From assembly GCA_963816535.1 (NCBI GenBank), contig CAWFKW010000003.1, positions 510,526 through 574,525 on the forward strand: a DNA stretch of 64,000 bases. Direction: 5' to 3'. This stretch comes from an uncultured Ignavibacteria bacterium. Lineage in GTDB: Bacteria; Bacteroidota; Ignavibacteria; Tepidaquicellales; OLB5. The translations under genes and the position numbers were made by a program. A model generated the notes under the pieces. It ran no database searches. It was not told the origin of the DNA and was given only the letters and a program-made list of their open reading frames with translations. Below are positions 1 to 64,000 of this stretch, piece by piece; position 1 is the stretch's first letter, and every line of letters starts with the position of its first letter.

Positions 1-717
1 AAGCAGTTCATCCTTAATACTATCCACAATTTTTTGCGCTTGCTCTATTAGCTTAACGGGCGCTTCTTTATATAAATATTTGCCGCCGTATTCCGACTGC
101 ACTCTGAACTCGCCATTCTTAGGCACTTTTAAAGCAGAATGCGAATACTTTTTATTGAAAAACAGCAATGACCACTCGCCGGATTGTATTTCTTCAATAA
201 ATTTCTGGATCAATACATCATTATCATAGAGTAATTCATCCAGCTTTGATTGAATCCCGGGTTCATTCATCGACACGATAGATGTTTTGTAAGCGTTACC
301 AGAAACCGCAGGCTTGATAACAGCTTTATCCCATTTCTTTTCATTCAGTACATGATTCAAATCAGTATTTGAATTTTTGTTAACAAACACCGTCGGAATA
401 ATTGACAGTCCCGCGGCTTCAATATCCTTTAGATAAAATTTATGGATATTTTTTTCAATAACATCAAGAGAATTCCAGACCGGCGTTTTAATATTCCTCA
501 GAGAGCTCAGCCAATTTGAAAATTCATCGATTCTGAGGAAATAATCCCATGGCGTTCTTATGACAATCATATCATAACTGTTCAGATCTTTTTCACCTGA
601 GCTCCATATAACGGGCTCTATTTCAATATCGAACTGTTTTGCGAATTGTGAAAATTTCTGTTCGGAATCGGTTAATTGAGGAATCCGCTGGCAGGTAATG
701 AATGCTATTTTATATAT
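1..717 (-). CDS. ATP-grasp domain protein (RimK/glutathione-synthetase-like), N-terminal ~239 codons; 3' end runs off the window
   Basis: Absent from the ORF track because it is open at the window edge. My reverse-strand translation from 717 reads IYKIAFITCQRIPQLTDSEQ...DMIVIRTPWDYF...VIKPAVSGNAYKTS...EWSLLFFNKKYSHSALKVPKNGEFRVQSEYGG. GGAG lies 5 nt upstream. There is no canonical start codon (see findings). Confidence 0.6.
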   Translation of the reverse strand, partial: MYKIAFITCQRIPQLTDSEQKFSQFAKQFDIEIEPVIWSSGEKDLNSYDMIVIRTPWDYFLRIDEFSNWLSSLRNIKTPVWNSLDVIEKNIHKFYLKDIEAAGLSIIPTVFVNKNSNTDLNHVLNEKKWDKAVIKPAVSGNAYKTSIVSMNEPGIQSKLDELLYDNDVLIQKFIEEIQSGEWSLLFFNKKYSHSALKVPKNGEFRVQSEYGGKYLYKEAPVKLIEQAQKIVDSIKDELL

Positions 718-732
718 GTTAACTCCTTTTTT

Positions 733-968
733 TTAAAACATTCCCGCGAAGGCGGGAATCTATTTAATATTTCGCCCCTATCGGAGCTCCAATTGCTTTT
801 ATAAAGTTTCTACAAATATAACGCTCCTACGGAGCTCCTACAAAAAATAACCTTTTCTTGGATGAAATCTGTCTATCCATGACTCCTATCAGTCGTTTGA
901 CTAAAAACCGTTGAAACGGTTTTCGATTTTTTCCGGACTAAAATTGTTCCCACGACTAAAGTCGTGGG
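733..968. repeat. Cluster of short GC-rich hairpin repeats (families A, B, C)
   Basis: ATTCCCGC-GAAG-GCGGGAAT at 740-759; GCCCC-TAT-CGGAGC at 774-787; TTTCTACAAATAT at 807-819; GCTCC-TAC-GGAGC at 823-835; AAAACCG-TTGAAA-CGGTTTT at 904-923; CCCACGAC-TAAA-GTCGTGGG at 949-968. Each recurs elsewhere (5254-5390, 40999-41065, 46891-46961). Confidence 0.85.
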
Positions 969-1073
969 CTAAAAAATATTTTTGCGTACCCTAAGCATGA
1001 GTCATGTTAATTCACTATTTCACTCCTCCCTATTCAAAATTCACTATATTCATTACTCATTAAACATTATTCA

Positions 1074-3098
1074 TTATCTCCCTATCTCATCAAGATGCTT
1101 CTTGGCGTCGGTGTTGTTCGGGTCCTTTTCAAGCGCTTTGTAGTAGTTTTCCCGAGCTTTATCATTCTGCCCCATTTTTTGGTAGGCTAATCCAAGGTTA
1201 TCCCAGCCTGTTGTAAAATCTTTCCCTGCCTTTGTACACTCTTCGAAACTCTTAGCGGCTTCATCATATTTCTGCTGGTCAAGGTAGCACATTCCCATGT
1301 TGTTATAATATGTGAATGCGTTTGCAGGATTCATTTTAATAAGTTTGTTAAGGTCCGCTACCGCCAAGTCATAATATTTCTGTTTGAAGGCATTCTGCGA
1401 TTCAGCTTCAAGCGTGTTTATCTGGCTCTGCAGGCCCGCTCCGTTATTTGACTGCCGGCTCTTCATAAGCTCAGCCAGCATCTGGCGTGAGTTCATGTAA
1501 TTCGGCGAGAGCGGCTGCAGTTTCTCCATCCATTTTATCGCTTCATCAGTTTTGTTTTGACGCAGCGAGAGAAGCCCCATCGAGTAAACCGCGTCCGCCG
1601 AAAGGGTATCAAGCGTGTATGCCCTGTGTATGTAATAATAAGCGGAATCATAGTTCCCCTTCGCCATGAAGATCTTTCCCATGCCTGTGTTTGCTAACAT
1701 AGTTTCGCTTCGGAGCGCAAGCGCTTTGCGGTAATAACCAGATGCCTTATCAAAATCCTGCCTGTTCGAATACATTATTCCAAGGTCCACATCTACTATT
1801 GTCCCCGGCCTGCCCTCTGCGCTCTGGTAAAGCGTGTCGTTTGTCTTCCATTCAAAATTACGTACGACAGTAAGATAACCGTAAGCAATGAACAAAACTG
1901 CAGCTGCGGAGTAAAACATGAACTTCCTTTTCTGCGTAAAATATTTGTTAAGCGCCCATACAGCCGCGAAGCTAAGCGCAAGCGATGGCAGGTACAGAAA
2001 CCTATCAGCCATAAAATTATCAGTCTGTACAATATTCAAAACCGGCAGCAGAGTAATAAACACGAAGAACATGGAAAATGAAATCCACGGAGCTCTTTTG
2101 ACGGTAAGCGCGGCGCCCGCTATTAACAGAAGTGTAATGATTAAAGAAACAATCGCTTCGGGCTGCGCTACTGAATTGAGGTACGGCATATAACCGCCGT
2201 AGTGATAAAGCATTCCGTACGGAAGAACTATCATCCGGAAGTAATAAGGGAGCGCCTGCAGCATTGTAAAGAATATTGTTGCCGCGTCCTTTCCGTAGAA
2301 GTAATTGTAAACCTCTCTCACCGGCGTTTCTTTTAAAACTTCCCATCGTAGAAGCAAATAAAACAGCGAGATCGCCGCCAGTATAAGGTAAACCGGTTTC
2401 TCTTTCAAAATGTTGTAGACCGAACGCCTGCCCATGATTATCACCTCGTACAGAACCACGACTGCCGGAAAAGTTATGGCCATTTCTTTTGAAAGCAGCG
2501 ATAGGGAATAAAATACAGACGTCCATAACAGGTTTCTGCCCTTAGCTCCTGAGGTATACCGCAGGTAGAAAATAAATGCGAGAATATAAAAAGTGAAAAA
2601 GACGCTGTCTGTCCTTCCGCTCACCCATGCGACCGCTTCGGTATGTATAGGGTGAATGGCAAACAGCCCTGCGCCGAACAGCGCAAAATATTTTTTGTAT
2701 TCATTCTGCCCGTTAGAAAACATCATGAGCAGAAGTATGTAGACCAACACGGAATTTAACGCATGGAAAAGTACGTTAGCAAGATGAAAACCGAATGGCT
2801 TTGCGCCGGATAAAGCGTAGTTAAGCGCGTATGTTGCCGATACAACAGGTCTGTAAAACCTGCCGACCGCAAAACCCAAATGGCGCGTAAAAAACTCAGG
2901 CACATTGCCAAGCGATGTAATTGATGGGTCCTTAAGCACAACATATTCATCGTCATAAACAAAATCATTAACCAGTGAATTGGCATATATGCCGATCGCA
3001 ATTACAGCTACAATTATCAGGAATTTATAATCAAGAGTATCTAACCACTTTTTTTGGCTTCGCTGCAATTGAGCGGATTTTTTCTTCTTATCTGCCAT
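1074..3098 (-). CDS. Polytopic membrane protein with C-terminal TPR repeats (TMTC/PMT_2-like glycosyltransferase architecture)
   Basis: 674-aa ORF. The N-terminal two thirds contains many hydrophobic helices. The C-terminal third is TPR-like (YYKALEKDPNN, NNMGMCYLDQQKYDEAAKSFEE). Confidence 0.75.
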   Translation of the reverse strand: MADKKKKSAQLQRSQKKWLDTLDYKFLIIVAVIAIGIYANSLVNDFVYDDEYVVLKDPSITSLGNVPEFFTRHLGFAVGRFYRPVVSATYALNYALSGAKPFGFHLANVLFHALNSVLVYILLLMMFSNGQNEYKKYFALFGAGLFAIHPIHTEAVAWVSGRTDSVFFTFYILAFIFYLRYTSGAKGRNLLWTSVFYSLSLLSKEMAITFPAVVVLYEVIIMGRRSVYNILKEKPVYLILAAISLFYLLLRWEVLKETPVREVYNYFYGKDAATIFFTMLQALPYYFRMIVLPYGMLYHYGGYMPYLNSVAQPEAIVSLIITLLLIAGAALTVKRAPWISFSMFFVFITLLPVLNIVQTDNFMADRFLYLPSLALSFAAVWALNKYFTQKRKFMFYSAAAVLFIAYGYLTVVRNFEWKTNDTLYQSAEGRPGTIVDVDLGIMYSNRQDFDKASGYYRKALALRSETMLANTGMGKIFMAKGNYDSAYYYIHRAYTLDTLSADAVYSMGLLSLRQNKTDEAIKWMEKLQPLSPNYMNSRQMLAELMKSRQSNNGAGLQSQINTLEAESQNAFKQKYYDLAVADLNKLIKMNPANAFTYYNNMGMCYLDQQKYDEAAKSFEECTKAGKDFTTGWDNLGLAYQKMGQNDKARENYYKALEKDPNNTDAKKHLDEIGR

Positions 3099-3196
3099 TA
3101 ATGCCTGCTGATTTTATCTGAGCTCCGTTACTTTTCTTATAAATGTTTTTAATCTTCAAAATAAGCAATCCGAACAATTATTTTAAGTCACTAAAG

Positions 3197-3629
3197 ATGA
3201 ATGTAAAAAAAATCAGCAGGATGGCGGGAATTATTCTTGTAATTCTGCCGACGGTTATTTATGGGGGCGTAAGCATACTCACATTACTTTTAAACGACCC
3301 GGCTTATATGCAAAATCCGCTCCGGCAAAACCTGTGGCGGGCGGGGCACGCGCATGCAGGCGTTCTGCTGATCCTATCTTTAGTGGTTCTGCGATATGTT
3401 GATGAAGCAAATCTCTCTGAAGGTTTAAAACGGGTAGTGAGGCAGTGTACTCCGCTTGCGGCAATACTTCTGCCTGCGGCGTATTTTTTATCGGTATTGG
3501 ATCCACGTGCAACCAGGCCAAACGATTTAATTTACCTTGGCTTATGTGAGCGCAGTAGCTCTCGCTGCCGCGCTATTGATATTAGGCATAGGATTATTAA
3601 GAAAATCCACCGCGAACAATACCCGATGA
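3197..3629 (+). pseudogene. Small membrane protein, apparently frameshifted near 3536-3542
   Basis: ATG at 3197 (MNVKKISRMAGIILVILP...). After ...NDLIYL, the track frame runs into the convergent AKR gene. The +1 frame reads (L)AYVSAVALAAALLILGIGLLRKSTANNTR, a clean TM helix, and stops at 3627-3629, abutting the AKR stop at 3630. Confidence 0.45.
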
Positions 3630-4511
3630 CTACCCCAGTAACTTCATATCTTCATCGCTTAATTTTATATCAGCCGCCTTTAGGTTTTCTTCAAAATGTT
3701 TTAGTGAAGATGTGCCCGGTATTGGCAATATCCACGGGGAGCGATGCAGCAGCCACGCTATATTTATTTGAGCCTCTGTAGCGTTATGTTTCTTCGCAAT
3801 AGCTGATATTCTTTCATCTTTCTTTGGCATGGATTGCATCAAAGAAAAATAAGGTATCAGCGGTATTTTATTTTTTTCACATATGGCAAGTACTTCCTCT
3901 CCTCCCCTGCTTTCTTCGCCCCACGCATGCTTTAATGAAGCGCGCTGGCCGTGTCCATACATGTTTTCAACCGTGGCGATATTTCCCATAGACATCGCTG
4001 TTTGCAGCTCATCCGGACTTACATTACTGATCCCAACATGCAATATCTTACCTTCTTTCTGCATTTCAAACATTGCCTGCAACGATTCTTTCAACGGCGT
4101 ACCGCCCCGGGCTATGACCCTGAAATGAACAAGAGTTATCTGCTCCAATTTCAGCGTGTGCAGGTTATTATCGATACTGCTGCGCAGATTCTCTGGACTG
4201 TTAAACTGTATCCAGCTTTTATCAGGTTTTCTTGCCCCGCCAACTTTAGTGCATATCACCAGGTCATTGGGATACGGGTAAAGGGCTTCCTTTATCAGCC
4301 TGTTTGTAACATCTTCTCCGTAGTAATCAGCGGTATCAATAAAGTTAACGCCGCTTTTAATACTCTGTTTTAATATCTGTAATGCTTCCGCGCGGTTTGG
4401 CGGCTCGCCCCAGATGCCCTCGCCGGTCAGGCGCATTGTTCCATATCCGAAACGCCGGACTTTCAGCGGATTCTTACTTCCCCCGGCAATTATTATTTCT
4501 TCTGTGTTCAT
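3630..4511 (-). CDS. Aldo/keto reductase
   Basis: 293 aa with GYGTMRLTG, FIDTADYYG and the overall AKR pattern. Confidence 0.9.
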   Translation of the reverse strand: MNTEEIIIAGGSKNPLKVRRFGYGTMRLTGEGIWGEPPNRAEALQILKQSIKSGVNFIDTADYYGEDVTNRLIKEALYPYPNDLVICTKVGGARKPDKSWIQFNSPENLRSSIDNNLHTLKLEQITLVHFRVIARGGTPLKESLQAMFEMQKEGKILHVGISNVSPDELQTAMSMGNIATVENMYGHGQRASLKHAWGEESRGGEEVLAICEKNKIPLIPYFSLMQSMPKKDERISAIAKKHNATEAQINIAWLLHRSPWILPIPGTSSLKHFEENLKAADIKLSDEDMKLLG

Positions 4512-4599
4512 ATAAAGTTGAATTTTTAAAAATTAAAATTAACGTTTATTAATTTTGTTAGAAAGTCACCGGAGAGGAAACATATTCATAATGATTCTG

Positions 4600-5100
4600 T
4601 AGGAACGGACCCGTGTGTCCGCCCGATTTTAAACATTTTTCTGACCACACCCTCTGTATCTCCCTCCCGTTTACCCGCCTTCGGTGGGCCTTTGGAGGGG
4701 ACCCGTGTGCTTGCCTGACCGCCGTCTTGTTGAGACGGGAACAATGTTAACGGCGAAATCCCAATTTATCGGGATCATTCCCACGCGGTGTAGTCTCGTG
4801 CTACGACTCCATGTCGCTTGCCCGCCTTTGGAGGGTGGCACGAATAAAAATACAAACCCCCATTGTAAATAATGTCATACCCAAAATTAATTTCCAATAT
4901 TCGTTAATCCTGTTTTCAAAATCCCATCCCCCCTCTACGAGTCCTCGAGTCGAAGACTCGTGGAGGGGGTTAATATTCCGGAATATTAAAATTTATGACA
5001 ATTGAAAAATGTATGCTGGTTACAGAAGATTTTAGACTAGGGTTTTGGTGGTGTCAGGTCTTACGACCTGACACACGTCGGGAGGAAACTCCCGACGTCA
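4600..5100. repeat. Field of GC-rich hairpins in a 1.4-kb non-coding gap
   Basis: GGAC-CCGTGT-GTCC at 4607-4620; CCGTCT-TGTTG-AGACGG at 4722-4738; a 15-bp stem with one T.G pair at 4928-4969 (CCCCCTCTACGAGTC...GACTCGTGGAGGGGG); GTGTCAGGTC-TTAC-GACCTGACAC at 5051-5074; ACGTCGGGAG-GAAA-CTCCCGACGT at 5075-5098. Confidence 0.85.
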
Positions 5101-5235
5101 CAAAAAACTTATTAAACTGCATTTTGTTATTTCACTATGTCTATCACCCGGGTTTCACAATTTTCTTCTAAACTATACGTCATAGTGACTTGACTTTTCA
5201 AAACGGATGTCTTATAATGATTAAGGAGCGCTTAC

Positions 5236-5438
5236 TAACTGAAGTTACGCAAAACATTCCCGCGAAGGTCTACGACTCAACGAGTCGAAGACTCGTTGAG
5301 CGGGAATCCATTTCATATGTCGCTCCTAACGGAGCTAAAATTTTGATTTTCATTAATTTCTACAAATATTCTGCTCCCAACGGAGCTTAAAAAAATGAAA
5401 ATTATATGTAAATTTGTCAATTTGCGTAACTTCAGTTA
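5236..5438. repeat. MITE-like 203-bp unit with 18-bp perfect terminal inverted repeats
   Basis: TAACTGAAGTTACGCAAA at 5236-5253 and its exact reverse complement TTTGCGTAACTTCAGTTA at 5421-5438. The interior consists of hairpin families A (interrupted), B and the TTTCTACAAATAT box. Confidence 0.6.
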
Positions 5439-5818
5439 CTAATTACTATTAATCAATTAACAATTAACAATAAGCAAAGGTCAAAAAAGAACAATGAACT
5501 AATTACTAAGAATTTGACGAACCTGATGAATTTGATAAATTTGATGAATCTGACCGATTTGATAATCTGATAAATTATCATTCGGGATTTGAGAGAAATG
5601 AGAAAGAATTTTCGTTCAAAAATTATGATTACGTTTCAAAAACACGGAAAATATTTTTTTCGCAATGGTTTGCTGAATCCATCGCACGGAAAAGATATTT
5701 TTTTATACAACTGTTTATATTTTGGGGGCTGTAAGTTAATGTATAAAAATAATTTATCCCGTTTTTGGGCGCGGTCAAATCCTGCACAACCCATGACAAA
5801 TCCAAATCAATTACTAAT

Positions 5819-5840
5819 TACTAATGACTAATAATTTGAT
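5819..5840 (+). repeat. Exact 22-mer ATTACTAATTACTAATGACTAA (copy 1 of 3)
   Basis: The identical string occurs at 15731-15752 and 57544-57565. A truncated form overlaps the stop codon at 8438-8458. Confidence 0.9.
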
Positions 5841-5918
5841 GAACCTTATGAATCTGACAAATTTGATGAATTTGATTATACTTGAATTATTAAACTATTT
5901 CCGCTTGTTTTGTGAATT

Positions 5919-8456
5919 ATGAAAGACACTCCTACAGGCATATTGATATTATCGTTCTTCTCAAGGTTCCTTGGCGCTTTCCTGATCTTATTCAGCATGA
6001 TGGCGGCAATACTCGGGGGAAATGCGCTAACAACCGTCAGCAAAGACGGAACTATCGGGCTCTCTGTTTCAAACGCATCCGATAACAGGTCGGTTATAGT
6101 TTCCGGAACTGAAAGAGGGCTCCCCGTGGATATTGCGGGCATCCAGATCGGAGATTCTATTGTAAAATATAACGGCTCCCCCATCACGCCTGAGGTTATA
6201 ACAAACCAGGTAATGGGCGTCCAGGTCGTTGGCGATAAAATAACTTTAACCATCAGGAAAAACGGCTTTGAAAAAGATTATGAGCTCATTGCCATACGTT
6301 CATCGCTTTTTGATAAGCTAATAACTGTCATGTTCAAAACTATCCCCGTCCTGCTGATGATACTTTATGTGCTGGTCGGGTTCTGGGGATTGATTAAAAG
6401 CCCGTACTCAAAAGAAACAATACTTATCGCTTTGTTCTGTTTTTGCTTTGGCTGTTTTAATTATGCGACTATCAATACAGGGCTTGACGCGCAAAATTTT
6501 GTCAGAAAATATTTGTACTTTGACGATCTGAAGAAATTTGTTTCTCTTATCATGTGGTTCGGCCCAAGCTTCTGGGTTCTTTTATTCGCGACTTTCCCCA
6601 GCCGTAACCGCTTTTATGAACGCAATAAAAAGCTAACGCTCCTTTTTATATTCCTGCTGCCTTTGATCGTAATTCTGAGTAATGTAATTCCGCAGTCTTA
6701 TACGTGGCTGGGCATAGTATTGTTCACTTTGCTTTTTACCAATATGGGAATAGGCGTAATGCTGCTGGGTAAAAGCTCAGCCAGCGTTGAATCTGTGCTG
6801 GAAAAAAGACAGGTAAAGTTAATGCTTTTCGGGATCAGGTATGGGGCAATATCCATCGGGGCCGGCTGGCTGCTGATCCTGATCGTTGAGATCTTTTTGG
6901 CAAAATATATTTCCTCCACAATTCAGCTTATCAGCTTTATAGTGTTTCTCTCCTGCCAGATCGGCGGATTAATAATTCCGTTCACATTTTTGAATTCATT
7001 CTTCCAGAATAAGCTGCTTGAAACTCAAAGCGCGCTTAAGCGCCGCGTGCGCTACATCGGGTTTACGCTCGGGCTTCTTGCAATTTACCTTACGGCAATT
7101 TTCCTTATGGGCAATTTGCTTGTGAACATGTTTGATGTGAAGGATACTACGCTTATAATAATAGTAGTTCTGCTTCTCTCGCTGACATTTACACCGATAA
7201 ACAAAAAGCTGTTAAGGTGGGTCGATGAGAAATTTTATCCCGAGCGCACCAAATACGCGGAATCTTTAAAAAGTTTTATCCAGTCTATTTCGGCGCAGAT
7301 AGATAAGAACGATATACTGATTAAGCTTAAAGATTGGGTGAACAGCACTACGCACATTTACCCGGTGATACCCATAACTTTTGATAACAACCCCGCAATA
7401 TATTACCCGTTCAAAAATACGCGTTCAAACAGCGTGGTGAATAAAATTAAAAGCGGCGCTAAATTTTTCTGGGATGAAGTAACGGTGCAGTACACCGCCT
7501 ACGTTGACGAAGAAGAAATTGAATGGGCGCGGGATAACGATATTTCGCTCTCGATACCCATGATTTCGCAGGGCGAGCTTGTTGGCGCCCTGAACGTTGG
7601 CCGGAAACAGGGCGAAGACGATTTTACGATGGAAGATATTGACTTGCTGAGCCAGGCCTCAAGCCAGACCGCCATAGCTCTGCAGAACATCCGCCTGCAA
7701 TCGCAGTACATCGAGAAAAAAAGAATGGATAAAGAGCTCGAGATGGCGCGCAGGATACAGCAGAACCTCATGCCCAAAGATATCCCGCCCGTAGAAGGGC
7801 TTGACGTTCACGGCGAATCGCGCCCGTGTTACGAAGTTGCAGGAGACTATTTTGATGTGATAAAGCTTGAAGACGGCAATACAGTTCTTGTTGTTGCCGA
7901 CGTAAGCGGCAAGGGCGCAGGGGCCGCAATGATAATGGCAAACCTGCAGGCGTCTATAAGGCTGGGCGTGCAGCTCAGTGATGAGCTGGGAGATTTTGTT
8001 ACCCGTGTGAATAACCTCATCTATAATAATACTTCGCCGGCGGAGTTTATCACTTTCTTCGTCGCGGTATGGGCGCCCAAAACAAAAACTATTTATTATG
8101 TGAATGCCGGGCACAATCCGCCTGTAGCCATCGATAAGAACGGAGAAGTTACAAAGCTCCACGCCACAGGGCTGATAATAGGCGTCGTGCCTGACCAGGT
8201 TTATACTGTCGGTACGCTGAAAATGGAAGAAGATTCATCGCTTGTTATATACACAGACGGGATGGACGAAGCTATGAATAAGATAGGAGAACAGTTCGGG
8301 CTGGATAGAATAATTGAATGTACGCTTGAAAATAAAAGTAAGTCCGCCGCTGAATTAGCGAAAGCGCTCAATAACAAAGTATTGGAGTTCTGCGAAGGGG
8401 TCCCGATGCACGATGACGTTACGCTGATAGTCGCAAAATCAATTACTAATGACTAA
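5919..8456 (+). CDS. Membrane-bound PP2C/SpoIIE-family serine phosphatase with N-terminal PDZ-like and GAF-like regions
   Basis: 845 aa. PDZ-like GLPVDIAGIQIGDSIVKYNG, then about 10 hydrophobic helices. The C-terminus carries PP2C motifs (AGDYFDV, VADVSGKGAGAA, YTDG, HDDVTLIV). Confidence 0.85.
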   Translation: MKDTPTGILILSFFSRFLGAFLILFSMMAAILGGNALTTVSKDGTIGLSVSNASDNRSVIVSGTERGLPVDIAGIQIGDSIVKYNGSPITPEVITNQVMGVQVVGDKITLTIRKNGFEKDYELIAIRSSLFDKLITVMFKTIPVLLMILYVLVGFWGLIKSPYSKETILIALFCFCFGCFNYATINTGLDAQNFVRKYLYFDDLKKFVSLIMWFGPSFWVLLFATFPSRNRFYERNKKLTLLFIFLLPLIVILSNVIPQSYTWLGIVLFTLLFTNMGIGVMLLGKSSASVESVLEKRQVKLMLFGIRYGAISIGAGWLLILIVEIFLAKYISSTIQLISFIVFLSCQIGGLIIPFTFLNSFFQNKLLETQSALKRRVRYIGFTLGLLAIYLTAIFLMGNLLVNMFDVKDTTLIIIVVLLLSLTFTPINKKLLRWVDEKFYPERTKYAESLKSFIQSISAQIDKNDILIKLKDWVNSTTHIYPVIPITFDNNPAIYYPFKNTRSNSVVNKIKSGAKFFWDEVTVQYTAYVDEEEIEWARDNDISLSIPMISQGELVGALNVGRKQGEDDFTMEDIDLLSQASSQTAIALQNIRLQSQYIEKKRMDKELEMARRIQQNLMPKDIPPVEGLDVHGESRPCYEVAGDYFDVIKLEDGNTVLVVADVSGKGAGAAMIMANLQASIRLGVQLSDELGDFVTRVNNLIYNNTSPAEFITFFVAVWAPKTKTIYYVNAGHNPPVAIDKNGEVTKLHATGLIIGVVPDQVYTVGTLKMEEDSSLVIYTDGMDEAMNKIGEQFGLDRIIECTLENKSKSAAELAKALNNKVLEFCEGVPMHDDVTLIVAKSITND

Positions 8457-8790
8457 TGACTGTTTTTCGTGCTACGACTTAAATTTTATCGTAGTCGTGG
8501 CACGAATAAAACAAATAGTAAATAATAAACAGTAATTAGTCTAATGACTTTTTTTCGTGCTACGACTTAAATTTTATCGTAGTCATGGCACGAATAAAAC
8601 AAATAGTAAATAATAAACAGTAATTAGTCTAATGACTTTTCTTCGTGCTACGGCTTAAACTTTATCGTAGTCGTGGCACGAATAAAACAAATAGTAAATA
8701 ATAAACAGTAATTAGTCTAATGACTATTTTTCGTGCTACGACTTAAATTTTATCGTAGTCGTGGCACGAATAAAACAAATTGAAAAATAA
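8449..8790 (+). repeat. Tandem array, 88-bp unit x4, each unit carrying a 41-nt hairpin
   Basis: TTCGTGCTACGAC starts at 8466, 8554, 8642 and 8730, an exact 88-bp period. The stem is TTCGTGCTACGAC / GTCGTGGCACGAA (13 bp, one T.G pair). The inter-hairpin segments are near-identical, so this is not CRISPR. Confidence 0.9.
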
Positions 8791-8838
8791 GAAAAACTTT
8801 AATAATCAGATTAAACCTTAAAGATTGCGAGATTATAA

Positions 8839-9597
8839 ATGACCGGACAAAAGAAACAGTGGTTTGACGATGACTCTTTTTGGAAAGGCACGTATCCTTA
8901 CATGTTTCCCGATACAAAGTTTATTAACGCCCAAACAGAAGTAATGAAATTACTAAAACTGGTTAGGCCGAAAGGCAACGCGGTTCTCGACCTGTGCTGC
9001 GGTCCCGGAAGATGCTCGGTTCCGCTGGCTAAAAAAGGCTATGATGTAACCGGCGTTGATTTAAGCCCGTTCCTGCTGAATAAAGCAAAATCGTACGCGC
9101 GGAAAGCAAAAGTAAATATTGAGCTGATACAAAACGACATGCGCGATTTTATCCGCCCATATGAATTTGATTTGGTTATAAGCATGTATAGTTCATTCGG
9201 ATATTTTGAAGATAAACAGGAAGACTTGCTGGTTCTGAAGAACATATTTACCAACCTTAAGCCGGGCGGCTCATTGCTGATGGATATGGGCAGCAAAGAA
9301 CGTTTGGCAAGAATATTTCAGCCTACTGTTTCAAACACTTGGCCCGACGGGACAATTACTATTAACAAGCATACAGTTCTTGATAACTTTACAAGAATAA
9401 AAAATGAATGGATAATTATCGGCAAAAACAAAACGAGCAGGTTTGAGTTTACCGATACAATATATTCCGGACAGGAAATTATTGACCGTTTAGAAATTGC
9501 AGGCTTCAAAAATATAAAGTTATACGGCAGCTTAGATGGCGACGAATACGGGCTTAACGCGCAAAGACTGATTGCGGTTGCTTCAAAACCGAAATAA
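8839..9597 (+). CDS. Class I SAM-dependent methyltransferase
   Basis: 252 aa with motif I VLDLCCGPGRCSVPLAKKGYDVTGVDLS. Confidence 0.85.
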   Translation: MTGQKKQWFDDDSFWKGTYPYMFPDTKFINAQTEVMKLLKLVRPKGNAVLDLCCGPGRCSVPLAKKGYDVTGVDLSPFLLNKAKSYARKAKVNIELIQNDMRDFIRPYEFDLVISMYSSFGYFEDKQEDLLVLKNIFTNLKPGGSLLMDMGSKERLARIFQPTVSNTWPDGTITINKHTVLDNFTRIKNEWIIIGKNKTSRFEFTDTIYSGQEIIDRLEIAGFKNIKLYGSLDGDEYGLNAQRLIAVASKPK

Positions 9598-9639
9598 TGA
9601 ACAAATATTAAATAGTAAATAATAAATAAGAGTATTTTA

Positions 9640-9680
9640 CTCGTGCTACGGCTTAAACTTTATCGTAGTCGTGGCACGAA
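9640..9680 (+). repeat. Solo copy of the 41-nt hairpin from the 88-bp array
   Basis: CTCGTGCTACGGC-TTAAACTTTATCGTA-GTCGTGGCACGAA, preceded by AATAGTAAATAATAAATAAG, which resembles the array's inter-hairpin segment. Confidence 0.85.
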
Positions 9681-9731
9681 TTTACAACAGACCGATTAAA
9701 TAAAAGAACAGACCTATGATATTGAAAACTT

Positions 9732-10283
9732 ATGAGCGAGAATGACTTAATAAAAATAATTAAAGCTCTTTCTTTAGCATCGCAAAAACACAGAAGGCAA
9801 AAACGAAGGAATAAGCAAAGCTATCCATACATTAATCATCCAATAGAAGTTGTGCGGCTATTGACCGAAGTCGGCGGAATTAACGATGCGGATATTATCT
9901 GCGCCGCGTTTCTGCACGACACGGTTGAAGATACGGATACGACCGCTGACGAAATTGAGAAGGAATTCGGAACCGCAGTAAAAGATTACGTAATGGAGCT
10001 GACTGACGATATGAGCCTGCCATCAAAGACGCGGAAGCAGAAACAGGTTGATACTGCTCCGCTTAGATCGCACGGCGCTAAGCTCATTAAGTTATGCGAT
10101 AAGATAAGCAACATAACCGATATTATTTATGACCCGCCTGTATTTTGGTCGCATCACCGCAGGCTGGAATACCTGGATTGGTCTGAAAAAGTTGTTAAAG
10201 GTATGCCGGGTACAAATGCTAACCTGGAAAAAATGTTCTTTGAAATACTGGAAAAAGGAAGGAAAATAATTACTAATGAATAA
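9732..10283 (+). CDS. HD-domain small alarmone hydrolase (RelA/SpoT hydrolase-like, Mesh1-type)
   Basis: 183 aa with HPIEVVRLL...AAFLHDTVEDT. Confidence 0.75.
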   Translation: MSENDLIKIIKALSLASQKHRRQKRRNKQSYPYINHPIEVVRLLTEVGGINDADIICAAFLHDTVEDTDTTADEIEKEFGTAVKDYVMELTDDMSLPSKTRKQKQVDTAPLRSHGAKLIKLCDKISNITDIIYDPPVFWSHHRRLEYLDWSEKVVKGMPGTNANLEKMFFEILEKGRKIITNE

Positions 10284-10309
10284 ACATATTTTTGTTATTC
10301 ATTACGCAC

Positions 10310-12847
10310 TTATTCATTGCCGAATTTTCTGACAAACCACTTCTTAACAAATTGCACCATTAACAGGTATATTAACACAATTACGGCTATATAAACATAC
10401 AATACAGCCGGAGGCGTCACGAACCCAAGGGCTTCTGCAATAGGCGAATACGGCAGAATAATTCCGACGGCAACTATAAACAGAGACATCAAAACAAGAT
10501 ATTTGCTTGGCCTGCTTTCGACAAACGGTTTCTTGTTAGTCCTGATTATATGTATAACCAAGGTCTGCGTTATTAACGATTCGAGGAACCAGCCGGTGTG
10601 GAACAATTCGGCTTTAGCCCGGAAAATAAAATAAAGAACGCCAAAAGTCGCGAAATCAAAAATAGAACTAATCGGGCCGATCATTGTAACGAATTTCCGA
10701 ATATAATCTACGTTCCAGGGCCTTGGGCTCTCAAGGTAATCAGGGTCTACTTTGTCCGTTGGAATAGCGGTTTGAGAAATATCATAAAGAAAATTATTCA
10801 GCAGAATTTGAATAGGAGTCATCGGCAAAAACGGAAGAAAAATACTCGCGCCCGTCATGCTGAACATATTGCCGAAGTTGGAGCTGGCGCCCATTTTAAT
10901 ATATTTTACAATATTGCCGAAAGTTTTTCTTCCTTCAATTACGCCGTTCTCCAGAACGAGCAAATCTTTTTCGAGCAGAATAATATCAGCCGATTCCTTC
11001 GCAATATCCATCGCGTTGTTGACCGATATTCCGACATCCGCGGCTTTCAAAGCGGGGGCGTCGTTAATTCCGTCGCCAAGATAGCCGACAATATGGTTAT
11101 TCTTATGTAATGTCCTTATTATCCTTTCTTTTTGCAGGGGATTGAGCCTTGCAAAAATATTTGTTCTTTTAACAAGTTCCTGAAGTTCAGGGTCGCTCAG
11201 TTTTTCAACGTCGCCGCCAACGGCAAGGCCTTTTATTTCGAGCCCAACTTCGCTGCAAATCTTTTTTGTGACCAGCTCGTTATCGCCGGTTAAAACCATT
11301 ACCTGTATTCCGGATTTATTCAGAGCGTTAATTGTTTCTTTTGTAGATGGCTTTGGAGGGTCAAGAAAGGCAACATAGCCTTTTAGAATAAGGTCCTTCT
11401 CGTCATCTTTGGAATAAGCAGGCTTGTCTTCTACGTCTTTATAGCCAATAGCCAGCACCCTGAAACCATCTGCGCTTAATGAATCAAATTCGTCTCTTAA
11501 ATCGGGCAGAACAAGATTCTCAATTTCGATTATTTCATCATCGACTTCAAAGCGGTCGCATCGGCTGAAAATTTCTTCCGGCGCTCCTTTTACTATAATC
11601 CTTCTCTTGCCGTCCATTTCGACGACGACCGACATAACCCTGCGCTCGAAGTCAAAAGGAATTTCGTCAATTTTCTTGCAGTCCTCTGTTGGAACCTCTG
11701 TATGCTTTAATATTGCCTTATCGAGAAGGTTTTTAAGCCCTGTTTGAAAATAGCTGTTAAAATATGCGAATCTCAGAACGTCTTCGCTTTCGCGCCTTAC
11801 AACGTCGCAATGCTTTTCTAAAACGACGTCATCCATTGTAAGCGTGCCGGTTTTATCGGTACAAAGAATATCCATCGCTCCGAAGTTCTGAATGGCGTTA
11901 AGTCTTTTTACAATAACTTTCTGACGCGACATCCTGATAGAGCCCTGTGAAAGATTAACAGCCACAAGCATAGGCAGCATTTCGGGGGTAAGACCCACGG
12001 CGACGGCTAGTGCAAAGAGGAATGCTTCAATCATGTTGCCTTTCAAAAGAGCGTTTATGGCAAAAATGGCTACGACAAGCACAATCATCAGCCGGATCAT
12101 CAGCCAGGTAAACTTCTTAATGCCTCTTTCAAAACCGGTTTCTTCGTTTGCGTTTACAAGCCGCTTTGATATTTCCCCGAATTTAGTATTTGGGCCGGTA
12201 GTAATTGCAAGCCCGAGCGCGCTTCCGCTGATAACGCTGGAACCCATGAATGCGATATTTGATAATTCAGAATCTGAACCTGATTTTACTGTTACGGGGT
12301 CGGGGAATTTTTCTACGGGAAAAGACTCGCCGGTTAGGGAAGACTGGTTGATAAATAAATCTTTGCATGAAAAAATCCGCAAGTCGGCGGGGATAATATC
12401 ACCGGCGGAAAGGTAAATTACATCGCCGGGAACAATTTCCCGGATCTTAATTTCTTTTTGGAGCCCGTCCCTGAAAACGGTTGCGGTAACCCGCACCATT
12501 TCCCTGAGCTTATCGGCTTCTTTGCCTGAACGGTATTCCTGAAAAAACGAGAGCAGCACGCTGAGCAGCACCATTGCGGAAACGAAAAGGCCGCCGATTG
12601 TATCATCGCTCAGGGTTATTGAAAAAACTCCGATAACTATCAGAACAATTACCAGAGGGTTTAGAAATTTTGAAAAAAATTGAACGAGTACGGTCCTTCT
12701 TTTTCTCTTTGCGGGTTCATTATACCCGAATTTCTCTACACGTTCTTCAGCTTCTGCGGTCGATAGCCCCTTTTCAGAACATCCGAATTTTTCGTACAGG
12801 TTCGTCATAGAACATGACGACAAATCAATATAAGATGAGGCTGTCAT
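10310..12847 (-). CDS. mgtA: Magnesium-translocating P-type ATPase
   Basis: 845 aa with DKTGTLT, TGDN, GDGINDAPAL and LTPEMLP. Confidence 0.85.
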   Translation of the reverse strand: MTASSYIDLSSCSMTNLYEKFGCSEKGLSTAEAEERVEKFGYNEPAKRKRRTVLVQFFSKFLNPLVIVLIVIGVFSITLSDDTIGGLFVSAMVLLSVLLSFFQEYRSGKEADKLREMVRVTATVFRDGLQKEIKIREIVPGDVIYLSAGDIIPADLRIFSCKDLFINQSSLTGESFPVEKFPDPVTVKSGSDSELSNIAFMGSSVISGSALGLAITTGPNTKFGEISKRLVNANEETGFERGIKKFTWLMIRLMIVLVVAIFAINALLKGNMIEAFLFALAVAVGLTPEMLPMLVAVNLSQGSIRMSRQKVIVKRLNAIQNFGAMDILCTDKTGTLTMDDVVLEKHCDVVRRESEDVLRFAYFNSYFQTGLKNLLDKAILKHTEVPTEDCKKIDEIPFDFERRVMSVVVEMDGKRRIIVKGAPEEIFSRCDRFEVDDEIIEIENLVLPDLRDEFDSLSADGFRVLAIGYKDVEDKPAYSKDDEKDLILKGYVAFLDPPKPSTKETINALNKSGIQVMVLTGDNELVTKKICSEVGLEIKGLAVGGDVEKLSDPELQELVKRTNIFARLNPLQKERIIRTLHKNNHIVGYLGDGINDAPALKAADVGISVNNAMDIAKESADIILLEKDLLVLENGVIEGRKTFGNIVKYIKMGASSNFGNMFSMTGASIFLPFLPMTPIQILLNNFLYDISQTAIPTDKVDPDYLESPRPWNVDYIRKFVTMIGPISSIFDFATFGVLYFIFRAKAELFHTGWFLESLITQTLVIHIIRTNKKPFVESRPSKYLVLMSLFIVAVGIILPYSPIAEALGFVTPPAVLYVYIAVIVLIYLLMVQFVKKWFVRKFGNE

Positions 12848-12876
12848 TTACCGTATTCTAATAGTTAAAGACTACA

Positions 12877-13173
12877 TTACTTCTTTTCTTTCCATTCTTT
12901 AAGCTTGTCATAGGAATATATGCCAGAGTTATGCCCGTCTTTCCAGAAAAGCTGTATGGCGTAGTTCCCAACCGCTTTAATATCAGATAGCGTAAGCTGT
13001 ACTGATGATAAAAGCGGGATATAAGATGCCGGCTTATCCTCTCTTTCTTTGAGGCACGCGGCGCAGGGGCAAAACTTCCTGAGGTTTGAAAGAGCCAGCA
13101 TGTTTTCGGAGCCGTCATCCCAAACTATGTACAGGAACCGTTTATCTTTTATAGAGATCTTTTTAGGAACCAT
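12877..13173 (-). CDS. DUF971-like small protein
   Basis: 98 aa (FLYIVWDDGSE...CPCAAC...IQLFWKDGHNSGIYSY). Preferred over the overlapping 12858..13118 ORF. Confidence 0.55.
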   Translation of the reverse strand: MVPKKISIKDKRFLYIVWDDGSENMLALSNLRKFCPCAACLKEREDKPASYIPLLSSVQLTLSDIKAVGNYAIQLFWKDGHNSGIYSYDKLKEWKEKK

Positions 13174-13179
13174 CTTGAT

Positions 13180-14190
13180 CTACAATCCCAAAAATTTCTC
13201 AGCTTCAAGCACGTCTTCTTCGCTGCCTATATAGAGCGGCGTCTTTTGATGAAGGTTGAGCGGCACGACGTCAAGTATCCGTTCGGCTCCTGTAGATGCC
13301 CGGCCCCCTGCCTGCTCCGCAATAAATGCCAGGGGATTTGCTTCATACAGCAAACGTAATTTCCCGTTCCTGTTCTTAGAATCAGCGGGGTACATGAATA
13401 TTCCGCCATACAGAAGGTTCCTGTGGAAATCAGCTACGAGCGACCCGACGTAACGCGAGCTGTAAGGCAGGCCGCGTTCTTTATCGACTGATTTTAGATA
13501 AGAGACGTAATCCTGAACGCCTTTTGACCACTTGGAAAAATTTCCTTCGTTTACGCTGTATGTTTTTGATTTCTTCGGCATCAAAATATTCTCGTGGAAA
13601 AGAAGGAACTCGCCTACGGTTGGATCGAGCGTAAATCCATGAACGCCCTGCCCCGTTGTGTATACCATGATGGTGCTGGAGCCGTAGAGAACGTATCCTC
13701 CAGCGACCTGCCTGGTGCCTTTCTGAAGGCAGTCCTCAAGCGTGCCCGGGCCGGACTCTGATATCCTGCGGTAGATTGAAAAGATAGTGCCTATGCTGAT
13801 ATTCGCGTCAATGTTAGAAGAGCCGTCCAGTGGGTCAAAATGAATGATGTACTTACTCATGTGCCTGCCGCCCATGTATTTTTCTTTCACAGGGATAAAA
13901 TCTTCGCTTTCTTCGGAAGCGATGGCGCACAGATGCCCGCTGGCTTCCATTGCCCTTACAAGCGCGTCGTGGGCGTAGATATCAAGCTTCTTTACCATTT
14001 CGCCGTGGACGTTTTCGGCGCCGGTAAAACCGAGAATATCTATTAGTCCGGCGCGGTTAACTTCAAGCGAAATCAGCTTACATGCGAGCGCTATATCTGC
14101 AAGCAGGTCCGATAACTGCCCAGTGGCGTTAGGAAATTTTCTTTCCTGCTCAATAATATGACGATAAAGTGTAACAAATTTTTTATTCAT
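13180..14190 (-). CDS. fbp: Fructose-1,6-bisphosphatase class 1
   Basis: DPLDGSSNID and the overall FBPase I pattern. I prefer the ATG at 14190 (MNKKF...) over the track's TTG at 14202. Confidence 0.9.
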   Translation of the reverse strand: MNKKFVTLYRHIIEQERKFPNATGQLSDLLADIALACKLISLEVNRAGLIDILGFTGAENVHGEMVKKLDIYAHDALVRAMEASGHLCAIASEESEDFIPVKEKYMGGRHMSKYIIHFDPLDGSSNIDANISIGTIFSIYRRISESGPGTLEDCLQKGTRQVAGGYVLYGSSTIMVYTTGQGVHGFTLDPTVGEFLLFHENILMPKKSKTYSVNEGNFSKWSKGVQDYVSYLKSVDKERGLPYSSRYVGSLVADFHRNLLYGGIFMYPADSKNRNGKLRLLYEANPLAFIAEQAGGRASTGAERILDVVPLNLHQKTPLYIGSEEDVLEAEKFLGL

Positions 14191-14317
14191 GTTATAAAAC
14201 AAAATTAGGGGCGAAATGAAGCAATCGCTTGTCTCATTGAATATCTGCGCCCTGTATTCAGGAAAAATCTTTTGCTCCTTTAGAGATCGCTTCGTCCCGA
14301 TGAATCGCGACTCGCAA

Positions 14318-15685
14318 TTAAAGAACTAACCTGACCGCATCCTGAATCGATTCAACCGGAATCAATTCTAAAATCCCGTTTGCTTTCAGGTTCTTCATGT
14401 TCCCTTTCGGAAGAACAATTTTCTTAAAACCAAGCTTAACAGCTTCCTGAATTCTGCGGTCAATAAAGCTTATGGTTCTTATCTCGCCGCTCAGCCCGAC
14501 CTCCCCGAGGACGATCATCTCCGGCTCCATCGATGTATCTTTAAAGCTGGAGCAAATACTCATTGCCGCGGCGAGATCGATAGAGGGCTCATCGATCTTT
14601 ATGCCGCCTGCAATGTTTACAAAGACATCAAACTTTGACAGATGTAAACCAATTTTCTTCTCCAGCACAGCCAGTAAAATAGCAAGCCGCTTATAATCAA
14701 ACCCGGTTGCGGTACGCTGCGGCACCGAGTATCCCGAAGAAGATACGAGCGCCTGGACTTCTATCAAAATGGGCCTTGTCCCTTCAATGCTGGCCGAAAC
14801 CGTGCTGCCCGAAATCCCGGAATTGCGCTGCGACAGAAAAACTTCCGAGGGATTCTTTACCTCAAGCAGGCCCGCGCCTGTCATTTCGAAAATTCCTATT
14901 TCATTTGTAGAGCCGAAACGGTTCTTGATAGCCCTGAGTATCCTGTATGCATGCGTTCTTTCTCCTTCGAACTGCAAGACTGTATCAACCATGTGTTCCA
15001 GAACTTTAGGGCCGGCAATAACGCCTTCCTTAGTTATATGCCCTATAAGGAAGAACGAAATATTTTTAGCTTTAGCAATCTGAATAATGGAGGCAGTTGA
15101 TTCCCTCAACTGCGAAACGCTCCCGGGGCTTGATTCCAGTTCGCCCCGGTAAATAGTCTGTATTGAATCTACAATTACTACATCAGGCTCAAGCTTATCT
15201 ATAACTGCAGCAATTATTTCAAGGCTGGTTTCCGAGAGTATATAGAATTCATCGTGTTCAAATCCAAGCCTTTCACATCTTAGCTTAATCTGTTTTTGAG
15301 ATTCTTCGCCGCTAACATATAGGATTGTATTGTTCTTTATCTTATCAGATAGCTGCATCATCAAAGTTGATTTGCCGATGCCGGGATCGCCGCCCACCAA
15401 AATTACAGAACCTGCGACAATTCCTCCGCCCAGCACTCTATCAAGCTCGCCTATGGATGTAGTAATTCTTTTATCTTCTCTTACATCAATATCTGATACC
15501 TTCGCAAGATTAGAAAGCTGGAGCAAAGCTGCGTCTTTTTTCCCCTTGTTCGTTTTGCGCTTATCCGAAAATACTATTTCTTCAACAAAAGTGTTCCAGT
15601 TGGAACACTCGGGACATTTGCCAAGCCATCTGACGGATGAATAGCCGCAATTCTGGCATATATATTTAGTGACAGTTTTTGACAT
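14318..15685 (-). CDS. radA: DNA repair protein RadA/Sms
   Basis: N-terminal zinc finger CQNCGYSSVRWLGKCPECSNW, Walker A GDPGIGKST, KNRFG motif and a Lon-like C-terminus. Confidence 0.95.
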   Translation of the reverse strand: MSKTVTKYICQNCGYSSVRWLGKCPECSNWNTFVEEIVFSDKRKTNKGKKDAALLQLSNLAKVSDIDVREDKRITTSIGELDRVLGGGIVAGSVILVGGDPGIGKSTLMMQLSDKIKNNTILYVSGEESQKQIKLRCERLGFEHDEFYILSETSLEIIAAVIDKLEPDVVIVDSIQTIYRGELESSPGSVSQLRESTASIIQIAKAKNISFFLIGHITKEGVIAGPKVLEHMVDTVLQFEGERTHAYRILRAIKNRFGSTNEIGIFEMTGAGLLEVKNPSEVFLSQRNSGISGSTVSASIEGTRPILIEVQALVSSSGYSVPQRTATGFDYKRLAILLAVLEKKIGLHLSKFDVFVNIAGGIKIDEPSIDLAAAMSICSSFKDTSMEPEMIVLGEVGLSGEIRTISFIDRRIQEAVKLGFKKIVLPKGNMKNLKANGILELIPVESIQDAVRLVL

Positions 15686-15730
15686 TATTGTATAACAAAA
15701 TTAACTATTTAAGAAAAGAATAACTAGATA

Positions 15731-15752
15731 ATTACTAATTACTAATGACTAA
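15731..15752 (+). repeat. Exact 22-mer ATTACTAATTACTAATGACTAA (copy 2 of 3)
   Basis: Identical to 5819-5840 and 57544-57565. It lies 46 bp from the radA start. Confidence 0.9.
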
Positions 15753-15796
15753 TTAGTAGCAACTTATTCTTGTTTTCCACCCTCTCCTGCCTCCCC

Positions 15797-15827
15797 TCTA
15801 CGAGTCTTCGACTCGAAGAGTCGTAGA
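15797..15827. repeat. Near-palindromic hairpin repeat, family E
   Basis: TCTACGAGTCTTCGACTCGAAGAGTCGTAGA. Related copies lie at 45397-45427, 4928-4969 and 5269-5300. Confidence 0.85.
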
Positions 15828-16066
15828 CCTCCCGGGGGAGACAAAATATATTTCATCGCCATGGCAGAAAATAGTGTGATTCTCTACCATTTACCAGCGC
15901 CACTTGCCGCTTTCCCCCGTTAAGAGGTAACAGATTAAATTTCGGAAAACCACATTTCCCCTGACAGAGGAAACACAAAGGGGTGGTAATCCCAACATTT
16001 TGAATTCCACCGCCTCCGGCGCCATTTTACAAAGGGTGCAAAAAATCAGGGTTAAAAATAAATTTC

Positions 16067-16084
16067 TTATAATTGTATATTTAA
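16067..16084 (+). repeat. Left direct repeat (putative att site)
   Basis: TTATAATTGTATATTTAA, identical to 29831-29848. Confidence 0.85.
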
Positions 16085-16127
16085 TATGCAAGTAAGTTAT
16101 TGAGTATTATAGATTAATTTTCTTTTG

Positions 16128-16146
16128 GGTAACATATGAGTAACAA
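16128..16146 (+). promoter_or_regulatory. Putative arm-type integrase binding repeats (left)
   Basis: GGGTAACA-TAT-GAGTAACAA, in the same orientation and word as the three copies at 29684-29718. Confidence 0.4.
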
Positions 16147-17120
16147 AAATACAAAATTGTCATTTCAACCTGTATATTGATCTAAATTATAGTTTCGGGA
16201 TGATCCAATACTGTAGATAGAGCGCACACGCAAAAGAGGGCTTTAGTGTTTTCCTATCATCTTTCTTGTTATCTAACCGCTTGATTTTTGGCTTTTCTCA
16301 TTCCGCAGATTTTTAAGGTCTGCTTCTTTTCGCTTTGCTGTTTGTTTCGCTTGCGGTTGCATACGCCCTTTTATTTTATTCCCGCCCTTGCGAATCCCCA
16401 GCCAAGTAGCATTTAATCGTGTTATCTGCCTCCACAGCGCCTTATTAGGCTCTGTGCCTGCCTTTCTCCCCTGTTTTAGACAGTATTGTCCCATAAAATT
16501 ATGTTTTGCTTCATTTTTTATTTGCTTTTCTTTTTTGGAAACTCATAGCATTCACTTTGTTCAGCACGGGCAAGCCCTATTCGGACAGTCCAAAAAATTC
16601 ATTTGCAAAAAATAAATTCGCCATTAAATCCTCCGCACAGTTTAACTGTGCAAGCTGAAGCCTGCTGAGAGAGTAAGAAAAAAAGTTTTGCCGTTCAAAT
16701 AGCCGATGTTCCTTCGGCGTGGTTGAGCCGCAGCGAAATTATGAGCAAGGCGAAACCTATGCGTTTCGAAACTTTTTTGATACGAACCGAAGCAGGTAAA
16801 GCACAAGCTGTTTATTGTACGTATCTCTTTCAATGGGTGGACGGTGTGCCGTTATAATGCGCTTTGAAAGTACGGCACATGAAAAACTTGATAATGACTG
16901 GTTAGTGGGCGGGTGGAATTCAGAAACAGGGTGAGCCTGTTAGCCTTTGATATGAATTAGTGAAACGAAGCGAAGTTTTATGCGTAGCGAGTTGAACCAA
17001 AAACAAATAAAGGCTAAGTGAAGACTTTAAATGCCGGATAACACGAGCGAACTCTTTATCATGCGCCATTTTTTAAGATATGCAGTTTGTGCTTAATTTT
17101 TATATAAAATCGAATAAGGT

Positions 17121-18212
17121 TTATAATTTATTAGCAATTTCAAGTAATTGTTGTTTTACTTTATCATTGCCATTTTTGAGCTTTCCTGAAAAATCAATAT
17201 TATTCAATATTTCTGATAACTTATTACTTGGGAAATTACCATAAGAACCAAATGTTGTTGATAGATTCTCATGTCCGAAGTTTTGGCTTACTGCATGTAA
17301 TTCTTCTCCATTTTTGCAAGATTTAAAAGCCAATGCTTTCGTTAAATGCCTGTATGCATGTGGTGGAAAATATTTCAATCCTGCCTCTTTTGCTCTTTTC
17401 ATAAATATTGTTCTCATTGACCCTGCGCCTTTCCAAAATATGGGCTCAACTTCAATTGCGGATTCAAAACTAATATTAATCTTATCTTGATTCACCTTTG
17501 ATCTGGGAAATACAGGATCATTTTCCTTGAAATCTTTTGATTTTAATATATCTATCCATTCTGACACATATTTATACAATTTTTCGTCAAATATGAAAAT
17601 AATGCTTTCAATATACTTAGTGAATTTTGTTTTTACACCTTTTAGAGGGTTTTGGTGAATTATTCTATTCTTGATATCAACGCAATTCATTGGCAGTGAA
17701 ACTATTGCAGCATCACGCATCCCAGTTAGTAATGTAAAAGCAATTAATGCCCGGTCTCTCTTATCTATTTCAGTTCGGCAATTAATGGAATCTGTTAATT
17801 TGATAACATAACGTAATTCCGGAAAAGCTCTGGGTACATTTTGGGTAGCCATTCTTTCTTCACTATGATTCATTTTAAGGTAACTTATGACATCTGGCCT
17901 AATGCTATTCCTGAAACCTGGCTGAGTACACAGCCAAGTAAAAAACTTTCTTAAATTTCTAATATATGCATGAAAAGTAACCAAACTTATAACTTTGTCC
18001 CTAAATTTTCTTTTCTTGAGCCATTCCTTAAATTCAATCATCCTATCGGGGTTGAATTTCTTATTAAATTTCTCATACTTGTTAAATTCCTCATAATTCA
18101 GAATGGCTTTATTTATGCAATCAATTGTGGATTCACTAAAGCCCTCTGCTCCTTTTAGATATTTGAAGTATTTTCTTTTTGTTTGTTCGTTTTTAAGATT
18201 CACATTTGACAT
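17121..18212 (-). CDS. Tyrosine recombinase / site-specific integrase (second copy in island)
   Basis: 363 aa. The catalytic C-terminus reads LLTGMRDAAI...PPHAYRHLTKA...GHENLSTTFGSYG (R..HxxR..H..Y pattern). Confidence 0.85.
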   Translation of the reverse strand: MSNVNLKNEQTKRKYFKYLKGAEGFSESTIDCINKAILNYEEFNKYEKFNKKFNPDRMIEFKEWLKKRKFRDKVISLVTFHAYIRNLRKFFTWLCTQPGFRNSIRPDVISYLKMNHSEERMATQNVPRAFPELRYVIKLTDSINCRTEIDKRDRALIAFTLLTGMRDAAIVSLPMNCVDIKNRIIHQNPLKGVKTKFTKYIESIIFIFDEKLYKYVSEWIDILKSKDFKENDPVFPRSKVNQDKINISFESAIEVEPIFWKGAGSMRTIFMKRAKEAGLKYFPPHAYRHLTKALAFKSCKNGEELHAVSQNFGHENLSTTFGSYGNFPSNKLSEILNNIDFSGKLKNGNDKVKQQLLEIANKL

Positions 18213-18717
18213 TTAATTTCTCCTCTTTTATGTCAGTGTTTAAGAAAGGATATCCAGTACCATTTAATACTTTATTATGCTCTTCAAACTTCATTCCATT
18301 TTTTATCATTTCATAAATAATTCTATCTGATGAAAATTTGAATAAAGAATTATTGCACACTGCACAGTTACCTTTAATAATTGCATGTTTGTATCGTTTA
18401 CCTAAATTTTTATCCGATATTATATAGGTGAGTTTATCCAATATGCTCTTTCTGGGAAGATGGCATTTTGTGCAGTAAAATTGATCTGGATTAAGGCAAT
18501 GTTTTTGCTTCTGCTTTCTGTCCTTCAAAAAGAGCCTGACATCTTGACCAAGTATTAAATATGGTGAAAGAGATCCTTCAATGACTTTTAAACCCTGTTT
18601 ACGCCAATCCTGGACGGTCCTAACATGTAAACCATAGACCTGCGCGATTTCTGTGAGGGTATAAGACCTCTTGGCTCTAATCAGATTAGGATTATATTTC
18701 CTTTTTTTCTTTGACAA
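18193..18717 (-). CDS. HTH plus Cys-rich (zinc-ribbon-like) protein, overlaps the integrase start by 20 nt
   Basis: 174 aa. HTH-like YTLTEIAQVYGLHVRTVQDWRKQG. Cysteines at CTKCH...CAVCN. Confidence 0.5.
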   Translation of the reverse strand: MSKKKRKYNPNLIRAKRSYTLTEIAQVYGLHVRTVQDWRKQGLKVIEGSLSPYLILGQDVRLFLKDRKQKQKHCLNPDQFYCTKCHLPRKSILDKLTYIISDKNLGKRYKHAIIKGNCAVCNNSLFKFSSDRIIYEMIKNGMKFEEHNKVLNGTGYPFLNTDIKEEKLNVKCES

Positions 18718-18726
18718 ATTAAACCG

Positions 18727-19002
18727 CTATTTAGCAAGGTATTTTGCAGCTTCTTTATCAATTTCAGCATTACTTTTTATGGGATTTCTGTAAACCCATT
18801 CATCAAGTTTTGCCTTGTCAAAGTATATTTTCTTGCCAAACGGTTTGTAATATGGTATTTTCCCTCCGGAGGTTAATTTATAAAGGTAGGATTTTGATAT
18901 TCCCAGATAATTACTTGCTTCATCAAAAGTGTAAGGTTTAGTTTTTTGAACTGTCAGTAGTTCTTCAATTCTTTCAAGTTTTTTTATTATTTCTTTAGTC
19001 AT
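18727..19002 (-). CDS. Excisionase-family HTH DNA-binding protein
   Basis: 91 aa. YTFDEASNYLGISKSYLYKLTSGGKIPYYKPFGKKIYFDKAKLDEW is typical of AlpA/Xis-type HTH proteins. Confidence 0.7.
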   Translation of the reverse strand: MTKEIIKKLERIEELLTVQKTKPYTFDEASNYLGISKSYLYKLTSGGKIPYYKPFGKKIYFDKAKLDEWVYRNPIKSNAEIDKEAAKYLAK

Positions 19003-19216
19003 ATAGACCTCTGAGGCCGAATGGCAAAAATGGAAAAAAGCAGCAAAGTAAAAGAAAATCTAACAAACGCCATTTGAGAATGAGCGTTATGAAAGAAAAC
19101 CTTGCTGCTAAAATTTTGGATTGTAAGAAGTGGTTAGATTTTCTTTACTACAAAAATATAACATGAAGTGGCTAAAATTCTTAATAGTGTTAATAGCAAA
19201 CTTAATATTAAGTGTA

Positions 19217-20416
19217 TTAACTTTTTATCTTTGAAATTAATCTTGTAAGTTTCTGTGATGTTTTAGGTATGCTTTGAGAAGATACTGCAAGCGATTTAAA
19301 AGGTTTATTCAATTTGTTCCTAAAAATAGAACTGGCTTTTTTCCAAATTTCTGCATCATTCATTAGCTTAATATCATTTTTGCATAATTCTGTCAAACAA
19401 AAAGTAAGCTCATTTTGATAAGCACACCATATGATGGGTTTAGCTTCACAATTTGTAAGGGGATTTTCATTAATATCTTCAAAATTTGCAATATAGTTTT
19501 CTATTGAATCTTGATTGCATTGTATCAGATCATTTCCAATCCATACATTTAACAAATTTTGTAATTGCTCAATAGTGCCAAGCCAAATAAGTCTATATTT
19601 CTTTTGAGTAATGTTTTTTTCAGCATTATCGATTTTATTATTGTTCCCAAATTCGATTACTTTTTCACGATATTTAATCTCTCTTTCTACTTTTTCAATA
19701 AATATCTGATCTGCAATTAAGTGCTGATATTCAATTGGCGTATTAAGGTAATTTTTATTAAAGTTTTCTAAATATAAAAATTGTTCTTTTACACCAGAAA
19801 TTTGATTACAAAACGTCATAAGTTCATCAAAATCACGCTTCAAATAAGAGTAACCTGCGTAAGCAAAATTACCAGTAAATCCTGTAATTATTTTATCCCA
19901 AATAGTATTTGTCTTATTTTCAGATTTTTCACTTTGGGGGGTAACAGATGCTTTTCTATTAATCTGGCTATCCAGTAATTCATAATATTTTTCCAAGCGC
20001 TCATTGATATAATCAATAAAGGTGTTATCTCCAGTGGGATAAGCCTTATCAAACTCATATTTTGCTTTTACTTTATTCATATATTCAATTTTCTTTTCAA
20101 ACGTATCCAATTGTTGTAAATCATTCGTTATTCCTTTCATCAATTCACCATATGACACAATACTTACATATTTTCGGTAATTTTTAAATTCACTCTCTGT
20201 TAATGCCACTATCTGCCCACAAAAATGTTTATCACTGCCAATAATCCACCCACCTATTTCGTTTACAACGTACTGAAATTTGAAAGTCAATTCAATATTC
20301 CCAGCAAGTCTCATCTTTTCCGGAAATGAATTTGTTTCATCATGTGCCGAATGAGTTACGGATTCATTTGCGGAATCGCTCTTATAATTCGATCCATTCG
20401 ATTTGTTTTCTTCCAA
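19217..20416 (-). CDS. Hypothetical protein (399 aa), last gene of the four-gene module
   Basis: Long ORF with no overlap. N-terminal S/N-rich tail and a central K/E-rich helical region. The C-terminal segment RLIWLGTIEQLQNLLNVWIGNDLIQ faintly resembles RteC-type winged helices (weak). Confidence 0.6.
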   Translation of the reverse strand: MEENKSNGSNYKSDSANESVTHSAHDETNSFPEKMRLAGNIELTFKFQYVVNEIGGWIIGSDKHFCGQIVALTESEFKNYRKYVSIVSYGELMKGITNDLQQLDTFEKKIEYMNKVKAKYEFDKAYPTGDNTFIDYINERLEKYYELLDSQINRKASVTPQSEKSENKTNTIWDKIITGFTGNFAYAGYSYLKRDFDELMTFCNQISGVKEQFLYLENFNKNYLNTPIEYQHLIADQIFIEKVEREIKYREKVIEFGNNNKIDNAEKNITQKKYRLIWLGTIEQLQNLLNVWIGNDLIQCNQDSIENYIANFEDINENPLTNCEAKPIIWCAYQNELTFCLTELCKNDIKLMNDAEIWKKASSIFRNKLNKPFKSLAVSSQSIPKTSQKLTRLISKIKS

Positions 20417-20436
20417 TCGCAGTTTTCCCTTGATTG

Positions 20437-20970
20437 TTATAGAGATTGCAAAAATGTTGTTATCGTTGCTGAAAATCTACATTCTACATAACCATCCTCT
20501 TTAAGCAAAAGAGCCGCATCTTTTAATTTTTCCTTGAAATTTTTTAGCTCTTCAGAATTTAGTATCTTATCAAAACCAATTCCTGAAGCATAAGGTTCTT
20601 TTTCGTGTAAGTTACTTAATACCTCTAAAAGTCGTATTGATATTTCTCTTAAATCTAAGGGTGATATATTTATATCTGTTACTTTAATTTCATTTTCAGT
20701 GATGTTAACTTTATCCCAGCCTTTCTCTTCACAATACAAAATTCCTTTTGATGTTAAACTAACATAATAAAAAATTCCATCTTCAGCACGCTCACCGGTA
20801 ATATATCCGCTATCCTCTAAATAATCCATAGCTCTATGCACTTTATTACCAGAATCAGAATATCTTTCCTGCTTATAAATTTTGTCCATTGACAGATAAT
20901 CGTTATCGCCTAAGATTATATAAATATCTCTCAGGATGATATCAGCCATTTCTCTCAATCCTAATGTCAT
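20437..20970 (-). CDS. Hypothetical protein with two winged-helix-like halves (YjcQ/DUF2513-like, weak)
   Basis: 177 aa. VHRAMDYLEDSGYITGE...YVSLTSKGILYCEEKG, and a second half with AALLLKEDGYVECR. Confidence 0.5.
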   Translation of the reverse strand: MTLGLREMADIILRDIYIILGDNDYLSMDKIYKQERYSDSGNKVHRAMDYLEDSGYITGERAEDGIFYYVSLTSKGILYCEEKGWDKVNITENEIKVTDINISPLDLREISIRLLEVLSNLHEKEPYASGIGFDKILNSEELKNFKEKLKDAALLLKEDGYVECRFSATITTFLQSL

Positions 20971-21027
20971 TTTTTAATCCTTATAAAAAGTAGGATATGA
21001 TTTTCTTTTTGCCATTTACAATACATT

Positions 21028-21942
21028 TTATATTTGACTTTTAGCCATATTTAAAACCCTTCTCAATTCAAATACAAAATTCTTCATTGTTTCAGGATCA
21101 TGAAGGATTTTCTCAGGTATAGATCTAAACCGGTCCCCCAGAATAGGCATCATATCCCTTTTTTCTTTCCCATCGTTTATTCGTTCAATATATGGGTTAC
21201 TAATAATCGTCTCCGAATGAGCAATTTTATTTCTAACATCTAAGAGCTTGTCAATGAATTTTTCACGTTCTTTTTTTGATTCAAAAGTGAATATATCAGC
21301 GTCTTTTAGCAGCTTAAATTTGTCCCGCATGTTTAAATGATATAGCAAATCTCTATATTTTGCAAATGTGTCTCCAGCTCTAAATACTTGTACTTTTTCA
21401 ATTCTTTCCTTTGATAATACCTTGCTAATCGAAATGTTATTATTTCTTATTAATTCGTTTAATGCATTATCAAGTTCTAATATTAATGAAAATATGACCA
21501 ATTTTACTTCATTACAATCAAGGTCATAAAAACTAATTGTGCCTATTATTGCATTTTTGTCTAACACCAAAAAAAAATCATCTTTAATATTGAACATTGC
21601 AATTACATCCAACAGTGGAGTTTCTGAACTTAAAAATAAGTTTGCTGGAATAGGTTCAACAAGCTCTCCCCAAACATTTAAGATTGAATCATCTTCTTCA
21701 TTGACAAATCTTACTTTATCGTAATTCGATTTAGAAGTAAAGTACCCTGATATCTTATTGTTATCCTTAATTATAACCACCCAACAACCTAATGAAATAT
21801 CATCATGATAAAATGAAGGTTCCGGGAAATCTCCTACCACATCAATAGAATCATAAAAATAAAGATTATCACTCCGTGCTATATCTTTAGCAGTAAATGT
21901 AGTTGCGATTTTTTCAAAATTTGAAAATTGAATCAGTTCCAT
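21028..21942 (-). CDS. CBS-pair (Bateman) domain fused to a HEPN-like domain with an Rx4H motif
   Basis: 304 aa. CBS-like PANLFLSSETPLLDVIAMFNIKDDFFLVLDKNAIIGTISFYDLD, plus an earlier weaker CBS. The C-terminal helical region carries LLDVRNKIAHSE (R-N-K-I-A-H), as in Abi/HEPN RNases. Confidence 0.6.
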   Translation of the reverse strand: MELIQFSNFEKIATTFTAKDIARSDNLYFYDSIDVVGDFPEPSFYHDDISLGCWVVIIKDNNKISGYFTSKSNYDKVRFVNEEDDSILNVWGELVEPIPANLFLSSETPLLDVIAMFNIKDDFFLVLDKNAIIGTISFYDLDCNEVKLVIFSLILELDNALNELIRNNNISISKVLSKERIEKVQVFRAGDTFAKYRDLLYHLNMRDKFKLLKDADIFTFESKKEREKFIDKLLDVRNKIAHSETIISNPYIERINDGKEKRDMMPILGDRFRSIPEKILHDPETMKNFVFELRRVLNMAKSQI

Positions 21943-21960
21943 TTAGGATGTATAATACTG

Positions 21961-22170
21961 TTAAAGTTTAATTATAATTTCTTTAGGCAAACTTTTTAAT
22001 AAGTTGTCAAATTCTTGTACTTCTTTTGAAACATTATCTCCCTTTAATCTTATACTTGCCCTGCAATGTGGGCATTTAATTAAACCGGGCTTTATATCGC
22101 CCAATGAAAGGCCTAAGTTACGTTTACATTTTGGACAGCTCATTTCTGATTTTTGTGTTGATAAGCTCAT
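21961..22170 (-). CDS. Small zinc-ribbon protein
   Basis: 69 aa. CPKC...(17 aa)...CPHC, MJ0042-like CxxC pairs. It ends 18 nt upstream of the CBS-HEPN gene. Confidence 0.6.
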   Translation of the reverse strand: MSLSTQKSEMSCPKCKRNLGLSLGDIKPGLIKCPHCRASIRLKGDNVSKEVQEFDNLLKSLPKEIIIKL

Positions 22171-22247
22171 TTTATTTTAAGTTTTGATTAATGAAAAAAT
22201 TTTTCGAAAGACCAGTCAGTTTTGAATACTGTTTTCTACAATAACAT

Positions 22248-22516
22248 TCATTTTTTTAGAAATATATCTCCTAAAAAGTCATCGATATTATTAAAATATT
22301 TATCCGTAATACCAATTAAGTTTAAATTCAACTTTTTATAAATGCTTTCTTTTTCTTGTTTCCGCTTCATATATCTTTGATTATCATCTGGTGGTTTAAG
22401 TCAAAGTGAGTAACAAATTGTCTTCTTTTCTGATGTAATGGCTCAAATTTCTTGAGTAAACTATCCTTTTGTTTTTCAAAAGTAGCCTCTAATTCTCTTA
22501 AATCTGTAATATCCAT
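22248..22516 (-). pseudogene. Degraded or frameshifted small gene remnant in the mid-island gap
   Basis: ATG at 22516 gives MDITDLRELEATFEKQKDSLLKKFEPLHQKRRQFVTHFDLNHQMIIKDI*. Another frame continues KRKQEKESIYKKLNLNLIGITDKYFNNIDDFLGDIFLKK*. Confidence 0.3.
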
Positions 22517-22575
22517 GTGATAGTTAAATAAATCTATAATGCTAAATCCTGCATGGTGTTAATTAGTTTGTCACT

Positions 22576-24516
22576 TTACTCGCCGTTATCAAACACAATT
22601 ATACTTTCATCACCTGCAATATTTCTAATCTTCATTCTTAATGGTTTTTTAACACAGGTTATCTTCGCATCCCAAAATGTTTTTGTTTTTTTGCCATCCT
22701 CAATTGCATAACCGAGTTTATCAATTTTAATTTCTTTGTCGCTATGCCAAATACTATCTTTATTTTCACAGTCCAAACTTATCAATTCAATGAGTTCTAA
22801 TCCGTCTTTACTGATTTCTATTGTTGAAAATTTCTTTTTCTTTTTGCCATTTCCATTTTCTTTTTCACCCCCATTGTCGTTACCGTTTTCACCATTTCCA
22901 TTTTCTATCTCGGTTAATGGCTGCAACATTCCCTTCTGATTATGTTCATCAATCTTTTTTCGCAATCTATCGCTTATAAACTTTGTGATTTCAATTTCAT
23001 AAGCATCGTTTTCTTCTTTAATTTTATATTCAACAACATCATCCGAAATGATATTATCTAATATTTGTTTCAAATCACGGAGTTCAATTTCTTTATCTGT
23101 TGTTGTTTGTTCTTTGATAAACTTTCTGATCTCTTTTTCATTATCAATGTCTATGTAATACACTATTACTTTTTTTACACTGTCTGATAACTCAGGAATA
23201 GCTTCGTTGATTACTCGATTCATTAAATACTTATCCAAAACTTTTGTAGTATGGTCAAGTAAATTTGGGATATATACAGGTATAAATCCCAGTTTACTGT
23301 CGTTTATTGACCCTTCCCAAAACTTATCCAACTTATCTTCATTTTTCAAACCCAAAATCATTGTTTTGAGTTTCTCCATTGTTTGAACTGGATTGCGAAA
23401 TAGATTTACTCCGTCTTTTATTTCAAGAATATCAAATTCCGTTTTACTTGCTATCAATCTATCTCGTGTAGTTTGGATGCTATTTATACCAACATCACAA
23501 TGAATAAAATTTCTATCTAAATCATTAGCAACCTTAGCCATTACTCCTCCCCCACCAAAGAAATCGGCTACCAACATCCCTTTATAGCTACTTGCTTTGA
23601 TAATTCGTTCTAATAATTTTTGAGGTTTTCCTGTAGAATAACCAATTTCTCTTATTTCAGTTGCATTAATGCCTATGTTCCAAACATCATACTCTCCAAT
23701 GCCAGCTTTCTTATAAGTTTTGACTTTTTCACCTCTCGGATTTTTATTCCAATAATACCAATTCTTCTTTTCCTCATCCCATTCTTTGAATCTTTCTTCT
23801 TGTTCTTTTGTGTATGGAATTGCTACATCATTAAAATTAAATACCCATTCTTCACTTTTTGAATACCAAAAAATTGTGTCATGTTTTCTATTGAATTGAG
23901 TGGAGGGGTCACTGCCACTTGGATACCACCAGATTATTTCATTCCTAAAATAATCTTCGCCGAATATCTCATCCATTAATATCTTCATGTAAGCACCAAT
24001 GTGCCAATCAGCGTGGACATATATGCTTGCGTTTTCACTCATCACATTATTAATTGCCATTAAATTTTCATACATCCAGTTTAGGTATGATTCTTTGTTC
24101 CAAATATCGCCATACATCTTTTCCTCAAATGATTTCAAATCATCTATTTCAATTTCTTCCTCGGCTTTTTTAATTGCTGTGGCAATTTTAGGGTTTCTGC
24201 GTATGTAAACCTGTTTTGCATAATCTGCACCACTTGCAAAAGGCGGGTCAATGTAAACAAGGTCAAGTTTAATTCCTTTATCTTTAAGATAAGCACAGGC
24301 AGACACACAATCACCACGAATGACCATGTTTTTTGAGTTATTGCCTACGCTTTCTTTTTTCTCTACTTCATAGTAAGGCATACCACGAATAATTTTCTCT
24401 TTCAACTCTTTGTCGTTTCCACGATATTTGAGGGCCCTGCGAGACCGAACGAAATTGTTTAGAATAGCTTGCCCTTCAACTGTATCAGGCAAAAAAGGAA
24501 CATATTTTAATGGCAT
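22576..24516 (-). CDS. N6-adenine/N4-cytosine DNA methyltransferase, beta-class (Type III Mod-like) with a long C-terminal extension
   Basis: 646 aa. Motif IV is DLVYIDPPF and motif I is VADFFGGGGV, in beta-class order. A low-complexity linker ENGNGENGNDNGGEKENGNGKKKKK precedes a ~90-aa C-terminal domain. Confidence 0.85.
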   Translation of the reverse strand: MPLKYVPFLPDTVEGQAILNNFVRSRRALKYRGNDKELKEKIIRGMPYYEVEKKESVGNNSKNMVIRGDCVSACAYLKDKGIKLDLVYIDPPFASGADYAKQVYIRRNPKIATAIKKAEEEIEIDDLKSFEEKMYGDIWNKESYLNWMYENLMAINNVMSENASIYVHADWHIGAYMKILMDEIFGEDYFRNEIIWWYPSGSDPSTQFNRKHDTIFWYSKSEEWVFNFNDVAIPYTKEQEERFKEWDEEKKNWYYWNKNPRGEKVKTYKKAGIGEYDVWNIGINATEIREIGYSTGKPQKLLERIIKASSYKGMLVADFFGGGGVMAKVANDLDRNFIHCDVGINSIQTTRDRLIASKTEFDILEIKDGVNLFRNPVQTMEKLKTMILGLKNEDKLDKFWEGSINDSKLGFIPVYIPNLLDHTTKVLDKYLMNRVINEAIPELSDSVKKVIVYYIDIDNEKEIRKFIKEQTTTDKEIELRDLKQILDNIISDDVVEYKIKEENDAYEIEITKFISDRLRKKIDEHNQKGMLQPLTEIENGNGENGNDNGGEKENGNGKKKKKFSTIEISKDGLELIELISLDCENKDSIWHSDKEIKIDKLGYAIEDGKKTKTFWDAKITCVKKPLRMKIRNIAGDESIIVFDNGE

Positions 24517-24519
24517 ATT

Positions 24520-27366
24520 TTAATCGTTAAAAAAATTTGTGATTTTGTTAGTCATGTATGTTCGGTTGCTATCCCAAGTAACATCATCGCTTATATACGC
24601 AAAATCAAATTTACTGTATTTAAATTTTTCATTGTTCAGTCGTAGAAATTCCGTCTCCATAAATGTTTTTCTTAATAAAAATTCTTTTTGTTCGGCGAAG
24701 CCTTTTCCTTTTGTTTCTACAATTAGAGCTTTGTAAATGGAATTTCCCTTTCGTTGAATGATTAGAAAATCGGGTGTATAAATTCCTACAGGTTTCCAGC
24801 CTGTTGAATGCTCTGAATAGCAAAGAATTTTAAACGAAGTTAAATCCCGTTCACCATTGTAATAAATTTCAAGGTCGCCCTTTTGAAATACGCCAAGTTG
24901 TAAACAATCTTTCAAAAAATTCATTTCAAACCTGCTTTGAGAAAAAAAATACGGCATATAATGTAACGTTTTGTCTTTGGAATACACTGCTTCAGAGAAA
25001 TTTATAGAATCGGCTATTCCAGAGAGTCCTTGACTGCGAAGTGTCTCACGTATTTCATTCAATGCAGTTTGTTGATTTTTTCCCGAATTATCTAAATCAA
25101 TAATTTGTGTAAGGCTGTCTTTGTCGGGATAAAGATTAGGATGTTCGGGAACAGAATCGAGTTTAGAAACAAGAAGCAATGAAGCTGTATATTCAAAAAT
25201 TTCTTCTTCCGTTTTAATATCTCTTTTACAATGGAATGCTTTTCTAATCAGTGATTTTACTTCTCCCTGGTCATAGAGTTCATTGAAAAAACATTTTCCA
25301 TTTGAAGTATAAGTAATGATTGAATAGATATCACTTAAAACTTTTTCGTATGGTGCAAGTTGTTCTAATGAACATGAACCAAAACTTTCTTTGCAGATGT
25401 CATACAACCAATAGTCATAAATTGCTTCTGCCTCCCCTTGCTTTTGCAAAACAGTTCTGGTAACCGGGTCATTAGGATTCAATCCTCTTTCAGTAATAAC
25501 CAAAGTATTTAATAATGAATTGTCAGAAGAAATATTTTCTAATTTTTCTTTTGTGTGAGGAGTATCTTCAATAATCAATTCGCTGTATTTTACGCTGAGT
25601 TGATAAAAACTTATGTCAGGCAGTTTAAGATATTCCATTCGGGAATATCTCGGCACCTCTGTAGTTCCTATTCCCTTGCCAGCTTTATTGATTTCTTCAA
25701 TACTTGTTCGCTGTTCGTTCTTTAATTGTTTGTCTAATTTTTCTTCATTGAAAGCATTCAGAAAAATTATTGCGGTTTCATCTTTTGCAATATCCACTTC
25801 ACGAAGGCAACGACAAGAAGTTTGCAAAACCATATTCGTAGGGCAATCTCCTTGCTGTGCAAGAATAACTCCAGTCAAACTTCTGCAATCCCAACCTTCT
25901 TTTCCAATTTGTGCAAGTAAAATAATTCTTTTTTTAGAAATGTCTTTGTCAAGTGAGAGATATTCCAGTTCTGCTTCCTTAGAGACTTTGTGTTGTTTGT
26001 TTCCTTTGTGATAGCGCAAAATTTCTTCTGGATTTATTTTCAGTTCTCCAGTAAGGAACGGAAAAACTTCTTCTTCCAAGCGGTTTATCAGTCCGCAATA
26101 GATTGCAAGTTTTGCAACCGTTCCGTTTGTATAAATCTTCTCGCCATACTGCCTGTAAAATTCGATTACTCCTTCTTTGATAATATTAAGAGGTCTGTTA
26201 TCAGTTGATGCCTTGATATATGGTTTCTTCAAAAAATTTCCTATTCCCTGAATGAGAGGATAATAATAAATTGTGTTTGTTATCTGGTTAAACTTCAAAA
26301 ATACATCATCATCCACTGTAATTTTTTCAGCTCTTTCAAGATAAGGCGTTCCTGAAAAACCAAGTGTTGTTGTAACATTTCCTGAATTGTTCCAGCGATT
26401 TACAACTTGTCTCAATTCAATATCGCTGTCAGTAGCGTGATGAACTTCATCTATAAGAATTTGAAGATTAGGAATTTTCCCGATTAAGTTTCGGAGTTCG
26501 TTTGCATACTTGTCTTTCTCATCTTCGGTTTTTTCTATTAATTCATTTTGTGCTGAAAGTTCAAGCCGTTCAAGGATAACTTTCTCTGCATTTACAACAA
26601 ACACTTGCCCGAATGGGTCAGGCAAACATTTATTTACTTTTTCAGCATTGGGGTTTCTTGCTTTATTGCTTTTCTTTCCTGTCTTTTGTTGGTCAAGCAC
26701 TTCAAATTTTAAAATCTTCTTCAGCTCACTTGCAGCAGGGTCAGGTAATATCCACTTAGGATTGAAGTTCTCAATCGTCTTTAAACTTGGTACGATAGAA
26801 GATTTTAAACCAGAGGGTACTAATACCAAAAAGTTGTGAGCAAAATTTTTATTTTCGGGTTCAAGTTGTGCAAAATACAGGTCAAGATAAATAAATGCTG
26901 CCATCAGATATGTTTTACCTGCTCCCATCGGCAAACTGAAAAGATAATCAGTATAATTTACATTGTAGAAAATTGATTTGATGATTTTATCGTAGTCTAA
27001 TTTGTCGGCTTTATCTTTTATGAGTCTTTCCAATTCGGGTAAAAGAGTGTTGCTATTTGTTTTTATTCTTGAAAACTCAAATAATGCACGTGCTGAAATA
27101 TTATTTTCCAAATGCTTTCTTGCTGCCTGACTTAGGAGTTCTACTGATAAATTCACTGAATCTTTGATAAAAAAACCTTCTGTGAAAAGTTTCCAAAGTG
27201 GCTTGTTTTCACATTGAATTTTTAAGAAAAGATATTGTTCAATAGCATCTATCTGGGTGTCGCGCAAAGCACCCGTAATTCGGATGTAGTCAATGAGAAA
27301 CTTAACGCTACAATCGGGTGAATTAAGCCACTCTTTTCTCTTATCTGAAATTATATTCTGAAGCAA
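24520..27366 (-). CDS. Type III Res-like helicase-nuclease
   Basis: 948 aa. Walker A PMGAGKT and DEAH-type box LIDEVHH. The C-terminal PD-(D/E)xK motif is YTPDFLII...LIVETKGKG. Its stop is 3 nt from the Mod start. Confidence 0.85.
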   Translation of the reverse strand: MLQNIISDKRKEWLNSPDCSVKFLIDYIRITGALRDTQIDAIEQYLFLKIQCENKPLWKLFTEGFFIKDSVNLSVELLSQAARKHLENNISARALFEFSRIKTNSNTLLPELERLIKDKADKLDYDKIIKSIFYNVNYTDYLFSLPMGAGKTYLMAAFIYLDLYFAQLEPENKNFAHNFLVLVPSGLKSSIVPSLKTIENFNPKWILPDPAASELKKILKFEVLDQQKTGKKSNKARNPNAEKVNKCLPDPFGQVFVVNAEKVILERLELSAQNELIEKTEDEKDKYANELRNLIGKIPNLQILIDEVHHATDSDIELRQVVNRWNNSGNVTTTLGFSGTPYLERAEKITVDDDVFLKFNQITNTIYYYPLIQGIGNFLKKPYIKASTDNRPLNIIKEGVIEFYRQYGEKIYTNGTVAKLAIYCGLINRLEEEVFPFLTGELKINPEEILRYHKGNKQHKVSKEAELEYLSLDKDISKKRIILLAQIGKEGWDCRSLTGVILAQQGDCPTNMVLQTSCRCLREVDIAKDETAIIFLNAFNEEKLDKQLKNEQRTSIEEINKAGKGIGTTEVPRYSRMEYLKLPDISFYQLSVKYSELIIEDTPHTKEKLENISSDNSLLNTLVITERGLNPNDPVTRTVLQKQGEAEAIYDYWLYDICKESFGSCSLEQLAPYEKVLSDIYSIITYTSNGKCFFNELYDQGEVKSLIRKAFHCKRDIKTEEEIFEYTASLLLVSKLDSVPEHPNLYPDKDSLTQIIDLDNSGKNQQTALNEIRETLRSQGLSGIADSINFSEAVYSKDKTLHYMPYFFSQSRFEMNFLKDCLQLGVFQKGDLEIYYNGERDLTSFKILCYSEHSTGWKPVGIYTPDFLIIQRKGNSIYKALIVETKGKGFAEQKEFLLRKTFMETEFLRLNNEKFKYSKFDFAYISDDVTWDSNRTYMTNKITNFFND

Positions 27367-27423
27367 TTTCTATTTGTCTCGGTTTTTGAAATCATTGTTT
27401 TAAAACCTTTAGTCAAATTTTGT

Positions 27424-28002
27424 TTATAAAAATGAAATTAATTGAGCAATTGTTTGTGCGTTATTATCATCAAATCTCATCATATAGAATGGTATTTTTC
27501 TATTGCCTTGATATCTTACTGTAAAATTTCTCTGATGATTCATATCTATCCCTAAAGCCCATCCAAAAAACCATAATTCAGTTAGTCGGGCATTAGTGAA
27601 AAAAACCTGTATGTTAATTTCCTTGAAATTTACTCTTGGCGGATGAATTATATGTTCATTCAATAATACATCTGCAATGTTATCATATTGAGAAATGGAA
27701 GATCGAACCTCAATGTTATGGTTATTCACTTGTAAATCAAAACGTTTGCGTTGTGTTTGCCAATTTGGTCTTACTCCCGGATCATCCCAGTCAATGACTG
27801 GTAATCCTTTTGTTAGCAAATACTGTTTGAAAGATATTTTAGCAATATCTCCCATTCTCGAAGCCTCGTACTTTTCCCTTAAACCTCTACCTCTAATAAA
27901 GGTATCATTGATTGGATGTTTTAGGGCTGATACTCTTTCCGCCTCTCTTACATCTGCTCGTTTGACACTCCATTGAATTACATTTCTCACATTTACTGGC
28001 AT
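27424..28002 (-). CDS. Hypothetical protein, possible PD-(D/E)xK-fold variant
   Basis: 192 aa, ending 57 nt upstream of res. RFDLQVNNHNIEVRSS resembles a D...ExK core with K replaced by R (weak). Confidence 0.4.
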   Translation of the reverse strand: MPVNVRNVIQWSVKRADVREAERVSALKHPINDTFIRGRGLREKYEASRMGDIAKISFKQYLLTKGLPVIDWDDPGVRPNWQTQRKRFDLQVNNHNIEVRSSISQYDNIADVLLNEHIIHPPRVNFKEINIQVFFTNARLTELWFFGWALGIDMNHQRNFTVRYQGNRKIPFYMMRFDDNNAQTIAQLISFL

Positions 28003-28593
28003 TTCGATTTAACTCCCTTTCAATTCAGGGCATAATGAATTAAACCCTATAAATTTATTGAATTAAAGCCTAATTTAGCTTGTTTATTTGGTACATTCAA
28101 TTTAAAATAGAGGGCATTAATTAGTTAAACAGATAAGAAAATTTTATCTTTCAAACTAATTATTCGATTAAAAACTTAAATGTAACTGAAAGTAAATATA
28201 TGGACTTGTTAAATTGATCGTGATTTATTAGTTTTAATCATTCAAATTTTAAGGGGATACAAATTTAATAGGTAGTGGGAGTCGGCTTTGTAAGGGTGGC
28301 TGACGTTTTTGGATGATAGCTCCCAGCTTTCTGAAGAAACTCACTACCTAATTTATTTTTAAATAAAAAAATATGGCAAAACACGAAGAAGATACACTTG
28401 TACCTTGTCCAAAATGTAATTATTTTTAATTTTGATAGTAATAAGGATTGCTAAAATTAACGATGTCAAGGAACCTCATATTTACGGCCAAAAGTATTGT
28501 ATAAAAAACAAAATTTTTGTTTTTATGAGTAACGCTTGTGGAGGTTTTTTCCCAAGATAAATTTAAAAAGTTCTACTTTATGCAGTAAATGTT

Positions 28594-29646
28594 TTAAGCC
28601 AGCTTCATATTAGGCAACTTATTAACCGCTTCAATTTTCTTTTGATCAACTATTTTAGCATACACTTGAGTTACGCTTACGCTGCTATGTCCAAGCAATT
28701 TTGATACTGTATATAAATCCACCCCTTGTGTTAGTGAAAGGGTAGCAAAAGTATGCCTACCGCAATGAGTTGTAATATGTTTTTTTATACCAGCTGACTG
28801 GACCCACTTATCGAGGTATTTTAAAACGGTTGCTAAGCAAGGCAGCTCAAATATAGGTTTATTTTCTAATTCATATATATTCCCCCTAAGATGCAATAAA
28901 ATATTTTTTGCTGTTTCAGATAACGGTAAATAGAGTAATTGCTTTGTCTTTTGTTGTTTCAATTCTAAGTGATCATCTTTTACGTTATCCCATTTCAAAT
29001 TCCTAACATCTGAAATTCTTAGACCTGTATAACAGGCGAATAAGAAAGCATGTTTGATTTGTTCTTTATTACATTTGGTATTATTTAGCATTAATATTTC
29101 ATCGAATGTTAAAAATTCCTTTTTTGCTTGGTCAACTTTGGTTTTTTGTTTGTAATAAATAAATGGACTGACAAGTATAATTCTTTCTCTTATTGCGGTA
29201 TTTAGTGCAACTCTTAAAGTAAGCATATAATCAACTACAGAAGTATTTGAAAGATTCTCTTTTAAATAATCTTCAAAATCACCCAGCCAAATTTCATTAA
29301 TTGCTGAAACCCTGATTCCGCCTTTTGCAAATTTTCTGACATAATTTAAGCAACTTTCAAAACGTTTTCTATTAGAAGTATTTTTTGTGTTCCCAACCTT
29401 TGTCATATAGTCTATAAAATCTATTTTGCTGTTATGCTCGGGAGTAAAACCATAATGAGCATTCCTTAATTCAATTTCTCTTTTAGCCCTTATGCTTTCA
29501 GCTAACCTTAATATCTCTTTATTCTGAATTTTATCATTTTTTAAATGAAGCTGTAAAAATTCATATTTTCTTTGTCCATTGTTATAGATATCCAGGTACA
29601 GGCTAAAGCTATTATCATTTAATTTTTTCTTTCTTAGTTTTACCAT
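28594..29646 (-). CDS. Tyrosine integrase with N-terminal arm-binding-type domain (Bacteroidota-style)
   Basis: 350 aa. ACYTGLRISD...HCGRHTFATL...LLGHSSVSVTQVYAKI (R, HxxR, H, Y). It is adjacent to the right direct repeat. Confidence 0.9.
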   Translation of the reverse strand: MVKLRKKKLNDNSFSLYLDIYNNGQRKYEFLQLHLKNDKIQNKEILRLAESIRAKREIELRNAHYGFTPEHNSKIDFIDYMTKVGNTKNTSNRKRFESCLNYVRKFAKGGIRVSAINEIWLGDFEDYLKENLSNTSVVDYMLTLRVALNTAIRERIILVSPFIYYKQKTKVDQAKKEFLTFDEILMLNNTKCNKEQIKHAFLFACYTGLRISDVRNLKWDNVKDDHLELKQQKTKQLLYLPLSETAKNILLHLRGNIYELENKPIFELPCLATVLKYLDKWVQSAGIKKHITTHCGRHTFATLSLTQGVDLYTVSKLLGHSSVSVTQVYAKIVDQKKIEAVNKLPNMKLA

Positions 29647-29683
29647 TTTATTTATTCCTTTATTAAATTATTTTTGAATATTA

Positions 29684-29718
29684 ATGAGTAACAAGTGAGT
29701 AACAAATAGGTAACAAAT
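29684..29718 (+). promoter_or_regulatory. Putative arm-type integrase binding repeats (right), three tandem copies
   Basis: atGAGTAACAA-gtGAGTAACAA-atagGTAACAA at an 11-12 bp period, between the integrase start (29646) and the right direct repeat. Confidence 0.45.
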
Positions 29719-29830
29719 CGTGTGAAACAATATGAAAATATCGGTTCACATGTATACTAAAAAGTTCAATTTTCATCATAAATTTGTATTTCTGCTATCT
29801 TTTGTTTTCTTTTGTTTCTCTATTCAAATA

Positions 29831-29848
29831 TTATAATTGTATATTTAA
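29831..29848 (+). repeat. Right direct repeat (putative att site)
   Basis: TTATAATTGTATATTTAA, followed by AATT and the ispF ATG at 29853. Confidence 0.85.
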
Positions 29849-29852
29849 AATT

Positions 29853-30320
29853 ATGAGAGTCGGGTTAGGATACGACATACACAAGTTTGTAAAAGGACGG
29901 AAGTTAATACTCGGCGGAGTTGAAATAAAACACAGCCGTGGATTGCTCGGTCATTCTGATGCCGATGTACTTTTGCATTCAATTTGCGATGCGCTGCTGG
30001 GCGCGGCTGGTCTGAACGATATCGGACATTACTTTCCTAATACGGATAAAAAGTGGAAAAACATCTCAAGCTTGATTCTGCTTAAAGAATGCGCCAGACT
30101 GGTTCTTCATGAAAAGCTTGAGATAGGCAATATCGACAGCACAATAATACTGGAAGAGCCCAGGATAAGTCCGCATATCGACAAAATGAGAATAAACATA
30201 GCCAGGGCCCTTAAGATCAGGCGAAACCAGATATCAATTAAATCGACTACCTCAGAAGGGCTGGGATTCATAGGGACCAAAAAGGGGTGCTCTTCATATA
30301 CAATTTGCCTTCTTAAATAA
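29853..30320 (+). CDS. ispF: 2-C-methyl-D-erythritol 2,4-cyclodiphosphate synthase
   Basis: MRVGLGYDIHKF...GHSDADVLLHSICDALLGA. I use the ATG at 29853 rather than the track's upstream TTG at 29784. Confidence 0.9.
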   Translation: MRVGLGYDIHKFVKGRKLILGGVEIKHSRGLLGHSDADVLLHSICDALLGAAGLNDIGHYFPNTDKKWKNISSLILLKECARLVLHEKLEIGNIDSTIILEEPRISPHIDKMRINIARALKIRRNQISIKSTTSEGLGFIGTKKGCSSYTICLLK

Positions 30321-30327
30321 ATATATA

Positions 30328-32010
30328 TTGAACTCATCAGCTCCTCCTAAAAATCGATTGCTTAATATTTCTGTTTGCATTTTAAGCGGCCTGTTACTGG
30401 GATTTTCGTTCCCGCCGTTTAAGACATGGTTTCTTGTTTACCCGGGAATGGCGCTTGCGATTCATATGATATACACATCCGGCAGGCTTCGCCAGGCTTT
30501 CGGAAGAGGATACCTTATTCTGCTGGCGTTTAACTCTTCCTCGGTTTACTGGATAGGGCATTGGGACGGAAACGATCTGTTTCTGAAAATCGGCGGCGCG
30601 GCAACCGTTATGGCGCACCCGCTGTTCATGCTGATCCCGCTGCTTGCCTCATACGGAATATATAAAGCGCTAAAGAAGGAATTTGCAATCTACCTGTTTC
30701 CTCTTATATGGGTTGGCTATGAATACCTGGATAATACCTGGCAGTTATCGTTCCCGTGGCTCGAGCTAGGCAATACGGAGACATATAACCTGAACAGGAT
30801 CCAATACGCAGACCTCGCCGGAGTTCACGGAATAACTTTTGTTATATGCGTAATTTCAGTAGTACTTTATGTTTTAATTATTCGGCTTAAAGGGAAAACC
30901 TGGAAGATTGTTTCTGCGCCTTCGCTGATATCTATAACGCTCGTATTAATATTGATCATTGGACCTTACATCTATTCTTACAATAAATTAAGCTCTCCTG
31001 AAAATTCAGCCTATTACAATACGACCGATTCCTCCAGGCTGATCAGATCAACCATAATCCAGCCAAACGTGGACCCTGAAACAAAATGGGCGCTTTCAAA
31101 AAAAGATTCGCTGGTTGATGCATATATAAAACATTTAAACGACGCTCTTAAAACAAACGCTGACCTGTATGTTCTGCACGAAACGGCTACGCCGTACTAT
31201 TTTTTCGAAGACTACAATTATTACAACACAAAAAAATTTCTTGATTTTGTAAACCAGAACCGCAAATATCTTCTGATCGGAATACCGCACATTTATTATT
31301 ACCCCGACAGCGTTAAAGCGCCCGGCGACAGCAGAACCAGCAGCATAACCAAAAGAAAGTTCGGCACGTTTAATTCAGCCGCGCTGCTTGAGCCGGATAA
31401 ACAAATCCGTGATTTCACAATTCACAGGAAATCAAAGCTCGTTCCGTTCAGCGAACGGGTTCCGTACCAGGAATACCTTCCGTTTCTGGCAAAGTGGATC
31501 AACTGGGGCGTGGGCATAAGCTCCTGGAACAGAGGAGACGGCCTCACTTTGTTTAACCTGAACAACCCCGTGTTCAGAGAGCGGGCTAAATTTGTAACGC
31601 TGATATGTTTTGAATCGGTTTTCAGCGACTATGTGAGCGAAGGCGTGAAAAACGGAGCGGAATTTATTGTAATTATTACCAACGACGGGTGGTTCGGTAA
31701 GTCATCGGGGCCGGTACAGCACGAGCAATACGCGGTTTTGAGGGCGATAGAAAACCGGAAGTGGATAATAAGGGCTGCGCAGACCGGGATTTCGAGCTAC
31801 ATCGATCCGCTCGGCAAGCAGTATGACGAAACTGAACTGAACACCGAAGCGGTTATATCCAAAACTATAATAGCTAATGACGAAAAGACGTTTTATACGG
31901 AGCATGGGGATATAATAGGAAAAGCAGGCTATTATATATTAATAATAAGCCTGCTCTTAAGTCTGATACTTTATTATGCGGTCAACAGAAAGATAAGCAA
32001 GCTCGCCTGA
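30328..32010 (+). CDS. lnt: Apolipoprotein N-acyltransferase
   Basis: 560 aa. N-terminal polytopic membrane domain and a C-terminal CN-hydrolase domain (ICFES). TTG start in the track. Confidence 0.85.
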   Translation: MNSSAPPKNRLLNISVCILSGLLLGFSFPPFKTWFLVYPGMALAIHMIYTSGRLRQAFGRGYLILLAFNSSSVYWIGHWDGNDLFLKIGGAATVMAHPLFMLIPLLASYGIYKALKKEFAIYLFPLIWVGYEYLDNTWQLSFPWLELGNTETYNLNRIQYADLAGVHGITFVICVISVVLYVLIIRLKGKTWKIVSAPSLISITLVLILIIGPYIYSYNKLSSPENSAYYNTTDSSRLIRSTIIQPNVDPETKWALSKKDSLVDAYIKHLNDALKTNADLYVLHETATPYYFFEDYNYYNTKKFLDFVNQNRKYLLIGIPHIYYYPDSVKAPGDSRTSSITKRKFGTFNSAALLEPDKQIRDFTIHRKSKLVPFSERVPYQEYLPFLAKWINWGVGISSWNRGDGLTLFNLNNPVFRERAKFVTLICFESVFSDYVSEGVKNGAEFIVIITNDGWFGKSSGPVQHEQYAVLRAIENRKWIIRAAQTGISSYIDPLGKQYDETELNTEAVISKTIIANDEKTFYTEHGDIIGKAGYYILIISLLLSLILYYAVNRKISKLA

Positions 32011-33830
32011 AGCTTTAGGCCCTCTTTCTTTCTCAGTTCTTCTGCTTTTTGCCTTGCCTGCCCAAGGGTCGAAAATTCGCCAAATCTTGCCCTGAACCAC
32101 ATGCCTTTAGTTCCCAGATCTGCTTTAACAACAGAGCCGGTCATACCGCCGATCTTAAGCGACTGAACTATGCCAATCCTTTTATTCGCTTTTGCGTCTG
32201 AATCCCACGCCGATTCCTGGATAGTATATTTTCCGTTATCGAGCTTCACATAAATTACTTTGTATTTATCATCCATCCAGCCCATTGAGTTTTGCGTAAC
32301 GCCGTCAAGCCCTGCTTCCTGCTGCGGCTGTTTTTGATTCTGCTGGACCGGGGGCTCGCTTGTCTGCTGCTTCTGAACGGGCGGCTCAGATTTGGTTTCA
32401 GTTTTTGGCTGTTCCGTAGTTTGCTGAGGCGGATTCTGAGTATTATTCTGCGTTTCGTTCTGAGTTGTATTTTGAGTCGTATTTGGCTGCTGCCGTGATT
32501 GCTGCTGGTTCTCTGTTACAGGCGGCGTAACGTTCTGCGGATTTGTGTTATTCGCATCAGGCAATACATTCTGTTCGGCTTTGTTGTTAGGAGCGGTTTG
32601 TTCTGTAACCGGCTGTTCTTCATTCAACTGTTCGGTTTTAGGCGTTTCAACAGGTTTGAAAAATATTTTGTAAATCACCGGCGAGAAAATAAGAAGAACC
32701 AACACAATGGAGAAAAATATTATGAACGTAGTTACATAGATCTTTAACTTCGATTTGTATTCCGCTTCCTTGGTTGCCTGGTACAATAGCTCGTATTCAT
32801 AAGATAAGTTCTGCGTGTCGGTGGCGTTAGCCTCAACGTCTTTGTACCAGATGTAATACGAGTTATCGCTTGCCCTGTACTCGCCTGAACCGTTTGTGCT
32901 GCCGTTGCCGTTTGTAGTAACCGGCGCTTTTATAGATTCTACCGTCGGGAATGAAGCCGTTTCATGCTGAACCGGGCCCGTAATTTCGTTATGGAGCTCG
33001 ACGACGCTTGGCGGAATTACGTTATGAAGCGCGGGCTGCTCTGTTGTTTCTTCGAAATTTGATGTAGTGCGCTTGTTTTCTTCTTTGAGCTCCGTAAAGA
33101 AGTCAGAAAAATTCTTCTTCGATAAGTCTTCAATCTCCTCAGGCTTCTTTTCCTCGGTCTTCTTTTCTTCAGACTTCGTTTCCTCAACCCGGGGTTTTAC
33201 AGCGTTATCCTGTATATTCTCAATCTTCACCGGCTCTATTATCTGCTGCAGAGGCTTCACGGTTTTTTCTTCAGCCACGTTTTCGACAGGGGCCTTATCT
33301 TTTTCAGGCGCCGGTATCTTCCAAAGAGGCTTGGTCAGGCCGCTTTGCTGGAACGTTTTCGGAATTTCTTCAGCAGGCTTTGTTATTTTTCCGAGGATCT
33401 CCTCGCGTTTTTTTCTAAGCTCATCTTCAACAGGGTTGGAAGCAGTCTCCGGAATATCGTGCATCTCTGGCAAATCTGCCGTTTCTTTCGTTTCCTGAAC
33501 AGGCGGCTTGATTGTTTGGTTTACCGGGGCTGTTTCTGTAATCGAAGGGGTCATATAAACGGTCTCGCCCGCATTTTGGTTTATCTCATCTTCAAGTTTT
33601 GAAGTTGCAAGGAACTCAACCGTCTTCTTATAGCCGTTGGTCTCGGAGGAATCTCCGTTGCCTTTATTGAATTTAATTATGAACTCGCCAAAATTAGCGA
33701 CATCAACAATATTATCCTGCTTCACGCCCGAAATTATAATCGAAAATATGTCATCATATATCTTCTCGGCCTCAAACGAAGTGAGCTTAAAATATTTGGA
33801 TATTTTTTCGACTATTTCTTCTTTTAACAT
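31974..33830 (-). CDS. HU-like N-terminal domain, disordered P/Q/T/E-rich region, TM helix and C-terminal SPOR domain
   Basis: 618 aa. The N-terminus resembles HU/IHF. The C-terminus YVKLDNGKYTIQESAWDS...WFRARFGEFSTLGQARQKAEELRKK is SPOR-like. Confidence 0.7.
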   Translation of the reverse strand: MLKEEIVEKISKYFKLTSFEAEKIYDDIFSIIISGVKQDNIVDVANFGEFIIKFNKGNGDSSETNGYKKTVEFLATSKLEDEINQNAGETVYMTPSITETAPVNQTIKPPVQETKETADLPEMHDIPETASNPVEDELRKKREEILGKITKPAEEIPKTFQQSGLTKPLWKIPAPEKDKAPVENVAEEKTVKPLQQIIEPVKIENIQDNAVKPRVEETKSEEKKTEEKKPEEIEDLSKKNFSDFFTELKEENKRTTSNFEETTEQPALHNVIPPSVVELHNEITGPVQHETASFPTVESIKAPVTTNGNGSTNGSGEYRASDNSYYIWYKDVEANATDTQNLSYEYELLYQATKEAEYKSKLKIYVTTFIIFFSIVLVLLIFSPVIYKIFFKPVETPKTEQLNEEQPVTEQTAPNNKAEQNVLPDANNTNPQNVTPPVTENQQQSRQQPNTTQNTTQNETQNNTQNPPQQTTEQPKTETKSEPPVQKQQTSEPPVQQNQKQPQQEAGLDGVTQNSMGWMDDKYKVIYVKLDNGKYTIQESAWDSDAKANKRIGIVQSLKIGGMTGSVVKADLGTKGMWFRARFGEFSTLGQARQKAEELRKKEGLKLQASLLIFLLTA

Positions 33831-33860
33831 GCTTCCCTTTTTTAGTGATGGGAAAATCGT

Positions 33861-34118
33861 TTAAACGTTCAGGTTTTCCAGGAAATTTTTATCCGGTTCA
33901 AAAACTATATGATTCCTGAACAATTGGGGACTATCCCCGACTTTAAACGGCTTCTTGGAAGTAATTGTAAACTTCCCGAAATTCTCAATTTCTATCGAGC
34001 CATCCCTCTTAAGCTTTTCCGAGATCCTCTCAATAACTATGCTTATGATCATCTCGGCCCTGCCGGCAGTTATGGCATTATCAACCGAAACTTTATTTAT
34101 TAAATCTATTGTATTCAT
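33861..34118 (-). CDS. HU/IHF-family DNA-binding protein
   Basis: 85 aa (MNTIDLINKVS...IENFGKFTITSKK). Confidence 0.7.
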   Translation of the reverse strand: MNTIDLINKVSVDNAITAGRAEMIISIVIERISEKLKRDGSIEIENFGKFTITSKKPFKVGDSPQLFRNHIVFEPDKNFLENLNV

Positions 34119-34235
34119 TCAAACTATATTTAAAACCTGTATATTTTTACAATTCTGATAATTGGAATATCTGATATACTATTGGTTCATTTCTTTGGCC
34201 CCGATAGATCGGGATATCTGATACAATAACTAACG

Positions 34236-35072
34236 TTATTTTATCATCAACATTTTCCTGGTTTCTTTAAACCCGTTAACTTCAAGCGAGTAATAATATA
34301 TTCCGCTTGCGTATTGAGAACCGTCAAACGCGGTCTCATATCTTCCTGCGTTCATTTCTTCCGATACCTGGCGCGCAACCTCTCTGCCTATAGCATCGTA
34401 AACAATTATATTAACAAATCCGTTTTCAGCCAGATCGAACCTTATCTTCGTGGCCGGGTTAAACGGGTTTGGATAATTCTGGTACAAGCTGAATTTCTGC
34501 GGAACCACCGAAGAAACAGGGCTTATGCCAAGCGGTATCAAAGTGCAAGCGTTGCCGTCAATAAAGAAACTCTGGTATGCGCCAGCTGAAGAATCTGAAT
34601 ACAGGACAGTCCAATATGGTTTCGAAGTATCAGGAGCCACGGCAGTTTTGAAAATAGTTGAGTACATCTTATAATTCGGATGCGACAGCCTGAACTGCGC
34701 TCCTCCTGATATTTCCGCAGTATTCACGGCCTGGTTGCTCTCGCAGAAGGTCGCACCCAGGGGCCTCAGAAAGGTCCCGGGCAGATTCACTGTTTTGGTC
34801 CCAAGCGGAATTGGAATAACAATCACAGTAATTGCCACTATATATCCTGTATCCGTAACATTCGGCTGATAAAACCAATATAGCCAATCTGTTGCTTTTC
34901 CCGTTGTATCCAGCCCTAATGCCGCTGTAATAGCGTACATAGTCGCGTTTGGCGAATAATTATTCACAGCATAAGTTTGGGCAACATTGATGTACTGCTT
35001 AGGAAGATACTTCGTCTGCCCAATGGAACATGAAACGCAAAAAAACAACAAAATGCCATAAAATAACTTCAT
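34236..35072 (-). CDS. Secreted protein with T9SS (Por) C-terminal sorting domain
   Basis: C-terminus FSLYQNYPNPFNPATKIRFDL...GIYYYSLEVNGFKETRKMLMIK. A signal-peptide-like start MKLFYGILLFFCVSCS makes the ATG at 35072 more likely than 35132. Confidence 0.7.
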   Translation of the reverse strand: MKLFYGILLFFCVSCSIGQTKYLPKQYINVAQTYAVNNYSPNATMYAITAALGLDTTGKATDWLYWFYQPNVTDTGYIVAITVIVIPIPLGTKTVNLPGTFLRPLGATFCESNQAVNTAEISGGAQFRLSHPNYKMYSTIFKTAVAPDTSKPYWTVLYSDSSAGAYQSFFIDGNACTLIPLGISPVSSVVPQKFSLYQNYPNPFNPATKIRFDLAENGFVNIIVYDAIGREVARQVSEEMNAGRYETAFDGSQYASGIYYYSLEVNGFKETRKMLMIK

Positions 35073-35405
35073 ATTTCCGAACACACCTTTGGTCAAAATA
35101 TCATATTTATTATGTTTAATCAATAGCAACAAACTTGATTCGCAAATTGATTGATGATATTAAAACCAACAAAATAACATCGCCAATAGCAGTCTGGCAT
35201 AAACTATCACTTTAATTTGCCTTTCTAACTGCACTAATATAATAAATTAATTAGAGAAGTCAAATACCTACAAAAAAAGGCAAAAATAAATTCTGTAAAA
35301 ATCAGCAAAAAAAAGTGTTTTCTGGTGCGCTATCTCTCAGGAAATGCACGGGAATATTCGTAAATAAACGGAAGTTATTCATCTGGAATCTGCGACTGAA
35401 GATAA

Positions 35406-36824
35406 TTACTGAAGTCTTTTTGGCCTGTCGTTTCTAATGCGAAAACCAAGGAGCCTCAATTCGGGTATATCCAGAAGGTTCTCCGGGTAAAATGTGCCTT
35501 TCGGTTTTCCGATGATATTTACTTTGGTAACCTGTTTGTCTTTGAAATGGAGAGTGATGATCTCGCCGCTTGATTTATTGGCGCCGTTAGGATCTTTTCC
35601 GTCATAAACAAAATAAACGCTTGCCGCGTTAGTATCAACCCTGATATAATCAAGTTCATTATCGATAAATTTCATGAACATAAAAACTCCCGATATCTGG
35701 TCATACCTCTCGGGGTAATCCGGGTTGTTCTGCATAGCAAAAGCGCTCTTGTTAACGTAAATATCCTGGATAACATCTTTGAAATCCGCGTAAATGGAAT
35801 CCCCTGTAACCTGCATGTTCTCTTTCCAGACCGCCGGATTATTTGAGAGGGCCACAACGCCTCCCTGGCCGGAAATATCCCTGAAGTAATAGCCAATTTC
35901 AGAACTTGAAAGAAAGTCTGTGCGGATAATTTTCACGCTGTCTTTTGCTATATAGTATTCCGGTTTATTCCGAAAAGACTCCATTTGGCGGCTGAAGATA
36001 AACAGCGTGTCGACTTTATTATCCTTCGTTTCGATCTCAACCAGCCGGGCGTTGCCTTTTATGAAAGAGTAATTTCTCTTTTCATAATTTTCGCCGTAGT
36101 CGCCGTAAATCACGGCATTTTTGTTGGTGAAATTTATTTTGACGTCATCCTGGGCAATAGATTTTTTTTCGAAATCGTAGTAAGTGGCCTTATCTGAATT
36201 TATGATAGTTGAATCGCTTTCTATCCTCACGTTGCCGTTAGCTGTGGATGTGCCTATGAGCTTTTCATAAACAAGGTCGTCAGTATATATAGTTGTTGAA
36301 TCGTTGACTATCTTAACGTTTCCGTTTGCATACGATTTTCCAACAGAGCGAAAATACTTCAGCCTGTCTGAAGTTATAGTATACTTATTGTCGGTGATCT
36401 TAACATTTCCGTGAAATTCGGCAAGGTCCTGATTGAAATAGTAGATGCCGTAATCGGCTTTCAGCGTTGTTTTTGTGTCATTTAGAACAGCGCCCGAAGG
36501 GCATACGACTTTTGACTCATCTCCATAATATGTGCCAAAAGGGGCGGTAATGGTCATGGTATCCTTCACAACATGAACGTTTGTATAGAGGTCGGCTTTG
36601 TTTTCTTTGAAGTACTGAACAACCCTGCCGCAGGTTATTTTCACATCGTTATGAGTCAAAGAGACATTGCCTATCGCTTCCCTGACCTCCTCGCCGTTAA
36701 TGGTTTTTCCGATCAAGCTATCGGCGTGATTAATGGTTATCTTGTCCTGTGAAAAAATCGCATTAGAACACAGTAGCAAATTAAATATAATTAATAGATA
36801 ATATTTATTATTTTTTCCTATCAC
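35406..36824 (-). CDS. OstA/LptA-like repeated beta-jellyroll protein
   Basis: 472 aa with a signal peptide and repeated GNV.I....-type OstA_N-like segments. It lies downstream of the lptC-like gene. Confidence 0.6.
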   Translation of the reverse strand: MIGKNNKYYLLIIFNLLLCSNAIFSQDKITINHADSLIGKTINGEEVREAIGNVSLTHNDVKITCGRVVQYFKENKADLYTNVHVVKDTMTITAPFGTYYGDESKVVCPSGAVLNDTKTTLKADYGIYYFNQDLAEFHGNVKITDNKYTITSDRLKYFRSVGKSYANGNVKIVNDSTTIYTDDLVYEKLIGTSTANGNVRIESDSTIINSDKATYYDFEKKSIAQDDVKINFTNKNAVIYGDYGENYEKRNYSFIKGNARLVEIETKDNKVDTLFIFSRQMESFRNKPEYYIAKDSVKIIRTDFLSSSEIGYYFRDISGQGGVVALSNNPAVWKENMQVTGDSIYADFKDVIQDIYVNKSAFAMQNNPDYPERYDQISGVFMFMKFIDNELDYIRVDTNAASVYFVYDGKDPNGANKSSGEIITLHFKDKQVTKVNIIGKPKGTFYPENLLDIPELRLLGFRIRNDRPKRLQ

Positions 36825-36911
36825 TCAATAAATAGATGTTCAGATAAATTCATGTTAATTTTATTTGATATCGAGCGTTCAATTCTTAATTCCTAATTCG
36901 TAATTCTCAAT

Positions 36912-37445
36912 TCATTTCTGCACCTGCCCGCTCACTTTGTAAATCACGTAGTTTTTCAGGTTCTGGTCCGATTCAAATCCATAGCCCTGTATGTCGTCTG
37001 TTTTGGTTTTTATATGAACAAACTCGTCGGTCTTAAGTTTTTGGGTTTTATTCACCCAGTATAATTTTTCAGTAGTTAATTCGCTGCCTTCCTGCGAAAC
37101 CAGCTTTACGTTATCGTCGACTTCCACGTCTTTAGTAAGATCGAATATCTTACCCCGCCTGCCTGTAAGCGTGGAGCTGTAAACGCCCTTCTTGTAAAAA
37201 TCAACAGTCGCCCCGCTATCGATAAGCGTATAATTAAATTTTGAATATTGCCTGATGTGAGCGGCTTTCAAAACCGCTTTGATATAACCTGAATCCGAAA
37301 AAGTGACCGTAGTATTATAGCTCTCCTGGGTCGGAATGCTGTCAGGACTGATGAGGTTTGATTTGGATGGTTCAACTTTCTGCGTTCCGCATGAATATAT
37401 CAACACAAATGCTAAAATTAATACATATAAAGAGGGGGTTCTCAC
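36912..37445 (-). CDS. lptC: LptC-like periplasmic lipoprotein
   Basis: 177 aa with lipobox LIYSCG and an LptC-like pattern. The context is kdsD-...-lptC-lptA. Confidence 0.55.
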   Translation of the reverse strand: MRTPSLYVLILAFVLIYSCGTQKVEPSKSNLISPDSIPTQESYNTTVTFSDSGYIKAVLKAAHIRQYSKFNYTLIDSGATVDFYKKGVYSSTLTGRRGKIFDLTKDVEVDDNVKLVSQEGSELTTEKLYWVNKTQKLKTDEFVHIKTKTDDIQGYGFESDQNLKNYVIYKVSGQVQK

Positions 37446-37484
37446 TGTGAGATTTGGCAGGAAATGATTACGTACAGTTTAGTT

Positions 37485-37748
37485 TTATTCAAATGAAATA
37501 ATTTGTAATCCTTTTTCTTGTATCTCTTCTTTTGACCAGAATAACTTATCGGGATATATTTTATTTACAAATGTAACTTCTTTCCTCAAGCTACGTCCTG
37601 TATAATTTTTCGTTTTCGGATCCCATTCGTGTAATATAATTATATCGCCGGCATTCGTTTCAAAATCATTCAGACGTATTTCGTATTTTTTCCTGCCTTC
37701 AACAATAAGATTAAAATATTCAGGCCATATTTTTTTTTCAATCTTCAT
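37485..37748 (-). CDS. ASCH/DUF3850-like small protein
   Basis: MKIEKKIWPEYFNLIVEGRKKYEIRLNDF... The internal ATG at 37748 is preferred. The upstream 20 codons of the track ORF overlap a GC-rich hairpin repeat. Confidence 0.6.
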   Translation of the reverse strand: MKIEKKIWPEYFNLIVEGRKKYEIRLNDFETNAGDIIILHEWDPKTKNYTGRSLRKEVTFVNKIYPDKLFWSKEEIQEKGLQIISFE

Positions 37749-37813
37749 GTTTTTGGTTGTTGATGATAACCTGCCTTCGCATAGGCTTTGGCAGGCAGGC
37801 GCCAACAACGGCT

Positions 37814-37858
37814 TGTTAATTGTTAATTGTTAATTGTTAATTATTAATTTTTAATTGT
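37814..37858. repeat. AATTGTT heptamer tract
   Basis: TGTTAATTGTTAATTGTTAATTGTTAATTATTAATTTTTAATTGTT lies immediately 3' of the kdsD stop. TAA occurs in all six frames. Confidence 0.9.
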
Positions 37859-38830
37859 TTAACCCAGTCCTGCCTTCACAAGGTCATGCATATGCACAAC
37901 CCCGATGGGTACTTTCTTCCGGTCGGTGATAATTAGCTGAGTAATCGCATATTTTTCCATTAGTTCAAGCGCCGTCTCGCCCAGCATGTTTTCATTAACA
38001 ATTTTAGGACCAGTATTCATTATATCCTTCGCCTTGATCTCTGAAACATGGTCATATACCTGCAAAGTCCTGCGGATATCTCCGTCAGTAATTACGCCTT
38101 TGAGTTTTCCATTTTTATCGACCACACACGCGCAACCAAGCCGTTTTGTTGATATTTCAAAAACTATATCTTTGAATAAAGTAGTTTCTTTTACCATAGG
38201 CACATGACTGTTCTTAGCCATCAGCTCGCTTACTCTAAGCAAAAGTTTTCGCCCAAGAATTCCACCGGGATGCAGCATGGCAAATTCTTCTTTTGAAAAA
38301 TCTCTTTTCTTAAGAAGTGAAATTGCTAAAGCGTCGCCTATAACCAGAGCGACTGTTGTGGAGGTTGTGGGCGCTAAGTCATACGGACATGCTTCGTGCT
38401 CGACGCTTGCGTCTATTAAAACATCCGAAAGTTCATTTAACTGCGAATCCATATCGCCGACAATTGAAATTATTTTCACATCCAATTGTTTGATCACTGT
38501 CAGAAGCTGAACAAGCTCAACGCTGTCGCCTGATTTTGAAATGCATATCACAACGTCGCCGGGCTGGATCATGCCCATATCGCCGTGTATTGAATCCGCT
38601 GAATGAAGAAAAATCGCAGGTGTGCCTGTGGAGTTTAGAGTTGCAACAATTTTTTGCGCTATTATGCCTGATTTACCGATCCCGGTTACGACTACCCTGC
38701 CTTTGCATTTGTAAATTATTTCAACCGCTTCTTTGAAACTTGCGTTTATTCTTTTTTCCAGTCCGCTGAGAGCTTTTCTTTCTGTCTGAATTACTTTCTT
38801 TGCATCGGATAATGTTCTGTCGGCCTTCAA
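37859..38830 (-). CDS. kdsD: Arabinose-5-phosphate isomerase (KpsF/GutQ family; SIS plus CBS pair)
   Basis: 323 aa (GRVVVTGIGKSG, and a C-terminal CBS pair). Confidence 0.9.
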   Translation of the reverse strand: MKADRTLSDAKKVIQTERKALSGLEKRINASFKEAVEIIYKCKGRVVVTGIGKSGIIAQKIVATLNSTGTPAIFLHSADSIHGDMGMIQPGDVVICISKSGDSVELVQLLTVIKQLDVKIISIVGDMDSQLNELSDVLIDASVEHEACPYDLAPTTSTTVALVIGDALAISLLKKRDFSKEEFAMLHPGGILGRKLLLRVSELMAKNSHVPMVKETTLFKDIVFEISTKRLGCACVVDKNGKLKGVITDGDIRRTLQVYDHVSEIKAKDIMNTGPKIVNENMLGETALELMEKYAITQLIITDRKKVPIGVVHMHDLVKAGLG

Positions 38831-38921
38831 TCTCTTTTGGTTAAGTAAATTTTTATTATCGCTTATTAGAATTATATTTGTAAATAATACTAAATTTAGA
38901 ATTTTATTGAAAGCTAATTAA

Positions 38922-40349
38922 ATGGCAAGAGTTAACCGCGACGAAGTGGTAGAGTTGGATGTGACCGATATTGGCTCTGAGGGGAAAGGAATTGCCCGTA
39001 TTGACGGTGAATTTGTGGTTTTTGTAGATGGAGCCGTTCCTGGGGACAAAATAAGAGCCAAAATAAAGAAAGTAAAAAAGAAGTTTGCCGAAGCGGTAAT
39101 TGAGCAGGTATTGGAAAATTCTGAATTCCGTACTAAACCTGAATGCGGACATTTCGGAGTTTGCAACGGCTGTAAAATTCAGAATATTGATTACTGCTAC
39201 CAGCTTAACATAAAAAGACAGAGCGTGATAAACGCTTTTGAAAGAATAGGCGGATTTAAAGGAATTTCGGCGCCGCCCGTAATTGGTTCTCCAAACATAT
39301 ATTTTTACAGAAATAAGCTTGAGTTCTCTTTCTCAAACGACAGGTGGCTAACAACCGAAGATATGGGCATTGAAAATGTTAACAGGAAATTTGCGCTCGG
39401 TTTCCACATGCCGGGGTTTATAGATAAGGTCGTCGACATAAATAAATGCTGGCTCCAATCGGAACTCTCCAATGTAATTCTGAACAGGACCCGTGATTTT
39501 TTTAAGTCTAAGGGGGAATCTATTTTCTCGACCAGGACCCACGAGGGCTATTTGAGATACCTTGTAATTAGGCAATCTGAGAGGACCAAAGACGTGATGA
39601 TAAACCTCATAACGTCTTCAGAAAAGAACAAGCTGATGGAAGAATACTCCGCCATGATCCTGAAAGAAACTATTAAGACCGACTCAAAATATTCGGCTCC
39701 GTCAATCATAAATTCTATATCAAGCTCAAAGGCGCAGGTGGCGCAGGCCGATTATTTTAACGCGTTTTCAGGCAAAGGATTTATTGAAGAAACTTTAGGA
39801 AAGTACAGGTTTAAAATTACGCCCACGTCTTTTTTCCAGACAAACACCGAGCAATGCGAGAGGCTGTTTGAAGGAATAATTGAACTTGGCCAATTCGGTA
39901 AATCGGAAAATGTACTTGACCTTTACTGCGGCTGCGGGGCTATATCCATCTATATTTCTGAACTTGTCAATAAAATTTTCGGAATAGAGCTTAGCCCTGA
40001 TTCGATAATGATGGCGCATGAAAATGCAGGGCTTAACGGGGTAACCAATTGCGATTTTGCCGCATACGACGTTAAAGACTATCTTGCGGTAATCACCAAG
40101 GACCTAACAAATAAATACGATACGATAATACTAGATCCGCCCAGAAGCGGAATTCATCCAAAGGCGGCGGAATATCTTCTGGATTATGAAGCGAAGAAAA
40201 TTATTTATGTTTCCTGCAATCCTGCAACACAGGCAAGAGACATAAAGGCGCTGGAAAGCAAATATTGTATAACCTCAATGCAGCCGGTTGACATGTTCCC
40301 GCATACTTTTCATATAGAAAATGTTGCGCGGCTGGATCTTAAGAATTGA
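38922..40349 (+). CDS. rlmD: 23S rRNA (uracil-5-)-methyltransferase RlmD/RumA family
   Basis: 475 aa. N-terminal TRAM domain, Fe-S cysteines CGHFGVCNGCKIQN, and a C-terminal SAM MTase (DPPRSG). Confidence 0.85.
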   Translation: MARVNRDEVVELDVTDIGSEGKGIARIDGEFVVFVDGAVPGDKIRAKIKKVKKKFAEAVIEQVLENSEFRTKPECGHFGVCNGCKIQNIDYCYQLNIKRQSVINAFERIGGFKGISAPPVIGSPNIYFYRNKLEFSFSNDRWLTTEDMGIENVNRKFALGFHMPGFIDKVVDINKCWLQSELSNVILNRTRDFFKSKGESIFSTRTHEGYLRYLVIRQSERTKDVMINLITSSEKNKLMEEYSAMILKETIKTDSKYSAPSIINSISSSKAQVAQADYFNAFSGKGFIEETLGKYRFKITPTSFFQTNTEQCERLFEGIIELGQFGKSENVLDLYCGCGAISIYISELVNKIFGIELSPDSIMMAHENAGLNGVTNCDFAAYDVKDYLAVITKDLTNKYDTIILDPPRSGIHPKAAEYLLDYEAKKIIYVSCNPATQARDIKALESKYCITSMQPVDMFPHTFHIENVARLDLKN

Positions 40350-40395
40350 GAATTTGGAATTAAGAATCGCGAATTAGATCTTAAATAACAAATCG

Positions 40396-40896
40396 ATGAA
40401 CAACAAAACAGAGGCTCAGGTATTATCAGGAGCGTATGAGGCCGCAAGATCGCTCTCTGATTTCTACATTTCTAAATTTCAAAATCTTGATATAAACGCT
40501 AATCTTGAGGCGGGAGGAATTAAGTTCAATTCGCCGCACTGGATCCTGGCTCATCTAGTGTGGACAGAACACTTTCTGCTGGTACAGGGCGTGGGCAACA
40601 GATCTATTGATATTCCATGGCTGGATGAATATATGATAGGAACAGATCCGGTTGATGCAAAAACAAAGATGACCTTCAGCGAACTGATGGGTCACAGGAA
40701 AAAAGTGCATGAAGAGGCAATGAAAATACTAAATGGGCTAAGCGATGAAGAATTAGACAAACCTAATTTTATTGAAGCGGCTTTTGGAGGCGTAAACAAT
40801 AAGCGTAACGTCATTACGCATGCGATCCGCCATGAACCCATGCACACCGGGCAGCTATCATGGATATTGAAAGTCAATGGAGTTAAGATGCCGTAA
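40396..40896 (+). CDS. DinB-superfamily protein
   Basis: 166 aa with the histidine triad pattern (HLVWTEHF...HEPMHTGQ). Confidence 0.75.
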   Translation: MNNKTEAQVLSGAYEAARSLSDFYISKFQNLDINANLEAGGIKFNSPHWILAHLVWTEHFLLVQGVGNRSIDIPWLDEYMIGTDPVDAKTKMTFSELMGHRKKVHEEAMKILNGLSDEELDKPNFIEAAFGGVNNKRNVITHAIRHEPMHTGQLSWILKVNGVKMP

Positions 40897-40998
40897 CACC
40901 GGATGCGCAGTTCCCCTGCCCGCAACTGGCAGGCGGAAATTTTGAACACAGAAAAACTGCCACAAAGTCACGAAGACACAAAGGAAGTGGCAGCTTTT

Positions 40999-41065
40999 AG
41001 CCACGACTTTAGTCGTGGGTTTATTAATGACTCCCAAATCTTAAAACCGTTTTAACTGTTTCGGA
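40999..41065. repeat. Family C hairpin pair, inverted relative to 904-968
   Basis: CCACGAC-TTTA-GTCGTGG followed by AAAACCGTTTTAACTGTTTCGG. The reverse complement aligns with 904-968. Confidence 0.8.
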
Positions 41066-41124
41066 AATAATAGATAAAGAATCAGATCGCCGTTTGCGCG
41101 GGGACAGGTTTCCCGACAATCGGC

Positions 41125-42453
41125 TTACGCCATTTCGTAAAATCCTTTTTTGAATATCGCTCCGTACTCGCCGTACTTTCGCGCTTCAAGAGCGGCAAAT
41201 TTTTCATGCGGGAATGGACTGTAGGTCCTAATAAAATAATCAACAGCGCCCAAAGCGGCCCTGCTTGCCCCGCAATTTAATCTGAACGGCAGATTCACAA
41301 CCTTATAATCAATATCCTTCATTGTCAGGCTCTCGTCCACAATGAAAACCGTATTCTCGTTTATCCTGCAATAAATATCCTGCTTCTCAAGCTCTTTCAG
41401 GCCGTCTTCCGAAAGTATTATGACAAAATCGGCCTCATCAGCCGCGGTGTAATAGATGGGGTTCGGGCTTATTATAACTTCTGACAGCGAAAACCCGGAG
41501 CCCTGCGTAACAGGATTATCGTTCTTCTGTGTTGTATTTAACCCGCTTGAAAGAGCGGCTTCACAAAGCATAGCCGCGGATGACTGGATTTTTTCGCCCG
41601 CGCTGCCTGCAATTATTATTCCAAGCTGAACATCAAGGTTATGGTCAAAAGCAGGCACAATATATTTTGGAGCCTTCATCGAATTCCTGTGAGCTTCCAA
41701 ATCCTCAAAAAATCTTGAGGCAAACTCCTTTCTGTTAGAGGTTTCCTTAAACATCCCCAGCTTATGCCCTTCCTGCTCTGCAAGTTTAACCAGCATATTT
41801 CCTTTCAGCTCGTTCCTTGTGACGGCATGTTCGGTGCACAGCTCAAGAATTTCCACCAGCGAAAATCCTTCATGCTCTATAGCTTTGGCTATTACTTCGG
41901 CCAGGTCCTTATCAGTAGCCGTTTTGCGCGCTATGAACTCGCCCTTTGAAGCGTCAACGGTTTTGCACAGGTCCAAAGGCGGAATTATGCTCCCGAACGG
42001 CGTTGTCTGCGTGACAAAATTTTCGGGCGTGAAAGAAGATTGCTGCCCGCCTGTCATTCCGAATAAAAAGTTGTTGGCTACCAGAACGGTCAGGTCCACA
42101 TTCAGAAGCGACGCGTTCACTATATGCAGCAGCCCGATCATTGAACCGCCGTCGCCAATTAACACAATTACTTTCAGCTTCTTTTCGCCCATCACTTTAT
42201 CGGCAATGGCAATTCCGGTTGCAAAGCCGGTGGACCTGCCGTGGGTTGTATGGACGGTATGCACTTTATCAAAAAGCGCGTCGGCTAATCCAATACAGCC
42301 TATATCCGTCACAAGGCAGACATCCTTAGGATCGAGATTCAGGTTTGTAAGCGCCTCGTCAAGCTTATTTAAAATATGGTTATGCCCGCACCCTTTGCAA
42401 AACGGCGACGCGGCGCCTTCGGTCATATACGTACATTGAACTGGATTCTGCAT
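41125..42453 (-). CDS. 2-oxoacid:ferredoxin oxidoreductase beta subunit (TPP-binding) with C-terminal gamma-like domain
   Basis: 442 aa (FCKGCGHNHI, GDGG). The extra ~170-aa C-terminal domain resembles the POR gamma domain. Confidence 0.75.
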   Translation of the reverse strand: MQNPVQCTYMTEGAASPFCKGCGHNHILNKLDEALTNLNLDPKDVCLVTDIGCIGLADALFDKVHTVHTTHGRSTGFATGIAIADKVMGEKKLKVIVLIGDGGSMIGLLHIVNASLLNVDLTVLVANNFLFGMTGGQQSSFTPENFVTQTTPFGSIIPPLDLCKTVDASKGEFIARKTATDKDLAEVIAKAIEHEGFSLVEILELCTEHAVTRNELKGNMLVKLAEQEGHKLGMFKETSNRKEFASRFFEDLEAHRNSMKAPKYIVPAFDHNLDVQLGIIIAGSAGEKIQSSAAMLCEAALSSGLNTTQKNDNPVTQGSGFSLSEVIISPNPIYYTAADEADFVIILSEDGLKELEKQDIYCRINENTVFIVDESLTMKDIDYKVVNLPFRLNCGASRAALGAVDYFIRTYSPFPHEKFAALEARKYGEYGAIFKKGFYEMA

Positions 42454-42458
42454 CTTAT

Positions 42459-43598
42459 CTATATCCTTTCAAGTATTTCAGACGGCGTGATCATTGAACC
42501 AATCTTATTGATGCCAATTACTTCGTTATGGGTCAAATAAGGTTCTATCAGCCTTCTGTATTGCCCGTTCAGATTTTCTTCGGCAATAATTACTTTCCTT
42601 ACCTTCGCCGCGTTTTGGGCTATTATTTTGTACGGAATCGGGAACATGCTCTTTATTGTCAGGCTTGAAACCTTCTTCCCACCGGCCCTGGCAATTCTAA
42701 CGGCTTCATTCATGGTTCTTGCAGTAATCCCGAAACTTATTAGCAGAGCCTCAGCTTCATTCTCCAGATCTTCATCAACCAGGATCAGCTTATCCCTGTT
42801 CTTTTCGATCTTATCCTCAAGGTGCCTGAGGACTGAAATAGTCTCCGTATCGTTTTTCTTCAGAAGGCCGGCGAAATTATGGGCCGAACCCGTAGCTGTC
42901 ACCTTCACATGGCCTCCTACATTTGCGAACTTCGAAACAAGGTCAGGCGAGTCAAAACCATACATCGTCCATTCGTTAAAATCATAATCGTTCTTATGAA
43001 TTTTCGCCCTGTCAATCGATTTGAGCTTATCAAGGCCCTCGTAGTCAACGCTTTCGGTCGTCATGCCTATTTCTTTATCAGTAAGCAATACAACCGGCGT
43101 TCTGAGCGATTCTGACCAGCTGAATGCAAGCGCTGTAAGCTCAAAACACTCTCTTGAAGTTGTAGGATAAAGAACGGGTATAGTATATCCGCCGCTAGTG
43201 GCAAATTCGGTTATAAGTATATCTCCCTGCCCGCCCTGGGTTGCGCCTCCCGTGCTGGGCCCAAGGCGCTGGACAACGCAAATAACAACAGGCGTTTCGG
43301 TAATAAGCGCGTATTGGACGGTTTCAACCATAAGCGCCCAGCCGGGCCCTGACGTTGCCGTCATTGATTTGTATCCGCGCATTGAAGCGCCTACGCAATA
43401 AGCTAAAGCTGAAATTTCGTCGGGTGAACTGATGGCAATGCCGCCGTGAAGGGGAAGGTTATCTATCATTCCTTTGTAGACCCCTGAAGCAGGCGTTATG
43501 GGGTATCCCGCAAAAAACTTACATCCTGCCTGTATCGCTCCTTCTGCAACCATTTGGTTTCCGCTTCGGAGAGCCATTCGTTTCGTTTGTGTCAACAT
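42459..43598 (-). CDS. 2-oxoacid:ferredoxin oxidoreductase alpha subunit
   Basis: 379 aa (GNQMVAEGAIQAGCKFFAGYPITP). Its stop is 5 nt from the beta start. Confidence 0.8.
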   Translation of the reverse strand: MLTQTKRMALRSGNQMVAEGAIQAGCKFFAGYPITPASGVYKGMIDNLPLHGGIAISSPDEISALAYCVGASMRGYKSMTATSGPGWALMVETVQYALITETPVVICVVQRLGPSTGGATQGGQGDILITEFATSGGYTIPVLYPTTSRECFELTALAFSWSESLRTPVVLLTDKEIGMTTESVDYEGLDKLKSIDRAKIHKNDYDFNEWTMYGFDSPDLVSKFANVGGHVKVTATGSAHNFAGLLKKNDTETISVLRHLEDKIEKNRDKLILVDEDLENEAEALLISFGITARTMNEAVRIARAGGKKVSSLTIKSMFPIPYKIIAQNAAKVRKVIIAEENLNGQYRRLIEPYLTHNEVIGINKIGSMITPSEILERI

Positions 43599-43692
43599 AA
43601 GTAACTCCTTTACATGTCAGCACAAAAATAATAAAAATTAAGTTGATTTGTAAGTGGGAAAAGTAACCAAAACAACTAAAACCAATAATAAA

Positions 43693-43992
43693 TCAGCATT
43701 TTTCCAGCTCCGCTCTCACTTTTTGGATGGCCTCATCAACTTTGTTTTGAGGCGCGTTTGTTTCCCAGATTATGTCAAGTTCATGTTCCCTGATCAATAT
43801 TTTCGCTCTTATCCAAAAGGTAATGAACAGTATTTTCCTCTCCGCTACAATGCTGTAACCATCCTCCAGCTTGCCGATCTTTACATCATATTCAGACATC
43901 TGCTTAGAATACGCCAGCTTAAATTTTTCAAGGCATTCCCATAGTTCATGCTTCGATTTGCCGGGTTTGTAAACCAAAATGCTGTGTTCCAT
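43693..43992 (-). CDS. Hypothetical small protein
   Basis: 99-aa ORF. It overlaps a 96-aa plus-strand ORF, and I recognise no family for either. Confidence 0.4.
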   Translation of the reverse strand: MEHSILVYKPGKSKHELWECLEKFKLAYSKQMSEYDVKIGKLEDGYSIVAERKILFITFWIRAKILIREHELDIIWETNAPQNKVDEAIQKVRAELEKC

Positions 43993-44025
43993 ATTCTTTA
44001 ATCAGGACTCAATTTAAGTTCACAA

Positions 44026-44052
44026 GAAAAAACCCCGACCGTAAGATCGGGG
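44026..44052 (-). terminator. Rho-independent terminator candidate downstream of the OppD-like gene
   Basis: On the minus strand, CCCCGA-TCTTACGG-TCGGGG is followed by TTTTTTC. Confidence 0.55.
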
Positions 44053-44076
44053 ACACTATATTATATATCTTTTTTT

Positions 44077-44120
44077 CATTACTCATTACTCATTACTCAT
44101 TACTTCATTACTCATTACTC
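44077..44120. repeat. CATTACT heptamer tract
   Basis: CATTACTCATTACTCATTACTCATTACTTCATTACTCATTACTC abuts the OppD-like stop. On the minus (coding) strand it gives TAA/TGA in all three frames. A second copy lies at 47064-47081, 3' of the E1 gene. Confidence 0.9.
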
Positions 44121-45165
44121 AAGCTGCTGCCGGAGTTTTCTCTCCTGCTTTTTCCCGCTTTGCCGCAATATCTTTCCAGTAGTGGCAGGCAACTGTATGC
44201 ATTTGGCTTGCGCCATCAATTTGTACAAGTTCCGGTTCAACGTTCCAGCATTTTGAGTCCTTAGTATAAAGCTTGCTGTCAACATACTTGCACCTTGTGC
44301 AGAAATGACATCCAACCGGATAATTTGTGGCAGCGGGCACATTGCCTTCTATAGTTGCAAGTCTGCCCGCGCCTTTATTAAGTTTTGGAATTGAGCTTAA
44401 TAACCCAAGCGTATAGGGATGTTTGGGATTGTAAAAAATTTCATCCGCAATAGAATATTCAACAACTTTGGAAGCATACATCACTGCAACGCGCTTGGAA
44501 ATTTCGGCAATAACGCCGAGGTCATGAGTTATCATGATCACACCCATTCCAAGCTCATCCTGCAGCTTTCTTATCAGCTCAAGTATCTGCGCCTGCACTG
44601 TAACATCAAGAGCTGTGGTAGGTTCGTCCGCGATCAGGATTTCCGGGTTGCATGAGAGAGCCATTGCGATCATAACGCGCTGGCGAAGTCCGCCCGATAA
44701 TTGGTGCGGGTATTCCAAGTATCTTTGTTCCGGGGCGGGGATGCCGACAAGCCTCAGCATTTCAATCGAGCGCTTTTTAGCTTCCTCCTTGCTTACTTTC
44801 TGGTGGAGTATAACGGCTTCATCGATCTGGAAACCGTTCGTGAAGACGGGGTTCAATGATGTCATGGGCTCCTGAAAGATCATAGCAACGTCGTTGCCGC
44901 GCATATCCTGCATTTCACGTTCGGTTTTTTTTACAATATCTTCCCCTTTGAAGAGAATTTCGCCTCCGACAATTTTTCCCGGCGGGTCAGGTATTAACCT
45001 CATTATTGAAAGCGCCGAAACGCTTTTGCCGCATCCTGATTCGCCAACAATGCCCAGCGTTTCGCCTTTGTCCAGATCATACGAAACATCATCAACCGCC
45101 TTCGCTATGCCGTCATCGGTATAAAAGTATGTTCTCAGGTTCTTAACTTCTAGAAGCTTTGCCAT
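44119..45165 (-). CDS. Oligopeptide/dipeptide ABC transporter ATP-binding protein
   Basis: 348 aa. Walker A GESGCGKS and signature LSGGLRQR. The OppD/DppD-type C-terminal extension contains cysteines. Confidence 0.85.
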   Translation of the reverse strand: MAKLLEVKNLRTYFYTDDGIAKAVDDVSYDLDKGETLGIVGESGCGKSVSALSIMRLIPDPPGKIVGGEILFKGEDIVKKTEREMQDMRGNDVAMIFQEPMTSLNPVFTNGFQIDEAVILHQKVSKEEAKKRSIEMLRLVGIPAPEQRYLEYPHQLSGGLRQRVMIAMALSCNPEILIADEPTTALDVTVQAQILELIRKLQDELGMGVIMITHDLGVIAEISKRVAVMYASKVVEYSIADEIFYNPKHPYTLGLLSSIPKLNKGAGRLATIEGNVPAATNYPVGCHFCTRCKYVDSKLYTKDSKCWNVEPELVQIDGASQMHTVACHYWKDIAAKREKAGEKTPAAA

Positions 45166-45321
45166 TTCCTTAATTTGTTTAAATTTTGCACAAATTAGCT
45201 AAAAATATATGATAAATAAAAGTCTATATTATCTGTAATTTCCTCGAAAGCGGGAATCCAGAATGAAGGTTTTTGAGACATTCTTATACATTTTTCTAAC
45301 TCACAATTCTCGAGGTTCTTT

Positions 45322-45480
45322 GGGCGGACACACACGTCCACCCCTACAGAACAATCAAACTCGAATTCAATAATATTATTGTTTTACCTCACCTCCTCTA
45401 CGAGCCTTCGACTCGAAGAGTCGTAGACCAGCCCCCTCTCCACATGGAGAGGGGTGGCGCCTGCCTGCTGCAGGCAGGCG
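45322..45480. repeat. Cluster of four GC-rich hairpin repeats
   Basis: GGGCGGACACACACGTCCACCC at 45322-45343 (inverted relative to 4605-4625); family E at 45397-45427; CCCTCTCC-ACAT-GGAGAGGG within 45432-45454; GCCTGCCTGC-T-GCAGGCAGGC within 45457-45480 (also at 63961-63982). Confidence 0.85.
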
Positions 45481-45504
45481 AAGCGACGGGGAGAGGTATC
45501 TTTA

Positions 45505-46869
45505 CTATCGCAGCAATTCCTTAATTTCTTTCAAAAACCTCTTTTGCAGCCACGCGGCTTCTTCCGCCGTTTTCGCTTCAGTTATTATCCTTATTATAGG
45601 TTCCGTATTGGATTTTCTGAAATTCGCCCATGATGATTCAAAATCTATCCTTAACCCGTCTTCATGGTTTTGTCCAAAAGCGGTATATCTTTTAGAAAGA
45701 TACTTAAGTATTGAATCAGGCTTAATGCCTGAGAGATTTATCTTAGCTTTCCGAATGAAATACTGCGGAAGGCTCTTTTTGTATTCTGAAACTTTTCCGC
45801 CAAACTCAGCCAGCGCGCTTAATATTATCGCTATTCCAACAAGTGAATCTCTTCCGTAATGCACTTCGGGCAGGATAACTCCACCGCTGCCCTCGCCTCC
45901 AACAACCGCGCCGCATTTTTTCATCTTGGCGATAACGTTGATCTCGCCCACCGGAGACTTATATAATTTACCGTCAAGCTTATTCACAATATCGTCGACC
46001 GAGCGTGATGTTGAAAGATTGACGGCGGCTATCCTTTTGGCCTTAGGCGTTTTCTTTAATATATAATTCACTACAGTAGTAATCGTATTTTCTTCGCCAA
46101 ACGGTTCCCCTTTCTCATCGATAATTACCAGGCGGTCGGCGTCCGGGTCGACAACAATCCCAATATCGGCTTTATGTTTCCTGACAGCGAGACAGGTTTT
46201 TTTCAGATTCTCGGGAATTGGTTCCGGCATTCGGGTGAACAGGCCCGTCCCGTCGCAATCGATCTTAATAACTTCACAGGCTAATTTTTCAAGAAGCGCG
46301 GGGACTATAAAGGAACCTGATGAATTAACACAATCGACAACAACTTTAAATCTCTTCTGTTTTATTTGTTTGAGATTTAAGGATTTGATTTGAAGGACTT
46401 TTTGTATATGATAATCATAAAATCCGGGATAATACTCGATTGGCTTTATCTTATCCCATCTTACAGTAGTTGGCTTAACATCACTCACAAATGACAGGAA
46501 CGCTTTGTTCTCAGCAGCGTTCAGGAAAATCCCTTTGCCGTTAATAAACTTCATACCGTTCCACTGCTGTGGATTGTGTGAAGCGGTTATGGATATTCCT
46601 CCAGAGGCTTTGAGAACTTCTACCGCCAGTGTGATTGATGGAGTTGGGGCAATGCCGATATTAACTACTTCGCAGCCGTTGAGCAGCAAAGTTGACTCAA
46701 CAATTTTTTCAACAAGTTCGCCGTGCATCCTGCCGTCCCGGCCAATTACAATGCGTTTGTTGTTAACATATTTGGCAAACGCGGTAATGTATTTAACAAT
46801 ATTTTCAGGCGTAAGAGATTCGCCTAAAATTCCCCTGATACCCGATATTGATACTATTGGTTCAATCAT
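45505..46869 (-). CDS. Phosphoglucomutase/phosphomannomutase-family enzyme
   Basis: 454 aa with active-site loop ITASHNPQQWNG. Confidence 0.85.
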   Translation of the reverse strand: MIEPIVSISGIRGILGESLTPENIVKYITAFAKYVNNKRIVIGRDGRMHGELVEKIVESTLLLNGCEVVNIGIAPTPSITLAVEVLKASGGISITASHNPQQWNGMKFINGKGIFLNAAENKAFLSFVSDVKPTTVRWDKIKPIEYYPGFYDYHIQKVLQIKSLNLKQIKQKRFKVVVDCVNSSGSFIVPALLEKLACEVIKIDCDGTGLFTRMPEPIPENLKKTCLAVRKHKADIGIVVDPDADRLVIIDEKGEPFGEENTITTVVNYILKKTPKAKRIAAVNLSTSRSVDDIVNKLDGKLYKSPVGEINVIAKMKKCGAVVGGEGSGGVILPEVHYGRDSLVGIAIILSALAEFGGKVSEYKKSLPQYFIRKAKINLSGIKPDSILKYLSKRYTAFGQNHEDGLRIDFESSWANFRKSNTEPIIRIITEAKTAEEAAWLQKRFLKEIKELLR

Positions 46870-46890
46870 TTTTGTGTTTTCAGTAAAATC

Positions 46891-46961
46891 TATATGTCGC
46901 TCCTACGGAGCTATTTGTCAAACTTAAAAATTTTCTACAAATATTTCGCCCCTATCGGGGC
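46891..46961. repeat. Family B composite repeat
   Basis: GCTCC-TAC-GGAGC at 46899-46911; TTTCTACAAATAT at 46932-44; GCCCC-TAT-CGGGGC at 46948-61. The order is the same as at 774-835 and 5321-5387. Confidence 0.85.
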
Positions 46962-47118
46962 CACCGGAAATAAAAAAGGTGAAGCGTCTAATTCCTTCAC
47001 CCTAATTATTTTTAGTATTTATTTTAAACAATCCAAGTTATCTCAATTTCAGTGTAATCTTTTCATTACTCATTACTCATTTTGAAATTGCCGTTTCACT
47101 TATTCAGCAGTTCACCGG

Positions 47119-49221
47119 TTAGTATGCGAGCATATCCTCCGAGGCTTTTAATATCCAGCTATCCTGGGGAAGCGCGGCGCTTTCCAGATTCGGATGGAAC
47201 GGAATATGAATGTGCAATCCCGCAACCCGCTTAACAGGCGCGTCAAGATACTCGAAAGCTCTTTCCGCTATCTCTGAGGCTATCTCGCCACCGAAGCCCA
47301 TGAACTTGGTATCTTCGTGGAACACAATCACCTTCCCGGTTTTTTTAACCGAATTAATTATCGTGTCAATATCCAGAGGAACAATAGTCCTCACGTCCAC
47401 AACTTCGATGCTGTGCCCTTTCTTCTCGAGTTCCCTTGCGGCTTTCAACGACTTTTCAACCATTGCGCCGTAGGTTACAATGGTCAGATCTGTTCCTTCG
47501 CGCTTAACGGCAGCTTTGCCAAACGGCAGGTAATAATTCGAATCCGGTTCAGGCGATTTGGAATATCCCTGCCTGTATAAGAACTTATGTTCCAAAAACA
47601 TTACCGGGTCCTTAATCTGGCAGGCGGTCTTAAGCAGTCCTTTCGCGTCAGCCGCATTTGAGGGATATGCAATATACAACCCCGGACATTTTGCAAATAT
47701 CGCCTCTATGTTCTGTGAATGATAGTGCCCGCCGCCAATATATCCGCCGCACGCAACCCTTACCGTAACAGGACATTCAAACTGCCCGTTAGAACGGTAG
47801 CGGTACATTACAAGTTCATCGCGGATCTGCATCATTGCGGGGAAGATATAATCAGCAAACTGGATTTCTACAACCGGCTTTAACCCGGTTAATGCAGCGC
47901 CAACCGCTGTTCCCATTATAGAAGCTTCAGCAAGCGGCGAGTTGAAACACCTTTTTGTTCCGAATTTGGTTGATAGTCCTTTTGTTGCCGTAAATACCCC
48001 GCCTTTGCCGTCCTGAACATCTTCGCCGTAAACAAGCATGTTTGGATTCTTCTCCATTTCCTCATGCAATGCATGGTTAATTGCATCAACCATTACAATA
48101 GGTTCGCCCGCAGGCGGTTCTTCGGCATATTTTATTTTGGTCTGTGTTTCGGGCGGACAGAACAAGTTCTCCTCTATGTGTTTTGCATCGGGGGCCGGTT
48201 CTGCAAAGGCTTCCTCAGCGGACTTAACCACCAACTCGGCCGTTTCGCGCCTGATGTTCTGAATTTCTTCTTCGGTTAAAATGCCTCTTTCAACAAACAG
48301 TTTTTCGAAACTTGCTATCGGGTCCCTTAACTTATCTTTGGCAATCTCTTCTTTTGACCTGTATTTTTCCTGCGCATCGCTGGCCGAGTGTGAACGCAAT
48401 CTCACAACGTCGGCGTAAATCATCGATGGGCCCTCGCCGCTTCTGGCCAGTCTTACGGCTTCCTTTGCTGTCGCATACGATTCCAGGAAGTTTGTTCCGT
48501 CAATATGGAAACGGTGTAAACCCTCGAATCCGCCGACAACTTTGAAGACCGAAGCGCCTGCCGTTTGCTGTTCGATAGGAACCGATATAGCAAAACGGTT
48601 ATTCTGGATACAGAAAATTGCGGGCAATTTCGCGCGCGCCGCCCAGTTTATTGCTTCAAAAAACTCGCCTTCTGAAGTCGAGCCCTCACCGCCGCCAACA
48701 TAAGATACTTCATCGGTTTCGCGGTAAACGCAGCTTAGCGCCGCTCCGACGGCCTGTAAATATTGAGTACCCGTGGGCGAGGATGCGGTCGGCATCCTGA
48801 GCTCCTTGCTTCCAAGGTGCATAGGCATTTGCCTTCCGCCTGTAAAGCTGTCCGTGGCCCTCCCCATAATATGCCTGAAAATGTCTTTTGGAGTTATTCC
48901 AAGCGCCGTGCCAATCGCATTATCCCTGTAATAGGTAAAGAACCAGTCTTTTCCGCCCTGCATAGCCATAGCGCAGGCTACCTGTATAGCCTCGTGGCCG
49001 GAACCTGAAATAAGAAATGTCGCTTTGCCCTGTTTTATCAATGTATCAATTCTGTCGTCAGTGAACCTCGAAAGAAGCATTGACTTCCAGGCATGGATCA
49101 TTTCTTCATTGGAAAGGCCGTGGTTGGCAACAGTTTCCTTCATAAACTCATATTTCTCACCGTTTTTTGAAACGCCATTCGTGGCTTTCCCCTGCTTTTG
49201 ATTTGCAGTTTTTTCTGCCAT
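47119..49221 (-). CDS. 2-oxoacid dehydrogenase E1 component, alpha-beta fusion (TPP-dependent)
   Basis: 700 aa. The N-terminal half is E1-alpha-like (GGEGSTSEGEF). The C-terminal half is E1-beta/transketolase-like. Confidence 0.85.
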   Translation of the reverse strand: MAEKTANQKQGKATNGVSKNGEKYEFMKETVANHGLSNEEMIHAWKSMLLSRFTDDRIDTLIKQGKATFLISGSGHEAIQVACAMAMQGGKDWFFTYYRDNAIGTALGITPKDIFRHIMGRATDSFTGGRQMPMHLGSKELRMPTASSPTGTQYLQAVGAALSCVYRETDEVSYVGGGEGSTSEGEFFEAINWAARAKLPAIFCIQNNRFAISVPIEQQTAGASVFKVVGGFEGLHRFHIDGTNFLESYATAKEAVRLARSGEGPSMIYADVVRLRSHSASDAQEKYRSKEEIAKDKLRDPIASFEKLFVERGILTEEEIQNIRRETAELVVKSAEEAFAEPAPDAKHIEENLFCPPETQTKIKYAEEPPAGEPIVMVDAINHALHEEMEKNPNMLVYGEDVQDGKGGVFTATKGLSTKFGTKRCFNSPLAEASIMGTAVGAALTGLKPVVEIQFADYIFPAMMQIRDELVMYRYRSNGQFECPVTVRVACGGYIGGGHYHSQNIEAIFAKCPGLYIAYPSNAADAKGLLKTACQIKDPVMFLEHKFLYRQGYSKSPEPDSNYYLPFGKAAVKREGTDLTIVTYGAMVEKSLKAARELEKKGHSIEVVDVRTIVPLDIDTIINSVKKTGKVIVFHEDTKFMGFGGEIASEIAERAFEYLDAPVKRVAGLHIHIPFHPNLESAALPQDSWILKASEDMLAY

Positions 49222-49363
49222 TAGATTATATTCCTTTTGTGGTTATATATATTATAAATAAATATTTTACAAATTTAGATGGTTTTGAGCAATTTCCGGT
49301 ATTAGGACTTTAAATATAGGAATTTTTGATATAGGATAAAAGGAATTTTAGTTTAAAATTATG

Positions 49364-51091
49364 CTATTTTTCGGACTTATACTGAACTGTTTTATAATCA
49401 GCGAACAGATGTTTCACTTTATTTCGCTGGTATTTGCCCGTAGAGGTTACAGGAATCTCATCTGAAAATACTACAACTTTGGGGGTTTTGTAAAACGGCA
49501 GGCATTCCATACATTTATTCAGTATCGACGCCCTGGTATATTCATTTGGGTCCAAACCTTCTTTCAGCAGAACCAGCGCACCTACTTCTTCGCCGTACCA
49601 GTCGTTATCGAATCCAACGGCAATTCCCGCTTTGACCTCAGGCAGGCTCATTAAGACTTCATCAATTTCGAGCGGCGCAATATTTACTCCGCCGCGTATT
49701 ATCAGTTCTTTTATTCTGCCGGTAATAAAGAAATACTTTCGTCCGAGCTTATCTGACTTATAAAACCCCTCATCGCCGCTTCGGAACCAGCCAAATTCGA
49801 AAGTCTTTTCGTTTGCTTCAGGGTTTTGGTCATAATACTTCATTACGTTATGTCCGCGTATAACAATCTCCCCCCGCTGGCCCTCGCCAACCGATTCTCC
49901 TTTATCGTTTTGAATATCCATTTCATTGGGCTCGATTTCAACGCCAATAGAAGGAAATCCATATTCTTTGAGCCAGTTTGTATGTTCATGCTCAGATAAA
50001 TCAACAGGCAAAAAACAGGAATAGCAGGTTGTTTCGGATAACCCGTATCCGTGCATAATTTTCAAACCGAACATCTGTTCAAACTTAAGCGCAAGCTCGC
50101 AGGTAAGCGGCCCCGCGCCGCAAATTATATGGCGGAAGTTCGGCAATTTGATATCGCTTCGTTTGGACGCATCTTCAAAATCATGGCAAAGAAACTGAAG
50201 CAGTGTCGGGACAACGCTTACTATCTGAACATTTTCATCAGCAATCCGGGCAAAGAACTTCTCTGTATGGAATTTTTGATTCAAAACAAGTTTTGTTCCC
50301 GCAAACATAGAGGTCATTATAGTTACAACGGTTCCGTTCACATGGTGTATAGGTAAAACGCACATCATAGCGCTTCCCCTTTCAATTTTATGCCATTTTG
50401 AAATTCCGTCAGCATCAACCAGTAAATTATACTGCGTAAGTACAACTCCCTTTGGCAGGCCTGTCGTTCCGGAAGTATAAACTATAAGCGATTCTGTTTC
50501 CTGGCTGACATTTTCATCCGGGGTAAATTCATCCGGATGTTTTTCAATTTCTTTTTCAAATACGGGAACGCCGGCCGGGATGGTAAGATCTTTTCGGGAA
50601 ACGCCGTGAACAAAAATATTTTTAAGCCCGGGCAATTCCTTTTGATATTGCAGGATCTTATTCAGGTATTCATGCTTTACAAAGCCCAGCTTAGCCGATG
50701 AGCTTTCAAGAATATATCTTATCCTCTCAGGTTCTTCGCTAACATTTATCGGCACAACGGTAGCTCCAAGAGCCCATGCGGCAAAATACTGGATAACGGT
50801 GTTCAAGTGATTTTGTGAAACCGTTGCAATCCTGTCCCCTGCTTCAATCCCAAACGCAGTAAGCAGGTTAGCTGTCCTGAATACTTTACGAATGAATTCT
50901 GCATACGAAAGAGTAACTTTATCGCCCTCATCCGGATAAAAGACAATATAGACATCGTCCGGCTGAAGACGCGCCCTGTACTGAAGCAGCTCATAAATAT
51001 TCCCGTATTTAACAAGATACGACCCGGGGGCGATTCCCCTTACAAAATGCGCATCGCGAAGCTTTGATATGGTTTCTTTTTTTAAATGCAA
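49364..51091 (-). CDS. AMP-dependent synthetase/ligase (adenylate-forming; DltA-position enzyme)
   Basis: 575 aa with YTSGTTGLPKGV and a C-terminal ...GKYQRNK. Confidence 0.85.
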   Translation of the reverse strand: MHLKKETISKLRDAHFVRGIAPGSYLVKYGNIYELLQYRARLQPDDVYIVFYPDEGDKVTLSYAEFIRKVFRTANLLTAFGIEAGDRIATVSQNHLNTVIQYFAAWALGATVVPINVSEEPERIRYILESSSAKLGFVKHEYLNKILQYQKELPGLKNIFVHGVSRKDLTIPAGVPVFEKEIEKHPDEFTPDENVSQETESLIVYTSGTTGLPKGVVLTQYNLLVDADGISKWHKIERGSAMMCVLPIHHVNGTVVTIMTSMFAGTKLVLNQKFHTEKFFARIADENVQIVSVVPTLLQFLCHDFEDASKRSDIKLPNFRHIICGAGPLTCELALKFEQMFGLKIMHGYGLSETTCYSCFLPVDLSEHEHTNWLKEYGFPSIGVEIEPNEMDIQNDKGESVGEGQRGEIVIRGHNVMKYYDQNPEANEKTFEFGWFRSGDEGFYKSDKLGRKYFFITGRIKELIIRGGVNIAPLEIDEVLMSLPEVKAGIAVGFDNDWYGEEVGALVLLKEGLDPNEYTRASILNKCMECLPFYKTPKVVVFSDEIPVTSTGKYQRNKVKHLFADYKTVQYKSEK

Positions 51092-51094
51092 ACG

Positions 51095-52072
51095 TTATTT
51101 AGAATAGATTTCTTTCAATATCTTTGCTCCGACAATTGGCCTACAATGAGTTTCATCGTAATAGTTTGTCAAATTCTTAGTGAGATCGTTTAGTCCGGAA
51201 TAGTCATAAACGTTGAATCGGCCAAAAATTTCCTCAAGTTGTCGAAGGTCAATCGGATTTAAGTATCTTTCATCATAGCTGGGATATATGACAACTTTAT
51301 AATTAGTGTGTTCTTCCTCCAGAATTACTTTAACTGATTGAAGCATTTTTAATTGCGCCTTATTAATAACGGGCATTGATATATAGCATTTAGTCGAGTC
51401 GCGTTTATAGAAAAGTCTTTTGTAATCGTCATAATATGAATTTACGTTTTTGGACATCTGACGTTCCGCAAACGTAAAATACAAATCATTTGTTATCCTA
51501 TCATAGGTAAACTCGCGTGTATCCGAGAATTCGGGCGGCTGGTTATAAATCTCTCCATAGATATAGGGCAAAAAAAACTTATTTGAAAGGAACGTGCTTA
51601 GAAAGGTGAACTGGAATTTCAGCCGACTTTCACCTGACACTAAAGGGTGTTTAATATAACTATTGCCAGAGCTATTGTTTGTTTCGGCCAATGTAAGTGA
51701 ATCCAGTAATATCAAACAGTTCTTGATGGGCATCTTGTTCTTATGCAAGAATGAGAGCTTAGTATATATACCGAATAGAGACTCACCACTTGCATCATAA
51801 TGAAAGCTCTTCCCGTTTATATACTTGTCCCATTCAGAACAAAGAAAAGCAAGAGAATGTGAACTTCCCATTATATATGAATCATATTTTTCTTTTGGAT
51901 ATTGCCTAAGAAGTAACTCTGTACTTATAAAATCCCTGTCTGTAGGAATATAGGTGTTGAAGTAATCTGCATGATAGTATAGAACTTCAAACGGATCATC
52001 TTTAACATAAATCCCAATTAGGATTAATAGAGGAATGGCAAGAATAGCCAATTTGTAAAACAGTTTTAACAA
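51095..52072 (-). CDS. DltD-like membrane-anchored protein (SGNH-like GSS motif)
   Basis: 325 aa with an N-terminal TM anchor and IMGSSHS. It lies directly downstream of the MBOAT gene, as dltD does in dlt operons (weak sequence basis). Confidence 0.45.
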   Translation of the reverse strand: MLKLFYKLAILAIPLLILIGIYVKDDPFEVLYYHADYFNTYIPTDRDFISTELLLRQYPKEKYDSYIMGSSHSLAFLCSEWDKYINGKSFHYDASGESLFGIYTKLSFLHKNKMPIKNCLILLDSLTLAETNNSSGNSYIKHPLVSGESRLKFQFTFLSTFLSNKFFLPYIYGEIYNQPPEFSDTREFTYDRITNDLYFTFAERQMSKNVNSYYDDYKRLFYKRDSTKCYISMPVINKAQLKMLQSVKVILEEEHTNYKVVIYPSYDERYLNPIDLRQLEEIFGRFNVYDYSGLNDLTKNLTNYYDETHCRPIVGAKILKEIYSK

Positions 52073-52095
52073 ATCGTTGACCTTACTAAAATGCT

Positions 52096-53532
52096 TCAGA
52101 ATTTGAAATATACAAAATTTGCCTCTCCGAATTCACCAAATAGCAAGATGAGCAGAACCAAAACATAATAAAGACTCCACCTCACAATTAATGGTTTTGA
52201 TGAAACCATCTTCACCAAGCCCCCTTTACTATATGTTAGTATCTCTGCCAACATAGCGAACATTATCAAAACTAGTATCAATAAAAAGCCGAATTCACCA
52301 ATCCCTAAACCATAACCCCCAGCTTGGAAATTGAGCCCTGAAAATAAGTTCTTAATGTACAGCTCTGCCTGACTAATATTCTCGGATCGGAAAAATATGA
52401 ACGCAAAGGAAACATAACTAAACGCTATAATGTTGCATACTTTGTCATATATTACTGCAGGCAGCGATTTTGCAAGCCTCTTCCGGAACTTCCGCGTAAG
52501 GAATTCATAAACCAGCCCTGCGCCGTGAAGTGCTCCGAAGATGACAAAAGTTAGTCCTGCCCCGTGCCAGATGCCCGCTATCACAAAGGTAACAAACAAA
52601 GAGAAGACTACAGATTTTGTTCCCCAGCCTCTTGTTTCAATAGCAAGAGGTGTATATAAATAATCCCTCAACCATGTTGAAAGTGAAATGTGCCAGCGCC
52701 TCCAGAATTCGGTAATACTTTGCGAAAGCAGCGGCAGGTTAAAGTTCTCGGGCAGATCAAACCCGAGGATCTTTCCTGAGCCGATAGCCATATCCGTATA
52801 CCCCGAAAAATCAAAATAAATCTGGAAATAATATAAAGCCGATGTAATAATCAAAGGAATACCTTTGAAATTACCTAGATTGCCATATACATGATTTACA
52901 ATTAAAGCAATTTTATCAGCAATAACCACTTTCTTAAACAAACCCCAGGCAATGAGCTTCAGGCCGTCGGTGATTCGTTTGTAATCAAATTCATGCTTCA
53001 CATTAAACTGAGGCAAAAGCGTACTACCCCTGTCAATTGGCCCTGCAAGCAATTCAGGGAAGAACAACACGAATAAAGCATATTTTCCAATATGCCGTTC
53101 CGCTTTAGTTTCGCCTCTGTAAACTTCTATAACATAGCCAATGCTTTTAAAAGTGTAAAACGATAGTCCAACTGGCAGAAGTATTTTTAGGGCAGGCAAT
53201 GAGACATTAACGTTTGCAAGGTTCAGAATAGTTGAAAGGCCTTCGACAGAGAAATTGAAATATTTGAAGAAGAATAAAATGCCGAGGCTTACACCAAAAC
53301 TCTGCCACGCAAAATACTTCTTTTTTTGGGGAAAATTTTCAATTAAAAGAGCTACTGTATAATCGTTTATTACGACAACAGCAACAAATATTATATAATA
53401 TGGGATAAGCGACATATAAAAGTAACAGCTTGCGGCAAGCAGAAGCGCCCAGCGGAACCTGAAGGGGACTACGAAATACAAAATAACAACAATAGGGAAA
53501 AATATAATATATTCAAAGGAATTAAACAGCAT
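52096..53532 (-). CDS. MBOAT-family membrane O-acyltransferase (AlgI/DltB-like)
   Basis: 478 aa, polytopic, with the conserved His region FWRRWHISLSTWLRDYLY. Confidence 0.9.
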   Translation of the reverse strand: MLFNSFEYIIFFPIVVILYFVVPFRFRWALLLAASCYFYMSLIPYYIIFVAVVVINDYTVALLIENFPQKKKYFAWQSFGVSLGILFFFKYFNFSVEGLSTILNLANVNVSLPALKILLPVGLSFYTFKSIGYVIEVYRGETKAERHIGKYALFVLFFPELLAGPIDRGSTLLPQFNVKHEFDYKRITDGLKLIAWGLFKKVVIADKIALIVNHVYGNLGNFKGIPLIITSALYYFQIYFDFSGYTDMAIGSGKILGFDLPENFNLPLLSQSITEFWRRWHISLSTWLRDYLYTPLAIETRGWGTKSVVFSLFVTFVIAGIWHGAGLTFVIFGALHGAGLVYEFLTRKFRKRLAKSLPAVIYDKVCNIIAFSYVSFAFIFFRSENISQAELYIKNLFSGLNFQAGGYGLGIGEFGFLLILVLIMFAMLAEILTYSKGGLVKMVSSKPLIVRWSLYYVLVLLILLFGEFGEANFVYFKF

Positions 53533-53538
53533 TCGACC

Positions 53539-53949
53539 TCAATCGGAATCTATTATTTCGACTAGATGAAGCTCAGGCGAATAAAGAAATACACACAACC
53601 TGTTATCAAATGCAGGTGAATGAACCGATGCAACTTCTCTAAACTCTTGGTTCAATAGGTTTTCAATAGTAGCCTCAATATTTTTGACCTTAAAGCCCAA
53701 ATGGTAATAAGAAATGCCCTTCTTAATATAATTATTGACAATTGATTTTTCGCCAATTGGTTCGATCAACTCAATAAAGAAACCAGGACTTATTTCCACA
53801 AAACAAATATCGACGCTAATATCAATTAAGTGAAAAACTTGGGAGATGTTTTTAAATCCCAGGATATCACGATATGTAACAAGAGAATTTTCGATTGACT
53901 TTACAGCACAACCAACGTGATGAAGTTCAAGTTCTTCCAATAACTCCAT
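53539..53949 (-). CDS. VOC/glyoxalase-family protein (methylmalonyl-CoA-epimerase-like)
   Basis: 136 aa (LHHVGCAVKSIE...YYHLGFKV). Confidence 0.65.
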   Translation of the reverse strand: MELLEELELHHVGCAVKSIENSLVTYRDILGFKNISQVFHLIDISVDICFVEISPGFFIELIEPIGEKSIVNNYIKKGISYYHLGFKVKNIEATIENLLNQEFREVASVHSPAFDNRLCVFLYSPELHLVEIIDSD

Positions 53950-53955
53950 CCCTTA

Positions 53956-54189
53956 TCAGTTTTTTGCCAGAATGGCTTTCGCAAGATCTCCCACATTTTT
54001 GAACTTCGCAATCTCCACACTTGTGAATCTTATTTTGAACCTCTTCTCAATTTCTGATACAAGAATTATGTGACTTAGTGAATCCCACTCCTCTATATCT
54101 GCTGCGCTTGTTTCCTCCGAGAGAAGAATATTATCGTTTTCAAAGACCTCCCTGAAAAGTGTGGTCAATTCTGCAATTGTTTCTTGCAT
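53956..54189 (-). CDS. Acyl carrier protein
   Basis: 77 aa with the phosphopantetheine-site context EEWDSLSHI. Confidence 0.8.
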   Translation of the reverse strand: MQETIAELTTLFREVFENDNILLSEETSAADIEEWDSLSHIILVSEIEKRFKIRFTSVEIAKFKNVGDLAKAILAKN

Positions 54190-54348
54190 TTGTCCCTGCC
54201 TTTTGTTTTAAATAAATATATATTTCACTATGGATCTGGCCCATCCTAATATATCACTTATATCAGCAAAGATAGCTAATCGATTAAAACACTACAACGT
54301 ATATTTCTTGCACTATCCTCTCGACAATATAAGTTAATGTATCAGGCA

Positions 54349-56088
54349 TCATTCAGAGATTTTCCTTTTTATGAACGATTTTCTTTTTTCAAATGCGTTT
54401 ACATCCATCTCCCATAAACCCTTAGATTCAGAAAATCCAAAATCTTTGTAATGGTCCTTCACCATCTTATTTTTTGCGGTTGGAATGAACTCGCCGATGA
54501 TTTTTTTGAACCCGTTCGAAGCCGCTGTTTCAATAATATTGTTAAGCACAAAGTTTTCCATGGTCCGTTTAAGAACCCTGCAGCTCATTATCCATGTATC
54601 AACAAAGAGGGCCTCGCCTTGTTTTTTGAGAATTATGAGGCTGATCAAACCGTAATGCCCAAACTTATCTTCAAGCGTGAAAGAAAGCGTAATATAATCA
54701 TCTGAAACTGAAATTTTATGCACATCGTCTTCAGTGTACCTGATAGTCCTAAGGTTGAACTGGTTTGAACGCTGCGTAAGCTGAGCTACACGCGGAACGG
54801 TGAAACTATCAAAAGGCTTGCATTCCGATACCATTTCAAGGCTGGTCAGATATTCATCTTCATCCGCAAAAGCCTGCTTTACAACTGTACGCTGATATTC
54901 CTGCCTGTAAAGTTCGGTTCGTTCAGAGTCTTCTTCTGAATAAGAGGATGTCTCAAAGAGATTAAGTGAGCGCAGATATGTTAAATATTCCGCCGGATCT
55001 TCGGGAAGTTCAGGTATTGTAACTTCCGGCAAGAAGCTTCTAACCATATTTCTTTCAAACGGATTATCATCCAGAAACACCATTGAATCGAAACCGATAT
55101 TTAATATCTGCTGAATTTGTTTAATGTTATCAGCCTTATTATCCCAGTTCGCGTTAAATACGGCAAAGTCTTCATATGATAAAACCATATCGGGGTGATT
55201 ATCAAAAGCGTTCTTTGCGACCTCAGAATCATTCTTACTGCTAACCGCCAGAATAATTCCGCGCTCTTTAAGCTGTTTCGCCCATAGCTGCAATTCAGTA
55301 AATGCCTTTCCTATCCCAAGCTCGCCTATTTCTATTCCCTCAATTCCGTCATCGCCTATTATCCCGCCCCATAGCGTATTATCCAAATCAAGTATAAGGC
55401 ATTTTTTTGATTTTCCGGTCAGAGATTGAATTATATCCACAGCGCTTTTTGCGACCACCGCGGTAAAATCCAGGCTCATTGTTAAATCGGCGGTGACATA
55501 AAGCTTTGGATCAAAAGCAAAATTTATCCCGTACATGTTCTGAAGCGAACAAATGTCATTTATGTAGAGGTTCTTTAACTCCCTGCACAAATCCATGAGG
55601 CCCAGGTTTATCTTCCTTAATTGGTAAGAAAATGAAAAATCAAGCTTGTTCGAGAAGTTGCCGAATATGTTATCGTTAATTTCCCCGAAGTTGAAGAAAA
55701 TTATTTTGCACTTCAGGCGTTCGCTGATTGTGGTAATAAGCGGCCTGATCCCTGCCAGAACATTCCCGGCAAACCCGTTTTTTTCCTCCTGAGAGGTCTG
55801 GAAATATTCATTTAGCAGTTTCTGCGTTGATTGGAATAATATTACATATTCCGGATTGGACGTGTAAAGCTCTGAAGAAGAATCTATTACTTCATGTTCT
55901 ATTTGATTGTATTCGGCTTCAAATATTTCAAGGTTAAGCCCCGCGTCGTAGCCGTAACCTCTAAGAGCCTGAACCAGAAATTGTGTGGCAGAATCTCCTA
56001 ACACCGCTAGTTTTTTTATGGGAAAGGCGGTAAAATCCTTCTTTAAATTTCTTTTTAGTTCGATAAAGCTTTTAACAGGCGCCGGCAT
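54349..56088 (-). CDS. FkbH-like HAD-IIIC family protein
   Basis: 579 aa. HAD motif I is LILDLDNTLWGG, with a C-terminal acyltransferase-like region. Confidence 0.8.
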   Translation of the reverse strand: MPAPVKSFIELKRNLKKDFTAFPIKKLAVLGDSATQFLVQALRGYGYDAGLNLEIFEAEYNQIEHEVIDSSSELYTSNPEYVILFQSTQKLLNEYFQTSQEEKNGFAGNVLAGIRPLITTISERLKCKIIFFNFGEINDNIFGNFSNKLDFSFSYQLRKINLGLMDLCRELKNLYINDICSLQNMYGINFAFDPKLYVTADLTMSLDFTAVVAKSAVDIIQSLTGKSKKCLILDLDNTLWGGIIGDDGIEGIEIGELGIGKAFTELQLWAKQLKERGIILAVSSKNDSEVAKNAFDNHPDMVLSYEDFAVFNANWDNKADNIKQIQQILNIGFDSMVFLDDNPFERNMVRSFLPEVTIPELPEDPAEYLTYLRSLNLFETSSYSEEDSERTELYRQEYQRTVVKQAFADEDEYLTSLEMVSECKPFDSFTVPRVAQLTQRSNQFNLRTIRYTEDDVHKISVSDDYITLSFTLEDKFGHYGLISLIILKKQGEALFVDTWIMSCRVLKRTMENFVLNNIIETAASNGFKKIIGEFIPTAKNKMVKDHYKDFGFSESKGLWEMDVNAFEKRKSFIKRKISE

Positions 56089-56150
56089 AAGTACTAAAAT
56101 TTAGACATAGATAGCGGAAAATTTCCGTTTTTTCAATGCAAAGGGGAAAC

Positions 56151-56216
56151 GGTTCCAAGTTGCAGGTTTCAAGTTGCAGGTTTCAAGTTGCAGGTTTCAA
56201 GTTGCAAGTGGCAGGT
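56151..56216. repeat. 14-bp tandem repeat GGTTTCAAGTTGCA x4 plus a degenerate copy
   Basis: GGTTCCAAGTTGCA GGTTTCAAGTTGCA GGTTTCAAGTTGCA GGTTTCAAGTTGCA AGTGGCAGGTTG. Confidence 0.9.
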
Positions 56217-56356
56217 TGTTCCGAAGGGACGGCTTCGGCGCAGGCTAGAGCGAGGGAATAAACTATTTTAAATATCCCTTCGAAACACAACTAAATGAAA
56301 AGGCCGCTAAAAACAGCCCTTAACTTGTAACTTGCCAAACTGTAACCTGTAATTTA

Positions 56357-57535
56357 TTATTCTATCTCCGCTTCGTGGCCCCCTTCATTCCACGTAAACG
56401 GATAATCCGGCCTGTCGAATTCCTTAGCATACGTTGTTAATTTTAAAGGATGGAATGTATCAAGCATAACAGCCAGCTCAAGCGTTTCTTTTTTACCGAT
56501 GCTCGCTTCGGCAGTGCCGGGATGCGGGCCGTGAGGAATTCCGCCCGGATGCAAAGTGAATGAAGCAATATCAACTCCCTTACGCGACATAAAATTTCCA
56601 TCAACATAATACAGCACTTCATCGCTATCAATGTTGCTGTGATTGTACGGCGCGGGAATTGCCTCAGGGTGATAATCAAACAACCTCGGACAAAATGAAC
56701 ACACAACATAATTGTGTCCTTCAAATGTCTGGTGAACCGGCGGGGGCTGATGTATTTTGCCTGTGATAGGCATAAAATCATTTATATTAAATATCCATGG
56801 ATAGAAATATCCATCCCACCCGACCACATCGAACGGATGAAAATCATAAACGTATTCATGCAGACAATTTGATTTCTTTATCTTTACTAAAAACTCGCCC
56901 TTCTCATCTTTAGTAACAAGAACGCCAGGCAAACGGAAATCGCGCTCGCAATATGGCGAGTGTTCCAGTAATTGGCCGTGCGTGTTGCGGTATCTCTTTG
57001 GCGTTTCAACCGGACTTGGCGATTCAATAACAAGCAGTCTTGTCTTTCCGGTATTAAAAGTATATTTATGTATCACTCCGCGCGGGATAACAATGTAATC
57101 GCCTTCATGAAAAGGCAGCGAACCATACTGCGTTTCAAGCGTGCCTTTGCCTTCATGTATAAAAATAATTTCGTCGCCCTCGCCATTCTTATAAAAATAG
57201 TCCATATCATCTTTAGGATTGCAGATACCGAGGGATACATCATTATTGAACATTAAAACTTTTCTTCCTGATATTGGGTCGCCTTCGGGTTTCGCGTCAA
57301 GCGTTCTGATGTGAAAATGTCGAAGAGTTTTTTCCTCCCATACTTCCCTCTTGATCTCTGTAAATCCTTTTATAGTTTTTACTTTTGTCGGCGGATTGAT
57401 ATGATACAGAATTGAAGATACCCCTGAGAAGCCTTCGGTTCCTATTACCTGCTCTTTATATAAAGAGCCATCCGGCTTTTTAAACTGAACGTGGCGCTTT
57501 TGCGGTATCTTTCCTAACTTATGATAATGAGGCAT
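56357..57535 (-). CDS. hmgA: Homogentisate 1,2-dioxygenase
   Basis: 392 aa with the cupin-type HGO pattern. It is in the tyrosine-catabolism neighbourhood with hppD. Confidence 0.85.
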   Translation of the reverse strand: MPHYHKLGKIPQKRHVQFKKPDGSLYKEQVIGTEGFSGVSSILYHINPPTKVKTIKGFTEIKREVWEEKTLRHFHIRTLDAKPEGDPISGRKVLMFNNDVSLGICNPKDDMDYFYKNGEGDEIIFIHEGKGTLETQYGSLPFHEGDYIVIPRGVIHKYTFNTGKTRLLVIESPSPVETPKRYRNTHGQLLEHSPYCERDFRLPGVLVTKDEKGEFLVKIKKSNCLHEYVYDFHPFDVVGWDGYFYPWIFNINDFMPITGKIHQPPPVHQTFEGHNYVVCSFCPRLFDYHPEAIPAPYNHSNIDSDEVLYYVDGNFMSRKGVDIASFTLHPGGIPHGPHPGTAEASIGKKETLELAVMLDTFHPLKLTTYAKEFDRPDYPFTWNEGGHEAEIE

Positions 57536-57543
57536 CTTTTAAA

Positions 57544-57565
57544 ATTACTAATTACTAATGACTAA
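57544..57565 (+). repeat. Exact 22-mer ATTACTAATTACTAATGACTAA (copy 3 of 3)
   Basis: Identical to 5819-5840 and 15731-15752. It lies 9 bp from the hmgA start codon. Confidence 0.9.
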
Positions 57566-57589
57566 AGAACGAATAATGAATAAAAAAAT

Positions 57590-57646
57590 ATTAACAATTG
57601 ACTACTAACTATTAACAATTGACTACTAACTATTAACTATTAACTG
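57590..57646. repeat. 21-bp tandem repeat ATTAACAATTGACTACTAACT x2 plus a partial copy
   Basis: 57590-57610 and 57611-57631 are identical, followed by ATTAACTATTAACT. The tract encodes the last codons (LIVNS*) of the 57626..58282 gene. Confidence 0.9.
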
Positions 57647-58282
57647 TCTGTGTCTATCGATCCAATATGCCCATGGAATTAGCAGCCATAGCGTTAGGCC
57701 GGTATATTCAAGCATGCTTTCATTCGGAGGCGGCGGGCCAAAAATAGCCAGCGCGTAGGAAACCGAAAGAAATATCACAAGAACCAGCAAAGCATATTTT
57801 CCGATTCTATCTTTTGGTTTGGTAGTTTTATAATAGATAAAAACACCGCCAAAGAAAATAACACATTCCAGTATTAATGTAGCCGCCAGATTGTTCCACA
57901 ACCCTAATCCAACAAACGGGCCGTTTGGAAATATCGGCAGATCCGGCCTGTGTACAAGAAAATCCAGTAACCAGTGGCTAACAACCAACAAGCCGACAAT
58001 TATCGCATTCTTTAAATTCTTCCTGAATGCAAAATAAACAAGGGCAAGCAATAAAGACCATCCGAGCTGAAAAGCCAGGCTGTGAGTATACGGATAATGG
58101 TCAAAATTTAACGGCGTTGAGATGGTGTTACCCGGGTCGATAGTAACATGCTCCACATTCAAAATAAGCAATATGGGCCATAGTAAATCAGCCCATTGAG
58201 CTGCTAGAAAAAACGTTCCCAGCGAAACCTGCGGAGCAGGCTTTTTTGCGGCAAATCCAACGCCAAAATGACCCAAAAACAT
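57626..58282 (-). CDS. Polytopic membrane protein of unknown function
   Basis: 218 aa with about 6 hydrophobic helices, located between hppD and hmgA. Confidence 0.6.
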   Translation of the reverse strand: MFLGHFGVGFAAKKPAPQVSLGTFFLAAQWADLLWPILLILNVEHVTIDPGNTISTPLNFDHYPYTHSLAFQLGWSLLLALVYFAFRKNLKNAIIVGLLVVSHWLLDFLVHRPDLPIFPNGPFVGLGLWNNLAATLILECVIFFGGVFIYYKTTKPKDRIGKYALLVLVIFLSVSYALAIFGPPPPNESMLEYTGLTLWLLIPWAYWIDRHRQLIVNS

Positions 58283-58483
58283 GAATAATCAATGAGAAAT
58301 TAAAAATTTAGAATTACGAATTAAGATCGCAGATCCAGACTTGTCAATTTGTTTATTTATAGCGTCTTCGTCTCCGCTCAGACTGACAATTGCTTTTTGT
58401 TTAATTAATTAAATACTGATTGCAAATTGTTTGTCTGTGAATCCGCAATCGCAAATCTCAAATCCCAAATCTAAAATCTAAAA

Positions 58484-59638
58484 TCAGAGCGTTCCTCTAA
58501 GTTCCTGTTCTCTTTCAATCGCTTCAAATAAAGCTCTGAAGTTCCCTTTTCCGAAACTCTTTGCGCCTTTGCGCTGAATTATCTCGAAGAACAATGTAGG
58601 GCGGTCCTCAACCGGCTTGCTGAACAGCTGCAAAAGGTACCCGTCTTCATCCCTGTCTACAAGCACCCCAAGTTTGCTGAGCACGCCCATATCTTCATCA
58701 ATCTTTCCAACCCTTGATTCAAGCTCGTCATAATATGCCTGGGGCACTTTCAGAAATTCAAGTCCTCTTCTCATAAGCTCGGTTACCGTTTGTGCAATAT
58801 TGGTTGTGCTCATCGCTATGTGCTGGCATCCGGCTGAGTGATAAAAATCAAGATATTCCTCCACCTGTGATTTTTTCTTACCCGGGGCAGGCTCGTTGAT
58901 TGGGAATTTTATTTTTCCTGTTCCGTTTTGCATCACTTTGCTCATAAGAGCCGTATAATCTGTCGATATGTCTTTATCATCGAATGAAAGAAGCTGGCTG
59001 AATCCCATAACTTCCGCATAGAATTTTACCCAATCATTCATCCTGCCAAGCTCAACATTGCCAACCATGTGGTCTATAGAACGCAGTCCCACGTTTTCAA
59101 TTCCAACAATGGCTTTCTTCTCCGCGCTTACAAAACCGGGAAGAAAAATTCCTTTATAATTTTTGCGTTCAATGAAAGAGTGAATTGTATCTCCGTAGGT
59201 CTTTATTGCGGAACGGATAATATATCCGTTTGAGTCTTCATACTTAGTAGGCTCCATTACAGGCTGGGCGCCGCGTTTTGTAGTTTCGGCAAAAGCGCTT
59301 GTTGCGTCGTCCACTTCCAGCGCAATATCCCTTACCCCGTCGCCGTGCTGCCGCACATGGTCAGAGATATATGAATCGGGATGGTACGCGCTGGTAAGGA
59401 CAACCCTAATCTTGCCCTGTTCAAGCACATAAGAAGCATGTTCCCTGTTTCCTGTTTCAAGCCCTGAGTAAGCAGTGAGCTTAAAACCCATAACATACTG
59501 GTAGTACAATGATGACTGCTTGGCATTACCCACGTAGAATTCAATATGGTCCCAAGCCTTTAGCGGAAGAAAATCTTCCGCTTTGCCGTTGATTTTTTTA
59601 GTTTCCTGCTCTTTGGTTGTTTGCATTGTTCTATACAA
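58484..59638 (-). CDS. hppD: 4-hydroxyphenylpyruvate dioxygenase
   Basis: 384 aa, two VOC modules, C-terminus [18 protein letters not shown]. Confidence 0.9.
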
Positions 59639-59695
59639 TTAATTTCCCGAATATAAAAATTTTAGGTTATTAATTGTATGTCATAACAAATAGCG

Positions 59696-60124
59696 CTAAT
59701 CCGGAACTCCCGGCGCAAATTTCCTCACTTTATAAGTAAAACCAAGATTTTTCTCAAATAGCGCCTGGAATTCTCCGTTCCATCCGCCGCCCGGAGCCTC
59801 CACAATAACCGGCTGAAGCCACTGGCCGTCCCACGAAGAGAGTATTCCGCAGCTTGCACACCTTGTGAGAATGCCGTCTTCGTTCTCAACCACTTCAAGC
59901 GCGCCCTGGCATTGCGGGCAAAGCGTTGGCACAGGATTTTTAGGCTCCGCTGCAGAAGACGCAAATCCAAGCGACTGCTCAATCATAGTGCGCATGGAAT
60001 CATCAACGTCATAAGGCTGCCAATTGCCCGCAACGTTCATAAATAAGCTTTTGCATTCTTTACAGCGGCCATACATTCCGCCGGGGGCCATTTCGAGCTC
60101 CCCGCTGCAGTTCAGACATTGCAT
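59696..60124 (-). CDS. Double zinc-ribbon protein of unknown function
   Basis: 142 aa with CLNC...CKEC and CPQC...CASC pairs. It ends 57 nt upstream of hppD on the same strand. Confidence 0.5.
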   Translation of the reverse strand: MQCLNCSGELEMAPGGMYGRCKECKSLFMNVAGNWQPYDVDDSMRTMIEQSLGFASSAAEPKNPVPTLCPQCQGALEVVENEDGILTRCASCGILSSWDGQWLQPVIVEAPGGGWNGEFQALFEKNLGFTYKVRKFAPGVPD

Positions 60125-60327
60125 ATCATAGTTCCTTTCAAATTAATTGCAGTAAATTGTTTTCAACACAATAAGAATAAAATAATGTGATGTGAATTTC
60201 AAGAAACAAATAGCCGGGATTTGCGGAAAAAATACCGCGAATGTTTCTGAATACCGGATGATTTCAAATCCTGCAAAAGGAACCCTAAATTTATAATCTT
60301 TGAATATGACAATTATTATCGATAATT

Positions 60328-60900
60328 TTGTATAAATTGGATACAGTCAGAACATTTATATCCCTGAACATTAGCGAAACTGTAAAGGGGAAGCTGGCGC
60401 TGGTGCAGAGGGACCTGACAGGCTTGCTTTCAGATTACCGCGTGAAATGGGAGAATCCCAAAAAGTTTCACTTAACTTTAAGATTTTTAGGGGATTTAAA
60501 CTCAGCGGAAATTAATGACCTCGCTAAAGACTTATCCAGGATCAAGGCAGGGTTTGAACACATAGTATATTTTACGGAGTCGATAGGTTTTTTTCCAAAC
60601 GCAAGATATCCGAATGTTGTTTTTGTCGACCTGGTTGAAAAAGGCAGCTCGTGCGAGCCACTAGTCGATAAGATAGATAAGACTATAGCGGAATACGGAA
60701 TCACACCGGATAAGAAATTTGTTCCGCATGTCACGATGGGCCGGTTCAGGAGGGACCGGCGGCTGGCCCTGACGGGCGGGATAAAAGTTGAAGTTCCGAA
60801 GATGGAAATTATGTTCGAAAACTTTCATCTTATGAAGAGCGTGCCTGTTGATTCAGGCACAGTTTACGAAGAGATAAAAAATTTCAGATTCGAAAAATAA
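60328..60900 (+). CDS. thpR: RNA 2',3'-cyclic phosphodiesterase (2H family, ThpR/LigT)
   Basis: Two HxTx motifs, HLTLRFLG and HVTMGRF. The track start is TTG, so the exact start is uncertain. Confidence 0.8.
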   Translation: MYKLDTVRTFISLNISETVKGKLALVQRDLTGLLSDYRVKWENPKKFHLTLRFLGDLNSAEINDLAKDLSRIKAGFEHIVYFTESIGFFPNARYPNVVFVDLVEKGSSCEPLVDKIDKTIAEYGITPDKKFVPHVTMGRFRRDRRLALTGGIKVEVPKMEIMFENFHLMKSVPVDSGTVYEEIKNFRFEK

Positions 60901-60915
60901 ATAACAGAAGCATTA

Positions 60916-61215
60916 ATGCCCATATACGAATATCAATGCCAGAACTGCGGATACTTATTTGAAGAGCTCCAGTCAATGAAGGAAGAGCCTCTGGTAAAAT
61001 GCCCCAATTGCGGGAAGAACCAGCTCAAGAAACTTATCGGCTCAGGGGGCATTATCTTCAAGGGCAGCGGATTTTATCAAACTGACTACAAGAAAGCAGA
61101 TTCGAAAAAAGAGAACATAGATACAACTTCATCGCCTGTTATCGAATCGAAACCGGCTAAAACTGACTCTAAGTCAAAATCCAAAAAAGAGTCCAAATCA
61201 GATAAGAAAAAATAA
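60916..61215 (+). CDS. FmdB-family zinc-ribbon protein with K/S-rich tail
   Basis: MPIYEYQCQNCGYLFE...CPNCG. Confidence 0.75.
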   Translation: MPIYEYQCQNCGYLFEELQSMKEEPLVKCPNCGKNQLKKLIGSGGIIFKGSGFYQTDYKKADSKKENIDTTSSPVIESKPAKTDSKSKSKKESKSDKKK

Positions 61216-61221
61216 ATATTA

Positions 61222-62904
61222 ATGTATACAGCAGATTACAGCAAGCTTCCGAATTTCAGCAAATTATTTCTGGATTATGTTTCGGGCGACGATGAAACGT
61301 CCGGTAAACTAAAGCCTTTCTTTAACGCGCATTTCAGGTCAAACGAAGATTTCTTCAAAGTTATTGACAGCAAGATCCAGAATTATAACGCCAACAGGTA
61401 TTTTGATAAAACGGCGCTGATAGAAATACTTAAACGGCAGAATGTCGAGTTCGGCGGCGGCGATAAAACAGCATCGCACATTGAACTGCTGAAAAATGAA
61501 GACACGTTTGCCATTGTCACGGGGCAGCAGGTTGGACTTTATACAGGCAATATGTATACCATCTTCAAAACTATCACCACAATAAGGCTGGCGGAGAATC
61601 TGAAGACTCGCTTCCCGCAATTTAATTTTGTGCCTGTGTTCTGGCTGGAAAGCGAGGACCATGACTTTGAAGAATCGAACCATGTGCACATAATTAACAA
61701 ACAGAATGAACTTGTGCGGGTAGGATTTGATGACCCTGCCGCGGAAGGCGAAGAGGAAGCGCCGAAGCGAAGCGCAGTTCCTGTGGGCGGCATCAGGTTT
61801 GATGAATCGATCGAGCTAATAAATGCACAGTTGTTCGAGGCCCTGATGGAAACAGATTATAAAGAAAATATAAAACAAACCGTAAATTCATTCTACCGGC
61901 CCGGTAACGATTATAAAACTGCATTCGCGGGAATGCTGAATTCGCTTTTCCCTGATAGCGGGCTTGTGTTTATAGATTGTTCCGACAAAGAAGTTAAGCG
62001 CCTGCTTACGCCCGTTTTTGAAAAGGAGCTGATGACCTCACCCAGGCTTTGCGAGGCATTAATTGATACCAGCGCGGAACTCGAAAAAAATTACGACCTG
62101 CAGGTTAAGCCAAAAGTAATAAACCTGTTCTTTATTCATAACGGAAACAGGCTTCTGATAGAGCCGCGCGATAATGACCGATTTGCTCTGAAGAACTCCA
62201 AACGAAGGTTTGACCGTGAAGAATTAATGAATATTTTGTTTGAGAATCCTGAGTTATTCAGCCCAAACGTTGTATTGAGGCCCATTTGTCAGGATTATTT
62301 GCTTCCGACCGTGGCGTATGTAGGCGGGCCCTCAGAGATTTCATATTTTGCGCAGTTTAAATCGGCTTACAATCATTATGACCTTACGATGCCCGTCATA
62401 TACCCGCGCGCGTCCGCTACAATACTTGAGAACAAAATTACAAAGTTTGTAAAAAATTACGGCGTGAGCTTTGAAGAAATATTCGACCACAAAGCGCTGA
62501 TAACGAAAGTAGTCAACAAGCTTTCAGAGGTTAAGATTGACGATGAAGTTTCCAAAGTGCAGGATGAGCTGAACAAGGCTTTTTACGAATTAAAGAACAT
62601 GACCGCAAAAGTGGACCAGACTTTACTGAGCGGCGTTGATAACCTGAAAGAAAGAATGAACCAGAACCTTGAGCAGTTTAAAGGTAAGCTCATTAACGCT
62701 CAGGCTAAAAAAAGCGACGTTGCAACAACCCAGATAGATAAGGTTGTGAATAACATTTATCCTGACCATACTTTGCAGGAAAGGGTTATAAACATATTGT
62801 ATTTTATGAACAAATACGGCGGGAATTTCATTAATAAGCTTTTCAGCGAGATTGAGATAGATAATTTCAATCATGAGGTAATCGAAATCGGCGGAAATGA
62901 ATGA
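61222..62904 (+). CDS. bshC: Bacillithiol biosynthesis cysteine-adding enzyme BshC
   Basis: 560 aa (TGQQVGLYTGNMYTIFK...PVFWLESEDHDFEE). Confidence 0.75.
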   Translation: MYTADYSKLPNFSKLFLDYVSGDDETSGKLKPFFNAHFRSNEDFFKVIDSKIQNYNANRYFDKTALIEILKRQNVEFGGGDKTASHIELLKNEDTFAIVTGQQVGLYTGNMYTIFKTITTIRLAENLKTRFPQFNFVPVFWLESEDHDFEESNHVHIINKQNELVRVGFDDPAAEGEEEAPKRSAVPVGGIRFDESIELINAQLFEALMETDYKENIKQTVNSFYRPGNDYKTAFAGMLNSLFPDSGLVFIDCSDKEVKRLLTPVFEKELMTSPRLCEALIDTSAELEKNYDLQVKPKVINLFFIHNGNRLLIEPRDNDRFALKNSKRRFDREELMNILFENPELFSPNVVLRPICQDYLLPTVAYVGGPSEISYFAQFKSAYNHYDLTMPVIYPRASATILENKITKFVKNYGVSFEEIFDHKALITKVVNKLSEVKIDDEVSKVQDELNKAFYELKNMTAKVDQTLLSGVDNLKERMNQNLEQFKGKLINAQAKKSDVATTQIDKVVNNIYPDHTLQERVINILYFMNKYGGNFINKLFSEIEIDNFNHEVIEIGGNE

Positions 62905-63946
62905 TAAATCAGCCAATCAAGGAAAATATAAAAAGATATTAGTAATTCGTTTTTCCTCGCTAGGAGACATAATACTTACAACCCCCCTGCTGAAGATCCT
63001 CAAAGAAAACTTCCCCGATTCCAAAATTGATTACTGCACAAAAGAAGAATACCGCGAAATATTGTGCTTAAATCCAAACTTAAATAAAATTATTACAGTT
63101 GGCGAAGACTTTGATTTTAAGCGGCTTAAATTACTTAAGGATACTCTTAAACAGCATGAATATGACTTAATAATTGACGCGCACAACAATCTAAGAACGT
63201 TTTATTTAAGGCAATTTTTAACATTTGGTTCTAAGGTCCTTAAATTCAAAAAGTATTCTTTCAGAAAATTTATGCTGGTAAAATTCAAGATTAATTTGAT
63301 GAAGAACCCGCCAACTATTTCAGAAAGATATGTGGAAATAGTGGCAAAAATCACGGACGGCAAGCCTGCAAGACATCTACCGGAAATTATTACAGACCAA
63401 AGCTCTAAACAAAAAATTGACAACATACTTAAAGAGCTGGGGATTAAAAATAAAATAATTGCCATAGCCCCTGCGTCAAAGCATTTCACAAAGACTTATC
63501 CCGCAGAATTATATTCAGAACTTATTAATAAAATCAGTAAAGATTATTCAATTGCGCTTGTTGGAAAGGGAAATGACATAATGGCCATTCAGAGAATAAT
63601 GGAAAACGCGGGCGACAATGTTATTAATCTTTGCAGCAGGCTCAGCGTAACAGAACTTGCTGAATTATTTAAAAGAAGTTCACTTTTCATAGGCGGAGAC
63701 ACAGGACCCATGCATATTGCTGAAGCTGTTAATGTTCCTATAATTATGCTTGCAGGTTCATCCGTTAAGGAGTTTGGTTTTTATCCGCAATCAGATAAAT
63801 CTTTCATAATCGAAAATAACAATTTGAACTGCCGCCCGTGCTCGCACATTGGAAGAAGCTCCTGCCCGAAAGGACACTTCAAATGCATGGTTGATTTGAA
63901 ACCGGCAGATATTTTAAAAGTTGTTCAAATTGAGTTACTTAATTAG
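62897..63946 (+). CDS. Glycosyltransferase family 9 (heptosyltransferase-like)
   Basis: 349 aa (ILVIRFSSLGDIILTTPLL...GGDTGPMHIA). It overlaps the bshC stop by 8 nt. Confidence 0.8.
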   Translation: MNDKSANQGKYKKILVIRFSSLGDIILTTPLLKILKENFPDSKIDYCTKEEYREILCLNPNLNKIITVGEDFDFKRLKLLKDTLKQHEYDLIIDAHNNLRTFYLRQFLTFGSKVLKFKKYSFRKFMLVKFKINLMKNPPTISERYVEIVAKITDGKPARHLPEIITDQSSKQKIDNILKELGIKNKIIAIAPASKHFTKTYPAELYSELINKISKDYSIALVGKGNDIMAIQRIMENAGDNVINLCSRLSVTELAELFKRSSLFIGGDTGPMHIAEAVNVPIIMLAGSSVKEFGFYPQSDKSFIIENNNLNCRPCSHIGRSSCPKGHFKCMVDLKPADILKVVQIELLN

Positions 63947-63960
63947 AACCCCCGCCGAAG

Positions 63961-63982
63961 CGCCTGCCTGCTGCAGGCAGGG
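63961..63982. repeat. GC-rich palindrome GCGCCTGCCTGCTGCAGGCAGG
   Basis: The same palindrome occurs at 45457-45480. Confidence 0.85.
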
Positions 63983-64000
63983 GACTACCGATAAAATAAT

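Follow-up and report, generated by a model that had tools for sequence, protein, structure and literature searches.

Small integrative islands of the NBU1/NBU2 kind, and similar Bacteroidota islands that pair an integrase with an HTH_17 gene of the excisionase type, are 10-25 kb long, carry int at one end beside attP and have a 14-20 bp direct repeat as the identity between their attP and attB cores. For insertion, NBU elements use the 3' ends of tRNA genes; they also encode a relaxase and contain an oriT. Lambda-type systems combine a heterobivalent integrase, iterated P/P' arm sites, a small excisionase and a crossover inside a short common core. CTnDOT, a 65-kb conjugative element, has an integrase (IntDOT) with an Arm-DNA-bind_5-type N-terminal domain, arm-type sites on both arms, an AT-rich core with a TTTG motif and targets other than tRNA genes; its ends are without long perfect repeats because IntDOT needs just 2 bp of homology, and 5 bp of heterology is tolerated in the overlap (PMC2034462). 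In defence islands on integrative elements, restriction-modification (R-M) and candidate defence genes dominate a cargo that is swapped between homologous backbones.

The locus described here, 13,764 bp from attL to attR beside ispF in a 64,000-nucleotide stretch of DNA (the window) from an Ignavibacteria-type host, shares with these systems the small size, the placement of int, the direct repeat, the HTH_17 gene, the arm-site and core features, the non-tRNA target and the defence cargo, and departs from each in particular ways. Unlike NBU elements it sits in a promoter region without a tRNA gene, has no detected relaxase and keeps a second recombinase in its backbone, and in contrast to CTnDOT it is without transfer genes and its core identity extends over 18 bp (14-20 bp in sister elements). 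It is not a phage, and differs from lambda also in having a Xer/Cre-like recombinase and ~1 kb of non-coding DNA within the P' side of its recombination module. From other defence islands it is set apart by its backbone family and by insertion at divergent promoter regions in Ignavibacteria. A unique repeat, a GC break, empty sites in relatives and sister elements sharing both termini and backbone make it very probable that this 13.8-kb block is a site-specific integrative island, flanked by attL and attR and loaded with defence cargo.

Table 1. Coordinates of the island, its ends and its flanking genes in the window
Feature	Coordinates	Strand	Description
radA	14318..15685	-	left flank; Pfam Zn ribbon, AAA_25/KaiC ATPase, ChlI/Lon_C
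attL	16067..16084	.	left copy of 18-bp core; exact repeat
left terminus (P' arm)	16085..16148	-	conserved end; repeat family D1 and motif scan
non-coding region	16149..17120	.	~1 kb; GC 0.42 for 16200-17070
rec2	17121..18212	-	second tyrosine recombinase; Pfam Phage_integrase 1e-14
HTH/Zn protein	18193..18717	-	HTH_17-like N-terminal domain (Pfam, 25.7 bits), Cys-rich C-terminus
excisionase-family HTH_17	18727..19002	-	91 aa; Pfam HTH_17 3e-14
orphan 399-aa protein	19217..20416	-	semi-conserved, adjoins backbone
orphan 177-aa protein	20437..20970	-	without significant family hit
304-aa cargo protein	21028..21942	-	weak HEPN-like C-terminal region
69-aa zinc-ribbon cargo protein	21961..22170	-	weak zinc-ribbon and PHROG hits
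Mod DNA methyltransferase	22576..24516	-	Type III-like; Pfam N6_N4_Mtase 2e-36
Res-like helicase-nuclease subunit	24520..27366	-	Pfam ResIII 3e-9 at N-terminus
orphan 192-aa protein	27424..28002	-	no hit in any profile library searched
int	28594..29646	-	Pfam Arm-DNA-bind_5, Phage_int_SAM_5, Phage_integrase; arm-binding N-terminal domain
P arm	29647..29830	-	conserved int-proximal end, three arm-type sites
attR	29831..29848	.	right core copy; holds -7-like box at 29840-29847
ispF	29853..30320	+	right flank; Pfam YgbB 3e-66
lnt	30328..32010	+	right flank; LNT_N and CN_hydrolase

The original prediction of a mobile island bounded by a perfect 18-bp repeat was borne out. The repeat, TTATAATTGTATATTTAA, is exact and its two copies are the sole matches in the window, even with two mismatches allowed; 100 dinucleotide-preserving shuffles gave a chance expectation of 0.04 matches and no shuffle with two or more, and the 18-mer is absent from all 182 fetched loci; within the window and these loci it is not a frequent motif. 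The insertion lies 4 bp upstream of the ispF start as claimed, the right copy being followed by AATT and the ATG at 29853, a start backed by a YgbB match spanning residues 1-154 of the 155-aa product and by orthologues in three relatives that align from residue 1. GC content is 0.320 between the repeats (16085-29830, ~13.7 kb) against 0.423 in the left flank and 0.417 in the right; the predicted AT-richness thus stands, except at the left end, where the non-coding DNA reaches flank-like GC. Every ORF with a family hit between the repeats is on the minus strand, and the anticipated genes were recovered (two tyrosine recombinases, an Xis-like HTH protein, an R-M pair and orphans inside; radA, ispF and lnt, by Pfam matches, outside), although a second HTH protein, encoded beside rec2, had been missed. 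Pfam, PADLOC, TIGRFAM-type and PHROG profile searches found no relaxase, T4SS/conjugation or phage genes in the island.

Three Ignavibacteria MAGs of other species (L001-L003), with radA 83-84% identical to that of the window, are free of the island and its genes: radA is adjacent to ispF across a 172-bp spacer, in the order FBPase-radA, then ispF-lnt-o618. Immediately upstream of the ispF ATG all three carry a 13-14/18 version of the 18-mer, in agreement with the earlier proposal that the right repeat recreates the native sequence there. Their intergenic DNA is alignable to the window only in part. The reconstructed empty spacer would be ~400 bp, longer than in the relatives because the window has ~270 bp of extra DNA, with REP-like repeats, left of attL. 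The search that had been suggested for a same-species circular junction or repaired empty site found neither, and the only other assembly with an identical ispF likewise carries the island.

Both island ends carry iterated arm-type sites. Three lie in the P arm (29685-93, 29696-704 and 29707-15) and two in the P' arm, TGGGTAACA (16126-34) and TGAGTAACA (16137-45), with neighbours 11 bp apart; five of the seven window matches to TNRGTAACA are no more than 150 bp from one or the other repeat, in a single orientation and at this spacing. Sister elements elsewhere have termini, GTAAC sites and backbone in common with the island and differ in cargo and insertion site. Over the 154 nt nearest to int, the island is 75% identical to four sisters (L081-L084), and 63-66 nt of the left terminus are 78-80% identical to the rec2-side termini, a homology that stops exactly at the element's direct repeat in L174 and in L176 (window 16082-16147) runs to a repeat remnant interrupted by IS1595. 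Sister ends abut their own 14-20 bp direct repeats. One sister (L083 with L174) is 24.7 kb long, has a 20-bp repeat and lies between divergent SBBP and aromatic-lyase genes; another (L082 with L176) is 16.9 kb long and uses the same attB. Their cargo is wholly different (Type I R-M or metal efflux), yet int and rec2 homologues occur on the same contigs and the order HTH_17, HTH/Zn, rec2 is kept. Two integrases, P0008 and P0018, are each found with an identical element end in two genomic contexts (L085 and L086; L168 and L172). The L082/L176 repeat copies differ in the part that corresponds to the final 6 bp of the repeat in the window, so we infer that crossover is confined to the first 12 bp (16067-16078, plus strand TTATAATTGTAT); the deduced attP would read, in the direction of int, ...ACTTGCATA/TTAAATATACAATTATAA/TATTTGAAT...

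The backbone consists of int at one end and, at the other, the excisionase-like HTH gene, the HTH/Zn gene and rec2. In Int, R210, K233, H294, R297, H320 and Y329 are invariant in the family alignment; the family is large (>6000 hits), with named hits that include Ignavibacteria, Bacteroidota and candidate division KSB1. The R166/H285/R288/H314/Y324 motifs of rec2 are likewise present and invariant in its own family; XerA, Cre, IntI and Tn1549 Int are the closest matches to its AF2 model (pLDDT 76.6), and the protein has a simple Xer/Cre-like architecture of two domains, neither of them arm-binding. Directly upstream, the HTH/Zn gene has 45-47% identical homologues likewise placed in L174 and L176, and similar-sized proteins occupy this position beside the rec2 homologues of L178-L182. 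The 91-aa HTH protein scores 57.5 bits against TIGR01764 'excise' (cut-off 28.8) and is 76-77% identical to its sister-element counterparts; at many Bacteroidota loci, those of gut Bacteroidota included, a homologue is encoded 1-2 kb away from a distant relative of Int. It is the likely candidate for a recombination directionality factor.

The cargo centres on a Type III-like R-M pair. The top PADLOC hit of Mod is MTase_III (2e-48), and it matches EcoP15I Mod (4zcf) at comparable length; in the Res-like protein, residues 858-916 weakly resemble endonuclease domains, and searches against PADLOC and PDB sequences returned nothing. HEPN_RiboL-PSP and HEPN_Swt1 match the 304-aa protein at E ~1e-3, below Pfam cut-offs. 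Among 5.8 billion proteins the 399-aa orphan has two non-self homologues, P0243 and P0244, the latter (L178) on the same contig as the rec2 homologue P0129 and directly upstream of its HTH_17 gene; for P0243, the longest contig is equal in length to that of another rec2 homologue, P0130. Residues 105-164 of the 177-aa orphan match the N-terminus of a 440-aa protein of L176.

Without a relaxase, T4SS or phage gene recognised by any of the libraries, the island could be a hitcher of the 'iOriT' type, its non-coding region serving as oriT for the relaxase of a conjugative element. This concerns transfer only and is compatible with the integrative-island explanation. The region has no ORF with a family hit and no Rfam hit; blocks are conserved with the sisters (16369-16414, a shorter third within ~16220-16260, and a stem-closed unit at 16505-16615 whose closing helices stay paired through three compensatory changes relative to L176/L174), and islands with oriT alone are reported to be common (bioRxiv 10.64898/2026.01.13.699239). 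However, in the window the interior of the unit has shrunk from 150 nt to 65 nt and lacks conservation, the unit folds no better than shuffled versions, folding z-scores of the region in the window are not significant and no helper element is known; we regard transfer by this route as unlikely.

A composite of two mobile units, in which an Int element with outer repeats set by Int alone has captured or nested a rec2 module (HTH_17, HTH/Zn, rec2 and an adjacent non-coding site, with its own recombination activity), seems quite unlikely. Rec2, a simple recombinase like Xer, Cre and IntI, shows no pairwise similarity to Int and is unrelated to it beyond the fold; homologues at 55-57% identity, all preceded by the same 168-176-aa partner, are found in islands whose end is taken by a large serine recombinase instead of an Int relative; and in L174 two copies (96% identical) of a 206-nt structured unit beside rec2 enclose a ~970-nt insert that contains two small ORFs. 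Set against this, the window holds no third core copy even at two mismatches, three independent elements have both Int and rec2, the conserved termini lying outside rec2, and arm sites of the Int type are found past rec2, at the extreme end of the island.

A non-mobile origin, with a promoter-type motif present twice by chance and an ancestral AT-rich block lost from three relatives, would fit an AT-rich 18-mer that includes a promoter-like box and the missing same-species empty site, but is strongly disfavoured: an exact 18-mer occurs twice far beyond chance, the sequence next to each copy is homologous to the ends of elements that sit at unrelated loci, identical sister elements occupy different contexts, and the block stands out strongly in composition and encodes an excisionase and two recombinases, both intact. 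A degraded prophage or phage satellite is highly improbable, since PHROG integration/excision families match the integrase, excisionase and HTH genes but capsid, terminase, tail, replication and lysis genes are absent (Pfam, PHROG) and IMG/VR holds neither relatives of either recombinase nor the attP junction.

As a site-specific integrative island, the element would have entered by Int-mediated recombination between its attP core and an attB core of the same sequence, the N-terminal domain of Int binding the GTAAC sites, of which three are near int and two at the opposite end, and strand exchange occurring within the 12 bp delimited above. At attR, island DNA would replace everything upstream of about -21 of ispF, and the attL copy of the core, a second copy of the promoter box, would keep the native upstream DNA while itself pointing into the island. 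The 91-aa protein would probably direct excision; in the excised circle the Xis-like, HTH/Zn and rec2 genes would be joined through the non-coding region and attP to int, giving a single uninterrupted recombination module with one orientation throughout, and with cargo (here the R-M pair, the HEPN-like protein and orphans) lying between int and that module. We infer excision, contact between Int and the arm sites, and the Xis role from homology and anatomy.

A full-text literature search found no description of this backbone family or its insertion sites; the island family is new, found here in Ignavibacteria-type bacteria, and mechanistically ordinary. In this host, foreign AT-rich DNA appears to have been inserted by the island's own integrase into the ispF promoter region. 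The flavobacterial sigma-A -7 box, TAnnTTTG, is located at -12 to -5 (PMC9723704), and L001-L003 all keep a -7-like box 5-6 nt ahead of their ispF start codon; this consensus is that of Bacteroidetes rather than Ignavibacteria, and only four window genes have such box-to-ATG spacing. The attB core would thus appear to overlap the core promoter of the ispF-lnt operon, and because the duplicated core holds a TAnnTTTG-like box (TATATTTA) 5 nt before the ATG, ispF probably keeps a near-leaderless core promoter at attR.

Several lines of evidence indicate that the block between radA and ispF is very probably a site-specific island integrated by a tyrosine integrase: the integrase has its catalytic set and an arm-binding domain, arm-type sites lie near both ends, the core forms direct repeats at the borders, and the target is empty in relatives. 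The perfect 18-bp direct repeat of the original prediction proved exact, both copies reading TTATAATTGTATATTTAA. This 18-mer occurs at two sites alone in the window, still so when up to two mismatches are allowed (shuffles predict 0.04 matches), and is present in 0 of the 182 fetched loci; with no third core copy in the window, a tandem array is rejected. The right repeat is followed by AATT and then by the ispF ATG at 29853, which places the insertion 4 bp before ispF as proposed. The product read from this ATG has 155 aa and matches Pfam YgbB throughout, and its orthologues in three related Ignavibacteria MAGs lacking the island (L001-L003) align from residue 1. The predicted AT-rich character of the block is borne out by a GC content of 0.320 between the repeats versus 0.423 and 0.417 in the flanks, every family-supported ORF between the repeats is indeed on the minus strand, and family searches recovered the expected two tyrosine recombinases, Xis-like HTH protein, R-M pair and orphan genes. 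A tRNA, tmRNA or small-RNA target was rejected, as ARAGORN found 0 genes and Rfam 0 families at gathering thresholds across the window; around attL, the left repeat, Rfam returned chance-level matches alone at E up to 10.

Features of the island and its borders, listed from right to left as the genes are transcribed (from int to rec2)
Feature	Coordinates	Strand	Remarks
attR (right repeat)	29831-29848		
-7-like box in right repeat	29840-29847		
Arm-type sites, right (three)	29685-29715		
int	28594-29646	-	Arm-DNA-bind_5 + Phage_int_SAM_5 + Phage_integrase
Gap after int	28003-28593		591 bp, GC 0.28, without ORFs
Orphan, 192 aa			beyond gap downstream of int
Res-like helicase-nuclease, then Type III-like Mod			R-M pair
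Zinc-ribbon protein, 69 aa			after Mod
Weakly HEPN-like protein, 304 aa			after zinc-ribbon gene
Orphans, 177 and 399 aa			after HEPN-like gene
Excisionase-family HTH_17 protein, 91 aa			TIGR01764, 57.5 bits, over its cut-off
HTH/Zn protein (HTH + Cys-rich C-terminal region), 174 aa	18193-18717		between HTH_17 gene and rec2
rec2 (second tyrosine recombinase)	17121-18212	-	catalytic motifs intact
Stretch from rec2 to left repeat, ~1 kb			no credible ORFs
Terminator-like hairpins	16305-16323, 16751-16768	+	island left end
Arm-type sites, left (two)	16126-16145		
attL (left repeat)	16067-16084		
Second box copy, in left repeat	16076-16083		

Mod (646 aa) matches PF01555 at 2e-36, MTase_III as its top PADLOC match at 2e-48 and EcoP15I Mod (4zcf_A) at 3e-13; being close to 640 aa long, of the beta class of N6/N4 methyltransferases and related to EcoP15I Mod, it can be classed, judging by sequence, as Type III. 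The res gene precedes mod. Res matches ResIII at 3e-9, its nuclease-domain matches are weak and under their cut-offs, and no REase_III match in PADLOC and no PDB match were found for it. An additional exact arm-type motif, TGAGTAACA, lies at 22407-22415, in the 405 bp that separate mod from the zinc-ribbon gene, and is oriented like the terminal arm sites. For the gap downstream of int, blastn and tblastx detected no similarity; at the equivalent place, several sister elements (islands elsewhere that share termini or backbone), L081/L082 and L168-L172, hold a 126-aa PEGA-domain gene.

A radA scan with one genome per species yielded L001-L003, whose RadA proteins are 83-84% identical to that of the window. 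The empty site anticipated for this locus was found in all three of these related species, where FBPase-radA, 172 bp, ispF-lnt and a 618-aa gene follow one another with 0 island genes. Within the same species, an exact radA look-up gave no record, an identical ispF was found in one further contig alone, with the island present there too, and a 27-mer over the core and ispF start was missing from JGI metagenome contigs. Directly before the ispF start codon the three relatives read TAATAATGATATATTTGCTGAT-ATG (L001), TTATAATAATATATTTGCAGAAT-ATG (L002) and TATAATTTATATATTTACATTAT-ATG (L003). Because they carry a 13-14/18 version of the window 18-mer at the same position upstream of ispF, the right repeat represents the native ispF-proximal sequence, and the proposal that it recreates the DNA normally found there is upheld.

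The radA-ispF spacer left of attL contains ~270 bp (15760-16040) missing from L001-L003. Two repeats in it come back in other intergenic DNA of the window: a near-perfect 29-38-nt REP-like palindrome, CTACGAGTCTTCGACTCGAAGAGTCGTAG, at 4930-5303 and 45395-45429, and a 24-mer at 5809 (5809-5832) and 57543 (57543-57565). Both have the look of host repeats of REP-like or MITE-like type, and the readings of this DNA as an RNA gene or as the remains of an older element were rejected. In L002, an unrelated integrase-like gene (13378-14073), 24% identical to int, lies ~700 bp downstream of FBPase, which suggests a different insertion in the same neighbourhood.

In Int, residues R210, K233, H294, R297, H320 and Y329 are invariant across a 16-sequence alignment, giving the complete catalytic set R-K-H-R-H/W-Y, and the protein matches Phage_integrase at 2e-25 and Arm-DNA-bind_5 at 2e-11. 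The arm-type sites are conserved in sister elements. Relatives of Int number in the thousands; at 51-71% identity, the closer relatives stem from metagenome or MAG assemblies, and the single one with a source name bears the label Ignavibacteria. Among the matches listed in a metagenome scan with the integrase alignment, relatives are at most 45% identical and mostly from gut Bacteroidota, and an int/HTH_17 association is seen there. Genomic contexts retrieved for five of the closer relatives have in common 170-250 bp upstream of int, in which three GTTAC(T/C)CA repeats at 11-bp spacing are found together with a TTTTCACATTGTTTCA box and a block that terminates in AATATTTG; over 154 nt, the window stretch at 29647-29830 has 75% identity with L081-L084. 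Two of the closer integrases share contigs with rec2 homologues (66-68% identical) that are preceded by HTH_17 and HTH/Zn homologues, and therefore the backbone is conserved: int marks one end, and the opposite end holds HTH_17, HTH/Zn, rec2 and non-coding DNA.

The rec2-side terminus reads ...TTTGTTACTCATATGTTACCC...TACTCAATAACTTACTTGCATA in the window and ...TTTGTTACTCCAATGTTACTT...TACTCAATTATTTACTTGCATA in L174, each ending exactly at its own direct repeat. The element whose two ends are L083 and L174 measures 24.7 kb, has a 20-bp repeat, TTCAAGCTAAATTGTTAATA, and sits between divergently transcribed genes for a secreted protein and an aromatic lyase; that formed by L082 and L176 measures 16.9 kb and shares the same attB. 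Cargo is wholly different among sisters: some carry Type I R-M among other genes, others metal efflux. An identical integrase (P0008) with an exact 168-nt common end occurs in L085 and L086, and another (P0018) with a 173-nt common end in L168 and L172, in each case beside differing chromosomal neighbours, so that family members must occupy more than one site. Together, the sister-element data establish a mobile, site-specific family. The neighbours are a class-V aminotransferase gene in L085 versus TatD in L086, and PPDK_N in L168-L171 versus a 478-aa gene in L172-L173. In L176, an IS1595-family element (11705-14715; transposase DDE_Tnp_IS1595, terminal inverted repeats TAGGTAACTATATACC / GGTATATAGTTACCTA) has inserted in the left att site, splitting the 20-bp core.

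Written in int orientation with slashes at the core borders, the deduced attP would be ACTTGCATA/TTAAATATACAATTATAA/TATTTGAAT and the deduced attB CATAATT/TTAAATATACAATTATAA/GAAATTT; excision would be expected to leave a repaired attB of GGTTAAAAATAAATTTC-TTATAATTGTATATTTAA-AATTATGAGAG. The attP junction string of an excised circle was missing from IMG/VR. A sister attP, TTGCATA/TTAAATCTAAATTGTTAATA/TTTGTTT, has visible homology to that of the window, and core specificity has therefore drifted along with the target. Direct repeats of 20 bp and 14(+6) bp occupy the homologous place in sister elements. In L082/L176 the repeat opens with seven bases that are TTCAAGC in the chromosome-side copy and TTAAATC in the element-side copy, which puts exchange in the remaining 14 bp. 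In int orientation this segment corresponds to window-core positions 7-18, and exchange in the window would thus fall somewhere within plus-strand TTATAATTGTAT (16067-16078 and 29831-29842). Both attPs contain imperfect inverted repeats (AAATAT/ATATTT or ATATTAA/TTAATAT) around a 7-8 bp spacer, an arrangement that would fit binding of both half-sites by a single integrase species.

The island follows the same plan as lambda/NBU-type elements, with a heterobivalent Int, arm sites, Xis and a common core, here known from sequence. Searches of Pfam, NCBIfam, PHROGs and PADLOC found 0 relaxase, coupling, secretion, replication or virion genes, with four orphans uncharacterised. By gene content an ICE or IME is rejected, as no relaxase, coupling-protein or type IV secretion family occurs among the island proteins. 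Relaxase-less islands with an oriT alone are reported to be frequent (bioRxiv 10.64898/2026.01.13.699239), and the conserved non-coding DNA at 16149-17120 is a candidate oriT. IntDOT needs only ~2 bp of homology beside a conserved TTTGC and leaves ends with short non-identical coupling sequences (PMC2034462), whereas the island has long perfect identity; heterology-tolerant integration of this type is rejected on the 18 identical bp and the 14-20 bp of the sisters. A prophage or phage satellite is dismissed, since PHROG matches are to integration/excision and HTH families alone, and neither recombinase has a relative among IMG/VR viral contigs.

rec2 is not a duplicate of int, the two having no detectable pairwise similarity. 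Its model (pLDDT 76.6) has a two-domain XerA/Cre/IntI-like fold without an arm-binding domain, which XerA, Cre and IntI match about equally well; against the NCBIfam XerA/integron model it scores 63 bits, the cut-off being 220. More distant homologues (55-57% identical) retain an upstream partner of 168-176 aa and adjoin Type IIG-like methyltransferases, in islands that end in a large serine recombinase. Because rec2 and its partner thus recur in serine-recombinase islands, they constitute a portable module. In L179-L182, the rec2 homologue and small partner lie beside MmeI/Eco57I-type methyltransferase fusions, with or without Fic, and a large serine recombinase; the islands of L181 and L182 adjoin a tRNA-synthetase gene.

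Beyond rec2, the DNA at 16200-17070 has a GC content of 0.42 inside the AT-rich island and no ORF or Rfam support. Blocks common to sister elements lie at 16369-16414 and 16505-16615, with a shorter one within about 16220-16260. L176 and L174 carry a ~206-nt unit with a multi-branch fold (z-scores of -2.8 and -3.45 for the two strands). L174 has it twice, downstream of its rec2 homologue (11419-11649 and 12620-13018; 96% identical); the copies enclose a ~970-nt insert that holds two small minus-strand ORFs of 63 and 71 aa, and the edges of the duplication match the base of the predicted structure. In the window counterpart, 16505-16615, the closing helices are kept, the interior is shortened and the fold is no better than shuffles. 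Three pairs in its two inner helices are changed on both sides with 0 broken, and the outermost helix adds one double change and two broken pairs. With two independent lineages, such kept pairing is suggestive, and the unit could be an oriT, a rec2 site or an RNA. A structured RNA at 16200-17110 is rejected, the z-scores of the fold being -0.8 and -0.65. In that region tblastx gave no sign of decayed coding sequence, Rfam gave 0 matches to its sister-element counterpart, and an IMG/VR search for its conserved motif was empty.

It is conceivable, if improbable, that rec2, HTH/Zn and the ~200-nt stem-closed unit form an independent site-specific system for integron- or cassette-like acquisition or exchange of cargo. 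This would fit because sisters share both ends yet no cargo, because the two L174 unit copies enclose a small gene insert, and because the rec2 module is also found in islands with serine-recombinase chromosomal integration.

For ispF, the insertion touches a putative promoter. TATATTT(G/A) precedes the ATG by 5-6 nt in four of four species (the window and L001-L003), and the flavobacterial sigma-A -7 box, TAnnTTTG, spans -12 to -5 (PMC9723704). If flavobacterial spacing applies, ispF transcription would start 0-2 nt before the ATG. Since the -7-like box falls within the right repeat, attR retains the putative box, and all DNA upstream of about -21 now comes from the island. The second box copy, at attL, keeps its native upstream DNA and faces the island left end, where the terminator-like hairpins lie. 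The box-to-ATG spacing is rare, with four genes in the window, and the box consensus is flavobacterial and may not be that of Ignavibacteria; with four window cases, TAnnTTTG + 3-8 nt + ATG is rejected as a general gene-start pattern of the genome.

A narrow, all-terms-together search of full-text literature found no paper on an ispF integration site or on Ignavibacteria mobile elements. General knowledge of how such islands work is unchanged by the finding. What it documents is an integrative-island family of the Ignavibacteria, a little-studied group; the family has defined ends, core, arm sites and backbone, carries R-M, defence and metal-resistance cargo and targets promoter regions, not tRNA genes. 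Worth noting are the conserved two-recombinase backbone and the insertion in what is putatively the core promoter serving an essential operon; it lies 4 bp ahead of the ATG of ispF, an essential gene of the MEP pathway, and leaves two copies of the putative -7 box. The island offers a natural case of how an essential promoter copes with replacement of all its upstream DNA, and raises the question of a regulatory role in the island for the promoter copy orphaned at attL.
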